Positions 1 to 31,275 of a stretch of DNA of 31,275 nt are shown in pieces. Where the stretch lies: the NCBI GenBank assembly GCA_964342815.1, contig CAYFHS010000033.1, positions 16,597 to 47,871 of the forward strand. The letters are read 5' to 3'. Positions within the stretch are counted from its first letter, which is position 1, and every line of letters begins with the position of its first letter. The position numbers and the translations under genes were made by a program. The DNA is from an uncultured archaeon (lineage in GTDB: Archaea; Thermoplasmatota; Penumbrarchaeia; JASLWR01). The notes below the pieces were generated by a model. It was not told the origin of the DNA. It was given only the letters and a program-made list of their open reading frames with translations, and made no database searches.

Positions 1-2
1 AC

Positions 3-3000
3 GGAAGCGGCAGCACTGATAACGTGGCCGTGAGCAACTATACCTGGACATTCAACGACGGAGGGGCACAAACTTTGTATGGGGCGGGGCCAAATTACAC
101 TTTCATCACTCCAGGCGTATTCGTGGTTACACTCACCGCAAAGGACAGCGCCGGCAATACCCATACCGATACTTTGACGGTGACAGTAAATGAAACGACA
201 GACCCTGTAGCAAACGCTGGTCCGGACCAGATAGTGGATCAGGGCGATCTCGTTACCTTCAACGGAAGCGGGAGCAGCGACAACGTGGGTGTGGTCAACT
301 ACACCTGGACTTTCAATGACGGAGAAGCACATACCTTGTATGGGGCTGGTCCGAATTATACCTTTAACAACTCCGGTGCTTTCGTCGTTACCCTGAACGT
401 CACGGATCTAGTTGGAAACTGGCACACAGACACATTGACTGTCACAGTGAACGATACGCAAAAGCCAGTGGCAAATGCTGGCCCCGACCAGGCCGTGAAC
501 CAGGGAGACACCGTGACCTTCGACGGCAGCGGCAGTACTGACAACGCGGCCTTAGATAACTACACGTGGACATTCACCTATGACAGTATTCTGGTTTACC
601 GGTTCGGCCCAAATCCCTCCAGTCCATTTCAGATAGCCGGACAATACATTGTGACTCTGAACGTTACCGATACCTCCGGTAACTGGGCTGTCGATACTAT
701 GACAGTAACTGTTAATGACACAACAAAACCGGTGGCAGATGCAGGGCCGGACCAGACGGTCTTCCAGGGGGATACAGTTTATTTTGACGGCAGCGGAAGC
801 AGCGACAACATTGGCGTGGTTAACTATACCTGGACATTCGACGACGGGGGCATACAAACTTTGTATGGAGTTGGCCCCAATTACACTTTCAATAATGCGG
901 GTGCATTCATCGTTACCCTTAACGTAACGGATGCTGATGGGTATTGGACGGTCAACACGGTGCTGATAACTGTCACCGATATTACAAATCCCATTGCGAA
1001 CGCCGGCTTGGATCAAACTGTGAACCAGTATGTCAAAGTTTATCTCAACGGCAGCGGCAGCACGGACAATACTGCCATTATCAATTATACATGGACATTC
1101 CTTTACAAAGGCATCTCGGTCCACCTGTTCGGAGACAAGGCAAGCTGGATCTTCGAGGATGCCGGTATGTACACATTGACGCTTAGGGTTCTTGACGATG
1201 AGGGGAACGCCGCAACCGATACCATGACCGTGACCGTTGTCGATATAACGGAACCCACCGCGGAAGCTGGTGATAACCAGACTGTGAAAATAAATTCCAT
1301 AGTGTTTTTCGACGGCAGCGGAAGCAGCGATAACGTTGGGATAGTTAACTACACGTGGACCTTGAACGACAGCGGCCTGCAAACTTTGTACGGACAGCTC
1401 CCCAACTATACTTTCGGAAATGCAGGAATCTTCGAGGTTACCCTTAATGTGTCCGATGCGGAGGGAAACTGGGCAATTGATACATTATTCATAACCGTTA
1501 CAGATTATCTGGCACCCGTCATATCTCCGATACCCGATCAGAAATTAACACAACTGGAGGAACTTCGCATTCCGGTGACGGCAACCAGCCCGGAAGGAGG
1601 GGCCATCACGTTTACTCTCGTAAATGCTCCCGCCGGTATGGGTATCAACATCATTACCGGTGAGATAGTCTGGATCCCTTCGGTTGATCAGGTGGGTATA
1701 TTTAACATAACCCTAAGCGCTTCCGATATCAGGGGGATAAGTTCTGTGATCAGCTTCACCGTTACCGTAACGGCTCTGAATCGACTTCCAGTACCCGTTT
1801 TCAATCAAACGGCTGAATCTGTAACTCCCACGACAATAATATTCAACGCTTCCCTCTCTAGTGATTCCGATGGTACGATTCTTACATACATCTGGGATTT
1901 TGGAGACGGTTCCGCAGGAGTGGGTAAGGTCGTCACCCATACATACGATAATCAAGGGGACTACACGGTGAATCTCACCGTTATCGACAATGCCGGAGGA
2001 AGCGCTTCGGTGGAAAAGACCATCACTGTGGAAGCAGGCGGCCAGGTAGGGACAGTTTCAGGAATCATAACATTTTCCGATGGAAATCCCAACAATGTGG
2101 TAGCAATGATCACCGTGAGCCTTGGAGGGAAGATAACTCAATCCGCCGACGGCAACAGCTTCGTGCTGACAAATCTACCATATGGGAAATACCTCGTCAG
2201 GGTGACGGCTGAAGGGTATCATGCTGAAGTTGTCAATTATCAGGTGGAAGGCGACGGAACCCTTGATTTCCACCTGAAAGAGCTCAGAAAGGTAAAAGAT
2301 AATGAATCGGAAAATATAGTCCACAAGGATCCCAAAGGGAAAGTCGTTGTGGATGTTGTCATTATGGGGAACGGAACTCCGCATTTCAATGAAATGGATC
2401 AAAACGAGACGGAGCAAAGAACAGGAGAGAACCCCACAGGTGTGAAAGACATGGGAGTTTTCGTGGAGATCACATTCAATGGAACCCTTATTTGGATCCG
2501 CATTGAGGTTCCCTACGACGAATCAGCCCTGCCAGACGATGTGGAAGAATCCTCCTTGAAACTCTATTTCTGGAACACGGCAACGAATACGTGGGAAGTT
2601 ATAGAGGGGAGCAGTGTGGACACCGATGCAAATATCGTCTGGGCAAACGTGACCCATCTGACCATATTCGCACCCATGGGTGCGGTAAAGGAAGTTGGCG
2701 GAGACGGAGGGGAAGAGAGCAGCAACACCTATATGATAGTCATATTCGTGGTAGTTCTCGGAATTCTGGTTGTCGTTCTCCTGCTGTTCGCATCCAGGAA
2801 AAAAGGAAAATCCGAGGGGCAATCCGATGACGATTTCACAGACCTTAAGGAAGATGGAGAAGAAGAGGAGGACGAGGAGGAGGGAGAAGATTCCGAAGAG
2901 GATGGTGAATTCGAATGTCCCGATTGCGGCGATATGATCGGAGAGTTTGATACCGTTTGCGGCAAGTGCGGCGCAGAATTCGAGGGAGAAGAAGAGGAGG

Positions 3001-3668
3001 AAGAGGAGGAGAAAGAAGACGAGAAGGAAAAGGGAGAAGAGGAAGAGACAGAAGAGGAGGGTGGCGAGGAAGATGATTGGGGCGAGGACCTGGATGAAGG
3101 GGACTGGGAGGAGGATGAAGAAGAAGAAGGAGAATGGGGCGGCGAGGAAGAGGACGAGAAGGATGAGGAGGAAGAAGACGGCGATGACGAGGGAGAAGAA
3201 GGGGATTGGGGTGACGAGAAATCCGATGAGGGGACGGAAGAGCCCGAAAAGGAGCAGGATGAGGAAAAAGAGGAGGAAACCGATGGGGAGGAGGATGAAG
3301 ACAAGGCGGAGGATGAAGGCGATGAAGGAGAATGGGGTGACGAGGACGAGGAAGCCGAGGAGGATGCGGATGACGACAAGGCGGAGGATGAAGGCGATGA
3401 AGGAGAATGGGGTGACGAGGACGAGGAAGCCGAGGAGGATGCGGATGAAGGCGATGAAGGGGATTGGGGCGGCGAGGAGGAAGCCGATGGGGAGGAGGTT
3501 GACGACGAGGAGGATGCGGATGAGGGCGATGAAGGGGATTGGGGTGACGAGGACGAGGAAGCGGATGACAAGTCGGAAGAGCCCGAAAAGGAGCAGGATG
3601 AGGAGGGGGACGGCAACGATGACGAAGGAGTATGGGATGAAATTGACCTAGAAATATTCGAGGATTAA
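3..3668 (+). CDS. Giant cell-surface PKD-repeat protein, 5'-truncated by the window: tandem PKD repeats, Ig-like domain, further PKD, carboxypeptidase-regulatory-like and PGF-pre-PGF-like domains, single TM helix, Zn ribbon, long acidic tail
   Basis: The frame is open to the window edge upstream of nt 24 (GSGSTDNVAVSNYTWTF). ~88-aa repeats 'P(V/T)A(N/D/E)AG.DQ.V..G..V.F.GSGS.DN....NYTWTF...VTL.V.D'. Hydrophobic stretch YMIVIFVVVLGILVVVLLLFA, then CPDCG..CGKCG, then a D/E-rich tail. Confidence 0.9.
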   Translation, partial: GSGSTDNVAVSNYTWTFNDGGAQTLYGAGPNYTFITPGVFVVTLTAKDSAGNTHTDTLTVTVNETTDPVANAGPDQIVDQGDLVTFNGSGSSDNVGVVNYTWTFNDGEAHTLYGAGPNYTFNNSGAFVVTLNVTDLVGNWHTDTLTVTVNDTQKPVANAGPDQAVNQGDTVTFDGSGSTDNAALDNYTWTFTYDSILVYRFGPNPSSPFQIAGQYIVTLNVTDTSGNWAVDTMTVTVNDTTKPVADAGPDQTVFQGDTVYFDGSGSSDNIGVVNYTWTFDDGGIQTLYGVGPNYTFNNAGAFIVTLNVTDADGYWTVNTVLITVTDITNPIANAGLDQTVNQYVKVYLNGSGSTDNTAIINYTWTFLYKGISVHLFGDKASWIFEDAGMYTLTLRVLDDEGNAATDTMTVTVVDITEPTAEAGDNQTVKINSIVFFDGSGSSDNVGIVNYTWTLNDSGLQTLYGQLPNYTFGNAGIFEVTLNVSDAEGNWAIDTLFITVTDYLAPVISPIPDQKLTQLEELRIPVTATSPEGGAITFTLVNAPAGMGINIITGEIVWIPSVDQVGIFNITLSASDIRGISSVISFTVTVTALNRLPVPVFNQTAESVTPTTIIFNASLSSDSDGTILTYIWDFGDGSAGVGKVVTHTYDNQGDYTVNLTVIDNAGGSASVEKTITVEAGGQVGTVSGIITFSDGNPNNVVAMITVSLGGKITQSADGNSFVLTNLPYGKYLVRVTAEGYHAEVVNYQVEGDGTLDFHLKELRKVKDNESENIVHKDPKGKVVVDVVIMGNGTPHFNEMDQNETEQRTGENPTGVKDMGVFVEITFNGTLIWIRIEVPYDESALPDDVEESSLKLYFWNTATNTWEVIEGSSVDTDANIVWANVTHLTIFAPMGAVKEVGGDGGEESSNTYMIVIFVVVLGILVVVLLLFASRKKGKSEGQSDDDFTDLKEDGEEEEDEEEGEDSEEDGEFECPDCGDMIGEFDTVCGKCGAEFEGEEEEEEEEKEDEKEKGEEEETEEEGGEEDDWGEDLDEGDWEEDEEEEGEWGGEEEDEKDEEEEDGDDEGEEGDWGDEKSDEGTEEPEKEQDEEKEEETDGEEDEDKAEDEGDEGEWGDEDEEAEEDADDDKAEDEGDEGEWGDEDEEAEEDADEGDEGDWGGEEEADGEEVDDEEDADEGDEGDWGDEDEEADDKSEEPEKEQDEEGDGNDDEGVWDEIDLEIFED
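3300..3448 (+). repeat. Tandem duplication with 75-nt period inside the acidic tail coding region
   Basis: 3300-3373 and 3375-3448 are identical (gacaaggcggaggatgaaggcgatgaaggagaatggggtgacgaggacgaggaagccgaggaggatgcggatga). A 31-nt block at 3235-3265 recurs at 3574-3604. Confidence 0.9.
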
Positions 3669-3846
3669 TCGGAATACCCTCGAATTTGGAAAAATCATTT
3701 CGGTGGTCAAAAAAGGCCGAAAAAGTATCAATTCTTACTTTTTATTATAACCATAATTCCAACAATTTATATATGATAACTGAATTAGCCCTGTAAAGTA
3801 TCTTTTTTAATAAATATCAAGTAAAAAAAACAAAACAGGTGAAAAC

Positions 3847-4587
3847 ATGGGAAACAAAACGAAGATCGGAATTATATTTGAAATGATAGGTCTGATTCTG
3901 TACGTCCTGGGTGCGTTGGCGATAATCATAGGCGTTCTCGCTGTCTGGGGAAGTGCAAGCGACGCGGCAGATTCTGGTGATAAACTGGCTTTGGCCGATG
4001 CGGTCGTGTTCTTTGTAACGATGTTACTGGTATTTTGTGGAGCATTGGTTTTGGGCTTCATATCGATCCTAGTTGGATTGATCATGCAAGTTGTTACAGC
4101 CAAGGAATTCGACAATCATACCATGGCCATTGCAGGATTGGTAGGTTTTGTGCTGGGATTTATTCTGTCGATCATAGGACAGTTTGCATCGCCGGTTCTG
4201 GGTGCAGTTGGCTCGATTATCGCCTTTGTATCATTAGGCCTTCCATTGTTGAAGATAGGTGGCAAGATGCCGGCGATCATTGGTATGGCTGTTGGAGCCA
4301 TATGTTCAATAATCAGCTTGGTCCTGTCCCTTGGTGCAGACATTACATCACCGGAAGAAGCCATGAACTTCATCTATGCCCAGCTAGCACTGGGAGCTGG
4401 TAATTTAATTGGCTATGGATTATTTGCCGTAGCATGTATAATGGCGTTGAAATGGACTGCGGAGCATTATAAAAAAGGAGGAGCGGCTCAAGCAGCACCT
4501 GGACCCATGCCGGGCCAACCGGGACAACCCCCGCAAGCGGCACCGGGTTCCTACGAAGCAATGTACGGCACACCCCCGCCGCAATAA
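3847..4587 (+). CDS. Polytopic membrane protein with Pro/Gln-rich C-terminal tail, function unknown
   Basis: GGTGA SD 4 nt before ATG; about 6 hydrophobic segments; C-terminus AAPGPMPGQPGQPPQAAPGSYEAMYGTPPPQ. Confidence 0.8.
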   Translation: MGNKTKIGIIFEMIGLILYVLGALAIIIGVLAVWGSASDAADSGDKLALADAVVFFVTMLLVFCGALVLGFISILVGLIMQVVTAKEFDNHTMAIAGLVGFVLGFILSIIGQFASPVLGAVGSIIAFVSLGLPLLKIGGKMPAIIGMAVGAICSIISLVLSLGADITSPEEAMNFIYAQLALGAGNLIGYGLFAVACIMALKWTAEHYKKGGAAQAAPGPMPGQPGQPPQAAPGSYEAMYGTPPPQ

Positions 4588-4635
4588 TCATCACTGACAG
4601 CCGCCTGTTTAGGCATGTGAGTGGTAAATATATAT

Positions 4636-4669
4636 GGGGTCGTCACTCAGCGGACGATCCCTTTTTTTT
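4636..4669 (+). terminator. Hairpin plus oligo-T terminator-like element
   Basis: GGGGTCGTC (4636-44) pairs with GACGATCCC (4653-61), with one G-U pair, followed by T8; lies ~50 nt after the 4587 stop. Confidence 0.6.
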
Positions 4670-4768
4670 ATTTCTTTCTGAGCTAGTTTTTTTTATATTG
4701 TGTTTTCCGGTTGATTCTGCACCTCTGATCGTTTCAGGTTGGTATAACTATATTATCAAAAAATTTTT

Positions 4769-4995
4769 CGACAAATGTTGCATATATCCATAGGTAAATT
4801 TTGCTAAAACCCGTCGACAAATGTCCCAGTTCACCTTCGGGCAAATGTCCGATTCACTCAATTTTCCACCACCCCCGATTCCCATCTTACATTCACTCCT
4901 TTTTTTAAAACCCAGTACCCAAAAGTTTTACTTTCACTTACCCCCCTCCCCCCTGCTCACTGTTATATACCCATTGAACATTTGTCCATTTGTCA
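4769..4995. repeat. Five copies of a short (G)ACAAATG(T) motif, three direct and two inverted; operator- or iteron-like
   Basis: CGACAAATGT 4769, CGACAAATGTCC 4815, GGGCAAATGTCC 4839; inverted ACATTTGTCC 4978 and CCATTTGTCA 4986. A TTATATA box lies at ~4963. Confidence 0.55.
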
Positions 4996-5048
4996 TGGGA
5001 ATTCCGTTGCCCATGATCAACATCAAAAAGAAAAACGGGATTGATATA

Positions 5049-5486
5049 ATGAACAAGCGAAACAAGAAACAGAAACTGAAGGAATTCAGAAAACAGATGA
5101 AAATAATCGAAAGAACACACACCGATAGGACCGCCATAGAAGAAGCCAAACTACTACTTCATGTCCTTATATTCCAGTTCGACGGTTATGCAAGGCAGCA
5201 ACAACTAATAATTGAACATATGTCTTCTAGTTTCCATTGGGGGAATAAACGTACTATTAGGGTTTTAAAAACAATGGCTGCAATTGGTGTAGTTGATCGC
5301 TGGAAGTCCGAATCCGATAACTGGACTCTCTTTTTCCTGGTCAAGGGTTTTCTGGAAGAATGCAAAGATCGAATAATCCGAGCTACCCTTGCCATCACTG
5401 AAAGAATAAAACGCAGTTTTTCATCAATAATATCCATAAACCGGGCTAACATTGGAAATAATCACGCCATCTGGCTCCCAATATAG
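5049..5486 (+). CDS. Small basic hypothetical protein, possible winged-helix DNA-binding protein
   Basis: ORF track gives 4821..5486, but the upstream part is low-complexity intergenic-looking sequence, so ATG 5049 (MNKRNKKQKLKEF) is preferred. 'IIEHMSSSFHWGNKRTIRVLKTMAAIGVVDRWKSESDNWTLFFL' has a helix-helix-wing pattern. Confidence 0.5.
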   Translation: MNKRNKKQKLKEFRKQMKIIERTHTDRTAIEEAKLLLHVLIFQFDGYARQQQLIIEHMSSSFHWGNKRTIRVLKTMAAIGVVDRWKSESDNWTLFFLVKGFLEECKDRIIRATLAITERIKRSFSSIISINRANIGNNHAIWLPI

Positions 5487-5550
5487 GAATAATTATCAAG
5501 GTAACATGGCGTTTTCAATGCAAACACAGTGATACTTTGCGAAATCGAGT

Positions 5551-8500
5551 TCACTCGGTCAAATACCCCTGCTCGCCGCATGAGGAACAGACGACAACCG
5601 TTGGCCGTTCAGATGTTGATACAACGTTCGTTGCACTGCATACATGGCATTCTATCAATACAGGTTTTATATCGGACTTTCCGGCCTGCTCAACAGACGC
5701 ATCCGCTTCCACTTCTTTCATAGCCTCTTCGATGCCCGCATCGGCTTCTTTTATCTCAGCTTTTGCCGCCGATGGCCCGGGGGGCAGTGCTTTCTGGGCA
5801 GATGGTGCAGTAGGTAACTGCTGCTGGGGAGCACTCGGTTGTCCCTGCATTTCCTGCTGAAGTTTCTTTACCTGCTGCTGAAGCTGCTGATACTCCTGTA
5901 TCAGGGCCTGCCGCTGCTGAGGGTCCTTCGTTTGAGGCAGTTCGGTCTGGATCTCCGCAGCCCGTTTCTGTACCTTTTGATACAACTGCTTCACATGTTC
6001 CGGAAAGTCCTGCTGCTGGGGAGCTTGTGGCGGGCCTCGGGCTGTGGGAGGTGCGCCCGGTGGACCCGGCGGCCCTCCTCCGGGTGGTCCGGGCGGGCCG
6101 CCTCTGGGCGGTCCGGGTGGTCCCCTATGTTGTTCCTGCGGCCATGCCGGTTGCTGTACGGGTTGAGGTCCAACAGGGGAACCCTGCGGAACGTCACGGT
6201 CTTTTTTCTTCTTCACAACCATGATCACAGCTATCAATATCAGTCCGAGAACGACGAATCCGATAATGACTATTATCAACCACATCGGAATACCGCCTTC
6301 GTCACCACTGGCCAATTTAATATCCGGTTCGCCTAAAGGATGGGATTCGGCATCATTGGGATCTGTACCCTTCTCGTATTCCATTGAATTTGAATATCCA
6401 TCACCGTCAGGATCATCATCCTTTCCAGAGATTTCGGTACTATCGAAATATTGCTCCTCCCAGCCGTCGGGGATACCATCATCATCCTGGTCCAACTTCC
6501 AATTGGTCTCTTTATCCAGATCATACGGTTTTTCATGGCTGTTCCACTCATAGGTCGTTGTCCAGGCAACTGCACTTATCTTGTACTCGCGGCCGATCTC
6601 TCCATTAATGCTCATACCACCCGGAACCTCATCTTTTTTCACCTTATCTGTGTATTCATATTCGAGAACCCAGACATCTCCGTCCAATTCCGGATTTATG
6701 AAAAGAGCATAGTAATCGTCCCAGTACCTCGGGTCCTCCGGGAAATAGTTTTCAAGGTTATCAACGTCCATCAGGGGCGTCCATTCCAAATCCGAGGATT
6801 TATCTTTGACCCCAAAGTACAAGTCGATATGATCGATCTCATCCCCCTGAACCGATGCTGTCACCTCGATGTTGTAATTGTAGGTTATTCTCGCGTTCCG
6901 GTCATCAAGTTCGGAGACCAGTAGGGAAACATTTACCTTAGTTATCTCAATCTCCACTGCTATCTCAGGGGTCAGCTCCCGCGATGGGAGCTTCTGGGTC
7001 ATACCGGCCTCCGGGTCGATCAGGGGCTGAGGTTTTTCCAGATTGTTTATTGTAATTACTGGGCCGAAGTTGGACTGTTCCACCATTTTTTCATCATAAT
7101 TGTCATGGACGTCCACAGCCACTACCACCACGTAATATTTTGTCCAATCCTTAAGTGGGGCACCTCCAACAGATGTTACCGTCGTGGATGATGTGCTGCG
7201 GACATCAACGGTCTTGTCCGGTATCGTGGATTCAATATCCGAGATCACGGTCCTGGAAACGAAGATGGAATAATGATCGAAGTCATCAACAATGGTGGGA
7301 ATCCATGTGACCGTTATGCTCTTACCCTCGTCGTCCGGCGTATCCACCGCCGTCAACCCTGTCAATGCAGGAGGAGGTGTCAGGTCTTTGGCAATGGAAG
7401 TAGCTATATTCGACATAGGTCCCACATTTCCCTCTTCGTCCAAAGCCATTACGGTAAAATTGTGGATTTTTCCACTTTCGAGACCCGTAATCATCAACGT
7501 CTCCTTTTGTCCGGGGAAATCGGGATTGGGTATATCCTCTTTATTCGGCATGTCGAAGGCATTTATCAAGTCCGCCATATCCTCAATTTCCTCCCGCGAG
7601 CATTTGATTATATAATCCCTGGAAAGACCTTCCGCGCCGTCATCGCCCGGTGCTGTCCACTCGAGCTCCACCTCCCCGTCCTCCTCTCCCGGGACAGCTT
7701 CCAGGTCATCTATGGCACCCGGGGGATTGTGATCGGGGGCAAATGCCTTAACCACGTCGGACATATCCCCCTGCTGCTCGGCTTCGTCCAGTGCGACAAT
7801 TGCAAAGTAGTATTCAGTGCCGCTGGTCAATCCCGTAACGGTGAAGGCTTCGTCGCTGCCCGGATTTCCGGGATTGGGTATATCGTTCTTGTTCGGAACA
7901 TTCTTTGCATTCTCGAAAGATGCAAGGCTGGTAATGTCCCCGTCCGAATATTTTATTACATAGGAATCCGCTTTTCCCTGCTGGCTGTCCCCATCTTCGG
8001 CCACTGCTGTCCATGTCAGATTGATGGCTCCGTCGATTTTACCGTGCGGCTCAGCTTCCAGGTCGTCGATCTGCGCCGGTGGTTCGTCGGGGTCCACCAC
8101 CAGTTCCTGTGTAGTGACATCCGACCATGCCCCTTCACTGTCCTTTACCTTGAAGCCCACAGTATAGGTCCCATGGGACAGGGTGTCCGCCGTGATACTG
8201 GCTTGGGTTCCTAGCTCAATGACCGGACCTGTAGCTTTCTGTGCGGTCCATAGGTATCCTGACGTGGCATCGCCATCCTCTTCATCGGTACCATGTCCGG
8301 TGAATGTTATATCCACCAGTTCTCTGGCCGGACTCGGATCAATTGAATCGATGATGGCTACCGGCTTGTAGTTCGTAACATAATCAACATCCAATATCGG
8401 GCGCTGCGCTGCTGTTCCGTATTCTTTAGATCTGAAGAACTTGATGGCATCACTGCCGGAACTACCGATCAGTATCACGCCATTGTTAGTAATATCTCCA

Positions 8501-9231
8501 TTTACCCAGGCCTGGACAATATTCGTGACTGAGATCGTTGTCGTGCCGTAACCGGTATTGGGCGTGGCGCCGCTACCTGAGGGAGATCCGGCATAATCTC
8601 CACCGGATTGTGACCATGAGCTTGAACCGTCATAAGTGTTCCAGGTTGCGCCATCCGATGTGATGCCGCTCATGGATCCGGTCCCCTCCGTCCAGCTATG
8701 GGTCAGTGGGTTTGCCGTAATTGTCAGGGGGTCGTTAATACCTCCTTCTATAGGAGCTCCGGTCCCACCGTCGATGCCGTTGTAACAAAGATGATAGGTC
8801 AGTTTGATACTGGCCGAGGATATTTCCGCATTCGGTGGAATCGAAGTGATATCGAATTGGATGAGAACCCTGAACTGTTTCCAGTCCGAACTACTGTCGA
8901 GAGGTATTATAAGATCGGGGTCGCTTCCTATATTTGAATTCGTATCCGGCGGCGTACCACCCGTAAAACCGCAAATGGTGGTATCCTTCAAGGCACCGAA
9001 CGATTCTACCCGGGTTCCCTGCATCAGGGATTGATCATATGCTCCAGTGTGATAATCATTGACACTTTGATCACCACTTTTTATCCGAGCGTGATTATCT
9101 TGTGAGGCTTCATTTATTCCACGCAGGGGGATACCGCTGGTGAAAAATGCAATTATGATTAATATAGCCACGCTGGTAATTAAAAACCTTCCAAACCGAG
9201 TGTGTCCGTTTTCTCCGTTTATACCCATCAT
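5551..9231 (-). CDS. Large membrane-anchored surface protein: DNRLRE/disaggregatase-like domain, PKD/Ig, fibronectin type III repeats, TSP3-like Ca-binding motifs, TM helix, Pro/Gln-rich tail with coiled coil, C-terminal Zn ribbon
   Basis: N-terminal hydrophobic signal; 'FRVLIQFDITSIPPNAEISSASIKL...W.EGTG...ATW'; repeated 'P..I.DL.A....DG...L.WTA...Y.I.YS' FN3 units; DDDGIPDGWE / DPDGDGYSNSME; TM WLIIVIIGFVVLGLILIAVIMVV; CHVC...CSSC at the end. Confidence 0.88.
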   Translation of the reverse strand: MMGINGENGHTRFGRFLITSVAILIIIAFFTSGIPLRGINEASQDNHARIKSGDQSVNDYHTGAYDQSLMQGTRVESFGALKDTTICGFTGGTPPDTNSNIGSDPDLIIPLDSSSDWKQFRVLIQFDITSIPPNAEISSASIKLTYHLCYNGIDGGTGAPIEGGINDPLTITANPLTHSWTEGTGSMSGITSDGATWNTYDGSSSWSQSGGDYAGSPSGSGATPNTGYGTTTISVTNIVQAWVNGDITNNGVILIGSSGSDAIKFFRSKEYGTAAQRPILDVDYVTNYKPVAIIDSIDPSPARELVDITFTGHGTDEEDGDATSGYLWTAQKATGPVIELGTQASITADTLSHGTYTVGFKVKDSEGAWSDVTTQELVVDPDEPPAQIDDLEAEPHGKIDGAINLTWTAVAEDGDSQQGKADSYVIKYSDGDITSLASFENAKNVPNKNDIPNPGNPGSDEAFTVTGLTSGTEYYFAIVALDEAEQQGDMSDVVKAFAPDHNPPGAIDDLEAVPGEEDGEVELEWTAPGDDGAEGLSRDYIIKCSREEIEDMADLINAFDMPNKEDIPNPDFPGQKETLMITGLESGKIHNFTVMALDEEGNVGPMSNIATSIAKDLTPPPALTGLTAVDTPDDEGKSITVTWIPTIVDDFDHYSIFVSRTVISDIESTIPDKTVDVRSTSSTTVTSVGGAPLKDWTKYYVVVVAVDVHDNYDEKMVEQSNFGPVITINNLEKPQPLIDPEAGMTQKLPSRELTPEIAVEIEITKVNVSLLVSELDDRNARITYNYNIEVTASVQGDEIDHIDLYFGVKDKSSDLEWTPLMDVDNLENYFPEDPRYWDDYYALFINPELDGDVWVLEYEYTDKVKKDEVPGGMSINGEIGREYKISAVAWTTTYEWNSHEKPYDLDKETNWKLDQDDDGIPDGWEEQYFDSTEISGKDDDPDGDGYSNSMEYEKGTDPNDAESHPLGEPDIKLASGDEGGIPMWLIIVIIGFVVLGLILIAVIMVVKKKKDRDVPQGSPVGPQPVQQPAWPQEQHRGPPGPPRGGPPGPPGGGPPGPPGAPPTARGPPQAPQQQDFPEHVKQLYQKVQKRAAEIQTELPQTKDPQQRQALIQEYQQLQQQVKKLQQEMQGQPSAPQQQLPTAPSAQKALPPGPSAAKAEIKEADAGIEEAMKEVEADASVEQAGKSDIKPVLIECHVCSATNVVSTSERPTVVVCSSCGEQGYLTE

Positions 9232-9441
9232 GAGTCAGGCGCTCCTTTTCTATAAAAATAAACTCGAAATTCAAAGAGAAAAATACCTCCGTCTAATAGA
9301 ATTGCATATTATTAAAGATTACTATGCACTTTTACTAGGAAAAAACCTGATATTCATATGGGAGAGCTACAAAAAAATTTAAAATAATTGATTACGGGAT
9401 ATAGAATTCACGGTACGGAAGCGGGGGCCAGGTGGAAAATA

Positions 9442-9639
9442 TTATTCCTTGAACTTGTAACGGTAGGATTTTCCAGGTGAGTTCGTCCTTCCATACATCA
9501 CTTCGTCGCTTTCTCTCAATTTTTTCAGGGACATAGTGACAGCACCCTTTCCGATCCCTATCGCCCGGCTTATCTCGTTTGACGTGAACCACTCGCCGGG
9601 GTGGTTTTGAAGAAATTCGTAGACTTCTTGCTGTCCCAT
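9442..9639 (-). CDS. Small winged helix-turn-helix protein (65 aa)
   Basis: 'VYEFLQNHPGEWFTSNEISRAIGIGKGAVTMSLKKLRESDEV' is a typical wHTH pattern; TATA-like box 26-35 nt upstream. Confidence 0.8.
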   Translation of the reverse strand: MGQQEVYEFLQNHPGEWFTSNEISRAIGIGKGAVTMSLKKLRESDEVMYGRTNSPGKSYRYKFKE

Positions 9640-9664
9640 GAATAAACGGGAACATATTCTCAGA

Positions 9665-9675
9665 CTTATATTTAT
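9665..9675 (-). promoter_or_regulatory. Probable TATA box of the small wHTH gene (leaderless spacing)
   Basis: Minus strand ATAAATATAAG located ~26-36 nt upstream of ATG 9639. Confidence 0.4.
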
Positions 9676-9836
9676 GGGAGATAAATTTTGTTACGGAAAA
9701 TAACGATGGGCATTTTTTTATGGGTAAAAATCGGGTAGATATTGAAAAAATCTCTCGTTTCATTATCTTCATTGGAGGCATCATTTAGCCGAATGAACTG
9801 CACTAAATATAACGGTTTTGGGCGATCATTGTCCCT

Positions 9837-10250
9837 TCAGGATATCGAATGATGTCCCTCCATCATTTTATTTGCTTCATGGATTTCATTGATTCTGATT
9901 CTTTTATCGTAAACAATGGCTTGAGCAAAGGCCACAGAATTGCTATGAGATAGACTAACCTGCATTACAAGATCATTTGTGTCATCTAAATTCACCTTTA
10001 CCATTGGAACACCGTTGGCATCGTTCAATATCTCGATATTTTCCACCCGCGCTTCTACTTTACGGTGTGACAGTGCCTTTACCATTGCTTCTTTTGCGCA
10101 AAACCTGGCAGCCAAATGCTTCTTTGGATCCGCTCTGCTGAAACAATATTCTATTTCATTTGGAGTGAAGATCCGCTCGAGGAACTTGCGATCATCAATT
10201 ATCTTTTGAAAACGCTCGATCTCCTCACAATCCACGCCTATGGAAATCAT
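9837..10250 (-). CDS. acpS: Holo-[acyl-carrier-protein] synthase (AcpS-type phosphopantetheinyl transferase)
   Basis: MISIGVDCEEIERF (GxD), RIFTPNEIEYC, HLAARFCAKEAMVKAL (FxxKEA), VQVSLSH-like 'MQVSLSHS'. Start moved to ATG 10250 by family length. Confidence 0.92.
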   Translation of the reverse strand: MISIGVDCEEIERFQKIIDDRKFLERIFTPNEIEYCFSRADPKKHLAARFCAKEAMVKALSHRKVEARVENIEILNDANGVPMVKVNLDDTNDLVMQVSLSHSNSVAFAQAIVYDKRIRINEIHEANKMMEGHHSIS

Positions 10251-10443
10251 CCAAACAACATCCGTTTGATAGTATCTCGCCGGTTTAAAAGAACCGAACA
10301 AAACTTATATTCTTTTTGGTCAAACATCGGGTAACGAATGACTTCGACAAATCAGAAATTATAAATATTGAGATACTATTCCAGCACGACGGTGAGCCGA
10401 TGCTAGCTAATCTCTTTGAAGAACAGAATCATGGAGATAATAA

Positions 10444-10911
10444 ATGAGATTTTTCTTGATCGATCGAGTCGAAGAAATTTGCTATGAAAAATACATCACA
10501 GCAATTAAATGCATAACCCTTTCCGATGACGTTTTCGAACATCATTTCCCACGGTACCCCGTATTTCCCGGAAGCCTGCTCATTGAAGGGTTGGCCCAAT
10601 TAAGCGGTATGTTTCTTGAATTGATTTTGAAGAAAAATCAACTTCCTCCCAAACTTTCGTTCCTCTCCATAGTGAATAAAATGAAATTCCGCAAACCCGT
10701 CCTGGCCGGTGATCGTGTTTTTATGAGGGCAGATATTGTTTCGCTGAGGGAGGATTACGGAGTCGTCAAGGTATTAGCCGAGATTGATGGCGAAGTTGTT
10801 GCCGAAGGGGAGCTTACATTCGCCTTTCTGAGCCTGGATGATGAGAAACTACATCAATCACGGATGGAATTTTATGAAATATGTATGAAAAATGCGAGAG
10901 AAGTTTCATGA
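10444..10911 (+). CDS. fabZ: FabZ/FabA-family 3-hydroxyacyl-ACP dehydratase (hotdog fold)
   Basis: 'FFLIDRV', 'HHFPRYPVFPGSLLIEGLAQ' (His/Glu dyad), 'KFRKPVLAGD'; GGAG SD upstream. Confidence 0.88.
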   Translation: MRFFLIDRVEEICYEKYITAIKCITLSDDVFEHHFPRYPVFPGSLLIEGLAQLSGMFLELILKKNQLPPKLSFLSIVNKMKFRKPVLAGDRVFMRADIVSLREDYGVVKVLAEIDGEVVAEGELTFAFLSLDDEKLHQSRMEFYEICMKNAREVS

Positions 10912-11498
10912 AAGTGACATTTGATTCTTACAAACCCGGCGAAGAAATTCCCGTGGTTCAATATCTCAAGAACAGAAAACTGAGAAAATATTTCAATCGC
11001 GAAACCGAGGCCGCCCTTGTCGGGCTTGGAAAGTTGACCCGGAAGATTGAACTAACTCCGGAAACACCGTTCTATTATGCAACCGGGGTGATGGAATATC
11101 AAGATTACGGCCTTGAGGAAATTGTCAAGAACAGTACCGATGGGACAGGTGATTTCTCTCACAAACTCTTTATTGAAGAAGCCATTCCAAGAGTATCACC
11201 GTTAAATTTATTCAAGGTACTGCAGAATATGGCATTGAGCTTTATCGCCATAGAACACAATCTTGTAGGGGATAATGCGGTCATTTATGCCTCTGCATCC
11301 GGTCTGCTACTTCTGGCTTTGCATTCTTTATCCAATAATCCAATGCTTCTGGGGGCCAGCAAAACCTATAAAGACGGAAAAGTCGAGGCCGGATTTGCAT
11401 ATGTAGTGAAGGAGGAAATTGAGAAATCTCCCTTTTTATACGGCACGGAGAAGGCAGTAGATATGTTTCGATCATGGGCAACAAACCGAGGGGATTGA
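10908..11498 (+). CDS. Truncated, catalytically dead ketosynthase-like protein (N-terminal KS half; chain-length-factor-like)
   Basis: ATGA overlap with the fabZ stop. 'SPLNLFKVLQNMALSFIAIEHNLVGDNAVIYASASG' resembles the KS 'P....M.N......I.....GPN....ACASG' with Cys replaced by Ser. The C-terminal His-His half is absent. Confidence 0.65.
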   Translation: MKVTFDSYKPGEEIPVVQYLKNRKLRKYFNRETEAALVGLGKLTRKIELTPETPFYYATGVMEYQDYGLEEIVKNSTDGTGDFSHKLFIEEAIPRVSPLNLFKVLQNMALSFIAIEHNLVGDNAVIYASASGLLLLALHSLSNNPMLLGASKTYKDGKVEAGFAYVVKEEIEKSPFLYGTEKAVDMFRSWATNRGD

Positions 11499-11500
11499 TC

Positions 11501-12706
11501 ATGGGCAGAGTGGTGATTACTGGAGTGGGAGCGGTATCCCCTATAGGAAATAACTTCGAAGAAGTAATGGAAGGGATTCGAAATGGGAAAAGGGGGATCG
11601 GGACAATTCAAAGTATTGACCCCTGTCATTTACCCGGCAATGTTGGTGCGGAAGTAAGGAAAAATGGAAAACCTCTCCTGACCGAATCTCATATTGACCG
11701 GAAAGAGATATTTATCACTCAGGCTCTAGATGAACTTATTAAAGGGTACGGAAGGATCCATCGGTACCCTCCGGAAAAGAGATTCATGCATATGGGCGCA
11801 GGGCACGATTATCTGGATCTGATCGGATATACCAATAATCACGATGAAGCCGCGGGTAATTGGATCAATTATTCAAAGAGCGGCCATATTATAGTGAAAG
11901 AGCTTTCCAAAGTTCATGAAATCAAGGGCGGATTCAGCGTCAATGTGACCACATGTGTCGCTGCCACCCAGGCCATGGGAACTTCTTTCAGGCTGCTGAA
12001 ACAGTTATCCGCAGGGAATATTATTATTACCGGTGGTTTTGATTCCGTAATCAATCATTTGCACTATATGGCTTTTTACAAACTCGGAGCCATGTCAAAC
12101 TGGAAGGGAGAGCCGGGTCATGCCTGTCGTCCTTTCGATAAAAATCGGTCCGGATTGGTTTTGGGGGAAGGAGCGGGAGTTTTTCTGCTGCAAGATGCCG
12201 AAGATATGGCTGCCGGGGAAGGTCTTGCGGAGATAGTGGGGTACAGCTCCACAATGGATGCTTACAAGGTAACGGACCCCCACCCTCAGGGAAAACATCT
12301 GGCCAGAGCTGCCGTAAATGCCATTGAAGAAGCAGGGTTGAGATCTGCCGATATTGATTGCGTGCACCTGCATGGGACCGGCACATATAAAAATGCCATT
12401 GCCGAAACGAATGCCATGCAACAGATATTTCCCGAGCGCTGGGCTGAAATCCCGGTGTTCTCCATGAAAGGACAGATCGGTCACCTAATTGGGGCATGCG
12501 GCGCCCTTGAAATGATTGGTGTGATATATTCATTAAAATATCAGCTGGTACCGCCCACCGTCAATTTCAGCGAACAGGCCCCCGAGGCCCCCCTGCTGGT
12601 CATTAAGGATAAACCTCTGGAAATGAAAATAGACCATATACTGAAATTAAATTCTGCCTTCGGAGGGCAAAACAGTGCGTTAGTGGTGAAAAGATATGTC
12701 GAATAG
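11501..12706 (+). CDS. fabF: Beta-ketoacyl-ACP synthase (FabF/FabB family)
   Basis: RVVITGVGAVSPIG; catalytic Cys in 'VTTCVAATQA'; 'CRPFDKNRSGLVLGEGAG'; His in 'HGTGT' and 'KGQIGHLIGACG'; 'NSAFGGQN'. Start set at ATG 11501, 2 nt after the upstream stop. Confidence 0.9.
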   Translation: MGRVVITGVGAVSPIGNNFEEVMEGIRNGKRGIGTIQSIDPCHLPGNVGAEVRKNGKPLLTESHIDRKEIFITQALDELIKGYGRIHRYPPEKRFMHMGAGHDYLDLIGYTNNHDEAAGNWINYSKSGHIIVKELSKVHEIKGGFSVNVTTCVAATQAMGTSFRLLKQLSAGNIIITGGFDSVINHLHYMAFYKLGAMSNWKGEPGHACRPFDKNRSGLVLGEGAGVFLLQDAEDMAAGEGLAEIVGYSSTMDAYKVTDPHPQGKHLARAAVNAIEEAGLRSADIDCVHLHGTGTYKNAIAETNAMQQIFPERWAEIPVFSMKGQIGHLIGACGALEMIGVIYSLKYQLVPPTVNFSEQAPEAPLLVIKDKPLEMKIDHILKLNSAFGGQNSALVVKRYVE

Positions 12707-13415
12707 AATCATAATTACCGGTGCCAGTTCAGATATTGGCCTGGCCATTTGCAAAGCGATCATAAAAAAGGGGGATCAGGCTGTTTTGCAGTACTACAAG
12801 AATAAAGAAAAATTAATTCCATTATGTGAGACGTTAGGGGATAGCTGTCAGATGATATCCGTAAATTTTAATGAGGGGCGCGAGCTTAGCAGGTTTTCAA
12901 AAAAACAAAACGATGTAGATATCCTGATCAATGCGGCGGCAGTTACCAAAACAGATCTCCTACCGGTCTTGAAAGATGAAGATATCATGCGCATGATCAA
13001 CGTCAATATTCTCTCCACCGTGAAAATGTGCCGAGCAGTGATACCAAGCATGGTGGCGAGGAGGAAGGGATGTATTGTCAATATTTCATCCGTGGCCGCT
13101 AAGAGAGGTATCAGAGGGCAAAACGTATATGCCGGAACGAAAGGATTCATCGAATCCTTCTGCCGGGCAATGGCTGCCGAATACGGCAGCAGAGGCATAC
13201 GTTTAAATAATGTCGCACCAGGGCCCATTGAGGCTGGAAGTTTAATGGAATTACTGGGTTACGGTAAAGATGAAGTTAAAAAAAGCATGGTTTCAAAAAG
13301 GCTTGGAACGCCTGAAGATGTGGCGGCAGCTGTGGCTTTTTTATGCAGTGACAAGGCCTCATACATAAATGGTAAAACCATCTCTGTGGATGGAGCATTT
13401 TGCAGGGGTGTTTAA
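12696..13415 (+). CDS. fabG: FabG-like SDR (3-oxoacyl-ACP reductase family), copy 1
   Basis: TGASSDIG (variant Gly motif), NISS, YAGTK (YxxxK), 'NNVAPGPI', 'RLGTPEDVA..V.FL.SD.ASYING..ISVDG'. Confidence 0.85.
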   Translation: MSNRIIITGASSDIGLAICKAIIKKGDQAVLQYYKNKEKLIPLCETLGDSCQMISVNFNEGRELSRFSKKQNDVDILINAAAVTKTDLLPVLKDEDIMRMINVNILSTVKMCRAVIPSMVARRKGCIVNISSVAAKRGIRGQNVYAGTKGFIESFCRAMAAEYGSRGIRLNNVAPGPIEAGSLMELLGYGKDEVKKSMVSKRLGTPEDVAAAVAFLCSDKASYINGKTISVDGAFCRGV

Positions 13416-13419
13416 CAAA

Positions 13420-13995
13420 ATGGCATCCAATTATGAGAATCTGAAAACTATTTGCCTGAGTAGAAGAAGTGTTAGAGAATTTGCCCAGAAAAATGTTTCC
13501 GCCGAAGACATTGAAAAGATAAAGACAATCGCTTACACCTCACCATATGCATCCAACCGAAAAAACTGGGAATTAGTTGTCGTAACAGATAATATGCAAA
13601 TCGGAAATATAGTAGATCTGGTGGGAAAAAGTATAAACGATCTTGGAATGAAGGTCAGAGAAGATTTGCGGGAAGGATTCTCACAATACGCAGCTCATTT
13701 CACCGAATTTGGAACGGCCCCTGCTTTGATCATTCCAACGTTCAGGATATCTCCGGGATTATCAGTAATGCTCAACGATCCGAAAGAGAATTTTGTCCGG
13801 TGGGAACGAGACAATTATGTAAAATCCATTTCCTGTGTGGCCATGCTGGTTCTTCTGGCGGTGGAAAGCCTGGGATTGGTCGGATGCTACATGACCGGTC
13901 CACTTCTTGCGGAGAAGGAAATCGGGGATATGATAAATATTAAAAAAGGTAGAAATATAGGAGCGATGATTCCCATAGGATATCGTCAATGGTGA
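13420..13995 (+). CDS. Nitroreductase-family FMN-binding oxidoreductase
   Basis: 'RRSVREF', 'PYASNRKNWELVVV', 'LLAVESLGLVGCYMTG', 'IPIGY'. Start set at ATG 13420, 4 nt after the fabG stop. Confidence 0.85.
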   Translation: MASNYENLKTICLSRRSVREFAQKNVSAEDIEKIKTIAYTSPYASNRKNWELVVVTDNMQIGNIVDLVGKSINDLGMKVREDLREGFSQYAAHFTEFGTAPALIIPTFRISPGLSVMLNDPKENFVRWERDNYVKSISCVAMLVLLAVESLGLVGCYMTGPLLAEKEIGDMINIKKGRNIGAMIPIGYRQW

Positions 13996-14044
13996 AAATC
14001 TCGATAATCCCCACGGGCTCATGGAGATTTGCAGCTTGACAATG

Positions 14045-14221
14045 TTCGCGGAATCGGGGCCTGCAGGTGCCTGAAGAACAAGTTCTTCTGCACCCTATTG
14101 GAATCTCTGATTCTATGTCGGGGAACTTTTTGTTCCAAAGGGCTCAGGAGTATCTTTGATGCCTCGGAATGTAAAGGGAACCCGAAGGGCCGATTCCGCT
14201 GAATACTTGGGAGGATCAAGA
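14045..14221 (+). promoter_or_regulatory. Structured intergenic element upstream of the ACP gene (candidate cis-regulatory RNA or MITE)
   Basis: Perfect 10-bp inverted repeat GCGGAATCGG (14048-57) / CCGATTCCGC (14190-99) enclosing hairpins at 14066-14094, 14101-14113, 14122-14136 and 14181-14189. Confidence 0.5.
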
Positions 14222-14222
14222 C

Positions 14223-14615
14223 ATGGATGTTGAAGATAAATTGAGGGAAATCCTGTTACCCGTTTTTGGACTGATTACTATCGATGAGATCAAACCGGAA
14301 CATTCATTTGTCAACGACCTGGAAGTGGACAGCCTTGATTTCATTGAGATCATGCACCTGATAGAAGTAAATTTTGGAGTGGTGATCACCCAGGACGAGA
14401 CCCTGATAGGAGGACTTAAAATCGACAAGGCCATGTTGTTCGAGGACGGTTTGTTAACCAGTGAAGGAGAGGGGCTGTTGAAAGAGAACTATCCCAAAAG
14501 AAAGGGCGACCTGAGATCGGGGATGACTAAAATCGACCTTTTTTCATTGATCACTGTCCAGGACCTTGCAAACATCATCAAAGAAAAGTTAAAGGCCAAA
14601 AAAGATAGTGAGTGA
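14223..14615 (+). CDS. acpP: Acyl carrier protein, extended type (130 aa)
   Basis: 'DLEVDSLDFIEIMHLIEVNFGV' with Ser37 in the DSL phosphopantetheine site; C-terminal 'ITVQDLANII'; ~50-aa insertion between them; GGGAGG SD. Confidence 0.9.
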   Translation: MDVEDKLREILLPVFGLITIDEIKPEHSFVNDLEVDSLDFIEIMHLIEVNFGVVITQDETLIGGLKIDKAMLFEDGLLTSEGEGLLKENYPKRKGDLRSGMTKIDLFSLITVQDLANIIKEKLKAKKDSE

Positions 14616-14638
14616 ACTGGCTGGTCACAGGAATTTTC

Positions 14639-15361
14639 ATGCTTAAAAACAAGATCGTATTTGTATCCGGCGGCTCCGGTTACCTGGGTTCTGCAATTTG
14701 TGAAAGGTGTGCCTATTATGGGGCAACGGTATATTTCTCATATTACAAAAATAAAGATCAAGCTGAAACAATGATGGAGCGGATCGAGGGATCGAAAGGA
14801 ATTAAGATCAACTTGAAGGACGTCCGGGATATTGAGGATAAGATAGAACAACTTCATAAAGAGATCGAAGGAGTGGATATCCTGGTGAATAACGCCGGAG
14901 TCAGTCAGATCATGCCGTTCCCCATGCTTGAAGAAGATGACGTGGATTTTATGATGGACTTGAATATCAAGGGTACGATTTTTCTTACTAAATCCATTAC
15001 CAGAAGAATGATAAAGCTCAAGCATGGTTCAATTGTCAATATTGGTTCAATTGCAGGACACCGCATGCTCGATGTGCCCGTACACTATGCTGTGACAAAG
15101 GCTGCAATGGCCGGGTTCACTTATTCTCTGGCCGCCCAGATGAAAAGGTATGGAATAAGAGTAAATTCCGTTGTCCCCGGTCTTCTGGAAGATGGGGTGT
15201 CGCGAGGAGTGCCAAAGGAGCTGCTGGAAGACTATCTGAACCACTGTTCTGTTGGCCGTCCGGGAACCGGTAAGGAAGTGGCTGAAGCGGTCTGTTTTCT
15301 GGCCTCAGACCGGGCGAGCTATATCAATGGACAGAATATCTTTGTTGATGGCGGTCTCTGA
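14639..15361 (+). CDS. fabG: FabG-like SDR (3-oxoacyl-ACP reductase family), copy 2
   Basis: SGGSGYLG, LVNNAG, NIGSIAG, YAVTK (YxxxK), 'RVNSVVPG', 'ASYINGQNIFVDGG'. Start could be GTG 14612 or ATG 14639. Confidence 0.85.
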   Translation: MLKNKIVFVSGGSGYLGSAICERCAYYGATVYFSYYKNKDQAETMMERIEGSKGIKINLKDVRDIEDKIEQLHKEIEGVDILVNNAGVSQIMPFPMLEEDDVDFMMDLNIKGTIFLTKSITRRMIKLKHGSIVNIGSIAGHRMLDVPVHYAVTKAAMAGFTYSLAAQMKRYGIRVNSVVPGLLEDGVSRGVPKELLEDYLNHCSVGRPGTGKEVAEAVCFLASDRASYINGQNIFVDGGL

Positions 15362-15376
15362 TAGAGGTTATTAATT

Positions 15377-16801
15377 ATGAAAACGGAAATCCTTCATTCT
15401 GAAACCAGGGCTTTGTGCCCTTCCTGCCGGGAGATTGTCAATGCTTCCATTATAGAAAAGGAGGGGCGGATCTACCTCAAGAAAATGTGCGAGGAGCACG
15501 GCGTTAGTTATGCTCTGACCTGTTCCGATCCCGAATGGTATCACGAGAGCACGAATTACGTGAAACCCGGCCAATCTCCCCTGGGCCTTAGTGTAAAGGA
15601 ATTCAAAGGCTGTCCAGATTCTTGCGGTCTTTGCCCGGAACATCAACAACATACATGCCTTCCAGTCATCGAAATAATGAGCGGCTGCGATATGGAGTGC
15701 CCAATATGTCTGAAAGATTTCGATAAATCCTTTCAAATGACGAAAACGGAGTTTAGAAATATCCTAAAACGGCTAAAAGCCTATGAACCGGACCTTAATG
15801 TAATTAATTTGAGCGGGGGCGAGCCGACCCTTCATCCTGAATTGGAAGAATTCCTGAAAATATCGGCAGAGGAAAACATCAACCAGGTAACTGTTTCCAC
15901 CAACGGGGTCAAATTATTAAACGACAAAAGGCTCAGGGAAGTTTTTAGGGAAACCGGTACCATTGCCTCTCTCCAGTTCGACGGTTTTCTTCCCCAAACC
16001 TATGAACGGTTGCGGGGTCGGGACCTTTATGATCAGAAAAAAAAGATCATTGCGGCCCTGGAAGAAGACAGCGTCAAATATTCTTTGGTTACCACTGTTG
16101 CCAAGAATATCAACGACCATGAGATAACGGATATTGTGGATTATTTTTTTCACTCCAAGGCTCTCAGTTTGATGTTCCAACCTGCAACTTTTACCGGTAG
16201 AGCCGCCGCCAATGACTTCGATCCCGATACGCTCCGCATCACGATCCCCGATATTGTCAGGGAGATCGAAAAAAACGAGAATGTCAAAAAGGGCGATTTC
16301 AATCCCATCCCCTGCTCTCACTATTCATGTTTTGCAGTATCATATTATTTAAAAGGTAAAGGTGACCCTGTTGGCTCCCCTAACTTGTCAGATGGTGACC
16401 TTACAAGCGATGATGAAAAGTATGTGAATATGAAGGACCTTTTGGGCCAAGACAACTTTATCAACATCCACACCAACCGCACATATCCGGGATTGGATGA
16501 AGAAGGATTTTCAATAATACAGGAGAGAATCTTTGGATTGTGGTCGGCGTCTGACTCCAGTGACGTCAATCAGAATGTTCTAAAGAGAATTCGCAGTATC
16601 TTTAACCAGCTCAATCGTGACTGTTTTTCTTCAAAAGAGGTTTTCGAAGAGGGGTCCAAATCCATGAAGAGCATATTCATTCACCAGCTCATGGATGTCC
16701 ACACTCTCGATATTGCCCGCCTGAAAAAATGCTGCAACCATTATGCTCTGGGAGACGGCCGCATAATACCAATGTGCGCCCAGAATGTTTTTTTCCAGTA
16801 A
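15377..16801 (+). CDS. Radical SAM protein of the tetraether lipid synthase (Tes/GDGT-MAS, MJ0619-like) family
   Basis: N-terminal CPSC...CEEHG; auxiliary GCPDSCGLCPEH; CDMECPIC radical SAM motif; GGEPTLH; TNG; LQFDG; FQPATFTGR; RITIPD; C-terminal 'HQLMD...D..RLKKCCNHY...GRIIPMC..N'. All match the Tes architecture as recalled. The family call is firmer than the function. Confidence 0.8.
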   Translation: MKTEILHSETRALCPSCREIVNASIIEKEGRIYLKKMCEEHGVSYALTCSDPEWYHESTNYVKPGQSPLGLSVKEFKGCPDSCGLCPEHQQHTCLPVIEIMSGCDMECPICLKDFDKSFQMTKTEFRNILKRLKAYEPDLNVINLSGGEPTLHPELEEFLKISAEENINQVTVSTNGVKLLNDKRLREVFRETGTIASLQFDGFLPQTYERLRGRDLYDQKKKIIAALEEDSVKYSLVTTVAKNINDHEITDIVDYFFHSKALSLMFQPATFTGRAAANDFDPDTLRITIPDIVREIEKNENVKKGDFNPIPCSHYSCFAVSYYLKGKGDPVGSPNLSDGDLTSDDEKYVNMKDLLGQDNFINIHTNRTYPGLDEEGFSIIQERIFGLWSASDSSDVNQNVLKRIRSIFNQLNRDCFSSKEVFEEGSKSMKSIFIHQLMDVHTLDIARLKKCCNHYALGDGRIIPMCAQNVFFQ

Positions 16802-16815
16802 TTTTATTATTCGCA

Positions 16816-17859
16816 TTAGCGCATCAGCATTATATTGTAAAATATCTTCAATACGCCCAAGGGCGAACTGCCGACGTAAGCGATATGTCCCTTGGAAGTA
16901 CTGAGATTCACATCCACATCCTTACCGCTATTTGACAGTTCTTTACGTATATTCAAGGTCTCTTCGGCTGAAATGAGCTTGTCCCCGGCTGCGTGCATCA
17001 GGAAAACCCGGGCTTTTATATCGGAGAGATATGAATTTAGGGAGAGATCCAATTTACACAATTGATCCGCCCGACTCATCCACCAATCAAAAACAGGACC
17101 CTCGGTGCTTTGCTTACCCAATCTTTTTATGAGCCTCTTCTCCTCCAGAGTGAAGTTATCCTCCCTCTTGCAGTAATCCGCCAATATCCCCTGAAGCAAA
17201 TTGGTATCATTTTGAGAAAGTTCTAGACATTCTCTTGCGCCCAAGGACAGGACAAGTCTAGCATAAATATCCGAGTCAGGATCGGTTAGTACCCTTTTCA
17301 TGAGGTTTTCCAAGGAGTAATAGGCCCCTGCCGCGAGAACAAAACCAACATTTTCCCTGACCTTTTCCATAGCTGAGAGAATTAGCCCATAGGTTGCGCC
17401 TGCCGAGAAGCCTATGATCCCGAAAAATTTGTGGTTCTTACTTATGGACTCTGCCATTTCCACCAAGGTTTCGATATCTTTGAAACGGAAGTCCAGGTTC
17501 GTCATGCCTTCAAGGTGAGGGGTATATACCTCGAAACCGCATAACGCCAGGTTATGTGCAAAATGTACAAGCCTCGGATCGTTGTAACCTTTGGGAGATA
17601 AACCATGGAGGACGAACAATGGGTACGAGCTGTTCTTTCCCGTATAGCATCGACTTTTATCAGTCCACTTATGATCAAAGTCCTTGACCCGGATTCGGTT
17701 GCGCAGGATCCTACCAAGACCGGCGTGAAGGGAAAGCATGTAAGCTGTATGAATTGCGGATCTAAATCTATCTCCCTGTTGTTTGGCCGTAATATGTTCA
17801 TCTCCTTGCTCGATTTTTCTTCCGATAATATCCCTGATTGGTGATTTAAATTTTTTCAA
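16816..17859 (-). CDS. Alpha/beta-hydrolase fold protein (possible esterase/thioesterase)
   Basis: 'VLHGLSPKGYNDPRL', nucleophile elbow GFSAG, 'MHAAGDKLIS' (Asp) and 'GHI' (His). TTG start is uncertain. Confidence 0.75.
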   Translation of the reverse strand: MKKFKSPIRDIIGRKIEQGDEHITAKQQGDRFRSAIHTAYMLSLHAGLGRILRNRIRVKDFDHKWTDKSRCYTGKNSSYPLFVLHGLSPKGYNDPRLVHFAHNLALCGFEVYTPHLEGMTNLDFRFKDIETLVEMAESISKNHKFFGIIGFSAGATYGLILSAMEKVRENVGFVLAAGAYYSLENLMKRVLTDPDSDIYARLVLSLGARECLELSQNDTNLLQGILADYCKREDNFTLEEKRLIKRLGKQSTEGPVFDWWMSRADQLCKLDLSLNSYLSDIKARVFLMHAAGDKLISAEETLNIRKELSNSGKDVDVNLSTSKGHIAYVGSSPLGVLKIFYNIMLMR

Positions 17860-17960
17860 ATGAAATTTGATCGGAAGAAAGAACGAACTAATAAATCTAT
17901 GAAGTCAATTAATGGTAAACTCTTAAAAGTATGATGAATGGTCACGAGGACGTCGTGAAC

Positions 17961-20879
17961 ATGTTTTACATTATCATTGGACTGGCAATAGCATTGTCGG
18001 TAAGCGTCGGGCTGCTGGCCTTGAAACACAGAGTGATCTGCAGACTTGGTCTCCGGAATATAAACCGTCGGAAAAAGACCTCCGTTCTGATTATTATGGG
18101 TCTTATGATAGGGACGGCACTGATCTCGAGCTCCATGGTGATCCAGGATACGATGTATTACACCTTCAGAAAGGTGGCATATGACCACTTAGGTGAAATA
18201 GATGAAACAATTACGAGTATGGAGTCCAACGGAACATATCGATTTTTCGACTATTCTGTTTACGAGATAGTTACCACCGAAATTAACTGGGCCGATAATG
18301 GCAATATCGACGGTATCGCACCGCAGATACAACTGGAATTACCAGTATACGACGTCAACAGAGATCTTGCTGAGCCGAATGCCTTGATCGTGGGATTCAA
18401 TGCCTCCATCGAGGAGGATTTCGGAACTGAGGAAAACTCATTTCGAACATTACGGGGGAAAAAGATTGACGGGAGCGGGCTAGGAGAAAATGAAATAATC
18501 ATGAACGAATTGTGTGCAGAAGAACTGAGTGCACAAAATAACGACAGGATCATCATATACTATGGTCGGACCGAACTAAACTTTACCATAAGAGATATTG
18601 TAGAAAACACCGGCTTAGCCAATTTCAAGGAAAAACCGATGATATTCTTGCGGCTTGAAACACTCCAGAACCTATTGGAACTTGGAAACCGGATAAATTT
18701 CATCAAGATATCGAATCGAGGCGGCGTAGAGGACGGAAATACTTATACTCAAAACGTCCGGGACGAACTTCTTACGATCCTCGATCTAAAAATCAATAGC
18801 ACTTTGGAACTGGAAGTCGAATCGGCCAAGCAGAATGCGCTGGATAACGCAAGAGAGATCAGCGAATTCATGGGAGATGTGTTCACCATAATGGGCACGT
18901 TCGTGGTGGTTGCGGGCCTGGTACTGGTAATATTGATCTTCGTAATGCTGGCGGAAGAGCGCCGGACCGAGATGGGCATCGCAAGGGCCATTGGGATGAA
19001 TAGAAATAAATTGATGTTGGCCTTCCTGTTCGAGGGTTTCATATACTCCATCGTCGCCGTCATTATCGGAGCCGTTGCGGGGCTGGCTATCAGCTATATA
19101 ATTTTATACCTTCTGGAAATGAGAACCGAAATGATATTCTATTTCGAGAACTCGAGCATACTGCTGTCCATCTGCCTGGGGCTTGTGAGCACGGTAATGA
19201 TGATAATGCTTTCTTCGTGGATGATATCGAAAATAAATATCGTAAGGGCCATAAGGAAGATACCGGAACCAATGGTCCGGGGGCAAAAACGCATTTTTTT
19301 ACCCGTCGGCCTCATGCTCATGGTGACCGGAATAATCCTCACGGTGATGGGCGTCATCCGTCACATGGACCAAGGGGTCCAGTCCGATGTGATATTGGTG
19401 TGGGGTCCGGTGGTGACCGCGCTTGGAATTACCTGTACTATTTTCATATATCTCTCGCCCCGGATGCTTTTTTCTTTCGCTGGAATCTGGATGGTCTTCT
19501 GGGCTTTGAATCCCTTTATGGTATACAAGGGCACCGGACCCGAAATGTTCATCAGTTCGGGGTTGATCCTGGTCCCGGGCGGAGTTTTACTTTTCGTTTT
19601 CAATTCGGATTTTTTTCTGCGCGGGCTGGACCGATTGTTCGGGATGGGAAAAAAAAGGAAGAATCTTCCTGCCATGAGGATAGGCATATCCTACCCAATG
19701 AAGAAGCGTTTCCGTACGGGAATGATATTGATCATTTTCACAATGGTAATATTTGCCACCTCCGTGGAAGCCATATTCACTCATCTTGAAATGGAAAGTG
19801 TCAGGAGAACTCCGGGAAAACAGGCAGGTGGTTATGATCTTTTATGTACCGTAAACCCATTGAAACCCATAACGAATCTATCGGAAAGACTGGAAATCTC
19901 AGATATAATCGATAAGGAGAATTTCAACGCATTCACCCCTATCACCGCGGTAAATACTATGGTTCACAAACAAGAAGGAAACGGAAAAACGGTGGACGCA
20001 CCCTATCGAATTCTGGGTGTTGACAATGATTTTCTTGAAAACAACCGATATACCTTCCATGCACAAGATACGCGGTATTTAAGTTCCCGGGATATATGGA
20101 AAGCGGTTAGGGAAAATGCGTCCCTCGCCGTAATAGACCGAAGCGTTGTAAAGGTTGAGTGGGATCCCTTTTTCGGGCCATTCACCGCAGGGGTGGGAGA
20201 TGTCATCTCAGTTCTGAATCCTGCCGGAAGCTACGTGAACGTGACCATAATAGGTGTACTCGACATGTTCATGGTACCCGGAAGCCTTGGGATCTATATA
20301 TCGCAGGATTTCGTCCGATCAAATTTCAAGATATTGAATGAGAATATGTACCTCGTAGATGTTGCAGAAAGTGCGGATGTCCGAGAACAATCCAGATTGC
20401 TGGAACGGGAATTCATGCCAAACGGTCTGGAAGCTAAAGTAATCATGGATGATGTGAACATGTTTCTCAATGCTGAAAAATCCATAGTAACGCTGATGCA
20501 GGGTTATATGGCCGTTGGTCTAGTGGTAGGGATCGCCGGATTGGGAATAATCACCATCCGCTCGGTGGTGGAGAGAAGAAGAGAAATTGGTATCTTGAGA
20601 TCCATTGGTTTTACCCGGAAAATGGTTATAAAATCATTTCTGATAGAGAATATATTCGTTGTGGCTGTGTCATGTTTACTGGGTATAATCATGGCCATTG
20701 GTATCGGCTACAAGGTCTATCTCAAGATGTTTCTGGGGGACGTGCCGTTTCTGTTACCGTGGCTTACTTTTCTTGTTTTTTCCATCATAGCATTATTCGG
20801 AACGACTATTACCAGTATTCCGCCGGGAAGAAAAGCCGCCAGGATACCCCCGGCCGAAGCGACGCGATACATGGAATAA
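17961..20879 (+). CDS. FtsX/MacB/LolE-type ABC transporter permease (duplicated FtsX domains)
   Basis: 'LRNINRRKK.S.LI..GL.IG', 'LAEERRTEMGIARAIGMNR..L...FL.EG', 'SVVERRREIGILRSIGF....V...FLIE'; two large extracytoplasmic domains. ATG 17961 preferred; no ATPase gene adjacent. Confidence 0.9.
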   Translation: MFYIIIGLAIALSVSVGLLALKHRVICRLGLRNINRRKKTSVLIIMGLMIGTALISSSMVIQDTMYYTFRKVAYDHLGEIDETITSMESNGTYRFFDYSVYEIVTTEINWADNGNIDGIAPQIQLELPVYDVNRDLAEPNALIVGFNASIEEDFGTEENSFRTLRGKKIDGSGLGENEIIMNELCAEELSAQNNDRIIIYYGRTELNFTIRDIVENTGLANFKEKPMIFLRLETLQNLLELGNRINFIKISNRGGVEDGNTYTQNVRDELLTILDLKINSTLELEVESAKQNALDNAREISEFMGDVFTIMGTFVVVAGLVLVILIFVMLAEERRTEMGIARAIGMNRNKLMLAFLFEGFIYSIVAVIIGAVAGLAISYIILYLLEMRTEMIFYFENSSILLSICLGLVSTVMMIMLSSWMISKINIVRAIRKIPEPMVRGQKRIFLPVGLMLMVTGIILTVMGVIRHMDQGVQSDVILVWGPVVTALGITCTIFIYLSPRMLFSFAGIWMVFWALNPFMVYKGTGPEMFISSGLILVPGGVLLFVFNSDFFLRGLDRLFGMGKKRKNLPAMRIGISYPMKKRFRTGMILIIFTMVIFATSVEAIFTHLEMESVRRTPGKQAGGYDLLCTVNPLKPITNLSERLEISDIIDKENFNAFTPITAVNTMVHKQEGNGKTVDAPYRILGVDNDFLENNRYTFHAQDTRYLSSRDIWKAVRENASLAVIDRSVVKVEWDPFFGPFTAGVGDVISVLNPAGSYVNVTIIGVLDMFMVPGSLGIYISQDFVRSNFKILNENMYLVDVAESADVREQSRLLEREFMPNGLEAKVIMDDVNMFLNAEKSIVTLMQGYMAVGLVVGIAGLGIITIRSVVERRREIGILRSIGFTRKMVIKSFLIENIFVVAVSCLLGIIMAIGIGYKVYLKMFLGDVPFLLPWLTFLVFSIIALFGTTITSIPPGRKAARIPPAEATRYME

Positions 20880-20929
20880 TGATATCTTGATAATTACGTT
20901 GGTAAATTTCATAATATCGCCGAGATGGA

Positions 20930-21172
20930 CTATTGTACAACGGGATTCAATGGCATCACCCCGTTATGTCTTACCTTTTTCGCCCCGTACTCCCGGAGTA
21001 TTCCCTCTCTGTCATCAGGTCTTATTCTCAGTACTATCCCGCAATCGGAACTGATGTGCCGGGGAGTTGGTATGCATCTAACTGAAAATCCGGCTTTCCT
21101 TGCCACCTGTTCACCTCGAATGGCGAGGCTCGTGGAATCGAAAATAATGACAAAATAGTCGGTGTCATCCAT
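20930..21172 (-). CDS. DUF3343-family small protein (putative S/Se carrier)
   Basis: 'IIFDSTSLAIRGEQ......F.VRCIPTPRHISSDCGIVLRI' matches the F.S...A......IP.PR.IS..CG pattern; directly follows the desulfurase. Confidence 0.8.
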   Translation of the reverse strand: MDDTDYFVIIFDSTSLAIRGEQVARKAGFSVRCIPTPRHISSDCGIVLRIRPDDREGILREYGAKKVRHNGVMPLNPVVQ

Positions 21173-22342
21173 CTATCCCACCAGTTCCTCCAGCGCTTCC
21201 ACCGCAAAATCGATTTCTTCCGCTCGGTTGAAATATCCAAATCCAAATCGTACCGTTCCATGGGGAAAGGTCCCAATGGTCCTGTGAGCTGCTGGTGCGC
21301 AGTGAAGGCCCACCCTGCACAATATATTAAATTGCTCCTCGAGTAAAAGACCTATCTCGGATTGAGAACTATCTCGTATGTTTATGGAGACGACGGACGT
21401 CTGCTTTTTCACGTCCTTTCCACCGTACACATCAATGCCGTGTATGTGTTTGATCCCATCTATGAACCTGGCCGTCAGATCCATTTTCTTCTGATGGATA
21501 TTATCCACCGTTCGATCAAGAATGTAACCCAGCCCTGCCGTCAAACCGGCCAGACCCAATGCGTTCATGGTACCGCTCTCGTACTTGTCCGGAAGGAAAT
21601 CCGGATGATGCTCGGACTCGGATCGGCTCCCGCTTCCACCGGATCTCGCCCGGTTGAAACTTGCGATGTCAACATTTTCACCTATGGCGAGACCCCCGGT
21701 TCCCTGCGGACCCATGAGCCCTTTATGACCGGTGAATGCCACGAGATCGATATTGTCACGCTTCATATCGATTGGGATGCTCCCGGCAGTCTGGGCACTG
21801 TCGATCAAATATTTTATATTACTGTCCCTTGCCAAGTTCCCAATTTCTCGTAGCGGGGCCAGGCTTCCCACCACGTTGGAGCCGTGATTGACCACTATCA
21901 TCTTCGTTTCCGACGTGATGGCATTCCGGACGTCATCCGGATCGAGAAAACCTTCACTGCTGCACTTAACCACTGTTACCCGAAGCCCCTGATTCTCGAG
22001 ATCACGAAGCGGTCTCATGACCGAATTGTGCTCCATGCTGCTGGTGATGACGTGATCTTTCCGGTTAAGTAAACCCCTCATTGCCAGATTGAGTCCTTCT
22101 GTTGCATTGAGACCAAAAACAACCCTCATGGGGTCCTCAAGGTTGAAAAGTCGTGCAATATTTTCCCTGGCGAAATAAACGACTCTGCCCGCTTCCACGG
22201 AAAGGCGGTGGCCCGAGCGGCCGGGATTGGCGCCTATATTCTTCATGAAATCCAACATCGCCTCCGCAACGCAATCCGGTTTCGGCCAGGATGTAGCTGC
22301 ATTGTCGAAATAGATTATTTTCGGTCTATTTGTATCGGGCAT
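21173..22342 (-). CDS. Cysteine desulfurase / selenocysteine-lyase-like PLP enzyme (aminotransferase class V)
   Basis: 'IYFDNAATSWPKP', 'NATEGLN', 'EHNSVMRP', 'DSAQTAG', 'FTGHKGLMGPQG' (PLP Lys), 'RVGLHCAP' (persulfide Cys). Confidence 0.92.
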   Translation of the reverse strand: MPDTNRPKIIYFDNAATSWPKPDCVAEAMLDFMKNIGANPGRSGHRLSVEAGRVVYFARENIARLFNLEDPMRVVFGLNATEGLNLAMRGLLNRKDHVITSSMEHNSVMRPLRDLENQGLRVTVVKCSSEGFLDPDDVRNAITSETKMIVVNHGSNVVGSLAPLREIGNLARDSNIKYLIDSAQTAGSIPIDMKRDNIDLVAFTGHKGLMGPQGTGGLAIGENVDIASFNRARSGGSGSRSESEHHPDFLPDKYESGTMNALGLAGLTAGLGYILDRTVDNIHQKKMDLTARFIDGIKHIHGIDVYGGKDVKKQTSVVSINIRDSSQSEIGLLLEEQFNILCRVGLHCAPAAHRTIGTFPHGTVRFGFGYFNRAEEIDFAVEALEELVG

Positions 22343-22377
22343 TCGGTTATCTCCGTGGTGTCCATCTAATAAATGGT

Positions 22378-22965
22378 TTAAAACCGCACCACCTTGCCGG
22401 CTCCCAGCAGGATTTCGGCAATGGTGTAGGCATTGGATATCTCCCCGACGGCAAGCCTATCTTTGAGATCGAAAAAGTCCAGACAGGTCCCGCATACAAG
22501 TATTTCAACTCCTCCGTCCCGGAGCTTTTCAAGGTCCTCCAATGATTCTGAACCATCCACAGCCAATTTTACACCGCTGTTCATGAAAATGAACACATCC
22601 GGCTTTGGTTCGACCTCCAAAATGGAATATATGAGGGACTTCGCGAGGATGCTCCCCAGCTCGTCTTCACCTCTTCCCACGGTGTTCGAAGGGAAAAATA
22701 CCACCGTGGGGCTGGCTTTTTTCCCAAGGTCGGGCCTCGATCTTTCTTCGGATCCCTCTATCTTGCTGATTTGTAGATAATGATCCTTCCCTTTTGTGCG
22801 GACATTGACCTTGTATCCCCTCTTGATTGCTCCGCGCGATATGTTCTGTATTGCGTCATCATCGTCGACTATAACGAGCAGCTCGTCTGCGTTGCGCAGC
22901 GCTCTTCCGGTACGTATCGCAGGTTCGGGGCATTTAAGTCCCCTGAGATCCAATTCTTCAGCCAT
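22378..22965 (-). CDS. yedF: YedF-type sulfurtransferase-like protein (TusA/SirA domain plus DsrE-like domain)
   Basis: 'LDLRGLKCPEP' (TusA CPxP), 'GRGEDELGSILAKS', 'FMNSGVKLA', 'CGTCLDFF', 'GEISNAYTI'. ATG 22965 has a GGAG SD. Confidence 0.85.
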   Translation of the reverse strand: MAEELDLRGLKCPEPAIRTGRALRNADELLVIVDDDDAIQNISRGAIKRGYKVNVRTKGKDHYLQISKIEGSEERSRPDLGKKASPTVVFFPSNTVGRGEDELGSILAKSLIYSILEVEPKPDVFIFMNSGVKLAVDGSESLEDLEKLRDGGVEILVCGTCLDFFDLKDRLAVGEISNAYTIAEILLGAGKVVRF

Positions 22966-22986
22966 TATAATTGCTCCGGTGCTCAA

Positions 22987-24465
22987 CTACTTGTTTGTAA
23001 GAACGAGAAAGTATTCGCCCCCGTCCCTTGGCTCTATTTTCGAGGTCCACCCTTCGCTTTCAGCCGTTTTTTCGATGTTATCCCTTGCTTCTTTCTCGTT
23101 CACCAGTATCTCGAGAACTCCCCCTTCCATTTCCCACATCTTCTCCTGGGTCTGCCATACTGGTTCAGGGCATTGCAGACCCCGTAGATCCAGTTTTTCT
23201 CTTCGGAATTTCTTTGGATTATCATCTTCATATACAGGTTGGGGCATTCCAAGCTTTTTGAAGAATTCGGGCATCCTCCTGTTCTTAATCTTTTTCGTAA
23301 TTTCCATGGAGGTCTCTTTACAAAGCGGGAATTTCCCTTCCTGATCGAAGCCTTTTTTGAACTGTGCGTGTGCGGCTCTTACAAAACACTCGTGCCGGGG
23401 AACACAGTACCTCCCGGCCATGGCCTGGTAAGCAGCTGCGAATCCTTCCTCTTTTACGTTACCGAACGATAGAGGTATCATGTCGCAGGGAGTGACCGTT
23501 CCATCATTTTCGATGAATATGTGATAGGTTCCCGCCATACAGCCCAGCATCCCCTCGCTTTCCAGGTAGGAGTATTCGCTGATCTTGGGAAAATCCTTGT
23601 CCCTGTTGAGTTTCTTATGGTATTTCCACATCTTCTTTTCCTCGTCTGTTCCGCACCATCTTGCCTCGCGGTTACCCACCAGCTTTCCGGTGGGGATGGG
23701 CGCAAGGACCCTCACTTCGTGGACCCCGATATCCTTCAAAAAGCGGTAATAAATCGGAACCTCGCCGCCGTTGATCATCTCCTTTGTGGGAACTGCTCCT
23801 GCGATGGTATAAAGGCCCGCTTCATTGGATGCCTCGATAGCTTTCACTGCGATGTCGAATGCGCCTTCGTATCCCCGCAATTTATCGTGGATCTCCGCCT
23901 TGTAATGATCGAGGCTTATGGAAGCGGCGAACAAACCCCTCTTCTTCAGCTCTCTCGCGCGCTCGAAACCCAGTTTCTCGCCATTGGTGAACAGAATGGT
24001 ATGGGATTTTGTTCCTATGGCTTCCACGATATCTTCAAGGTCGTCTCTAAGCGTGGGCTCCCCGCCGGTGAGACCAATGAAGCAGTTACCCATGTCCTGC
24101 AGCTGCCGGATAGTGCTTATAAGAAGGTCCAGTGGAAAGTCTTCACTTTCCTCACGGCCCCAGTTGCTGCAGTGCCAGCAGGAAAAATTGCACCTGTTCG
24201 TGACGCTGATGTTGCAGGAGAACGGGAAGGTTTCACCCTTCTTCATACGTGGGATGAATCTTAGAAATCGGTCGAATGCCTCGGAGCCGAACGGCGGCAT
24301 CTGGGAATTCATCACCACCTTCCCGTCGATCTCCACGAACTTCTCGTATTTCGAAGAACTGCGCAAATACATGAGAAATCGTTTATCGAGGGCCCGGATC
24401 TCCTTTTTCCTGAGCATTTTGAGCATCATCAGGTCCTTTGCCCTGCCGATAAGAAATTTCACCAA
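22987..24465 (-). CDS. Radical SAM protein with SPASM/Twitch domain fused to a C-terminal TusA-like sulfur-carrier domain
   Basis: CNFSCWHC; GGEPTLRDD; FTNG; 'GCMAG...I..DG.VTPCD' SPASM/Twitch; C-terminal 'KLDLRGLQCPEPV....GVLEILVN...ARDNI...AESEGW'. TTG start after a GGGGGA SD. Confidence 0.88.
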   Translation of the reverse strand: MVKFLIGRAKDLMMLKMLRKKEIRALDKRFLMYLRSSSKYEKFVEIDGKVVMNSQMPPFGSEAFDRFLRFIPRMKKGETFPFSCNISVTNRCNFSCWHCSNWGREESEDFPLDLLISTIRQLQDMGNCFIGLTGGEPTLRDDLEDIVEAIGTKSHTILFTNGEKLGFERARELKKRGLFAASISLDHYKAEIHDKLRGYEGAFDIAVKAIEASNEAGLYTIAGAVPTKEMINGGEVPIYYRFLKDIGVHEVRVLAPIPTGKLVGNREARWCGTDEEKKMWKYHKKLNRDKDFPKISEYSYLESEGMLGCMAGTYHIFIENDGTVTPCDMIPLSFGNVKEEGFAAAYQAMAGRYCVPRHECFVRAAHAQFKKGFDQEGKFPLCKETSMEITKKIKNRRMPEFFKKLGMPQPVYEDDNPKKFRREKLDLRGLQCPEPVWQTQEKMWEMEGGVLEILVNEKEARDNIEKTAESEGWTSKIEPRDGGEYFLVLTNK

Positions 24466-24677
24466 TATTATTCCCCCGCGGATGAACGCTTGAGTTCAGA
24501 TAAGGTAGGCGGAATAAATAATTTCCTCTCTCTTTTTCGTTCTGCCGGTTCCGTGGTTTGGTTATTTCAAATTTTCCCGTGGGGATAGGTCTCGGTAACC
24601 CGAAAAAAAAGGTTGTTATTACGACTTTATGAAATAATGCCGAACTATTTATATATTGTTTCGCTCTTATTTCACCC

Positions 24678-25529
24678 ATGTTCCTCGAAAAAATAAATAA
24701 AACGGAACTCAGGATACTTGAATTGATCCTAGGCCAGGTGCTACCGGAAAAAGAGATAGCAAAGGAGTTGAAACAATCTGCGTCCTGGATATCAGAATGC
24801 ATTCATCATTTAATCGATATAGGCTTCGTAGACCTGGAAAAAAAGGGGATCTCAAGGTTTGCCCGGATAAGCAACAACAGCGTTGGAACAAGTCTGAGGC
24901 TTTTGATGGAAGAGAATAAAATGCTAAATTATTATATGATTTTTCCAAATTCCGGGCTGATCATCTTGCCTCTTTTACTTAGGCCAGGTACAAAAATAAA
25001 CGAAATTTGTCTGAGAACCCATCTATCGAAGAGAGCAATTTATTACAAGATGAAAGAATGGAAAAGCATTGGATTGATCGATCTGAAAAAGTACCCGGAA
25101 AAAGTTATTCTATCCAATAACAAAACCTATTTATCGAAATTTCTGATCGAATACTGTAAAAATCGCAATCGAAGATTCTTGAATGAAACATATCCAAAAG
25201 GGAATATCGTATGGGAATGGAAAGATGAATTTCTTTTTTCAACAAAGGAAAAAATAGATAATGAATATTTCCTGCAAGCAGGTAGTACGAGATTAGAAGA
25301 GTTTGACATCGAACTATTGCACACTTCCCAATATTATTATTTCCGTATCGGAAAGGAATCGGTATCATTGGAAGAATCGCTGGTACAAACGATCAGGACT
25401 GACCCAATGAACCCAAGGCCAATAAGAATTACCCGGGAGGCGATCAAGGATAGGGCATTAAACTGTGATGTTTTGTTCGATTTCGCGAAAAAATATGGTG
25501 TTTATAAAATTTTAAAAACGAGGCTATGA
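24678..25529 (+). CDS. Tandem winged-helix DNA-binding protein; putative AbiEi-like antitoxin/regulator
   Basis: Two HTH-like blocks ('EKEIAKELKQSASWISECIHHLIDIGFV', 'INEICLRTHLSKRAIYYKMKEWKSIGLI'); stop is 1 nt from the downstream NTase start; TTTATATA box at ~24649. Confidence 0.7.
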   Translation: MFLEKINKTELRILELILGQVLPEKEIAKELKQSASWISECIHHLIDIGFVDLEKKGISRFARISNNSVGTSLRLLMEENKMLNYYMIFPNSGLIILPLLLRPGTKINEICLRTHLSKRAIYYKMKEWKSIGLIDLKKYPEKVILSNNKTYLSKFLIEYCKNRNRRFLNETYPKGNIVWEWKDEFLFSTKEKIDNEYFLQAGSTRLEEFDIELLHTSQYYYFRIGKESVSLEESLVQTIRTDPMNPRPIRITREAIKDRALNCDVLFDFAKKYGVYKILKTRL

Positions 25530-25530
25530 T

Positions 25531-26346
25531 ATGACCGGAAGGAAAGTGTATTCAGAGGATTACCTTAAACGTGAACTAGATAACATTTCATCATCGTTCC
25601 GAGATCAAGTAACCGGCTATCTCATTGGTGGATTGGCAATGATCTACCACGGTGTAAAGAATGCTACGAAAGATGTCGATATCGTTTTTGAAAATGAATT
25701 CGAAGCAATGACTTTCAAAGAAAACCTCCTAAGAAACGGATTCAAAACGGTCAATATAGTAACGAATGAATATGAGAAAATGAAAACGTTTTCCATCGTC
25801 GAAAAATCAGGGACATTTCGTTTTGATATATTTATTCGATGTGTTTGTGATAGCCTTATATTATCCAAAGGAATGATCAAAAGGGCAACGAAGGTTCCAT
25901 TATCCGGGAATTTCAACTTATTTGTTATTTCATTGGAGGACATTTTCCTTTTCAAGAGCATTACAAATCGAAACGATGATCTGAGAGACATGTCGATTAT
26001 TGCCAGTGTGGGTCTGGACTGGGAAATGATTGACAATGAATTACGAGGTCAGCCAGAGCAATGGAGATGGTATACAATCTTTTTTCAAAATATGTTGGCA
26101 TTGGAAGAGGAATATTCCATATTATCTCCACTAAAAAGCCGATTCGAAAAAGAGGCGGAGATTTCCGTGGCAATGGATGTGATCATATTAAAGCTGGAAA
26201 GCAAACCCCATACATATGATGAATTGATTGGTATTCTCGGGACGGATGATGAAACCTTTTTCAGGGATGTAATTAACCGTTTAAAGGAAAAGAATATCAT
26301 ATTCATGAAGAATGGTCATTATTTTCTTGTAGAATCCATCAGGTAG
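25531..26346 (+). CDS. Pol-beta-superfamily nucleotidyltransferase (AbiEii/MenT/DUF6036-like) with C-terminal wHTH; putative toxin
   Basis: 'YLIGGLAM..HG....TKDVDIV' (GG...TxDxD), 'RFDIF', 'LEDIFLFKSITNRNDDLRD' (K..R..D..D). Confidence 0.75.
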   Translation: MTGRKVYSEDYLKRELDNISSSFRDQVTGYLIGGLAMIYHGVKNATKDVDIVFENEFEAMTFKENLLRNGFKTVNIVTNEYEKMKTFSIVEKSGTFRFDIFIRCVCDSLILSKGMIKRATKVPLSGNFNLFVISLEDIFLFKSITNRNDDLRDMSIIASVGLDWEMIDNELRGQPEQWRWYTIFFQNMLALEEEYSILSPLKSRFEKEAEISVAMDVIILKLESKPHTYDELIGILGTDDETFFRDVINRLKEKNIIFMKNGHYFLVESIR

Positions 26347-26477
26347 AGATACATCCCTGCTTAGTGTCAATCCCAACAGTGATCCCGCCGGGGGCCTGAT
26401 TGTAAAGCAATATTGCTAGAAGGTCAAGGGGGCGGTACGGCAATACTCAGAAAAGCATGAAAGCGGCAATGCTTAAA

Positions 26478-27719
26478 TCATTCATTTATCGATTTTGACC
26501 GTTTTCGGTATCCCCAAGCGATCCCCCCCATCAAAAAGCATACTCCGGCCACAGCTCCAATGATTAGATAAGGAAATGCCCGGGGTGGAAAACCTTTAGG
26601 AGAATTTGCAATGATATCGGCGTCAATATAACTTGTCTCATTCGTGATATGAACCCAACCAACGACACACATTTTATCTCCTGACCAATAATCCCTATCG
26701 TAATTATGGTATCCCATGTATATTGTATCTTTTTCTTCAACAATTATTTGAATTGAATCGGTATTGTCTGTCAAATTAAAATCCTTTATTTTCCACTCGG
26801 TTTTTTTACTTCCGGGATTGGCTACTATCAGAACTTCTTTATCTAAAGAACTTACAGTCCCAAATATCTTTACATAAGTACCGTTTTCAATTTTTTCGAT
26901 TTTTGTTGTTTTCATATAATATGCATCATATTCATTTTTCTCTGTCATCACATAGGCGATCCCCGATACAAGAATAACACCAAATAAAAGAATTATTCCA
27001 AATGTTGTTATTTTGTTCAGATATGCGTATTTGCGGCTTTTTTCACTTTTATCGACTGAATTTGAACCGATATCCAGATGAGGGGATAGTGCTTTTTCAA
27101 GATTATGGAAAGGATTGGGTACTTTTCCCGGAGACGTTATAGATTTACTGCTTTTGTAGACCTTATCCCATTTGATACCCAGCATTTGTTTCAAAGCGGG
27201 AATTACTTTTTCTTCTCGATCATAAATAAAATAAATATTTAATCCGTAATTCACTCTGTTTTTGAAGAGTTTCTTCGTTATCTTGAGTCCTTTATTAAAT
27301 TTCGAAAGTGTAAATGGATATATCGCTAGAATTTGATCTGAAAAGGTGAAATTGAGAAACCCACGTTTTATTCCATTATCATAGATTTTCAAGCGTCTTT
27401 TTATGTTTATTACATAAAGAAATGGACTGGAAAAGGCAGATAATAGAAAAATCCAGAGAAAAATCTCTGCCGGATATACGAAATATAGAAGGAAAGAAAT
27501 GATTGAAATAATGCCAAGTGCAGGCACGAAATATTTTATGGCAATCATATCCGTTTTGTATAATAATTTTCCTTTTCTGCCAAAACTGCTTCTGTAAGGA
27601 GTAATAATACTGTGGAGATCATTCCCATATTTTTCCCGTAACTTTTTTGTTTGATATCGACCTTGAAAATAAAATAATATTTTTACAATAAGAAGGGCTC
27701 CAATAAAACCTCCTGCCAA
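26478..27719 (-). CDS. AT-rich membrane protein with extracytoplasmic OB-fold-like domain, function unknown
   Basis: Several TM segments; 'GTYVKIFGTV...DFNLTDNTDSIQI...GDKMCVVGWV' is OB-like. The frame extends to ATA at 27755 behind a GGGGGT SD. Confidence 0.7.
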   Translation of the reverse strand: MAGGFIGALLIVKILFYFQGRYQTKKLREKYGNDLHSIITPYRSSFGRKGKLLYKTDMIAIKYFVPALGIISIISFLLYFVYPAEIFLWIFLLSAFSSPFLYVINIKRRLKIYDNGIKRGFLNFTFSDQILAIYPFTLSKFNKGLKITKKLFKNRVNYGLNIYFIYDREEKVIPALKQMLGIKWDKVYKSSKSITSPGKVPNPFHNLEKALSPHLDIGSNSVDKSEKSRKYAYLNKITTFGIILLFGVILVSGIAYVMTEKNEYDAYYMKTTKIEKIENGTYVKIFGTVSSLDKEVLIVANPGSKKTEWKIKDFNLTDNTDSIQIIVEEKDTIYMGYHNYDRDYWSGDKMCVVGWVHITNETSYIDADIIANSPKGFPPRAFPYLIIGAVAGVCFLMGGIAWGYRKRSKSINE

Positions 27720-27995
27720 AAGTAGAATGACTAATAATGTTGGGCCAATATCTATTTATATACCCCCATACAAATTAACGTTCCAATCCTATTTATGTGT
27801 TGTAGTTTTGATTCTACGGTTGATATTAAGGATTATGTGAAGGGGGATTACCAATAAGATTTTTTCCAATTATCATTACTCAGAGAGATTGGATCCAATC
27901 TGTTACCAACACCTAAGTATCAAATCAAAAAGTCCCAGCAACAAAAGAAACGATTTAAGTAATGTAGTCATTCACCCCGAAACGAGGAAACGTCC

Positions 27996-29546
27996 ATGTA
28001 CGAAAGACACGATTTCTACAATGCAACCGATGATTTCATCGACCGAAATGTGCGAGAAGGCCGGGGCGACCACACTGCTCTCATATACGACGGCAGGAGA
28101 TACACCTACAGCCATCATCAAAAATTCGTGAACAAGACGGGAAATGCCCTGAAGGCCATGGGTATTGACATCGGCGACCATATTCTTCTTCTGATGCACG
28201 ACAGCCCCGAGTTCGTGGAAACCTTCTGGGGAACCATCAAGATCGGGGCCATCCCCATACCCCTGAACACCATCCTGCAGCCGGAAGATTACGAATATCT
28301 TCTGAACGATTCCCGCGGCAAGGTTCTCGTGGTACATGAATCGCTGCTTCCTAAGATCGAATCCATCACCGGAAACATCAACTTTCTGCGGGATATGGTA
28401 GTGATAAAGGAAGGCGGAGGCGCAAAACTTCCATATAACCAGATATTCAAACGGGCTTCCTCGATACTCGAACCGGCTCCCACCACCTACGACGACGTTG
28501 CCTTCTGGCTCTACAGCTCCGGCAGCACCGGGTTTCCCAAGGGAACTGTCCACCTGCAGCACGACATGGCCCATTCGGCGGATTCCTACGCGGGAAACAT
28601 CCTCGGTATCACCGAGGACGATATCATATTTTCGGCTTCCAAGTTGTTCTTTGCATACGGTCTGGGAAACAGCATGTATTTTCCGTATCATGTGGGAGCA
28701 TGCTCCATTCTGTATCCTGCAAGACCCGTGGCCAGCGCCATATTCGATGTGATCGAGAGGGAGCGGCCTACCATCTTCTTTGGAGTGCCGACGCTCTACA
28801 ACAACATGCTCGTGCACTACCGGGAAAACGCTCACAAGTACTCACCGGAAATTATGTCATCCGTAAGGCGCTGCGTATCTGCCGGCGAAGCGCTTCCCCC
28901 AAAGATATTTAAGGAGTGGAAGGACACCTTCGGCCTGGAGATACTTGACGGCATCGGTTCCACGGAGATGTGCCACATATTCATATCGAACCGTCCCGGT
29001 ATGGTCAAAACATCATCTACGGGAATGGTGGTTCCCGGTTACGAGGCAAAAATAGTGGACGAGGATTGGAACGAGCTTGCCACGGGAGAGATCGGAAATC
29101 TCGTTGTGAAGGGAGACAGCTCAGCAATATATTACTGGAGAAATCATAAAAAGACACAGAAGACCATGGTGGGGGAGTGGATCAACACCGGCGACAAGTA
29201 CTGCCGGGACGACGAAGGTTATTACTATTACGCAGGTAGATCTGACGATATGTTCAAGGTCGGCGGCATCTGGGTGTCGCCGTTCGAGGTTGAGAGTGCA
29301 CTCATCGAACACTCGGCGGTCTTTGAATGCGCCGTGGTGTGCTCGCCCGATGCCGAGAACCTCATCAAACCAAAGGCCTTTGTGGTGCTGAAGGAAAATA
29401 TATCGGCCTCAGATGAACTTGCTGAAGAGCTGAAACTTTTCGTGAAATCTAAAATTGCGCCCTACAAATATCCGCGGTGGATAGAATTCATAGAAAACCT
29501 GCCAAAAACGTCTACCGGAAAGATAACTAGGTATAAACTGAGGTAA
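27996..29546 (+). CDS. Benzoate-CoA ligase family acyl/aryl-CoA synthetase
   Basis: 'FWLYSSGSTGFPKGTVHLQHD', 'SASKLFFAYGLGN', 'SAGEALP', 'DGIGSTEMCHIFISN', 'TGDKY', 'GRSDDMFKVGGIWVSPFEVE', 'PKTSTGKI'. Confidence 0.9.
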   Translation: MYERHDFYNATDDFIDRNVREGRGDHTALIYDGRRYTYSHHQKFVNKTGNALKAMGIDIGDHILLLMHDSPEFVETFWGTIKIGAIPIPLNTILQPEDYEYLLNDSRGKVLVVHESLLPKIESITGNINFLRDMVVIKEGGGAKLPYNQIFKRASSILEPAPTTYDDVAFWLYSSGSTGFPKGTVHLQHDMAHSADSYAGNILGITEDDIIFSASKLFFAYGLGNSMYFPYHVGACSILYPARPVASAIFDVIERERPTIFFGVPTLYNNMLVHYRENAHKYSPEIMSSVRRCVSAGEALPPKIFKEWKDTFGLEILDGIGSTEMCHIFISNRPGMVKTSSTGMVVPGYEAKIVDEDWNELATGEIGNLVVKGDSSAIYYWRNHKKTQKTMVGEWINTGDKYCRDDEGYYYYAGRSDDMFKVGGIWVSPFEVESALIEHSAVFECAVVCSPDAENLIKPKAFVVLKENISASDELAEELKLFVKSKIAPYKYPRWIEFIENLPKTSTGKITRYKLR

Positions 29547-29559
29547 AGGATCGTAAAAA

Positions 29560-30618
29560 TCACTTTTCTATCACACCGGTTATGGTGGCAGCCTTCCTGG
29601 CGGCCTCCTCGCTGATACCGGGTCCCAGTATCGTGAAGCGCTCAGGTCTTATCTTGGGCGCGTCCACGATAGCTTTTACAACCATATCGTCAGGGATCTC
29701 CAGCTCGGCTGCAGTGGTGGCAAGACCTATCTTTTTCATGGCATCTCTCGTGAAAAGCCAATCCTCCCCGTGAAGATACATCATTATAATGCTGCCCAGG
29801 GCGCACTGCTCCCCGTGCAGGGCAGGTTTGTCCAGGATATGGTCGAGAGTGTGCGAGAACATGTGCTCAGCTCCGCTGGCCGGGCGCGACGATCCTGCTA
29901 TTGCCATTGCCACTCCGCCACCTAACAGAGCCTTTACCACCTTCCATGCCGATTCCTCGAGGCCCTCCTTTATGAACTCCGCATCCCGTATCAACAGCTC
30001 CGCGCTCATCTTCGCAAGCACAGCTGCATAGCTTGAAAAATGCTCGTTGGTCAATCGGTGAGATAGTTCCCAGTCCTTCACTGCCGAATAATTCGATATG
30101 ACGTCACCGTAGCCAGCAGAAAGCAATCTGAACGGGGATTTGGCAATGATACCTGTATCAGCTAGCAGCGCAACGGGGGGTCTCGCTTCCATGGATTTTG
30201 CTCTACCACCCTGATGAATGGAGGCTCTCCCGGATACTATCCCGTCATGAGAGGCCGCAGTGGGTACCGATATGAACGGAAGCCCATTGGTAAAAGCAGT
30301 GTATTTTGCAACGTCGATGGACCTTCCACCGCCTACCCCTATGGTGAATCGAGCATTCTGTTCCTTTATAACACGGTTGGTTCCGCTGATACTTCCTTCA
30401 TTGGCTCCGCTGATCTCGTAAAGACGGATCTCGTAGCCGTGTTCAACCAGCTGGTCACGAAGAGAGGATGCAGCGACCTTCCTGGTGACCGGATCACAAA
30501 CGATGACAGCATTTTTTTCCAGTTCCAACTCATCAATTATTCGGGCGGCATCATCCAGGATATTTTGTCCAATATGAACTGCTCTTGGTAAAAGAATGGA
30601 CAGCGTTTTTGAAAAAAT
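29560..30618 (-). CDS. egsA: NAD(P)-dependent sn-glycerol-1-phosphate dehydrogenase
   Basis: 'GVGGGRSIDVAKY', 'FISVPTAASHDGIVS', 'LSAGYGDVISN', 'SSRPASGAEHMFSH', 'LHGEQC', 'RPERFTIL'. The conserved N-terminal 'LPRAVHIG' lies upstream of the track start (30528), implying an ATT start at 30618. Confidence 0.92.
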   Translation of the reverse strand: MFSKTLSILLPRAVHIGQNILDDAARIIDELELEKNAVIVCDPVTRKVAASSLRDQLVEHGYEIRLYEISGANEGSISGTNRVIKEQNARFTIGVGGGRSIDVAKYTAFTNGLPFISVPTAASHDGIVSGRASIHQGGRAKSMEARPPVALLADTGIIAKSPFRLLSAGYGDVISNYSAVKDWELSHRLTNEHFSSYAAVLAKMSAELLIRDAEFIKEGLEESAWKVVKALLGGGVAMAIAGSSRPASGAEHMFSHTLDHILDKPALHGEQCALGSIIMMYLHGEDWLFTRDAMKKIGLATTAAELEIPDDMVVKAIVDAPKIRPERFTILGPGISEEAARKAATITGVIEK

Positions 30619-30644
30619 AATATCACCAACTGTATTTGTTATTC

Positions 30645-30660
30645 TGAGAAAAATAAAAAA
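30645..30660 (-). terminator. Oligo-T tract after the 5S rRNA (archaeal-type terminator)
   Basis: Minus strand TTTTTTATTTTT immediately after the 5S 3' stem. Confidence 0.5.
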
Positions 30661-30663
30661 TGA

Positions 30664-30790
30664 ATGGTGGACAGCGAACCGAGGTTCCCATGAGCGCGAG
30701 CATCACAGTACCACAAGGAACGCGGACAGGCTTAACTTCTGGGTTCGGGATGTTACCAGGTGAGCCCTATCGCTCTGGCCGTCCTACCAT
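30664..30790 (-). rRNA. rrf: 5S ribosomal RNA (archaeal type)
   Basis: Sense: UGGUAGGACGGCCAGAGCG...CAUCCCGAACCCAGAAGUUAAGC...GUACUG...GGGAACC.CGGUUCGCUGUCCACCA; terminal stem closes. Ends approximate. Confidence 0.93.
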
Positions 30791-30839
30791 TCTAATGTGA
30801 AAGTTATCATACGCAATCTGTCAAACGGTTGAGTCGATA

Positions 30840-31275
30840 ATATGCAGCTGAGATGATTAGTAATTGCGAGCTGAATATCTCGGTCCTAGTCAACATTTTA
30901 CGGTTCCGGCTTTGGGCCGAAGCCCTCCGCTTTTCCCGCAAAAGAGGTTGGTAGGAATAATCCTCGATACTTACACACCAATCCTATTAACCCAGTCTTT
31001 TACTGGAATCTCAATGGCGCTTCTTTTCAGGGCGGGTTTCAGGCTTAGATGCTTTCAGCCTTTATCCCTTACAGCGTGGCTGCCCAGCGATGCCTTGCCA
31101 GACAACTGGTAGACTAGCGGCTGCGAGCCCTTGTTCCTCTCGTACTAAAGGGTCCTTCCCCTCAAGCGCCGAACACTTCTAGCGGGGAGCAACAAACCTG
31201 TCTCACGACGGTCTAAACCCATCTCACGATCCCTTTTAATGGGCGAACAACCCCACCCTTGGCAGCTGCTGCACT
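30840..31275 (-). rRNA. rrl: 23S ribosomal RNA, 3' part (continues beyond the window)
   Basis: Sense contains GGGUUUAGACCGUCGUGAGACAGG, the sarcin-ricin loop UAGUACGAGAGGAAC, GCUGAAAGCAUCUAAG, GUGUAAG...UUCAGC...ACUAAU. 3' end approximate. Confidence 0.96.

Follow-up and report, generated by a model that had tools for sequence, protein, structure and literature searches.

Gene content of the locus

The window (the whole stretch of DNA that was analysed, 31,275 nucleotides) contains, at positions 9837-16801, nine genes, all present and intact: an AcpS gene and, divergent from it, an eight-gene operon encoding, in this order, a FabZ/ApeI-like dehydratase, a half-ketosynthase, a ketosynthase (KS), an SDR, a nitroreductase, an ACP, another SDR and a Tes/GDGT-MAS-like radical SAM enzyme. 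This agrees with the gene set with intact motifs that was claimed in the initial annotation. The successive operon junctions (-4, +2, -11 and +4 nt, a 227-nt gap, -4 or +23 nt, and +15 nt) imply that the operon genes are tightly coupled, this one gap excepted; thus, the initial description of the junctions as overlapping or a few nucleotides long holds for most of them but glosses over the gap between the nitroreductase and ACP genes. The NCBIfam matches of the KS, FabZ-like and radical SAM (Tes, TrsS) proteins all score under the equivalog cut-offs, so that the specific activities discussed below are extrapolations.

The AcpS-type 4'-phosphopantetheinyl transferase (PPTase; 9837-10250, minus strand) comprises 137 aa with the ATG at position 10250 as its start; the TTG given in the ORF list (10301) probably lies too far upstream. 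The protein matches PF01648 (E 3e-17), TIGR00556 (86.6, cut-off 45.35) and TIGR00516 (68.7, cut-off 59.8), so the cluster does possess a PPTase of its own, as initially proposed. Outside the cassette, the closest relatives are bacterial housekeeping AcpS proteins. In the AT-rich divergent intergenic region (10251-10443), a GGAG precedes the ATG of FabZ by 8 nt and two TATA-like boxes occur, a sequence pattern compatible with a promoter role.

The first operon gene (10444-10911, plus strand, as are all genes of the operon) encodes a 155-aa FabZ/ApeI-like 3-hydroxyacyl-ACP dehydratase (PF07977, E 3e-20) that scores 111 bits with the FabZ equivalog models, under their cut-offs; its orthologues have precomputed matches to PF22818, the ApeI-like family. 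The first SDR, the ketoreductase KR1 (12696-13415, 239 aa; adh_short_C2, E 4e-47; FabG-like matches under the cut-offs), is missing in some proteobacterial and Treponema cassettes, and the second, the reductase KR2 (14639, or GTG 14612, to 15361; 240 aa; adh_short_C2, E 3e-51), is present in every cassette that extends that far. Both contain the YxxxK motif, and no enoyl reductase is recognisable in the cluster. The nitroreductase-fold flavoprotein (13420-13995, 191 aa; PF00881, E 3e-19, with weak matches to the FbiB C-terminal domain) is found in all complete cassettes examined and is a candidate ene-reductase or dehydrogenase.

The elongating beta-ketoacyl-ACP synthase (11501-12706, 401 aa; PF00109 and PF02801) has the Cys-His-His triad, and C152, H291, H328 and K323 are invariant across 19 orthologues. 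Its closest PDB structure is FabF (E 7e-60), and its FabF equivalog score is 268 against a cut-off of 493.75. The preceding gene (10908-11498) encodes X196, a truncated, non-catalytic KS N-domain protein resembling a chain-length factor (CLF), for which the alignment gives a length of 196 aa and not 205 aa. Profile searches with X196 yield no Pfam or NCBIfam match, and the alignment of its orthologues contains no conserved Cys or His. A Foldseek search started with the AF2 model (pLDDT 87) identifies a KS N-half fold, with ApeC of 7F28 as the top match, followed by FabF, at a sequence similarity to ApeC of about 12%. The predicted complex of the KS with X196 has an ipSAE of 0.95 (best control, 0.00) and reaches a mark attained by 58 of 80 solved complexes and 2 of 110 mismatched pairs, a result that the prediction may owe to memory of the solved ApeO-ApeC structure; at least 95% of the contacts are shared between runs, and the partner pLDDT is 90-91. 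These models suggest that the two proteins form a KS-CLF pair that could function in chain elongation.

The long ACP (14223-14615, 130 aa; PF00550, E 1e-8) carries Ser37 in the motif D-S-L-D-F, invariant among 20 orthologues of 119-137 aa, all of which share a structured insert of about 45 residues before helix IV. In the AF2 model (pLDDT 87), helices I-III, the insert and helix IV follow in that order. The 227-nt gap upstream of this gene (13996-14222) holds a dispersed, MITE-like repeat found throughout the host genome, with at least 20 partial copies detected by blastn on other contigs of the same genome (G000). The assembly graphs from four runs branch at 14024-14205, inside the gap, which is absent from a JGI relative (L022) and from the bacterial cassettes.

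The last operon gene (15377-16801) encodes a 474-aa radical SAM enzyme of the Tes/GDGT-MAS family (PF23545 and PF04055) with a Zn-ribbon, CX3CX2C and a C-terminal Cys motif. Its NCBIfam scores are 270 for Tes (cut-off 450) and 260 for TrsS (cut-off 490).

Downstream, in convergent orientation, lies the gene of a 347-aa alpha/beta-hydrolase (16816-17859, minus strand) with weak matches to DLH, FSH1 and Hydrolase_4. This gene is syntenic across all archaeal copies (dN/dS 0.15-0.18), a homologue adjoins FabZ in two bacterial loci (L030 and L053), and the protein is a candidate thioesterase or acyl-release enzyme. It is followed by the gene of a duplicated MacB/FtsX-type permease (17931-20879, plus strand, 982 aa; PF02687 and PF12704; ADOP, MacB and LolCE-like matches under the cut-offs), syntenic in the archaeal copies only; this protein is possibly an exporter, and its tie to the cassette is uncertain.

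As initially stated, the window encodes no FabD, FabH, ACC or recognisable enoyl reductase, and profile searches of the cluster detect no FabD, FabH, FabI/K/L/V or acyltransferase. A standalone malonyl-CoA:ACP transacylase (MCAT) is neither encoded in the cluster nor found in the 89%-complete MAG, in which the sole AT domain belongs to a PfaA-like megasynthase on a separate contig; a single-chain ACC is present elsewhere in the genome. With neither this transacylase nor a recognisable enoyl reductase, the cluster is not fully "self-contained", contrary to the initial annotation.

Bacterial relatives and residence in an archaeal chromosome

The gene order FabZ-X196-KS-(KR1)-nitroreductase-ACP-KR2-radical SAM is also found in over 30 bacterial MAGs from about 12 phyla, and this widespread cassette is apparently undescribed so far. 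The bacterial versions usually also encode a NifS-rhodanese desulfurase together with another Tes-like radical SAM enzyme; of their two radical SAM enzymes, the second is the orthologue of the archaeal protein. Since neither the NifS-rhodanese nor the first radical SAM of most bacterial cassettes is present in the archaeal one, the archaeal product may differ or be incomplete. Genes of lipid-type accessory proteins (DUF1571/LolA-like, hexapeptide acyltransferase, PAP2 and PEMT/ICMT) occur near the cassettes. In a phylogenetic tree (a quick search with midpoint rooting), the archaeal copies form the sister clade of the CP070757 cassette, and together they are nested among bacterial copies with an SH-aLRT of 100; the bacterial identity of CP070757 rests on both the submitter's label, Aminicenantes, and a nearby bacterial signal peptidase I. 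X196 is present in 2 of 401 Thermoplasmatota genomes (1 of 162 genera), and the host of the cassette is one genus of marine Thermoplasmatota from the low-oxygen water column. The nesting of the archaeal copies inside a broad bacterial radiation and their restriction to a single genus support the horizontal acquisition proposed at the outset. The accompanying premise that archaea lack ACP and PPTases is weak here: PF01648 PPTases are found in 138 of the 401 Thermoplasmatota genomes sampled, and megasynthases of type I are frequent across the phylum. Dependence on an ACP is thus less remarkable than was stated initially, and KS-CLF matches in archaeal MAGs have been published earlier (PMC10132072).

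The cassette, egsA (29560-30528; 442 bits, cut-off 413), the archaeal 5S rRNA gene (30666-30786) and the 3' end of the archaeal 23S rRNA gene (30931-31275) lie on one gapless contig stretch, which confirms the archaeal setting described initially. A collinear locus is present in an independent Thermoplasmatota MAG (G001:C77) with a complete archaeal 23S rRNA gene, and the same arrangement with its flanks is found in at least five further assemblies; all genomes compared are MAGs. The junctions on both sides are repeated in two JGI contigs and four ENA assemblies, and an identical AcpS with matching flanks occurs in further assemblies, including a contig of 148.7 kb. Read coverage of the stretch is even in four independent runs, and the tetranucleotide correlation between the stretch and the genome is 0.92. 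All nine ORFs are uninterrupted in three diverged lineages. The dN/dS values are 0.07-0.28 across the cassette and AcpS (0.07-0.19 for the cassette alone and 0.19-0.28 for AcpS), at a dS of 0.3-0.96, and dS matches between the cassette and the host genes on either side; the cassette is thus selectively maintained, as expected of the intact pathway claimed originally.

Two readings would deprive the locus of any role in the archaeon. That a bacterial contig was misjoined to archaeal DNA in assembly or binning might be suspected from the bacterial relatives of the cassette and from a 100-N scaffold gap immediately preceding the window, but the window itself has no gap, the junctions recur in independent assemblies, the operon contains a host repeat, the composition is host-like, and cassette and flanks have diverged in step; a chimeric assembly is effectively refuted, and we regard such an artefact as scarcely credible. 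A silent relic of transfer, neither expressed nor functional in this host, seems highly improbable as well: the MCAT, the NifS-rhodanese and the first radical SAM are missing and a repeat has inserted between the nitroreductase and ACP genes, but purifying selection on nine intact ORFs over such divergence, with the catalytic residues conserved, argues against decay.

Proposed pathway and alternative functions

Taken together, these observations make it probable that the archaeon obtained a conserved bacterial cassette by horizontal transfer and that its copy is functional, producing a specialised lipid or lipid-like metabolite. In the proposed scheme, AcpS would phosphopantetheinylate Ser37 of the dedicated long ACP. 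Malonyl-CoA would come from the single-chain ACC, and the malonyl group might be loaded in trans by the AT of the PfaA-like megasynthase or by self-loading of the ACP. The KS and the dead X196, in the manner of ApeO-ApeC, would elongate the chain and set its length, and beta-carbon processing would fall to the two SDRs and the ApeI/FabZ-like dehydratase. Enoyl reduction has a single, speculative, candidate, the nitroreductase-fold flavoprotein; otherwise, the chain would stay unsaturated. The radical SAM enzyme, in which every metal-binding motif of its family is retained, could then functionalise an unactivated acyl-chain carbon, by homology most likely through a cluster-bound C-S intermediate that leads to C-C coupling or cross-linking. 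More speculatively, release or transfer of the product may be the task of the alpha/beta-hydrolase, and its export that of the MacB-like permease.

Two other functions can be weighed against this specialised lipid pathway. The radical SAM enzyme might halt at the C-S stage and thiolate the ACP-bound chain, as in lipoate or biotin synthesis, yielding a thiol/thioether lipid or cofactor. To our knowledge, the Tes family includes no sulfur-inserting member, and the NifS-type cysteine desulfurase-rhodanese fusion with which the bacterial cassettes begin is missing in the archaeal one; the desulfurase encoded at 21173-22342 belongs to a different type (EF2568/SclA, with YedF) and is absent at the syntenic place in the sister MAG, and a dedicated NifS could merely supply Fe-S clusters. 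In favour of sulfur insertion are this same fusion, the two Tes/TrsS-like radical SAM enzymes per bacterial cassette, the recurrence of ICMT/PEMT-like methyltransferases nearby and the Tes mechanism, in which a carbon-sulfur bond to an auxiliary cluster forms on the way (PMC13459092). On balance, this function appears unlikely, but it deserves more weight than a housekeeping type II FAS that would feed bulk fatty acids into the archaeal membrane, as a 'lipid divide' hybrid. The ACP, AcpS, KS, ketoreductase and dehydratase that such a system needs are all there, with ACC in the genome, but the cluster lacks the initiation, transacylase, enoyl reductase and acyltransferase genes listed above, the KS is predicted to pair with a truncated CLF-like protein, the KS and FabZ fall under the FabF and FabZ equivalog cut-offs, and the same cassette is an accessory island in many bacterial phyla that should already have FAS II. 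Bulk synthesis is therefore quite improbable. The KS-truncated CLF pair, the conserved Tes-like radical SAM and bacterial hosts that presumably possess FAS II all favour the specialised pathway, and not bulk synthesis, as the initial annotation had it.

Comparison with known systems

An earlier hint of type II KS-CLF genes in archaeal MAGs concerns Candidatus Methanoperedenaceae, for which KS-CLF matches appear in a 2023 type II PKS catalogue (PMC10132072). As described there, these belong to another archaeal phylum and are full-length CLF matches obtained with a CLF model, with no cassette, AcpS, synteny or integrity analysis reported (PMC10132072). The anammox ladderane clusters (amxACP, amxFabZ and FabF homologues), by description, likewise combine a dedicated ACP-dependent FAS-like set with radical SAM enzymes, to which remodelling of the acyl chain is attributed (PMC13459092); unlike in the cassette, these enzymes are B12-dependent, no KS-truncated CLF pair is reported, and the taxa and gene order are different.

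The radical SAM protein aligns over its full length with GDGT-MAS (MJ0619, PDB 7TOL; E 2.6e-57), keeping the Zn-ribbon, CX3CX2C and C-terminal Cys motifs. However, Tes acts in isoprenoid ether-lipid synthesis, whereas the cassette enzyme, at 270 bits against 450, is encoded in an acyl-ACP operon of bacterial origin. Bacterial type II FAS (FabF, FabG, FabZ, AcpP and AcpS) and the cassette draw on the same protein families. Among solved structures, FabF is the nearest to the cassette KS, the triad is likewise Cys-His-His, the ACP has the D-S-L motif and the PPTase is of the AcpS type; the cassette differs in lacking FabD, FabH and FabI/K/L/V, in the sub-cut-off FabF and FabZ scores, in the predicted heterodimer of the KS with a dead half-KS, and in the extra tailoring genes.

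Another related system is the highly reducing aryl-polyene (APE) type II PKS, with the ApeO-ApeC KS-CLF, ApeI/ApeP dehydratase, ApeQ reductase and ApeE/F ACP. Both systems have a discrete KS with a truncated non-catalytic KS-like partner, X196 being structurally closest to ApeC, and both have an ApeI-like dehydratase of the FabZ family, an SDR reductase and a dedicated ACP, with no enoyl reductase. Unlike the APE clusters, the cassette lacks aryl starter machinery and APE export/attachment genes, its ACP carries the insert of about 45 residues, and its core members include a nitroreductase and a Tes-family radical SAM enzyme.

Gene content of the cassette and its archaeal residence

The segment at 9837–16801 contains nine genes, all of which are intact as judged from translations, the list of ORFs and scans with Pfam and NCBIfam models, in agreement with the initial annotation. 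The gene of the AcpS-type PPTase is on the minus strand, with a likely start at 10250, and its product scores above the cut-offs of both TIGR00556 and TIGR00516. Divergent from it is the gene of a FabA/FabZ-fold dehydratase that matches PF07977 and whose close orthologues carry precomputed matches to PF22818, ApeI-like. The next gene encodes X196 (10908–11498), a 196-aa protein that matches no family and for which the start at 10908 was set by the alignment of 26 homologues. It is followed, in this order, by genes for a ketosynthase (KS), an SDR (KR1), a nitroreductase-fold protein, a 130-aa ACP, a second SDR (KR2) and a radical SAM enzyme with an HMPTM-type Zn-ribbon. Residues Cys152, His291, His328 and Lys323 of the KS are invariant among 19 orthologues, and Ser37 of the ACP, which matches PF00550, is invariant among 20. 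The tight junctions described initially are indeed overlaps or gaps of a few nucleotides, with the exception of one 227-nt gap upstream of the ACP gene. Scans for sigma-70 promoters and for terminators, both uninformative for an archaeal host, found 27 promoter-like sites versus 17.7 expected and 7 terminator-like sites versus 8.6 expected.

As also claimed, the cassette is linked to archaeal rRNA genes (5S and the 3′ end of 23S, on the same gapless stretch) and to egsA (29560–30528), which passes the glycerol-1-phosphate dehydrogenase equivalog cut-off; a 100-N scaffold gap lies just before the window, which itself contains no N. Directly adjoining egsA and the rRNA genes is a gene for a benzoate-CoA ligase family protein (27996–29546, plus strand; 651 bits versus a cut-off of 375), the position of which is kept in the sister MAG.

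A chimeric assembly that joins the cassette to foreign flanks is effectively excluded by independent lines of evidence (sister MAG, JGI contigs, ENA assemblies, sequencing runs, a host repeat and composition), all of which place the cassette in an archaeon. A contig of the sister MAG, JASLWR010000026 from “Thermoplasmatota archaeon ETNP2_MAG_1”, is collinear with window positions 3–20879 at about 83% nucleotide identity and with 27927–31275 at 87%; at a distance of some 10 kb from the cassette, it encodes a complete archaeal 23S rRNA (2700 bits). The flanks are identical in arrangement on two JGI metagenome contigs, and in four ENA assemblies, one of them a 148,689-bp contig, AcpS is identical and the gene arrangement is kept. 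Contigs of four marine runs (four study codes, two near-identical) cover 5000–24500 evenly at about 100% identity; being low-depth Logan contigs in short pieces, these provide even cover and local bridging rather than a single spanning read. Some of the bridging pieces connect the AcpS and FabZ genes, and others connect the radical SAM gene with the adjacent hydrolase gene. The tetranucleotide correlation of the cassette with the rest of the genome is 0.92, compared to an average of 0.90 for random 7-kb pieces.

The only large gap in the operon (13996–14222) contains a dispersed repeat of about 180 nt, the ends of which are conserved; other contigs of the source MAG have at least 20 partial copies of it. 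The assembly graphs of the four runs branch exactly at this repeat, and the 227-nt gap is absent from the JGI relative and from the bacterial cassettes. Thus, a mobile element of the host has inserted into the operon, and a dispersed repeat is a simpler reading of this gap than a dedicated riboswitch-like element.

Bacterial relatives, acquisition and selection

X196 has 75 homologues, every one of them unnamed. As counted from the contexts of these homologues and a scan of species-representative genomes, the gene order FabZ, X196, KS, (KR1), nitroreductase, long ACP, KR2, radical SAM recurs in more than 30 bacterial MAGs. The groups represented include, in a list that is not exhaustive, Rifleibacteriota, Fibrobacterota, Bacteroidota/Kapaibacteria, Ignavibacteriota, Pseudomonadota, Campylobacterota, Nitrospirota, Spirochaetota, Chloroflexota, Elusimicrobiota, Actinomycetota, Aminicenantes and Rokubacteria. 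The bacterial cassettes usually open with a NifS-type cysteine desulfurase-rhodanese fusion and usually encode two radical SAM enzymes similar to Tes (tetraether synthase, or GDGT-MAS) and TrsS, the window enzyme being the orthologue of the second. Frequent additional genes encode DUF1571 (LolA-like), a hexapeptide acyltransferase, PAP2, a PEMT/ICMT-like methyltransferase or a further radical SAM enzyme. These extras, along with the NifS-rhodanese and the second Tes-like enzyme, recur in the fetched bacterial loci L033, L037, L071, L072, L075 and L076. These accessory genes point to a membrane lipid product that might contain sulfur. KR1 is absent from several proteobacterial and Treponema copies, which would fit redundancy with the host FabG. 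Literature searches, with incomplete coverage, located no published description of the cassette. This conserved bacterial combination of a KS-CLF (ketosynthase and chain-length-factor-like partner), a long ACP and a Tes-like radical SAM enzyme is the main addition made here and is apparently undescribed; a trimmed copy, with AcpS added, is fixed in one archaeal genus.

In a tree of six concatenated proteins (31 rows, 1324 columns, quick IQ-TREE with PMSF), the copies from the window, the ETNP MAG and the JGI contig form one group, with the cassette of CP070757 as the sister; the archaeal and CP070757 copies together are nested among bacterial ones with SH-aLRT support of 98–100. The CP070757 proteins are 68–80% identical to those of the window, and the first radical SAM enzyme is missing there as well. 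This record is labelled Candidatus Aminicenantes, its bacterial identity being supported only by a nearby bacterial-type signal peptidase I. The X196 profile finds matches in 2 of 401 Thermoplasmatota genomes, both from the genus of the window (1 of 162 genera; 1 of 262 high-quality genomes). The flanks fetched for the bacterial cassettes contain no AcpS orthologue, and the nearest relatives of AcpS outside the cassette are bacterial housekeeping AcpS proteins, e.g., one encoded next to polA, with 46% identity. A 12.9-kb contig from ENA (ERZ24794666) carries an AcpS gene (59% identical) divergent from the cassette and an extra gene for a 348-aa radical SAM protein after it; this lineage may be another host that lacks housekeeping AcpS.

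Within the archaeal lineage, dN/dS is 0.07–0.19 for the eight cassette genes and 0.19–0.28 for AcpS, and dS is 0.3–0.96 in the cassette compared to 0.45–1.25 in the flanking host genes. Given that dS resembles that of the flanks and dN/dS is low, the genes were acquired before these lineages diverged and have evolved under purifying selection from then on.

Carrier-protein biochemistry outside the cassette

The cluster was originally described as self-contained. This holds for its own AcpS but not for a malonyl-CoA:ACP transacylase (FabD); FabD and FabH are absent from the window, as had been noted. The only match to PF00698 (AT) in the genome lies inside a 3202-aa, PfaA-like megasynthase with the domain order ACP-KS-AT-ACPn-KR-DH on another contig of the source MAG (G000:C41:18692–28300; 1693–11301, minus strand, in fetched locus L077). 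The sole PF08541 match, a 367-aa ORF upstream on the scaffold, is probably an HMG-CoA synthase. Contig C13 of the same MAG encodes a single-chain, eukaryote-style ACC as one ORF of at least 1783 aa (3566–8917, minus strand, in locus L078) with biotin carboxylase, BCCP, ACC_central and carboxyltransferase domains; this enzyme could supply malonyl-CoA. A second PPTase, of Sfp size, is encoded on contig C4.

Of the 401 Thermoplasmatota genomes, 138 (from 50 of 162 genera) have PPTases of PF01648, many of these within ORFs of more than 3000 aa. In a related family of the same class, giant ORFs with type I KS domains are present in 21 of 24 genomes. Synthases of the secondary-lipid or PUFA-like kind thus seem to be common in these archaea, and these frequencies indicate that carrier-protein biochemistry is not rare in Thermoplasmatota. 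The premise that archaea generally lack ACP and AcpS has to be modified accordingly: the cassette occurs in only one genus, but PPTase and ACP are less exceptional in the phylum than was assumed. With these two corrections, on self-containment and on the exceptionality of ACP and PPTase, the original observation is confirmed and its interpretation is supported. The cassette is among the best-supported cases of a complete ACP-dependent condensing system of discrete (type II) enzymes that has become fixed in the chromosome of an archaeon and evolves under purifying selection. It also shows what an archaeon adds (AcpS) and which parts are dispensable (NifS-rhodanese and one radical SAM enzyme) for running a bacterial carrier-protein pathway.

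Predicted chemistry and comparison with known systems

The predicted structure of X196 (pLDDT 87) is the N-terminal half of a thiolase-fold KS. Among solved structures, it is most similar to ApeC, the CLF of the aryl-polyene KS-CLF complex from Acinetobacter (7F28), and FabF and other CLFs rank next; Atlas look-alikes agree with a KS/CLF-type fold, and no Cys or His is conserved in X196. Complex prediction for KS and X196 gave an ipSAE of 0.95 (best control 0.00). Among solved complexes, 58 of 80 attain this mark, compared to 2 of 110 mismatched pairs. Contact agreement between runs is at least 95%, and partner pLDDT is 90–91. The predicted interface is on the strand beside the active-site Cys, as in KS dimers. 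Because the ApeO-ApeC structure is already solved, this prediction demonstrates likeness rather than binding, and in these models the catalytic KS pairs with the non-catalytic, KS-like X196.

Both SDRs have the classical motif YxxxK, not Yx6K, so that a role as a FabL- or FabI-type enoyl reductase is rejected on the basis of the motif, and Pfam and NCBIfam scans revealed no FabK or FabV family match in the cluster. The nitroreductase-fold protein, which is weakly similar to the C-terminal domain of FbiB, is the only candidate ene-reductase; otherwise, by analogy with aryl polyenes, an unsaturated chain would be expected. The ACP retains helices I–IV and contains a structured insert of about 45 residues before helix IV that is conserved across the family. 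A convergent alpha/beta-hydrolase gene keeps its syntenic place in every archaeal copy, and homologues lie next to two of the bacterial cassettes, making the encoded protein a plausible release enzyme. In a near-identical genome (L080, 2407–3435; the 148.7-kb ENA contig ERZ17294083), this hydrolase is called as two proteins of 79 and 229 aa instead of one of 347 aa, possibly owing to a frameshift or assembly error. A MacB/FtsX-type permease is syntenic in archaea only.

The radical SAM enzyme matches PF23545 and PF04055, aligns end to end with GDGT-MAS/Tes (PDB 7TOL; E = 2.6e-57; alignment over residues 7–472) and retains the Zn-ribbon, the CX3CX2C motif and the C-terminal Cys motif. We infer its chemistry from this relationship. 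Tes makes C(sp3)–C(sp3) bonds by way of an intermediate in which carbon is bound to sulfur on an auxiliary cluster (PMC13459092), and so a first guess by analogy is C–C coupling or cross-linking of an acyl chain; the main rival is thiolation, which is suggested by the presence of NifS-rhodanese in the bacterial cassettes. An operon at 20930–24465 (minus strand) encodes an EF2568/SclA-type cysteine desulfurase, YedF (TusA-DsrE; 186 bits versus the cut-off of 110 for the selenium-metabolism equivalog) and a radical SAM-SPASM-TusA fusion. It was considered as the missing sulfur module and rejected, since the desulfurase is not of the NifS-rhodanese type and the operon is absent from the syntenic place in the sister MAG. 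There, the entire 20.9–27.9 kb segment, in which GC drops to 33% at 27–28 kb, is replaced by other DNA, indicating a variable island unrelated to the cassette.

A bold and rather unlikely proposal is that the Tes-family enzyme acts on a chain built on ACP by the KS-CLF, joining or cross-linking unactivated fatty-acyl carbons to yield bolaform or membrane-spanning lipids, or else that the chain would be thiolated in bacteria with the NifS-rhodanese. If true, “bacterial Tes homologues” would make unusual lipids through this cassette, a route not recognised so far, and the archaeon would have imported a fatty-acyl-based lipid module with its own AcpS. This would bear directly on how branched tetraether-like lipids originated and on how permeable the lipid divide is. 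The widespread cassette hard-wires Tes-family enzymes to a dedicated KS-CLF and ACP and so offers a testable context for the unexplained “bacterial Tes homologues” of brGDGT-type lipids. No radical SAM gene in the source MAG, which is 89% complete, reaches the Tes equivalog cut-off, the best being the cassette enzyme, which is of bacterial origin (270 bits versus 450); as this is the only Tes-like gene there, metagenomic surveys in which Tes homologues are equated with GDGT potential could mis-score genomes of this kind.

Among known systems, KS-CLF matches have been reported in Methanoperedenaceae MAGs (PMC10132072). The cluster shares with aryl-polyene KS-CLF systems an ApeI-like dehydratase and a ketoreductase without an enoyl reductase, two SDRs being present here; for aryl starter activation and for attachment or export, adenylation, ammonia-lyase and LolA/glycosyltransferase-type genes of those systems were not found in the archaeal cluster. 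Identity with the cispentacin (Amc) pathway is rejected because the scores fall far below the equivalog cut-offs (AmcF, 166.8 versus 325; AmcE, 40.4 versus 140; AmcB, 26.9 versus 80). With bacterial type II FAS, the cluster shares a discrete ACP with the phosphopantetheine-attachment Ser and AcpS, whereas the KS scores only 268 bits against the TIGR03150 cut-off of 493.75, although its C152/H291/H328 triad is intact. The radical SAM enzyme reaches 259.9 bits versus 490 for the TrsS equivalog (NF045646), so that this identity is rejected, and 270.2 versus 450 for Tes (NF045702). Tes couples the termini of isoprenoid ether lipids, whereas its relative in the window is encoded in an acyl-ACP operon.

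Follow-up and report, generated by a model that had tools for sequence, protein, structure and literature searches.

A Tes-family radical SAM enzyme in a dedicated type II fatty-acid/polyketide cassette of a marine Thermoplasmatota archaeon

What does an enzyme resembling tetraether synthase (Tes/GDGT-MAS) do as the last gene of an ACP operon in an archaeon? This question is raised by the window, i.e. the whole stretch of 31,275 nucleotides analyzed in this study, which comes from an uncultured member of the Thermoplasmatota (host genome G000; features in Table 1). In the initial annotation, the gene had been read as an archaeal Tes-like paralogue performing C–C coupling or cyclization on ACP-bound or ACP-derived acyl chains. 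The enzyme is a real Tes-family variant, so far uncharacterized, that is encoded in an orphan lipid cluster. With very high confidence, we assign its gene to type B in a bacterial clade whose members are radical SAM enzymes of the Tes family located in a dedicated type II fatty-acid/polyketide cassette. This cassette reached one marine Thermoplasmatota genus in one block, by transfer from an Aminicenantes-like bacterium, and is under purifying selection. New in this respect are the minimal archaeal version of the cluster, the donor it came from, the selection acting on it, and the changed ligand in the enzyme.

Table 1. Features of the window with their positions and strands.
Feature	Position	Strand	Remark
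AcpS-type phosphopantetheinyl transferase	9837..10250	-	divergent from operon
FabZ-type dehydratase	10444..10911	+	77% to L104
Truncated ketosynthase N-terminal domain, chain-length-factor-like partner	10908..11498	+	196 aa
FabF-like ketosynthase (KS)	11501..12706	+	catalytic Cys and both His motifs present
SDR/FabG-like reductase 1	12696..13415	+	
Nitroreductase-family flavoprotein	13369..13995	+	core cassette gene
Host-lineage dispersed repeat between nitroreductase and ACP genes	13996..14222	.	
Long ACP	14223..14615	+	130 aa, DSL serine
SDR/FabG-like reductase 2 (KR2)	14639..15361	+	
Tes-family radical SAM enzyme, fab-cluster clade, paralogue type B	15377..16801	+	474 aa
Host dispersed repeat, in frame in enzyme loop	16346..16410	+	~residues 324-345
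Alpha/beta hydrolase	16816..17859	-	GxSxG motif; convergent
Four-gene sulfur/selenium-relay module	20930-24465	-	
G1P dehydrogenase	29560-30528		above cut-off
5S rRNA and 3′ end of archaeal 23S rRNA	30666-31275	-	contig end

The enzyme and its relation to Tes

The open reading frame of the enzyme is intact and is the final co-oriented gene of the ACP operon, as initially annotated, starting 15 bp after KR2 and being followed by a convergent gene. All four metal sites of Tes are present, by motif and by alignment: a rubredoxin-like site (C14-x2-C17-x20-C38-x2-H41) with a spacing equal to that of Tes C9/C12/C33/H36, an N-terminal auxiliary cluster motif (C79-x3-C83-x2-C86-x2-H89), the radical SAM cluster (C104/C108/C111), and a C-terminal cluster set consisting of C318/C452/C467 and H436. 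The C-terminal residues comprise M439-D440, C452-C453, Y456, and C467; C318, located in an HxxC motif, is an extra conserved Cys, and C94/C313/C453 form a second Cys set. Pfam matches over the cut-off were obtained for PF23545 (N-terminal zinc-ribbon/rubredoxin) and PF04055 (radical SAM core). A sequence search of the PDB returned only Tes and SkfB, the match to 7TOL (E=2.6e-57) being far beyond chance and Tes/GDGT-MAS being the sole solved full-length relative. The AlphaFold model (pLDDT 85) was matched by Foldseek to 7TOL/7TOM with a TM of 0.81, the runner-up reaching 0.38. With both Pfam domains and the Tes fold, the enzyme is a member of the wider Tes/HMPTM-like family.

Within this family, it is almost certainly not Tes itself, which confirms the initial placement outside canonical Tes. 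Against the Tes/GDGT-MAS model NF045702, with a curated cut-off of 450 bits, the enzyme scored 270.2 bits, while ten relatives within class and phylum scored 564–678 bits. In a careful, unrooted tree, all paralogues from fab clusters formed a single 100/100 clade, and the window protein was placed inside this bacterial clade as sister to an Aminicenantes protein (locus L104), followed by Calditrichia; its grouping with the archaeal and acidobacterial Tes was rejected by the AU test (p=1.08e-6; lnL 188 lower), and a second tree likewise placed it in the bacterial clade.

The structural alignment with Tes (27% identity) revealed where the metal sites differ. Since the chain numbering of 7TOL is offset by 20 residues, Met439 of Tes aligns to His436 of the enzyme and not to its ‘MD’. 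This Met is the labile ligand of the substrate-bonding cluster of Tes and is completely conserved in 1000 archaeal homologues (PMC9433317). It was found in 33/33 Tes, while His occupies the position in all A, B, and C paralogues that were aligned, those of the core type as well as the myxobacterial ones. Thus, all motifs listed in the initial annotation are present, but ‘MD’ is not the Tes cluster ligand and C318 had been missed. C318, C452, C467, and Y456 fall in alignment columns that do not vary across 33/33 Tes. As the text of the Tes paper gave no ligand list, it is the conservation of the three Cys that suggests them as ligands of the C-terminal cluster. Y456, the equivalent of Tes Tyr459, is also invariant across the type-B paralogues (clade B), as are three additional residues, Cys 94, 313, and 453. 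A Tes-specific insert of ~20 residues before the HxxC motif, which may belong to the second lipid pocket, is absent from the enzyme in the alignment.

His436 and C94/C313/C453 were considered as signatures of clade B and rejected, as wider sampling found them in some other non-Tes subfamilies. They separate the enzyme from Tes without defining its chemistry and, occurring also outside fab clusters, are no marker of sulfur chemistry. Tes and paralogue A (see below) have C318/C452/C467 alone, Lgt-linked homologues have C94/C313/C453 alone, and clade B has both, a sequence pattern suggesting that the wider family has two separable three-Cys sets forming two alternative metal sites. In 23/121 sampled genomes of the acidobacterial phylum, Tes-family genes above the Tes cut-off with Met439 kept were detected (L140-L162); these are better candidates for brGDGT synthesis than the fab-cluster clade.

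The archaeal cassette, its bacterial relatives, and its origin

The operon encodes, in this order, FabZ, the truncated KS, KS, an SDR, the nitroreductase, ACP, a second SDR, and the radical SAM enzyme. A dedicated type II FAS/PKS set is present, with KS, CLF-like partner, KR, dehydratase, ACP with its Ser, and PPTase; neither a malonyl transacylase or standard enoyl reductase nor desaturase-like or CoA-ligase genes were found within the cassette. The truncated KS has no Pfam match, and its fold has a TM of 0.81 to KS proteins and 0.75 to a cluster with 13% PF13723. The ACP carries an extension of ~45 aa which is conserved within the cluster family. The nitroreductase-family flavoprotein, whose gene is present in 45/80 loci, may serve as enoyl reductase or oxidase. 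The alpha/beta hydrolase (dN/dS 0.18), with homologues in or beside 10/80 loci, is a candidate release or transfer enzyme. The AcpS gene (dN/dS 0.27 versus the congener) was not seen in the bacterial loci of the cluster, which points to a gain on the archaeal side or to carriage from an unsampled donor. With ten genes, one radical enzyme, and its own PPTase, the cassette found in two archaeal species is the smallest version seen; paralogue A and a desulfurase-rhodanese are absent from it.

The cluster was analyzed in 80 loci of named genomes covering more than ten phyla; locus L163 (genome G069) was excluded from all analyses. KS, FabZ, or ACP genes, often in the gene order of the window, were found in 44/46 loci of at least 15 kb, so that the fab/ACP linkage noted initially recurs across more than ten phyla. 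Because related loci are not independent, these counts should be taken as a description of the sample, not as a statistical test. As a weak control, no KS, FabZ, or ACP gene was found within 1.5 kb of 33 Tes genes over the cut-off. Most bacterial loci contain a second Tes-like paralogue A, which is ~27% identical and whose subtree resembles that of B. In 20/25 long core-type loci, a NifS-type desulfurase fused to a rhodanese is encoded, with PLP Lys and GSAC Cys kept in 32/32 copies and the rhodanese-type Cys in nearly all. Its direct neighbor is FabZ in 17/32 copies and a Tes-like gene in 9/32, i.e. 26/32 copies lie beside one of these genes, and thereby the desulfurase tracks the radical SAM pair through cluster rearrangement. 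It was found in 0/15 long myxobacterial-type loci and in 0/2 archaeal copies. Myxobacterial-type clusters contain an aminotransferase and sometimes a third paralogue. Further accessory genes vary (hexapeptide acyltransferase, PEMT/ICMT-like protein, SPASM radical SAM, class III aminotransferase, DUF1571); the PEMT/ICMT-like neighbor gave no thiol-methyltransferase match. In the cultured myxobacterium Sorangium (G042), paralogues A and B are part of a variant cluster, and a third paralogue lies ~30 kb off, adjoining a class III aminotransferase (L134-L136); no desulfurase was seen within 60 kb.

For all eight operon genes, the best match was the Aminicenantes locus L104 (68–80%), the next-best reaching 49–64%, which indicates that the cassette was acquired by transfer. 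The direction from bacteria to archaea is favored, in the unrooted tree, by the position of the two archaeal sequences, which are nested among those of many bacterial phyla. L104 contains the desulfurase and lacks paralogue A within its cluster. In the simplest history, the cassette had no A when it was transferred, the desulfurase was lost, and AcpS was gained. Among 401 Thermoplasmatota genomes, the clade is present only in the host and its congener G001 (727 and 708 bits; next 398). Compared with the congener, dN/dS was 0.07–0.14 for the eight operon genes and 0.085 for the enzyme. Also, the cassette contains repeats of the host lineage: the intergenic one has ~40 matches in its own genome and many in G001 and G003, and the one inside the enzyme gene has 7 other matches in its own genome. 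The latter lies in a loop (pLDDT <50 at residues 330-346) in which the congener carries a longer repeat insert (L023:10960-11230) and the bacterial homologues none; the inserts add ~18 residues in the window and ~84 in the congener with unbroken reading frames. Low dN/dS and host repeats inside the cassette mark it as resident. A sigma-70 promoter scan was uninformative, the host being archaeal.

Bacterial contamination, misassembly, or a decaying relic can thus be given a negligible probability. The genes do look bacterial, and paralogue A and the desulfurase are absent, but A is likewise missing from the cluster of L104, and the contig itself carries archaeal 23S and 5S rRNA and G1P dehydrogenase genes. 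An identical enzyme protein occurs in marine metagenome assemblies, and the context is the same in independent assemblies and in the congener; selection (dN/dS 0.085) and host repeats argue in the same direction. Very improbable, too, is that the enzyme is the functional Tes of the genome, making GDGT or macrocyclic archaeol in an incidental neighborhood. No other Tes-like gene was found in the host genome, where G1P dehydrogenase is present, and the search for a separate canonical tes proposed in the initial annotation detected none in this 89%-complete genome. Yet its score (270 versus 450 bits) and the AU test (p=1.08e-6) set it apart from Tes, and its closest relatives are bacterial cluster genes; as a bacterial gene acquired by transfer and without a second Tes-like copy found, it is not the archaeal paralogue it had been taken for. 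Moreover, two other genera of the host family have no Tes-like gene, canonical Tes was not detected in the four family genomes G000-G003, and GGGP synthase (PF01884) was not found in 4/4 of them (89–93% complete), while controls matched clearly. In other families of the class, Tes was found above the cut-off.

Substrate and candidate reaction

The substrate of the enzyme is likely an acyl chain built by the cassette. This is made likely by the intact KS, the truncated-KS/CLF fold, the ACP serine, and the ACC and AT of the host; it is drawn from conserved linkage, and with this linkage extending across many phyla, the acyl substrate proposed initially is the best reading. The complex prediction for the enzyme and its own ACP (score 0.00) counts neither for nor against binding. 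Malonyl supply in the host comprises a single-chain ACC and the AT domain of a PfaA-like synthase. The former is a 2112-aa, eukaryote-type acetyl-CoA carboxylase with an ACC central domain (G000:C13:40568-46906; L115), the latter a 3219-aa type I synthase with 2 KS, AT, 6 ACP, KR, and DH (G000:C41:18695-28354; L114). KS domains occur in 4/4 genomes of the host family and in 22/24 genomes of f7, a family in the same class as the host, the best ones in long open frames. The host also has two PlsC-type acyltransferases and 14 UbiA-family genes.

Sulfur insertion into the cassette-made chain, by analogy with known sulfur-inserting enzymes, is the outcome that we tentatively favor, with a confidence somewhat below even. 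In the likely part of this pathway, AcpS would prime the long ACP, and KS/CLF, the two reductases, FabZ, and the flavoprotein would assemble an acyl chain from host malonyl units, which the enzyme would modify on the ACP or once released. As judged from Tes (PMC9433317), the 5′-deoxyadenosyl radical would take H from an unactivated carbon and the carbon radical would form a bond with a sulfide in the auxiliary cluster at the C-terminal end (C318/C452/C467 and His436). In contrast to Tes, but as with LipA and BioB, the C–S bond would be retained, and the product would be a fatty acid bearing a thiol, a thioether, or a sulfur ring. Restoring the spent cluster would fall to the NifS-rhodanese in bacteria and to housekeeping desulfurases in the archaeon. 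A four-gene module in the window had been considered as replacement sulfur donor of the cassette and was rejected, as it is absent at the locus of the congener and present in the cassette-less G003. This module, which is patchy in the family and not tied to the cassette, encodes a SPASM radical SAM-TusA fusion, YedF (TIGR03527), a cysteine desulfurase (TIGR01977), and PF11823.

A consumed cluster, and hence sulfur insertion, would account for the dedicated desulfurase-rhodanese tracking the enzyme pair; the missing Tes insert and the release of a thiolated lipid by Tes when its second step stalls (PMC9433317) also count for this reading. As this desulfurase accompanies most bacterial homologues, sulfur insertion is at least as likely as C–C coupling, which the initial annotation had put forward and which is not established. 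Against sulfur insertion, none of the 15 long myxobacterial-type loci and neither archaeal copy has the desulfurase, and yet they are maintained; the private NifS may merely load Fe-S into two to five cluster-rich enzymes; and the sole characterized family member forms C–C bonds, its Tyr459 being kept as Y456. The same absence together with the precedent of Tes keeps alive a Tes-like C–C reaction on cassette-made chains, in which a transient C–S adduct would be displaced by a second radical to yield an intrachain ring or a tail-to-tail diacid. This is quite possible, and less probable than the sulfur reading: fold and all four metal sites are as in Tes, Y456 is invariant in clade B, and the two PlsC-type acyltransferases of the host could take such chains, but the desulfurase-rhodanese accompanying the enzyme pair is left unexplained, the Tes insert is missing, none of the A, B, and C paralogues has Met at the position of Met439, and an ACP brings one chain where Tes holds two lipids. 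Some other radical tailoring (anaerobic desaturation, oxidation, or coupling of a small co-substrate), with the flavoprotein finishing the redox chemistry and the product maybe a diffusible metabolite instead of a membrane lipid, is rather improbable. It would suit the widely varying accessory genes, as in secondary-metabolite clusters, and the patchy distribution over more than ten phyla; the sequence gives it no direct support, and an olefin route was tested in Tes and not found (PMC9433317).

The cassette product is probably a lipid without existing description. Hybrid acyl-isoprenoid lipids, also suggested in the initial annotation, are unlikely, given the bacterial nature of the cassette and the host family in which no GGGP synthase was found, and nothing links the product to a known orphan sedimentary lipid, of which it had been named a candidate source. 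The most far-reaching version, in which an archaeon without a found GGGP synthase or Tes makes a sulfur-bearing or cross-linked fatty-acyl lipid by means of a Tes-fold enzyme acting on an ACP-bound chain, perhaps with a fifth metal site (C94/C313/C453), must be regarded as speculative and somewhat unlikely. If true, the Tes fold would gain a new reaction, and an unexplained lipid found in low-oxygen waters would have an enzymatic source.

Significance and comparison with known systems

Hundreds of bacterial ‘Tes homologues’ have been viewed as possible makers of branched GDGTs, experimental proof lacking (PMC8941075, PMC11868695). As the clade described here stands apart from Tes and is linked to a private acyl cassette, such matches should not be counted as tetraether producers, and this caution applies to bacteria and marine Thermoplasmatota alike. 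The archaeal copy is a compact kit for learning the product of a widespread orphan cluster and could show whether the Tes fold can retain sulfur that is normally only borrowed. In a literature search, with most subscription journals outside its reach, no description of the cluster was found, and the accessible part of a 2026 review contains no such ACP-linked system.

Aryl-polyene and ladderane-type FASII clusters have a private KS with truncated CLF, KR, dehydratase, and ACP, and ladderane-type clusters carry radical SAM genes as well. The cassette shares the private set of KS, truncated CLF, KR, dehydratase, and ACP with both. Nitroreductase and cysteine desulfurase are never mentioned in the paper on the ladderane-type cluster (Rattray 2009, PMC2649909). 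LipA, BioB, and the LipS1/LipS2 pair are comparable in how they work: H is abstracted at an unactivated acyl carbon, capture is by an auxiliary cluster with a non-Cys ligand (ligand comparison in PMC9433317), and paralogues are paired in bacteria. This likeness is by analogy, as these enzymes have other auxiliary domains; neither the LipA nor the BioB family was among the best 25 NCBIfam matches of the enzyme.

Closer by sequence are TrsS and the uncharacterized Lgt-linked and methyltransferase-linked subfamilies, which have the same QHxC / PC / CC cysteine set and likewise lack the Tes insert. The enzyme differs from them in having no selenocysteine and in its separate branch, and scored 259.9 bits against TrsS (NF045646; cut-off 490); fab genes were not found beside the examined members of these subfamilies. 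With Tes/GDGT-MAS (MJ0619; 7TOL, 7TOM; NF045702; Lloyd 2022, PMC9433317; Zeng 2022, PMC8941075), it shares the fold, the rubredoxin-like site, the N-terminal cluster motif, the SAM cluster, the three C-terminal Cys, and the equivalent of Tyr459. Unlike Tes, it has His in place of Met439, no ~20-aa insert, and three extra invariant Cys, belongs to a separate clade, and is encoded in an ACP/KS cassette.

Follow-up and report, generated by a model that had tools for sequence, protein, structure and literature searches.

A radical SAM-TusA fusion protein encoded with a candidate cysteine-derived sulfur relay in a marine Thermoplasmatota archaeon

The stretch of DNA analysed (31,275 nucleotides, here called the window) includes at positions 20930-24465 four co-oriented minus-strand genes, which code for a radical SAM-TusA fusion protein, YedF, an EF2568-type cysteine desulfurase and a DUF3343 protein and are separated, in that order, by gaps of 0-21, 35 and 0 nt (Table 1). 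An earlier note, made from the sequence alone, had described four tightly spaced genes composed of these parts; all four ORFs were located at those minus-strand positions, and each part was matched by Pfam or NCBIfam profiles and by its motifs. Archaeal 23S and 5S rRNA at 30666-31275 of the window show that the host is not a bacterium: the cassette belongs to a marine Thermoplasmatota archaeon. The AT-rich intergenic region upstream of the fusion gene is presumed, from its sequence, to contain an archaeal promoter; a sigma-70 promoter scan of this region uses a model that is inapplicable to archaea. The cassette and the low-GC block next to it occupy a slot that varies between genomes. At the same site of the congeneric genome G010 the flanks are 80-87% identical and 3.4 kb with HTH and DUF6036 genes replace the 7 kb, and because this congener is without the cassette at that site we consider the cassette accessory. 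The GC content is 0.50 in the operon, 0.454 in the genome and 0.34-0.37 between 24678 and 27719.

Table 1. Features of the cassette and its surroundings (window coordinates).
Feature	Coordinates	Strand	Basis
Radical SAM / twitch / TusA fusion protein, 492 aa, TTG start	22987..24465	-	Pfam Radical_SAM, partial SPASM, TusA
Family-specific N-terminal domain, residues 1-82	24220..24465	-	Conserved in all 82 relatives
Radical SAM core, C92-x3-C96-x2-C99, also holding C271	23566..24210	-	Alignment of relatives
Twitch-like auxiliary cluster motif, C309-x12-G322-x4-C327 ... C360	23371..23553	-	Alignment of relatives
C-terminal TusA domain, residues 422-492, C432-P-E-P	22990..23202	-	Pfam TusA, structural matches
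YedF: TusA domain (CPEP) and DsrE-like domain (C-G-T-C)	22378..22986	-	TIGR03527
EF2568-type PLP cysteine desulfurase, catalytic Cys in GLHCAP	21173..22342	-	Aminotran_5, TIGR01977
DUF3343 / Se_S_carrier small protein, SSDCG cysteine	20930..21172	-	PF11823
Upstream intergenic region, AT-rich TATA-like stretches	24466..24677	-	Sequence reading
Variable slot: cassette and low-GC block, conserved flanks on either side	20880..27926	.	Comparison with congener G010

The fusion protein is matched by the Pfam profiles Radical_SAM at residues 86-219 (77 bits, cut-off 29.5), TusA at residues 424-488 (52 bits, cut-off 28.6) and SPASM at residues 309-348 (31.5 bits, over profile positions 1-45 of 67 only). 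No NCBIfam family matched it at cut-off, the top model being AhbD with 100 bits against 500. The TTG start is favoured over the ATG of the 479-amino acid database copy because the first 13 residues are kept among relatives, with G7 and K10 invariant; in the rest of the N-terminal domain K42 is invariant and P57 nearly so among 82 relatives. C92, C96 and C99 are invariant in 82/82 relatives, and the protein belongs to the radical SAM superfamily. A further cysteine of the core, C271, located in an RWCG loop, is found in all 27 fused proteins and in none of the 55 unfused relatives. By its fold and its CPxP motif, the cysteine of which (CPEP or CPQP) is invariant in 27/27 fused representatives, the C-terminal domain belongs to the TusA/SirA family, and a carrier role is predicted for it.

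The region between core and TusA domain had been taken for a SPASM domain, a claim that had to be reduced to a twitch-like half. Exactly three cysteines of the auxiliary motif (C309, C327 and C360) are invariant in 82/82 relatives, and the second cysteine block of a full SPASM domain, C-x2-C-x5-C-x3-C, is absent, which leaves the seven-cysteine SPASM motif incomplete. The twitch pattern, C-x(9-15)-G-x4-C with a later cysteine after a β-hairpin, is present, and a twitch enzyme, SkfB, comes first among the structural matches. The domain thus reads as a twitch-like half SPASM whose three cysteines would suffice for one predicted auxiliary cluster. In the three-cysteine clusters of MiaB/RimO, MoaA and the sactisynthases one iron stays available to an exogenous ligand, and by this precedent the predicted cluster would also have one iron open to such a ligand.

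The AlphaFold2 model of the fusion protein (pLDDT 94, pTM 0.88) has SkfB as its closest solved fold (Z 25.2 over 295 aligned residues, with 23% identity), with CteB, SuiB and anSME also near and many radical SAM structures matching at Z>20. The TusA domain matches the SirA-like protein 3hz7 (Z 13.5, rmsd 0.9 Å over 71 residues), YeeD in 8j4c (Z 12.2) and E. coli TusA of the IscS-TusA complex 3lvj (Z 10.4). When the N-terminal domain was folded alone (pLDDT 84) the fold search gave no clear match (Foldseek E>2; VIA best Z 4.0), and no RRE-like fold was recognised in it by structure search, a procedure that can miss weak matches.

The YedF gene product matches NCBIfam TIGR03527 with 186 bits (cut-off 110), 52 relatives share its CPEP and C-G-T-C motifs without exception, and translation probably starts at the ATG at 22965, which gives a 195-amino acid protein. 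The desulfurase scores 483 bits with TIGR01977 (cut-off 377) and has both the PLP lysine (TGHK) and the catalytic cysteine (GLHCAP), which are conserved among relay desulfurases; the genome encodes about five Aminotran_5 paralogues, this one included. The DUF3343 protein (PF11823, 69 bits) has the conserved SSDCG cysteine, and the start of its gene abuts the stop of the desulfurase gene, to which it is also adjoined in all five other carrier genomes checked.

That the fusion might be a one-off with a degenerate SPASM domain, as considered in the earlier note, was not borne out. The Radical_SAM+SPASM+TusA architecture was found in 27 cluster representatives with 59-86% identity, which form one clade (SH-aLRT 100) nested in an 11-row Thermoplasmatota clade and in which the auxiliary-cluster cysteines are invariant; in addition, the junction between core and TusA domain is bridged without differences by contigs from three other sequencing runs. 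The arrangement was seen in eight independent loci, with the desulfurase gene directly downstream of the fusion gene in 8/8 and accompanied either by DUF3343 and YedF or by YeeE plus TusA. This recurrence is more than chance. In a sample of 401 genomes from the phylum, full-length YedF was found only in G000, G008 and G046, exactly the three that have the fusion (in G046 on a different contig). TIGR01977 was above cut-off in the phylum sample only in G000, G046, G039, G050 and G060, and G008 has a truncated copy; apart from G060 (73% complete), these are the genomes that have this radical SAM clade. Both counts come from few and partly related genomes, G000 and G008 being in one family. The unfused sisters of the fusion protein have, at the same C-terminal position, cysteine-rich GGCMGS repeats in acidic tails, and one of the sister genes is located at a distance of 2 kb from YeeE-TusA-desulfurase-DUF3343. 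A Eubacteriaceae genome has a tight operon of a TIGR01977 desulfurase (511 bits), two methyltransferases and a radical SAM protein. The claim of a dedicated chain to the radical SAM enzyme therefore stood as regards the partnership with the relay, given the fusion, the 8/8 adjacency and the co-occurrence across the 401 genomes, and did not stand as regards selenium, which is unlikely. As far as genes and genomes can tell, the data support a dedicated cysteine-derived sulfur or selenium relay that would work with the radical SAM enzyme.

By its core the protein is a member of a radical SAM family with 529 representatives at E<=1e-30. Class I methyltransferases are found beside the family genes in 36/94 loci and in eight of the ten long fusions, such methyltransferase-linked members coming from Clostridia, Desulfobacterales, Omnitrophota, the PVC group and other archaea, and further partners are SRPBCC lipid-binding proteins, UbiA-type prenyltransferases and polyprenyl synthases. 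As most of these relatives have no sulfur-relay neighbour and are usually accompanied by methyltransferases, the core chemistry may involve no sulfur. Since a class I methyltransferase takes the position of TusA or is adjacent in most relatives, the family-wide product may be a thiol that is often S-methylated. The neighbours of the relatives also hint at a hydrophobic substrate, lipid-like or prenylated. The cassette itself includes no substrate gene.

We put at about even the chances that the fusion protein forms a C-S bond by radical chemistry, with sulfur supplied by the persulfide carrier tethered to it, and we infer both persulfide transfer to the CPEP cysteines and formation of the C-S bond. 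The EF2568-type desulfurase would draw sulfur from cysteine as a persulfide, which DUF3343 and/or YedF would hand onward to be loaded on Cys432 of the TusA domain, tethered as it is to the radical SAM core. The sulfur could then move to the open iron site of the three-cysteine twitch cluster, possibly through the clade-specific Cys271. The radical SAM cluster would generate a 5'-deoxyadenosyl radical that abstracts a hydrogen from the substrate at an unactivated carbon, and the substrate radical would take up the cluster-bound sulfur, giving the C-S bond. Three-cysteine twitch clusters are also present in enzymes without sulfur insertion (in MoaA, for example, the substrate binds to the free iron), and for this reason such a cluster counts against certainty of sulfur insertion.

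The alternative that we take most seriously, even if it is unlikely, is that the relay serves to renew the auxiliary Fe-S cluster of the enzyme itself, either sacrificed as donor or in need of dedicated assembly, and supplies no sulfur directly to a substrate. The fusion, adjacency and co-occurrence data fit it equally; LipA and BioB lose their auxiliary cluster with every turnover and have it restored by carrier proteins, and the relay desulfurase appears dedicated because other paralogues in the genome serve housekeeping. However, no iron or scaffold protein of the IscU, SufB or Nfu type is encoded in the cassette, the TusA, DsrE and DUF3343 proteins are persulfide carriers and not cluster scaffolds, and 500-plus relatives do without such a relay. 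Less probable than cluster repair is a radical step that uses no sulfur (a C-H functionalisation, for instance desaturation, C-C coupling or support of methylation, on a lipid-like substrate, which the methyltransferase-linked relatives may also carry out), the TusA domain and the relay serving regulation, redox sensing or the maturation of some other target, for instance a Mo/W cofactor. The methyltransferases, SRPBCC proteins, prenyltransferases and polyprenyl synthases that dominate among the family's partners would agree with such a step, as would the five Mo-hydroxylase large subunits of the host; the invariant CPxP cysteine, the appearance of Cys271 with the fusion and the strict co-occurrence with the desulfurase and YedF would not. 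Mo hydroxylases, for which a search had been proposed as possible targets, were moreover missing from three carrier genomes and present, five of them, in the congener without the cassette, a distribution that does not fit this role.

We hold it improbable, and more so than the two preceding readings, that the C-terminal cysteine module is itself the substrate, the enzyme modifying its own Cys432 or the GGCMGS tails of its sisters by a sactionine or ranthionine thioether or a formylglycine-type oxidation. SPASM and twitch enzymes carry out thioether or formylglycine-type modifications on peptides and proteins, and the nearest solved folds are the thioether-forming SkfB, CteB and SuiB together with anSME; the repeated cysteine motifs in the acidic tails of the sister proteins, and the archaeal SPASM enzyme CrpC, which installs thioethers on a cysteine-rich protein (PMC13692751), are in line with this. 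On the other hand, a stoichiometric self-modification would leave the desulfurase, the two carriers and the strict co-occurrence unexplained, that position is occupied in relatives by a methyltransferase domain, whose role is that of a catalytic partner, not of a substrate, and the N-terminal domain showed no recognisable RRE-like fold. The least probable reading, and a very unlikely one, is that the relay moves selenium from selenocysteine and that the enzyme forms a C-Se bond independently of SelD, without selenophosphate. YedF, EF2568-type desulfurases and DUF3343 are known mainly from bacterial selenium contexts, where they are found together with selD and the genes of selenium-dependent Mo hydroxylases (PMC5322559), and the desulfurase does reach 374 bits with the SclA selenocysteine lyase model (NF040779), but this is under the cut-off of 525, DUF3343 also occurs in organisms that lack SelD (PMC5322559), and no source of free selenocysteine is evident. 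The earlier note had seen no selD in the window, and the search of the genomes extended this: the host's best selD score was 56 bits and those of five other carriers were 63-91 bits (cut-off 125; genomes 82-93% complete), YqeB had no match in the genome search, and no tRNA-Sec was detected among the 33 tRNAs of the 89% complete genome. The co-occurrence with selD, YqeB/YqeC, and Sec or selenouridine machinery that characterises a SelD-dependent selenium module was accordingly not found in these incomplete genomes. Of the proposed delivery of sulfur or selenium, the cysteine-derived relay is retained, and sulfur is more likely than selenium because selD is below cut-off in six carrier genomes.

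The source of the sulfur used by inserting radical SAM enzymes is a long-standing question, with a sacrificed cluster, external sulfide and persulfide as candidates. If C-S bond formation from a tethered persulfide is the true reading, an enzyme with a tethered carrier, its own desulfurase and further carriers within a four-gene cassette would be a natural test case. The fusion also offers a first way into the function of a radical SAM family that is large (529 representatives) and uncharacterised, is usually paired with methyltransferases and is spread through anaerobic bacteria and archaea. The set formed by YedF, the EF2568-type desulfurase and DUF3343, generally a selenium marker, is here seen in archaea with no detected selD, which calls for caution in inferring selenium use from this module; were selenium the element moved, the cassette would represent a further route of biological selenium use, in archaea without selenophosphate synthetase.

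Among the closest counterparts are the methyltransferase-linked members of the same family, which share an orthologous core (34-42% identity), the N-terminal domain and the six invariant cysteines but are without TusA and, rare exceptions aside, without relay genes; they give context and no function, because none is characterised. With MiaB/RimO, BioB and LipA the fusion protein would have in common a radical SAM cluster and a further Fe-S cluster whose free iron site offers sulfur to a carbon radical, and the methylthiolation by MiaB/RimO has a parallel in the methylation link of the relatives. The folds of these enzymes are, however, far behind that of SkfB (BioB Z 14.9, LipA Z 12.8, MiaB Z 9.8 and RimO Z 9.6, against 25.2), and Pfam and NCBIfam gave no matches to UPF0004, TRAM, BioB or LipA signatures in the fusion protein. 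A MiaB/RimO methylthiotransferase was rejected on the lack of UPF0004 and TRAM and on the weak fold match (rmsd 6.5-6.9). In the cassette, unlike in these systems, the carrier is covalently fused, and methylation in the relatives would be left to separate class I methyltransferases; we know of no tethered persulfide carrier in MiaB/RimO, BioB or LipA. SkfB is the top match in sequence (phmmer E 2e-16) as well as in structure, and the SkfB-like twitch/SPASM maturases share with the fusion protein the C-x(9-15)-G-x4-C motif plus one further cysteine. They differ in that the partners of the fusion protein's family are sulfur carriers or methyltransferases and not peptides: the neighbourhood analysis found no conserved precursor peptide ORF beside the fusion gene, and the NCBIfam maturase models scored far under their cut-offs. 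The IscS-TusA-TusBCD/DsrEFH relays likewise combine a PLP desulfurase, TusA-fold carriers with CPxP motifs and a DsrE-fold domain; here, in contrast, the desulfurase is of the EF2568 type and not IscS, DUF3343 is added, and the end acceptor would be a radical SAM enzyme in place of a tRNA thiouridylase or DsrC. YedF was reported in 2015 as absent from archaea. The bacterial selD-linked module includes the same YedF, EF2568-type lyase and DUF3343, all above curated cut-offs and equally tightly clustered (PMC5322559). The cassette differs from it in its archaeal host, in that selD and YqeB were not found, and in the radical SAM-TusA protein that stands in place of the downstream consumer.

The operon consists of four closely packed ORFs on the minus strand (20930-24465) of an archaeal genome of 4.35 Mb that is 89% complete. 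The window also includes 23S and 5S rRNA genes of the archaeal type at 30666-31275, and relatives of the host bear the names Thermoplasmata or Thermoplasmatota. All four ORFs belong to the expected families and their catalytic residues are complete: the radical SAM core has its C-x3-C-x2-C motif, each TusA domain CPEP, the DsrE-like domain C-G-T-C, the desulfurase TGHK and GLHCAP, and the DUF3343 protein SSDCG. The earlier note, which had described a radical SAM-TusA fusion heading a YedF, desulfurase and DUF3343 operon, was therefore correct in this observation and in its coordinates. The desulfurase scored 374 bits with the SclA selenocysteine lyase model, under its cut-off of 525, and every NCBIfam family scored the fusion protein far under cut-off, the best being AhbD (100 bits vs 500). 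No RNA run containing the operon is among the sequencing runs listed, and a scan for sigma-70 promoters and terminators was set aside as inapplicable to an archaeon.

Location of the cassette genes and of the variable slot in which they lie
Feature	Coordinates	Strand	Assignment
Radical SAM-TusA fusion, 492 aa	22987-24465	-	Pfam Radical_SAM, partial SPASM, C-terminal TusA
YedF	22378-22986	-	TIGR03527, 186 bits (cut-off 110)
EF2568-type cysteine desulfurase	21173-22342	-	TIGR01977, 483 bits (cut-off 377)
DUF3343 / Se_S_carrier	20930-21172	-	Family match
Variable slot	window 20880-27926 vs L138 6760-10167 (G010:C77)		Conserved flanks

Only six cysteines of the fusion protein are invariant across 82 relatives: the radical SAM triad, the pair in C309-x12-G-x4-C327, and C360. 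The SPASM domain assigned in the earlier note has to be revised: the seven-cysteine SPASM motif is absent and the auxiliary region, to judge from these conserved positions, has the twitch variant of the SPASM fold, in which three conserved cysteines would carry a single auxiliary cluster. The AlphaFold2 model is of high confidence (pLDDT 94, pTM 0.88) and has as its closest solved structure that of SkfB, a twitch enzyme (Z 25.2; 23% identity, 295 aligned residues), and SirA/TusA proteins superpose on the C-terminal domain with an rmsd of 0.9-2.3 Å. The N-terminal domain folded separately (pLDDT 84) gave no convincing fold match (Foldseek E>2; top Z by VIA 4.0), and matches in the ESM Atlas bear generic "radical SAM" names only. 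For a complex between the fusion protein and YedF (alignments A4 and A3), prediction yielded no answer (ipSAE 0.00, mark 0.32) and counts neither way.

The fusion is not a one-off, a possibility that the earlier note had raised against its own reading. The three-domain architecture is common to 27 cluster representatives (90%-identity clusters) sharing 59-86% identity, all of which keep the CPxP cysteine, and in a tree of 92 family members the fused proteins form one clade (SH-aLRT 100) nested in an 11-member Thermoplasmatota clade. A further cysteine, Cys271, is invariant in the 27 fused representatives and present in none of 55 unfused relatives. The fused clade is narrow, since clustering at 50% identity of 1.84 billion representatives placed the fused form in one full-length cluster. 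At least six studies yielded marine and seawater metagenomes with a near-identical operon, and contigs of three other runs span the core-TusA junction with zero differences. A homologue search restricted to the TusA region, seeking other TusA fusions, returned three close copies and nothing else, and literature searches on radical SAM enzymes with TusA, a TusA domain or DUF3343 turned up no account of this fusion. In the two closest unfused sisters the place of TusA is taken by an acidic C-terminal tail in which GGCMGS motifs recur; at L060 4914-6371 and L061 7037-8509 two or three GGCMGS-like repeats replace the domain. The L060 gene is adjoined by genes for a conserved polytopic membrane protein and a TehB-like methyltransferase.

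In each of the eight fused loci for which context is available, the desulfurase gene follows either immediately or after one intervening gene. These loci have the layout radical SAM-TusA, YedF, desulfurase, DUF3343 or the layout YeeE, (TusA), radical SAM-TusA, desulfurase, DUF3343. In genome G050, 2 kb lie between an unfused sister and YeeE-TusA-desulfurase-DUF3343. Three of 401 sampled genomes of the phylum have the fusion, namely the host (G000), G008 and G046; the same three, and no others, have full-length YedF, in G046 on a separate contig. TIGR01977 was found above cut-off only in G000, G046, G039, G050 and G060, and G008 has a truncated copy; genomes with TIGR01977 are those with this radical SAM clade, excepting G060, which is 73% complete and whose relay contig ends beside the relay genes. 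These counts, which are small and come from partly related genomes, agree with a link between the relay and the radical SAM protein. The DsrE-like C-terminal half of YedF alone is present in 18 genomes (family f21, e.g. G216:C25:7323-7664), as stand-alone proteins of ~115 aa that score 97-120 bits on the YedF model. Near bacterial relatives of the core, desulfurase or YedF genes occur in 3-4 of ~75 loci, about chance frequency, and only one tight operon was counted as evidence. In this Eubacteriaceae operon (L111 1925-5824) the orthologous radical SAM gene stands with two genes for class I methyltransferases and one for a TIGR01977 desulfurase (511 bits), a combination that may point to a methylthio (or methylseleno) product in bacteria.

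Relatives of the radical SAM core, which includes an N-terminal domain of its own, number at least 458 in species-representative genomes, and 529 representatives match at E<=1e-30. Their hosts are found among Desulfobacterales, Clostridia (cultured species too), Omnitrophota, the PVC group, Bathyarchaeia, Asgard archaea and others. When neighbor genes were clustered for 94 loci, the most frequent was a class I SAM methyltransferase (36 loci), often with a second methyltransferase in Clostridia. Other neighbors are an SRPBCC lipid-binding protein in Desulfobacterales, a UbiA-type prenyltransferase, a polyprenyl synthase and an additional radical SAM gene in Omnitrophota, and a conserved polytopic membrane protein, a polyprenyl synthase and a CruF-like hydratase in archaea. 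A methyltransferase domain is fused to eight of ten long relatives, N-terminally in two and C-terminally in six, the latter in the same position as TusA in the window protein. On the basis of these neighbors and fusions this uncharacterised family looks like a radical C-H-activating core with a group-transfer partner, which would deliver methyl in most lineages and sulfur here; its substrates are probably hydrophobic small molecules and not peptides. The core relatives fused to a class I SAM methyltransferase are P0266, P0272, P0300, P0307, P0314, P0325, P0337 and P0347. In the f21 loci L043 (5893-11287) and L045 (7102-12506) the radical SAM gene is found as two tandem copies beside an AhbD-like radical SAM/SPASM gene, a gene for a CruF-like carotenoid hydratase homologue, and one for a membrane protein of 229 aa that has DQLID and GKxDHP motifs and belongs to no Pfam family; these loci may be an isoprenoid-modifying cluster. 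Recent papers on archaeal lipid radical SAM enzymes deal with B12-dependent ones of a different family.

The cassette is accessory. Between the host and G010, a genome of the same genus, identity is 80-87% for the permease and acyl-CoA-synthetase-like genes on either side, and the 7 kb that these enclose in the host (cassette and low-GC block) are replaced in G010 by 3.4 kb with HTH and DUF6036 genes only. The G+C content is 0.50 for the operon, 0.454 for the genome, and 0.34-0.37 for the low-GC block (24678-27719), whose genes code for an HTH-like protein of 283 aa, a DUF6036 nucleotidyltransferase and a membrane protein of 413 aa. Elsewhere in the window a fatty-acid-synthase-like cluster (9837-16801) includes genes for an acyl carrier protein, a phosphopantetheinyl transferase, a ketosynthase, two ketoreductases and a FabA/Z-type dehydratase, together with a nitroreductase-family protein and a radical SAM enzyme that bears an HMPTM-type zinc ribbon; archaea seldom have ACP-dependent clusters. 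Two very large surface-type proteins are encoded at 24-3668 (1214 aa, seven PKD domains) and 5551-9231 (1226 aa, fn3 and disaggregatase-like repeats), and both GC and AT skew are strong in the repeat region at 2-4 kb.

The cargo of the relay could be selenium, as the YedF, EF2568-type and DUF3343 trio is a selenium marker in bacteria (PMC5322559). Sulfur is the more economical reading, because selD was under cut-off in the host and five other carrier genomes, YqeB was absent and tRNA-Sec was not found, all in searches of incomplete genomes, and because organisms lacking SelD can hold DUF3343 and, rarely, YedF; archaea had been reported without YedF (PMC5322559). The in-frame TGA of the G006 orthologue (L021 2215-2217) was rejected as a selenocysteine codon, since it aligns with Leu and not Cys, and is probably a mark of a pseudogene or a sequencing error. 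A role of the relay in maturation of molybdenum hydroxylases is disfavored on phyletic grounds: there are five in the host, none in G046, G039 and G050, and five in G010, which has no cassette. The host has five PF02738 large-subunit genes (contigs C7, C9, C14, C15 and C19), as do G008 and G010, with no YqeB or SelD.

Other explanations are that the relay supplies or repairs the enzyme's own cluster, that the radical step proceeds without sulfur, or that the cysteine module is itself the substrate of the enzyme, for which archaeal CrpC provides a precedent of protein thioethers (PMC13692751). The earlier note's interpretation is supported in part: the genomic data argue strongly for a dedicated relay, and the chemistry stays a proposal; we consider the cassette, from its gene content, an undescribed variant of radical SAM chemistry fed by a sulfur relay, this chemistry being putative. 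In the proposed mechanism the desulfurase would take a persulfide from cysteine, DUF3343 and/or YedF would pass it on, and it would arrive on Cys432 of the tethered TusA domain. The sulfur could then be handed, possibly through Cys271, to the twitch cluster, in which three cysteines would leave an iron free; on this iron it would be captured by a substrate carbon radical generated by the 5'-deoxyadenosyl radical. The nearest mechanistic precedents are MiaB/RimO, in which the second cluster binds exogenous sulfur at its free iron, and the sactisynthases, in which a thiolate is bound to the twitch/SPASM cluster, although by membership tests the fusion protein belongs to neither.

What the first reader, a model, noticed from the sequence alone, without database searches (positions are those of the whole stretch)
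20930..24465. Radical SAM-TusA fusion heading a YedF / cysteine desulfurase / DUF3343 sulfur-selenium relay operon
Seen: four co-oriented, tightly spaced genes supplying two TusA-type CPxP carriers (one fused to a SPASM radical SAM enzyme), a DsrE-like CxxC domain, a PLP desulfurase and a small Cys protein. Established: YedF, DUF3343 and this desulfurase type are known from selenium-utilisation neighbourhoods in anaerobic bacteria, usually with selD; TusA carries persulfide sulfur. No selD or Sec codon is visible here. Inference: a dedicated chain delivers S or Se from cysteine/selenocysteine directly to a radical SAM active site for radical C-S/C-Se bond formation or cofactor maturation. I do not recognise this fusion from any characterised enzyme.
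Basis: partly seen in the sequence, partly recalled or inferred. Interest (0 to 1): 0.72.

Follow-up and report, generated by a model that had tools for sequence, protein, structure and literature searches.

The report
Archaeal radical enzyme with sulfur carrier
A group of uncultured anaerobic archaea has fused a sulfur-carrier domain onto an uncharacterised radical SAM enzyme and keeps it beside its own sulfur-mobilising genes, which suggests an undescribed enzyme that inserts sulfur into a still unknown molecule.

Summary
Four co-oriented genes encode a radical SAM-TusA fusion, YedF, a TIGR01977 desulfurase and DUF3343 in a marine Thermoplasmatota genome. The fusion is no one-off: 31 other 90%-identity clusters carry it, all keeping the CPxP cysteine. 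It arose once, probably by duplicating the TusA next to YedE. Thirteen of 14 fused loci have relay genes nearby, in varying order. Among 401 Thermoplasmatota genomes, all five with this rSAM subfamily carry the relay, while twelve with only distant family members do not. Two corrections. The 'SPASM' is a Twitch-type domain with three family-wide cysteines (a fourth, Cys271, is confined to the fused clade). Selenium is unlikely: no SelD was found in any of the 401 genomes, although the nearest bacterial YedF checked sits in a selD operon. Best reading (0.5): a relay of bacterial type, freed from SelD, feeds persulfide sulfur to an auxiliary cluster for radical C-S bond formation. Main rival (0.25): it only builds or repairs the clusters. 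The substrate is unknown and no step is shown biochemically. No paper describing the fusion was found.

The parts
22987..24465 (-). Radical SAM/Twitch enzyme fused to a C-terminal TusA domain (492 aa)
   Evidence: Pfam; 31 further fused clusters at about 55-86% identity; AF2 pLDDT 94, pTM 0.89
24169..24192 (-). CxxxCxxC radical SAM motif (C92, C96, C99)
   Evidence: invariant in alignment A1
23653..23655 (-). Cys271 (W-C motif), confined to the TusA-fused clade; candidate sulfur acceptor or fourth auxiliary-cluster ligand
   Evidence: present in 29 of 29 fused sequences of A2, absent at this position in unfused sisters; role inferred
23386..23541 (-). Twitch-type auxiliary cluster cysteines C309, C327, C360
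   Evidence: the only Cys invariant in this domain across 107 sequences; C309/C327 align with the first two AC1 cysteines of CteB and with SkfB; C360 assigned by spacing (inference)
23002..23196 (-). TusA domain with CPEP Cys432 (codon 23170-23172)
   Evidence: PF01206; Cys kept in all 32 fused sequences shown; tree groups it with the TusA next to YedE
22378..22965 (-). YedF (TusA-DsrE; CPEP and CGTC), 195 aa
   Evidence: TIGR03527 over cut-off; start
21173..22342 (-). Group II cysteine desulfurase / Sec-lyase-like PLP enzyme (TIGR01977; H105-N106, K207, RVGLHCA)
20930..21172 (-). DUF3343 putative S/Se carrier (SSDCG)
   Evidence: PF11823; motif conserved in related loci
24513..24526 (-). Purine-rich plus TATA-like element about 50 nt upstream of the first gene; probable archaeal promoter
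   Evidence: seen in the sequence; similar TTTATT-like boxes upstream in several related loci; function inferred, not tested

Best explanation
A dedicated sulfur relay serves a sulfur-inserting radical SAM enzyme. (1) The PLP desulfurase takes sulfur from cysteine onto its RVGLHCA cysteine (family knowledge; not shown here). (2) The persulfide passes through YedF/DUF3343 to Cys432 of the fused TusA domain (inferred from the TusA family). In relatives, YedE plus a free TusA could also bring in external sulfur. (3) TusA hands the sulfur, possibly via Cys271, to the free iron of a three-Cys auxiliary [4Fe-4S] cluster (inferred). (4) The 5'-deoxyadenosyl radical abstracts H from a substrate and the substrate radical captures this sulfur, forming a C-S bond, and the relay reloads the cluster (inferred by analogy with type II BioB, MiaB/RimO, LipA and AbmM). 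The substrate is unknown. The basic, amphipathic N-terminus and the lipid/isoprenoid and methyltransferase neighbours of relatives weakly favour a membrane-associated small molecule. Shown here: anatomy, conservation, single origin of the fusion, co-occurrence with the relay, absence of SelD.
For: Cys432 is kept in all 32 fused sequences. Thirteen of 14 fused loci carry relay genes (desulfurase in 11, DUF3343 in 10, YedF in 9, YedE in 6), in different orders and orientations. In 401 genomes, the five with the subfamily all have DUF3343 and the TIGR01977 enzyme (frameshifted in G001), which occur in only 7 and 5 genomes respectively. In G039 the relay lies on another contig. Same-genus G003 and same-family G002 lack both. 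Twelve genomes with only distant family members lack the relay, and the host has separate IscS/IscU-like genes, so generic cluster assembly needs no such module. The unfused sister clade has free TusA/DsrE genes nearby and acidic Gly-Gly-Cys-Met-Gly tails. Three family-wide auxiliary Cys recall CteB AC1, whose open site binds sulfur (PMC10177961), and the three-Cys 4Fe-5S cluster of type II BioB (PMC10813225).
Against: No biochemistry and no substrate. The closest solved structure, SkfB, is only 23% identical (Z 25.7, rmsd 3.7, 298 aligned). Cys271 could simply complete the auxiliary cluster and close the open site. The fusion and the Cys271 gain are single events, and neighbouring genes can co-transfer as a block, so the co-occurrence is not independent evidence. 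G060 (73% complete) has the relay but no such rSAM was found, L068 has the fusion without relay neighbours, and P0037 sits inside the clade without TusA. The wider family functions without the relay.
Confidence: 0.5

Rival explanations
1. The relay only builds, repairs or reduces the enzyme's own Fe-S clusters. The radical reaction itself is not sulfur insertion (for example a C-C, dehydrogenation or rearrangement step on a lipid or small molecule, as probably in the wider family).
For: The wider family keeps the same three auxiliary Cys and most invariant core residues without any relay, and is often fused or adjacent to class I methyltransferases. Dedicated desulfurases for single Fe-S targets exist (NifS-NadA, PMC13066941).
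Against: The host has IscS/IscU-like genes and other desulfurases. Twelve genomes run family members without the module. The operon has no Fe scaffold or carrier. TusA is a persulfide carrier rather than a cluster scaffold (PMC11073785).
Confidence: 0.25
2. Incidental fusion: the rSAM gene landed in a horizontally acquired YedE-TusA-desulfurase sulfur-assimilation operon and captured a TusA copy, which works on its own or as a redox/sulfane sensor.
For: The fused TusA is sister to the free TusA next to YedE (93/90) and arose once. Flanking genes differ between loci.
Against: Retained with an intact Cys from 86% down to about 55% identity and across several families. Many loci keep both the free and the fused TusA. 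Cys271 was gained with it. The unfused sister clade also tracks the relay, even on a separate contig.
Confidence: 0.12
3. SelD-independent selenium route: the PLP enzyme is a selenocysteine lyase and the rSAM forms a C-Se bond or a Se-loaded cluster.
For: YedF is TIGR03527 and the relatives' YedE is TIGR04112, both described as selenium-linked (PMC5322559). SclA of this family prefers Sec, and its H100N variant, which matches H105-N106 here, stays active on Sec (10.1101/2020.02.07.939272). The nearest bacterial YedF checked lies in a selD operon.
Against: No selD in 401 Thermoplasmatota genomes. No SepSecS, YqeB or tRNA-Sec in the host, which is 89% complete, so there is no evident Sec source. 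The score is below the SclA cut-off. In-frame TGA codons in two relatives fall at non-Cys positions.
Confidence: 0.08
4. The module matures a metallocofactor encoded elsewhere (Mo-hydroxylase, double-cubane 8Fe-9S reductase, LarE client or lipoyl carrier), with the rSAM as maturase.
For: The bacterial module sits beside a double-cubane reductase, and all five module genomes have a homolog of it and GcvH. The host has five Mo-hydroxylase subunits and LarE.
Against: Double-cubane homologs occur in 38 of 311 genomes, mostly without the module. Mo-hydroxylases are missing from 3 of 5 module genomes. The host already has LipS1/LipS2-like lipoyl synthases, BioB and an MtaB-type enzyme.
Confidence: 0.05

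Closest known systems
Bacterial YedE/TusA/YedF/SclA-like desulfurase/DUF3343 module of SelD-containing anaerobes (PMC5322559; E. faecalis SclA)
   Same: Same families over curated cut-offs (TIGR03527, TIGR01977, TIGR04112, PF11823), same motifs, similar clustering.
   Different: Archaeal (YedF was reported absent from archaea in 2015), without SelD, and tied to a radical SAM enzyme rather than to selD and a double-cubane reductase.
Twitch/SPASM thioether-forming maturases SkfB and CteB
   Same: Best structural match is SkfB (Z 25.7, 23% identity); the first two auxiliary Cys align; three-Cys pattern.
   Different: N-terminal region is not an RRE by predicted secondary structure, no precursor peptide gene was noticed, there is no second auxiliary cluster, scores are far below the family cut-offs, and sulfur would come from a carrier rather than from a substrate Cys.
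Sulfur-inserting radical SAM enzymes: type II BioB (4Fe-5S; PMC10813225), LipA, LipS1/S2, MiaB/RimO/MtaB, AbmM
   Same: Proposed logic: a cluster-bound sulfur captured by a substrate radical and resupplied from cysteine.
   Different: Different sequence families (AbmM structure 8wm2 only E 5.9e-9, Z 15.7). I know of none with a fused TusA (own knowledge; paper searches found none). The host encodes BioB, LipS1/S2-like and MtaB-type enzymes separately.
YeeE-YeeD (TsuA-TsuB) thiosulfate uptake pair (PMC11073785)
   Same: The fused domain descends from a TusA-family gene next to a YedE/YeeE-family transporter; the CPxP Cys of YeeD carries sulfur adducts.
   Different: The transporter is the TIGR04112 subfamily, not TsuA (36.5 against 400 bits), and was not found in the host genome.

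Membership tests
Radical SAM superfamily | CX3CX2C motif and partial TIM barrel | tested here: met
SPASM (two auxiliary clusters) | Seven-Cys motif including CX2CX5CX3C for the second cluster | tested here: not met
   only C309, C327, C360 conserved; Pfam match stops at profile position 45 of 67
Twitch (one auxiliary cluster) | Two hairpin Cys plus a downstream Cys | tested here: met
   C309-X17-C327-X32-C360 invariant in 107 sequences; aligns with SkfB
Twitch (one auxiliary cluster) | Bound auxiliary Fe-S cluster with an open iron site | not testable with these tools
   model coordinates and spectroscopy not available; Cys271 might be a fourth ligand
Named rSAM equivalogs (AhbD, NirJ2, MftC, PqqE, SkfB, MoaA, TrsS, Tes) | Score over the NCBIfam cut-off | tested here: not met
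   best 100 bits against a cut-off of 500
RiPP maturase (sactisynthase-like) | RRE domain and a neighbouring precursor peptide | tested here: inconclusive
   no PqqD hit and a non-RRE order of elements at the N-terminus; no systematic search for short peptides was run
TusA/SirA sulfur carriers | PF01206 domain with CPxP Cys | tested here: met
TusA/SirA sulfur carriers | Persulfide formation on the CPxP Cys | not testable with these tools
   needs mass spectrometry
YedF (TIGR03527) | TusA-DsrE architecture, CPxP and CGxC, score over cut-off | tested here: met
   185.9 against 110 bits
TIGR01977 desulfurase family | Score over cut-off; PLP Lys and RxGxHCA | tested here: met
   483 against 377 bits
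Selenocysteine lyase SclA (NF040779) | Score over cut-off | tested here: not met
   373.7 against 525 bits
Selenocysteine lyase SclA (NF040779) | Preference for Sec over Cys | not testable with these tools
   no sequence determinant is established
SelD-dependent selenium utilisation traits | selD plus Sec machinery, SelU or YqeB/YqeC in the genome | tested here: not met
   selD 0 of 401 genomes; SepSecS, YqeB and tRNA-Sec not found in the host, 89% complete; SelU and YqeC not searched
Sulfur-inserting radical SAM enzymes | Product contains sulfur derived from a cluster or carrier | not testable with these tools
   substrate unknown

The most novel reading that the evidence does not exclude
A selenium-utilisation route without selenophosphate: a SclA-like lyase loads selenium on the fused TusA and the radical SAM enzyme makes a C-Se bond directly. 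Not excluded, because substrate preference cannot be read from sequence and every relay part belongs to a selenium-linked family; disfavoured by the lack of Sec machinery. The sulfur version (about 0.5) would still be a Twitch enzyme with a built-in persulfide carrier, which I did not find described.
Probability: 0.08. Interest if true: 0.9.

Novelty: new variant of a known kind. Interest (0 to 1): 0.62.

Why it matters
How sulfur-inserting radical SAM enzymes are resupplied with sulfur, and whether the auxiliary cluster is consumed or binds an extra sulfide, is a long-standing question. Here enzyme, carrier and desulfurase are encoded in 3.5 kb and could be reconstituted from four proteins. 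The operon also gives YedF, DUF3343 and the TIGR01977 enzymes, known almost only from selD neighbourhoods, a SelD-free setting with a candidate client, which tests whether they are selenium-specific at all. It offers a first handle on a widespread uncharacterised rSAM family (529 representatives at E up to 1e-30) and may point to an unknown sulfur-containing metabolite or lipid in anaerobic Thermoplasmatota.

Tried and rejected
Complex prediction of the rSAM core (with two 4Fe-4S and SAM) against its TusA domain gave no verdict (score 0.08, mark 0.32); it is not used as evidence either way. No RNA holder listed for the operon. Sec read-through: TGA codons in L025 (in place of the Gly before C309) and L027 (a non-Cys position) are nonsense changes or errors, not Sec. 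Mo-hydroxylase, double-cubane and lipoyl/biotin targets do not explain the distribution. Methionaquinone or prenyl-quinone thiolation was considered because sister loci carry a polyprenyl synthase, an FAD oxidase/CCG pair, a GNAT, an M28 peptidase and an uncharacterised membrane protein ('DQLID'). It was dropped as a general explanation because DQLID was not found in G000, G001 or G401, GNAT and M28 orthologs were not found in G000, and the paper search was not followed further. Folding DQLID gave no clear structural match (Foldseek E above 0.3, best VIA Z 7.6). The 2025 archaeal lipid rSAM preprint concerns B12-rSAM enzymes, which are unrelated. The metagenome scan returned only one relevant locus. 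The promoter/terminator scan uses bacterial consensus and was uninformative. GC content (about 50% against 45% genome-wide) is too weak to show transfer. The complete genomes behind L024 and L025 could not be searched.
Full report
1. Observation. Gene 1 has Radical_SAM (86-219), a partial SPASM match (309-348) and TusA (424-488) domains. Gene 2 is YedF and gene 3 a TIGR01977 desulfurase, both over their curated cut-offs. Gene 3 is below the cut-off of the selenocysteine lyase SclA. Gene 4 is DUF3343. Contigs from three other marine samples bridge the rSAM-TusA junction at 99% identity or more. The host is an archaeal MAG of 4.35 Mb, 89% complete. Its close relatives are labelled Thermoplasmata.

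2. The fusion is conserved and arose once. Thirty-one other 90%-identity clusters carry the same architecture, four or five of them partial or chimeric. The CPxP cysteine is kept in all 32 sequences inspected. A tree of the rSAM core puts all fused proteins in one clade (100/100), with one TusA-less sequence nested inside. Its sister (93/78) is an unfused clade, and both lie within a well-supported subfamily (100/100). A tree of TusA domains makes the fused copies monophyletic (95/83) and groups them with the free TusA encoded next to YedE in the same operons (93/90), not with the N-terminal domain of YedF or the host's other TusA proteins (73 columns only). The fused domain is therefore most likely a duplicate of the YedE partner.

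3. Anatomy of the enzyme. Across 107 family members only C309, C327 and C360 are invariant in the C-terminal Fe-S domain. The first two align with the hairpin cysteines of SkfB and with the AC1 cysteines of CteB, and the CX2CX5CX3C motif of a second cluster is missing (CteB ligands from PMC10177961). This is a Twitch-type domain, probably with one cluster and three family-wide ligands (inference). Cys271 is present in all 29 fused sequences of the alignment and absent at that position in the unfused sisters; some bacterial relatives have unconserved cysteines in the same loop. Most sisters end in acidic tails with two or three cysteines, often as repeated Gly-Gly-Cys-Met-Gly. The AlphaFold model is confident (pLDDT 94, pTM 0.89). 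Its best match is SkfB at 23% identity (Z 25.7), and no named rSAM family is approached (best 100 against 500 bits). Residues 1-80 are basic (+10) with amphipathic helices and do not have RRE order, a weak hint of membrane association.

4. Link to the relay. Of 14 distinct fused loci, 13 have at least one relay gene within the DNA fetched: desulfurase in 11, DUF3343 in 10, YedF in 9, YedE in 6. The order varies, including a divergent arrangement. In 401 genomes of the phylum the subfamily was found in five genomes from four families. TIGR01977 was over cut-off in five (G001's copy is frameshifted) and DUF3343 in seven. All five subfamily genomes have both. In G039 the relay lies on a different contig from the enzyme. 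Same-genus G003 (93% complete) lacks both. Twelve genomes with only distant family members lack the relay. Exceptions: G060 (73% complete) has the relay without the enzyme being found, G324 has DUF3343 only, and L068 has the fusion alone. These genomes are related and adjacent genes can move together, so no p-value is claimed.

5. Sulfur rather than selenium. YedF was reported absent from archaea and nearly always accompanied by SelD (PMC5322559). The nearest bacterial YedF I followed (53%, labelled Poribacteria) lies in a selD, double-cubane reductase, activase, desulfurase, YedF, DUF3343 operon. Yet selD was found in none of the 401 genomes, with working controls. The host shows no SepSecS, YqeB or tRNA-Sec; its best selD-like hit looks like ThiL. 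A bacterial origin of the module followed by uncoupling from SelD is the simplest reading, but no rooted transfer test was run. Selenium cannot be excluded from sequence, since SclA prefers Sec and its H100N variant remains active on it (10.1101/2020.02.07.939272).

6. Possible clients. Mo-hydroxylases occur in only two of five module genomes. Double-cubane homologs are in all five but also in 38 of 311 genomes overall. The host has its own LipS1/LipS2-like, BioB, MtaB-type and LarE genes and IscS/IscU-like genes. The rSAM subfamily is the gene that tracks the relay best among those tested. The wider family is often fused or adjacent to class I methyltransferases. Several sister and fused loci carry a polyprenyl synthase, an FAD oxidase/CCG pair, a GNAT, an M28 peptidase and an unknown membrane protein, but orthologs of the membrane protein, GNAT and M28 peptidase were not found in the host. 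The substrate remains unidentified.

7. Mechanism. Most likely (0.5): cysteine sulfur moves from the desulfurase through YedF/DUF3343 to TusA Cys432, then, possibly via Cys271, to an open iron of the auxiliary cluster, where a substrate radical captures it. Precedents are the 4Fe-5S cluster of type II BioB (PMC10813225), the open AC1 site of thioether maturases, the methylthiotransferases and LipA (PMC13066941) and AbmM (PMC12691670). TusA persulfide chemistry is from PMC11073785. All catalytic steps are inferred. Rivals: cluster assembly or repair only (0.25), incidental fusion (0.12), SelD-independent selenium insertion (0.08), maturation of a cofactor encoded elsewhere (0.05).

8. Novelty and verdict. 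Each part belongs to a known family, and automated annotation already labels the fusion by its two domains. Literature searches found no description of it, though the library is incomplete. New are the rSAM-TusA architecture, the relay in archaea without SelD, and its tie to one enzyme subfamily. I rate it a new variant of a known kind, interest 0.62: real, conserved and directly testable, but narrow in distribution and without a known substrate.

Noticed in passing
window 9837-17859: An ACP-dependent type II fatty acid/polyketide-like cluster in an archaeon: AcpS, FabZ-like, KAS, two FabG, nitroreductase, ACP, a Tes/TrsS-like radical SAM gene (15377-16801; 270 and 260 bits, below both cut-offs) and an alpha/beta hydrolase, followed by an FtsX/MacB double permease. 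Not seen in the other fused loci; worth its own look.
   Followed up: partly
P0034, P0040, P0042-P0046; L051, L052, L071: Unfused sister enzymes end in acidic tails with two or three cysteines, often repeated Gly-Gly-Cys-Met-Gly, and lie near free TusA/DsrE genes; possibly a second solution for carrying sulfur.
   Followed up: partly
L010:4887-5510 and L051, L052, L056, L057, L071: An uncharacterised membrane protein of about 207 aa (invariant K-x-x-D-x-x-I-D, K-x-D-H, D-E, H-R) recurs next to members of this rSAM family, even distant ones; no Pfam, PDB or fold match.
   Followed up: yes
P0053, P0112, P0149, P0155, P0183, P0190, P0220, P0230; L059-L062: The wider rSAM family is repeatedly fused to, or flanked by, class I methyltransferases.
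   Followed up: partly
L056 and L057: Two tandem family members plus a third rSAM, with a carotenoid-biosynthesis membrane protein (PF04240) and a reductase-like gene.
   Followed up: no
38 of 311 Thermoplasmatota genomes (e.g. G000:C18:4540-5643): Double-cubane reductase homologs (25 over the NF040772 cut-off) in a phylum where selD was not found, whereas in bacteria this family almost always goes with SelD.
   Followed up: partly
L020:5470-5853, L023, L051, L055, G000:C20:8474-8839: A small probable helix-turn-helix regulator recurs beside the relay, beside cysteine synthase/IscS/IscU-like genes, and beside LarE/MoaD-like genes in the host; candidate sulfur or Fe-S regulator.
   Followed up: no
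L025:8001-9479; L027; L053:10445-11628: Broken copies: a TGA splits the fused gene just before C309 in CP070726.1, a TGA interrupts a distant homolog, and the desulfurase of G001 is frameshifted; these may be sequencing errors or decay.
   Followed up: partly
window 24678-26346: Low-GC (36-38%) winged-helix protein plus DUF6036 nucleotidyltransferase pair upstream of the operon, probably an inserted module.
   Followed up: no
G000 C4, C44, C46, C50, C9: The host has two LipS1-like and two LipS2-like lipoyl synthases, four GcvH-like proteins and a BioB.
   Followed up: partly
P0270-P0311: Archaeal YedF proteins share CPEP with the fused TusA, whereas free TusA and the bacterial YedF proteins inspected have CPQP, CPTP, CPKP or CPRP; possible co-adaptation to a common partner.
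   Followed up: no
window 27996-30528: Benzoate-CoA ligase family gene (an AMP-binding gene also lies upstream of the operon in L021) and glycerol-1-phosphate dehydrogenase EgsA.
   Followed up: no

Follow-up and report, generated by a model that had tools for sequence, protein, structure and literature searches.

A radical SAM-TusA fusion enzyme heads a candidate persulfide relay operon in marine Thermoplasmatota

How radical SAM enzymes that insert sulfur acquire this sulfur, and how they renew it in cells, is a long-standing question. A 31,275-nt stretch of DNA from an uncultured archaeon (the window) raises this question directly: it encodes a radical SAM enzyme with a TusA-type sulfur carrier fused to its C-terminus, alongside genes for a cysteine desulfurase and further carriers. 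What does this operon deliver, and for what chemistry? A first-pass annotation made from the sequence alone proposed that a dedicated chain delivers sulfur or selenium to the radical SAM active site, and described related genes from anaerobic bacteria; the host here is instead an archaeon of marine or seawater metagenomes.

The operon and its fusion enzyme

The four genes lie on the minus strand at window positions 20930-24465, and all four ORFs were located at these positions in the ORF map. As first described, they are co-oriented and closely packed, with inter-gene gaps of 0, 35, and 0 nt from gene 1 to gene 4 and no in-frame stops. Gene 1 (22987-24465) encodes the 492-aa radical SAM-TusA fusion, assigned by Pfam and NCBIfam matches and by cysteine conservation; its TTG start is backed by conserved residues 1-20 among 492-aa orthologs. 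Gene 2 (22378-22986) encodes a 202-aa long-form YedF, comprising an N-terminal TusA domain and a DsrE-like domain (Pfam TusA plus DsrE), which scores 185.9 bits against TIGR03527 (cut-off 110) with model positions 1-193 aligned. Gene 3 (21173-22342) encodes a 389-aa PLP-dependent cysteine desulfurase of the EF2568/TIGR01977 type (483 bits against TIGR01977 in NCBIfam, cut-off 377; 275 bits against Pfam Aminotran_5), which scores 373.7 bits against the SclA model NF040779, below the 525 cut-off for assignment to that family. Its stop codon abuts the start codon of gene 4 (20930-21172), which encodes an 80-aa small cysteine protein of the DUF3343/Se_S_carrier family (68.9 bits against PF11823, cut-off 25).

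The cysteine motifs read in the first pass are legible in the translations: CPEP in both TusA domains, C-G-T-C in the DsrE-like domain of YedF, and S-D-C-G around the DUF3343 cysteine. The conserved cysteine of DUF3343 proteins has been described previously (PMC5322559), and we found DUF3343 at four other loci (L004, L068, L069, and L053). Upstream of the operon, a 212-nt intergenic region (24466-24677; ORF map) is shared with a divergent gene and is presumed to be the operon's promoter region. The divergent gene (24678-25529) encodes an Lrs14-like HTH protein, with weak Lrs14/Sta1 matches below cut-off.

The fusion protein contains a Radical_SAM domain at residues 86-219 (PF04055; 77.3 bits, cut-off 29.5), a partial SPASM match at residues 309-348 (31.5 bits, profile positions 1-45 of 67 only), and a TusA domain at residues 424-488 (PF01206; 51.8 bits, cut-off 28.6). 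A linker of ~25 residues joins the radical SAM core to the TusA domain, and Pfam gives no match within the first 80 residues. Cysteines C92-x3-C96-x2-C99, which would bind the SAM cluster, are invariant across all aligned relatives, as in the radical SAM superfamily. The AF2 model (pLDDT 93, pTM 0.87) matches the fold of solved radical SAM enzymes, with SkfB, MoaA, BlsE, and SuiB as the best relatives in the PDB. SkfB is the closest of these, and because it is a twitch enzyme that forms C-S bonds, we counted it in favor of C-S chemistry.

The first-pass annotation labeled the auxiliary domain SPASM, and this label does not hold. Only three auxiliary-site cysteines (C309, C327, and C360) are kept family-wide, the Pfam profile match is partial, and the CxxCx5Cx3C block of the seven-cysteine SPASM pattern is absent. 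By sequence, the domain thus appears to be a twitch-like half with a single cluster site rather than a full SPASM domain. A fourth auxiliary cysteine, in a CPC motif, is present in 95% of bacterial relatives and missing from the archaeal clade. Because three auxiliary cysteines are kept and the fourth is lost in this clade, we predict an auxiliary cluster with one open iron; MiaB/RimO and MoaA each have such a cluster. Two further cysteines, C271 and the TusA cysteine C432, are present in every one of the 27 fusions. C432 lies in a CPEP motif, or CPQP in one sequence, as expected of the TusA family. The position of C271 is deleted in the unfused relatives, apart from two sequences that are in fact fusion fragments.

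Recurrence of the fusion and its unfused relatives

The fusion occurs in ~27 sequence clusters at 59-86% identity, drawn from independent metagenomes. These sequences form one clade (SH-aLRT 100), which is narrow enough to collapse into a single cluster at 50% identity. A desulfurase ortholog is adjacent to or near the fusion in every neighborhood inspected (L003, L004, L055, L056, L067, L068, and L069); the accompanying carriers (YedE, TusA, YedF, DsrE, and DUF3343) vary, as does gene order. The gene set is more than a chance arrangement: it recurs around fusion orthologs on seven other contigs or genomes. Among 401 sampled genomes of the phylum (Thermoplasmatota), the fusion is present in three, and full-length YedF is found in exactly those three. 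The fusion is therefore not the one-off with a degenerate SPASM domain that the first pass had allowed for: it recurs, its reduced auxiliary domain is strictly conserved, and domain fusion, neighborhood, and the 3/3 co-occurrence with full-length YedF tie the architecture to a dedicated relay.

Searching genome contigs with the fusion protein added only two fusion loci, along with several relatives from Desulfobacteraceae, and searching with the TusA region alone returned only three close orthologs, with sensitivity limited by the word index. In an exhaustive search, no other relative among the top 150 aligned beyond residue ~425, and an ESM Atlas feature search returned only generic “radical SAM” clusters. 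The radical SAM-TusA architecture is described neither in the curated NCBIfam families nor in the literature searched, in line with the initial impression that it matches no characterized enzyme. Overall, these sequence features point to an uncharacterized enzyme that would receive sulfur directly from a persulfide relay.

The unfused relatives place this enzyme in a broader context. In the nearest archaeal sister clade, a C-terminal tail of two to three G-G-C-M-G repeats stands where TusA would be, and probably provides another mobile cysteine. One sister without the fusion (G050) is encoded 2.5 kb from genes for YedE-like, TusA, desulfurase, DUF3343, and DsrE proteins; that an unfused sister remains near relay genes, and that its clade keeps tail cysteines, we also counted toward C-S chemistry. 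The wider radical SAM family spans ~240 clusters at E<=1e-30. Most of its members lack a sulfur relay and instead occur paired or fused with an orthologous class I methyltransferase, so the ancestral chemistry of the family need not be sulfur insertion. No ortholog of this partner methyltransferase was found in the window's genome. Lipid and isoprenoid genes neighbor the relatives, including CdsA, CDP-alcohol transferases, polyprenyl synthase, Caroten_synth, and LPG synthase, and these contexts suggest a lipid or isoprenoid as the substrate of the fusion enzyme. If the substrate is indeed an archaeal lipid or isoprenoid, the product would be a new sulfur-containing metabolite of marine Thermoplasmatota.

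One specific product, a methylthio-naphthoquinone (methionaquinone), was prompted by nearby UbiE-like methyltransferases and polyprenyl synthase, and we rejected it for the window's organism. MenA scores marginally over cut-off in only one of the three fusion genomes (G046) and was not found in the other two (G000, with an assembly completeness of 89%, and G008), and a search of five genomes for MqnA/D (PF02621) gave no match in any of them.

Cargo and chemistry of the relay

Starting from what is directly established, namely gene content, architecture, conserved cysteines, recurrence, relay co-occurrence, and a search that found no selD, we tentatively favor a reading to which we give slightly less than an even chance: the operon may be a self-contained sulfur supply, terminating in a radical SAM enzyme, for persulfide-fed radical C-S bond formation, possibly on a lipid. 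In this model, the TIGR01977 desulfurase would take sulfur from cysteine to form an enzyme persulfide, and DUF3343, YedF, or both would hand it onward to Cys432 of the TusA domain, tethered covalently to the radical SAM core. The core would cleave SAM at the C92/C96/C99 cluster and abstract a hydrogen from the substrate, and the resulting radical would react with the delivered sulfur, which would sit on the open iron of the C309/C327/C360 auxiliary [4Fe-4S] cluster or be carried as a Cys432 persulfide. Clade-specific Cys271 could then resolve the intermediate, and the CxxC motif of YedF could re-reduce the disulfide thus formed. A natural carrier-enzyme fusion with its own desulfurase and relay would be a compact system for tracking sulfur delivery step by step. 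Of the original interpretation, the conserved fusion with a dedicated relay stands; the selenium half is unlikely, and the SPASM label needs correction. We counted against C-S chemistry the relay-free wider family, the narrowness of the fused clade, and the curation of YedE and YedF as selenium markers in NCBIfam.

This last point bears on the identity of the cargo. Selenium could be handled without selenophosphate if a selenocysteine lyase-like enzyme loaded perselenide onto the carriers and the radical SAM enzyme then formed a C-Se bond. The YedF match to TIGR03527, YedE matches to TIGR04112 at 450-476 bits in orthologous clusters, and a desulfurase whose family is closest to SclA all fit this idea, and comparative genomics ties YedE, YedF, and DUF3343 to selenium use (Lin et al, 2015; PMC5322559). 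However, DUF3343 is also known from organisms lacking selD (PMC5322559), the desulfurase falls under the SclA cut-off, YedE is absent from the window's own genome, and tRNA-Sec was looked for and not found. Moreover, none of the 401 genomes sampled from the phylum has a selD match over cut-off, whereas E. coli and M. jannaschii, run as controls, do. The lack of selD noted in the window extends to all three fusion genomes (G000, G008, and G046), where selD stays under its cut-off (125 bits; best match in G000, 56.5 bits). Those genomes thus lack the marker of the known selenium traits, namely Sec, selenouridine, and Se-dependent Mo hydroxylases. Because selD was found in 0/401 genomes, the cargo is likely sulfur rather than selenium, and of the “S or Se” delivery first proposed we retain the relay linkage and regard selenium handling as improbable. 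A bolder version, in which these “selenium marker” genes supply a radical SAM enzyme with carrier-bound perselenide or persulfide for direct C-Se (or C-S) bond formation and so bypass selenophosphate, strikes us as very improbable; if true, a perselenide-fed radical SAM enzyme would be a fourth, selD-independent selenium route, in a phylum for which no use of the element is assumed. The presence of YedF, YedE, and DUF3343 in a lineage where selD was not found also bears on the use of these markers in annotation.

Even with sulfur as cargo, the relay and TusA domain might serve the enzyme's own Fe-S clusters, in assembly, repair of a sacrificial auxiliary cluster, or redox regulation, while the enzyme itself would act on a lipid-like substrate with the non-sulfur chemistry of its methyltransferase-linked relatives. 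The relay-free majority of relatives, with their adjacent or fused methyltransferase and their lipid and isoprenoid neighbors, would suit such a role. The partner methyltransferase is missing from the window's genome, however, and in the fused clade the catalytic end has changed in concert, with the fourth auxiliary cysteine lost and Cys271 and TusA gained. TusA-type carriers deliver persulfide to biosynthetic acceptors and are not known to act in scaffold-type Fe-S assembly. We consider service to the enzyme's own clusters unlikely. We see only a small chance that the enzyme is a sactisynthase-like protein or peptide modifier acting on a carrier cysteine (in its own TusA domain, YedF, or DUF3343) or on an unrecognized peptide. 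In sequence and fold alike, the solved proteins nearest to it are RiPP maturases (SkfB, SuiB, and CteB), and the repeated C-terminal cysteine motifs of the sister clade look substrate-like. Against this, the operon has no precursor-like small ORF, the NCBIfam rSAM_skfB model gives 64.3 bits against a cut-off of 300, the TusA domain keeps its canonical carrier motif, and no peptide partner appears in the bacterial relatives' contexts that we saw.

Comparison with known systems

MiaB, RimO, MtaB, LipA, and BioB use a second Fe-S cluster, bound by three protein ligands, to supply or hold sulfur for radical C-S bonds. The fusion enzyme resembles them in conserving only three auxiliary cysteines, but carries these in a twitch-type auxiliary domain with no significant family match. 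Neither a UPF0004 nor a TRAM domain was found in the fusion (Pfam E<=0.01; listed NCBIfam matches), setting it apart from the methylthiotransferases. A fused sulfur carrier with a dedicated desulfurase alongside occurs in the fusion operon and with none of these enzymes.

SkfB (PDB 6efn) is the best match in both sequence and fold (profile E 9e-29, Foldseek E 3.7e-16), and the two proteins align at the C...G....C hairpin in the auxiliary domain. SkfB bonds the sulfur of a cysteine to a carbon radical. The two are only 23% identical, however, with a score of 64 bits against the 300 cut-off, and no precursor peptide accompanies the fusion; conversely, SkfB systems have neither a C-terminal TusA domain nor a relay operon. 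In ArsL/ArsS with ArsM, a radical SAM enzyme forms a carbon-heteroatom bond on a cysteine-held heteroatom, beside a class I methyltransferase. The likeness is one of logic only, through the unfused relatives paired with a methyltransferase, and there is no family-level match among the listed NCBIfam matches. An arsenic system (ArsM/ArsS/ArsL) was itself considered and rejected, as the neighboring methyltransferases reach 30-50 bits where the ArsM models require 263-575, and we keep it only as an analogy.

The relay genes most resemble the described selenium set of YedE, YedF, SclA-type desulfurase, and DUF3343 (PMC5322559; TIGR03527, TIGR04112, TIGR01977), with the same families over their cut-offs in a similarly tight cluster. 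Unlike that set, the one described here belongs to a phylum sample without selD, and is headed by a radical SAM-TusA fusion that co-distributes with it. In TusA-DsrE(FH)-type relays, persulfide passes from a desulfurase or another sulfur source via CPxP-containing TusA and DsrE-like proteins to tRNA thiolation, Moco, and sHdr/Dsr. The relay proposed here would differ in its terminal acceptor, a radical SAM enzyme with a built-in TusA domain.

The operon and its surroundings

The operon (window positions 20930-24465, minus strand) opens with the radical SAM-TusA fusion (22987-24465; 492 aa), in which Pfam recognizes Radical_SAM at residues 86-219, the first half of SPASM at 309-348 and TusA at 424-488. 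With intergenic gaps of 0, 35 and 0 nt in the ORF map, it continues on the same strand with a long-form YedF (22378-22986; 202 aa; TIGR03527, 186 bits versus a cut-off of 110), a cysteine desulfurase (21173-22342; 389 aa; TIGR01977, 483 bits versus 377) and a DUF3343/Se_S_carrier protein (20930-21172; 80 aa; PF11823). The three downstream proteins are bona fide members of these families; the desulfurase lies below the SclA cut-off (374 versus 525 bits, NCBIfam). Since the ORFs fill exactly this span, the Pfam and NCBIfam calls agree, and the translations directly show the cysteine motifs (CPEP; C-G-T-C in YedF's DsrE-like half; the cysteine of DUF3343), we confirm the four-gene relay operon described in the first-pass annotation. 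Its author had not recognized the fusion from any characterized enzyme, and our searches agree: all NCBIfam models score far below cut-off (AhbD, the top match, reaches 100 bits versus 500), and we found no description of the fusion in the literature searched.

Cysteines invariant across the wider family comprise the SAM-cluster triad (C92, C96 and C99) together with C309, C327 and C360; C309 and C327 match a C-x12-G-x4-C hairpin alignable with SkfB's twitch domain. The auxiliary domain had been called SPASM, and the Pfam match to the first half stands, but the cysteine alignment shows only three conserved cysteines here, and the CxxCx5Cx3C block typical of a true SPASM domain is missing. Given this missing block, we read the domain as twitch-like, with a single putative auxiliary cluster site. 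A fourth cysteine (C-P-C) occurs in 95% of bacterial relatives, where the archaeal clade has T-P-C. Cys271 is specific to the fused clade, being invariant in all 27 sequences and deleted in unfused archaeal relatives (two sequences that seem to break this rule are fusion fragments). An AF2 model of the fusion (pLDDT 93, pTM 0.87) gave SkfB, SuiB, BlsE, CteB and MoaA as top structural matches.

The host assembly measures 4.35 Mb and is 89% complete; database labels on the archaeon's relatives read Thermoplasmata archaea, and metagenome runs of marine and seawater origin, belonging to eight studies, contain the stretch. Convergent with the operon, and lower in GC (0.39-0.47), is a bacterial-type FAS-II-like cluster (9837-20879) encoding an AcpS-type PPTase, a FabZ-like protein, an unknown protein, a FabF-like ketosynthase, two FabG-like reductases, a nitroreductase, a 130-aa ACP-like protein, an alpha/beta hydrolase and a 982-aa MacB/FtsX permease. 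It also encodes a radical SAM protein with an HMPTM zinc ribbon; this protein resembles the tetraether synthase Tes (270 bits) and TrsS (260 bits), in each case scoring below the cut-off. Between the operon and an AMP-binding ligase gene, a low-GC stretch (24678-27990; 0.33-0.38 versus ~0.50) encodes an HTH protein resembling Lrs14, a nucleotidyltransferase of the DUF6036 type and a membrane protein (413 aa) with no assigned family. This stretch may be an insertion, since L067, a relative at 82% identity, has its AMP-binding gene (516 aa) ~1.2 kb upstream of the fusion, and no gene is called in the interval. Elsewhere in the window, two predicted surface proteins (24-3668 and 5551-9231) are very large, at ~1200 aa each; one carries at least seven PKD domains and the other fibronectin-III and disaggregatase-like repeats.

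Recurrence of the fusion and its linkage to a probable sulfur relay

A search of 5.8 billion proteins returned ~27 clusters of full-length fusions, at 59-86% identity and drawn from independent assemblies (ENA, JGI, NCBI and Logan). In a maximum-likelihood tree of the core region, all full-length fusions form one clade (SH-aLRT 100), so the fusion is not a one-off. This clade includes one TusA-less sequence (412 aa, from a 1.9-kb contig) and is nested in a well-supported archaeal clade that also contains two unfused groups. Because clustering at 50% identity leaves a single representative for the fused clade, and no other sequence among the best 150 relatives aligns beyond residue ~425, we consider the fusion stable but phylogenetically narrow. 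It occurs in three of 401 sampled genomes of the phylum: the window's own (G000), one of the same family (G008) and one of a different class (G046).

The proposal of a dedicated relay is supported by neighborhood comparison: a desulfurase of one family adjoins or lies near the fusion at every inspected locus, with varying carrier set and gene order. Three loci (L003, L067 and L056) show the fusion, YedF and desulfurase. L004 and L055 show YedE (TIGR04112, 450-476 bits), a small TusA, the fusion and desulfurase, with DUF3343 added in L004; L068 shows YedE, the fusion, desulfurase, DUF3343, a polyprenyl synthase and DsrE. L069 differs in having its relay genes on the opposite strand; YedF and a pair of DsrE genes lie immediately upstream. 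Among the 401 genomes, full-length YedF is confined to the three that bear the fusion; the 15 other YedF matches are stand-alone DsrE-like halves. Overall, this radical SAM enzyme, which has a putative persulfide carrier built in and its own relay genes in one operon, is a real, conserved and previously undescribed variant in an archaeal lineage where selD was not found; the function that we assign to it is inferred.

The unfused sister lineage points the same way: in genome G050, 2.5 kb separate its radical SAM gene from genes for a YedE-like protein, TusA, desulfurase, DUF3343 and DsrE. In the nearest unfused archaeal clade (P0036-P0042; 51-53% identity; for example L053 7398-8870, minus strand, and L054 4914-6371, plus strand), an acidic low-complexity C-terminal tail with 2-3 G-G-C-M-G repeats replaces TusA, and we read this tail as another putative tethered cysteine. 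The repeat-tail gene of G050 adjoins a polyprenyl synthase.

Unfused relatives and their methyltransferase partner

More distant unfused relatives (34-42% identity) come from Desulfobacteraceae, Omnitrophota, Spirochaetota, Planctomycetota and other Thermoplasmatota, and typically adjoin, or are fused to, a class I methyltransferase. Methyltransferase neighbors number seven at the ten archaeal loci examined, and fusion to a methyltransferase is probable for at least nine long representatives (520-704 aa), like P0049 and P0108, whose methyltransferase is recognized by Pfam. The neighboring bacterial and archaeal methyltransferases are mutually homologous over their full length (25-47% identity); they form one orthologous family, and the radical SAM-methyltransferase pair (e.g. 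L008, L010, L074, L078; P0049, P0108) is apparently uncharacterized. G000 has no orthologue of this partner and has the relay instead; thus, the fused clade swapped its methyltransferase for a sulfur relay, with a simultaneous change in the auxiliary-cluster ligand set. Mainly these two changes give reason to think that its chemistry shifted towards sulfur transfer, with the main caveat that the ancestral reaction need not involve sulfur.

Lipid and isoprenoid genes recur near unfused relatives (CdsA, CDP-alcohol transferases, acyltransferases, LGT, LPG synthase, Caroten_synth and polyprenyl synthase). In two genomes of another family, 2-3 clustered radical SAM paralogues (L076 6087-8503; L077 3878-8381) directly adjoin a Caroten_synth (PF04240) membrane protein. 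Peptidase_M28 genes lie within a few genes of the radical SAM gene at fused loci, at unfused archaeal loci and at one bacterial locus (L068, L069, L005, L004, L008), and GNAT acetyltransferase and DUF2085 genes recur in archaeal contexts only; these neighbors may reflect either an inherited gene order or a link in function.

Proposed mechanism and alternatives

We tentatively propose relay-fed radical sulfur insertion, a scheme to which, as a whole, we give slightly less than an even chance. The desulfurase would form a persulfide, and DUF3343 and/or YedF would carry its sulfur to Cys432 of the tethered TusA domain. From there, sulfur would move to the open iron of a three-cysteine auxiliary cluster, or remain as a Cys432 persulfide. 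A 5'-deoxyadenosyl radical would abstract a substrate hydrogen, the substrate radical would capture the sulfur, and Cys271 would resolve the intermediate, with the YedF CxxC restoring thiols.

The annotation had left the cargo as sulfur or selenium. YedE has been reported as exclusive to selenium users (Lin et al., PMC5322559). We consider a selD-independent use of selenium improbable. selD scores below cut-off in all three fusion genomes and above it in none of the 401 phylum-sample genomes, with E. coli and M. jannaschii controls scoring; among 33 tRNAs detected by Aragorn in the incomplete G000 assembly none is tRNA-Sec, and YedE was not found in G000. Sulfur is thus the simplest reading, and, with relay genes present and selD not found, these clusters are an exception to the use of such proteins as selenium markers. 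YedE itself (L055, G046:C258, 3574-4794; L004 6339-7628), which matches the 'putative selenium transporter' equivalog TIGR04112, is likewise an exception to its reported restriction. A homologue in G006:C77 (L071 6122-7225) is split by an in-frame TGA near query residue 244; as selD was not found in the phylum sample, a pseudogene or sequencing error is more likely than selenocysteine.

With sulfur as cargo, the relay could instead serve cluster supply or repair, which we regard as unlikely, if less so than selenium. We also hold little expectation of a sactisynthase-like reaction that modifies a carrier or a peptide. In sequence and fold the fusion is closest to SkfB-type twitch enzymes, but it falls far below their family cut-off and is without a peptide partner. 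Nor is it a member of the MiaB/RimO/LipA class, having neither UPF0004 nor a TRAM domain and no family-level score; yet its predicted working is most like that class combined with a TusA/DsrE relay.
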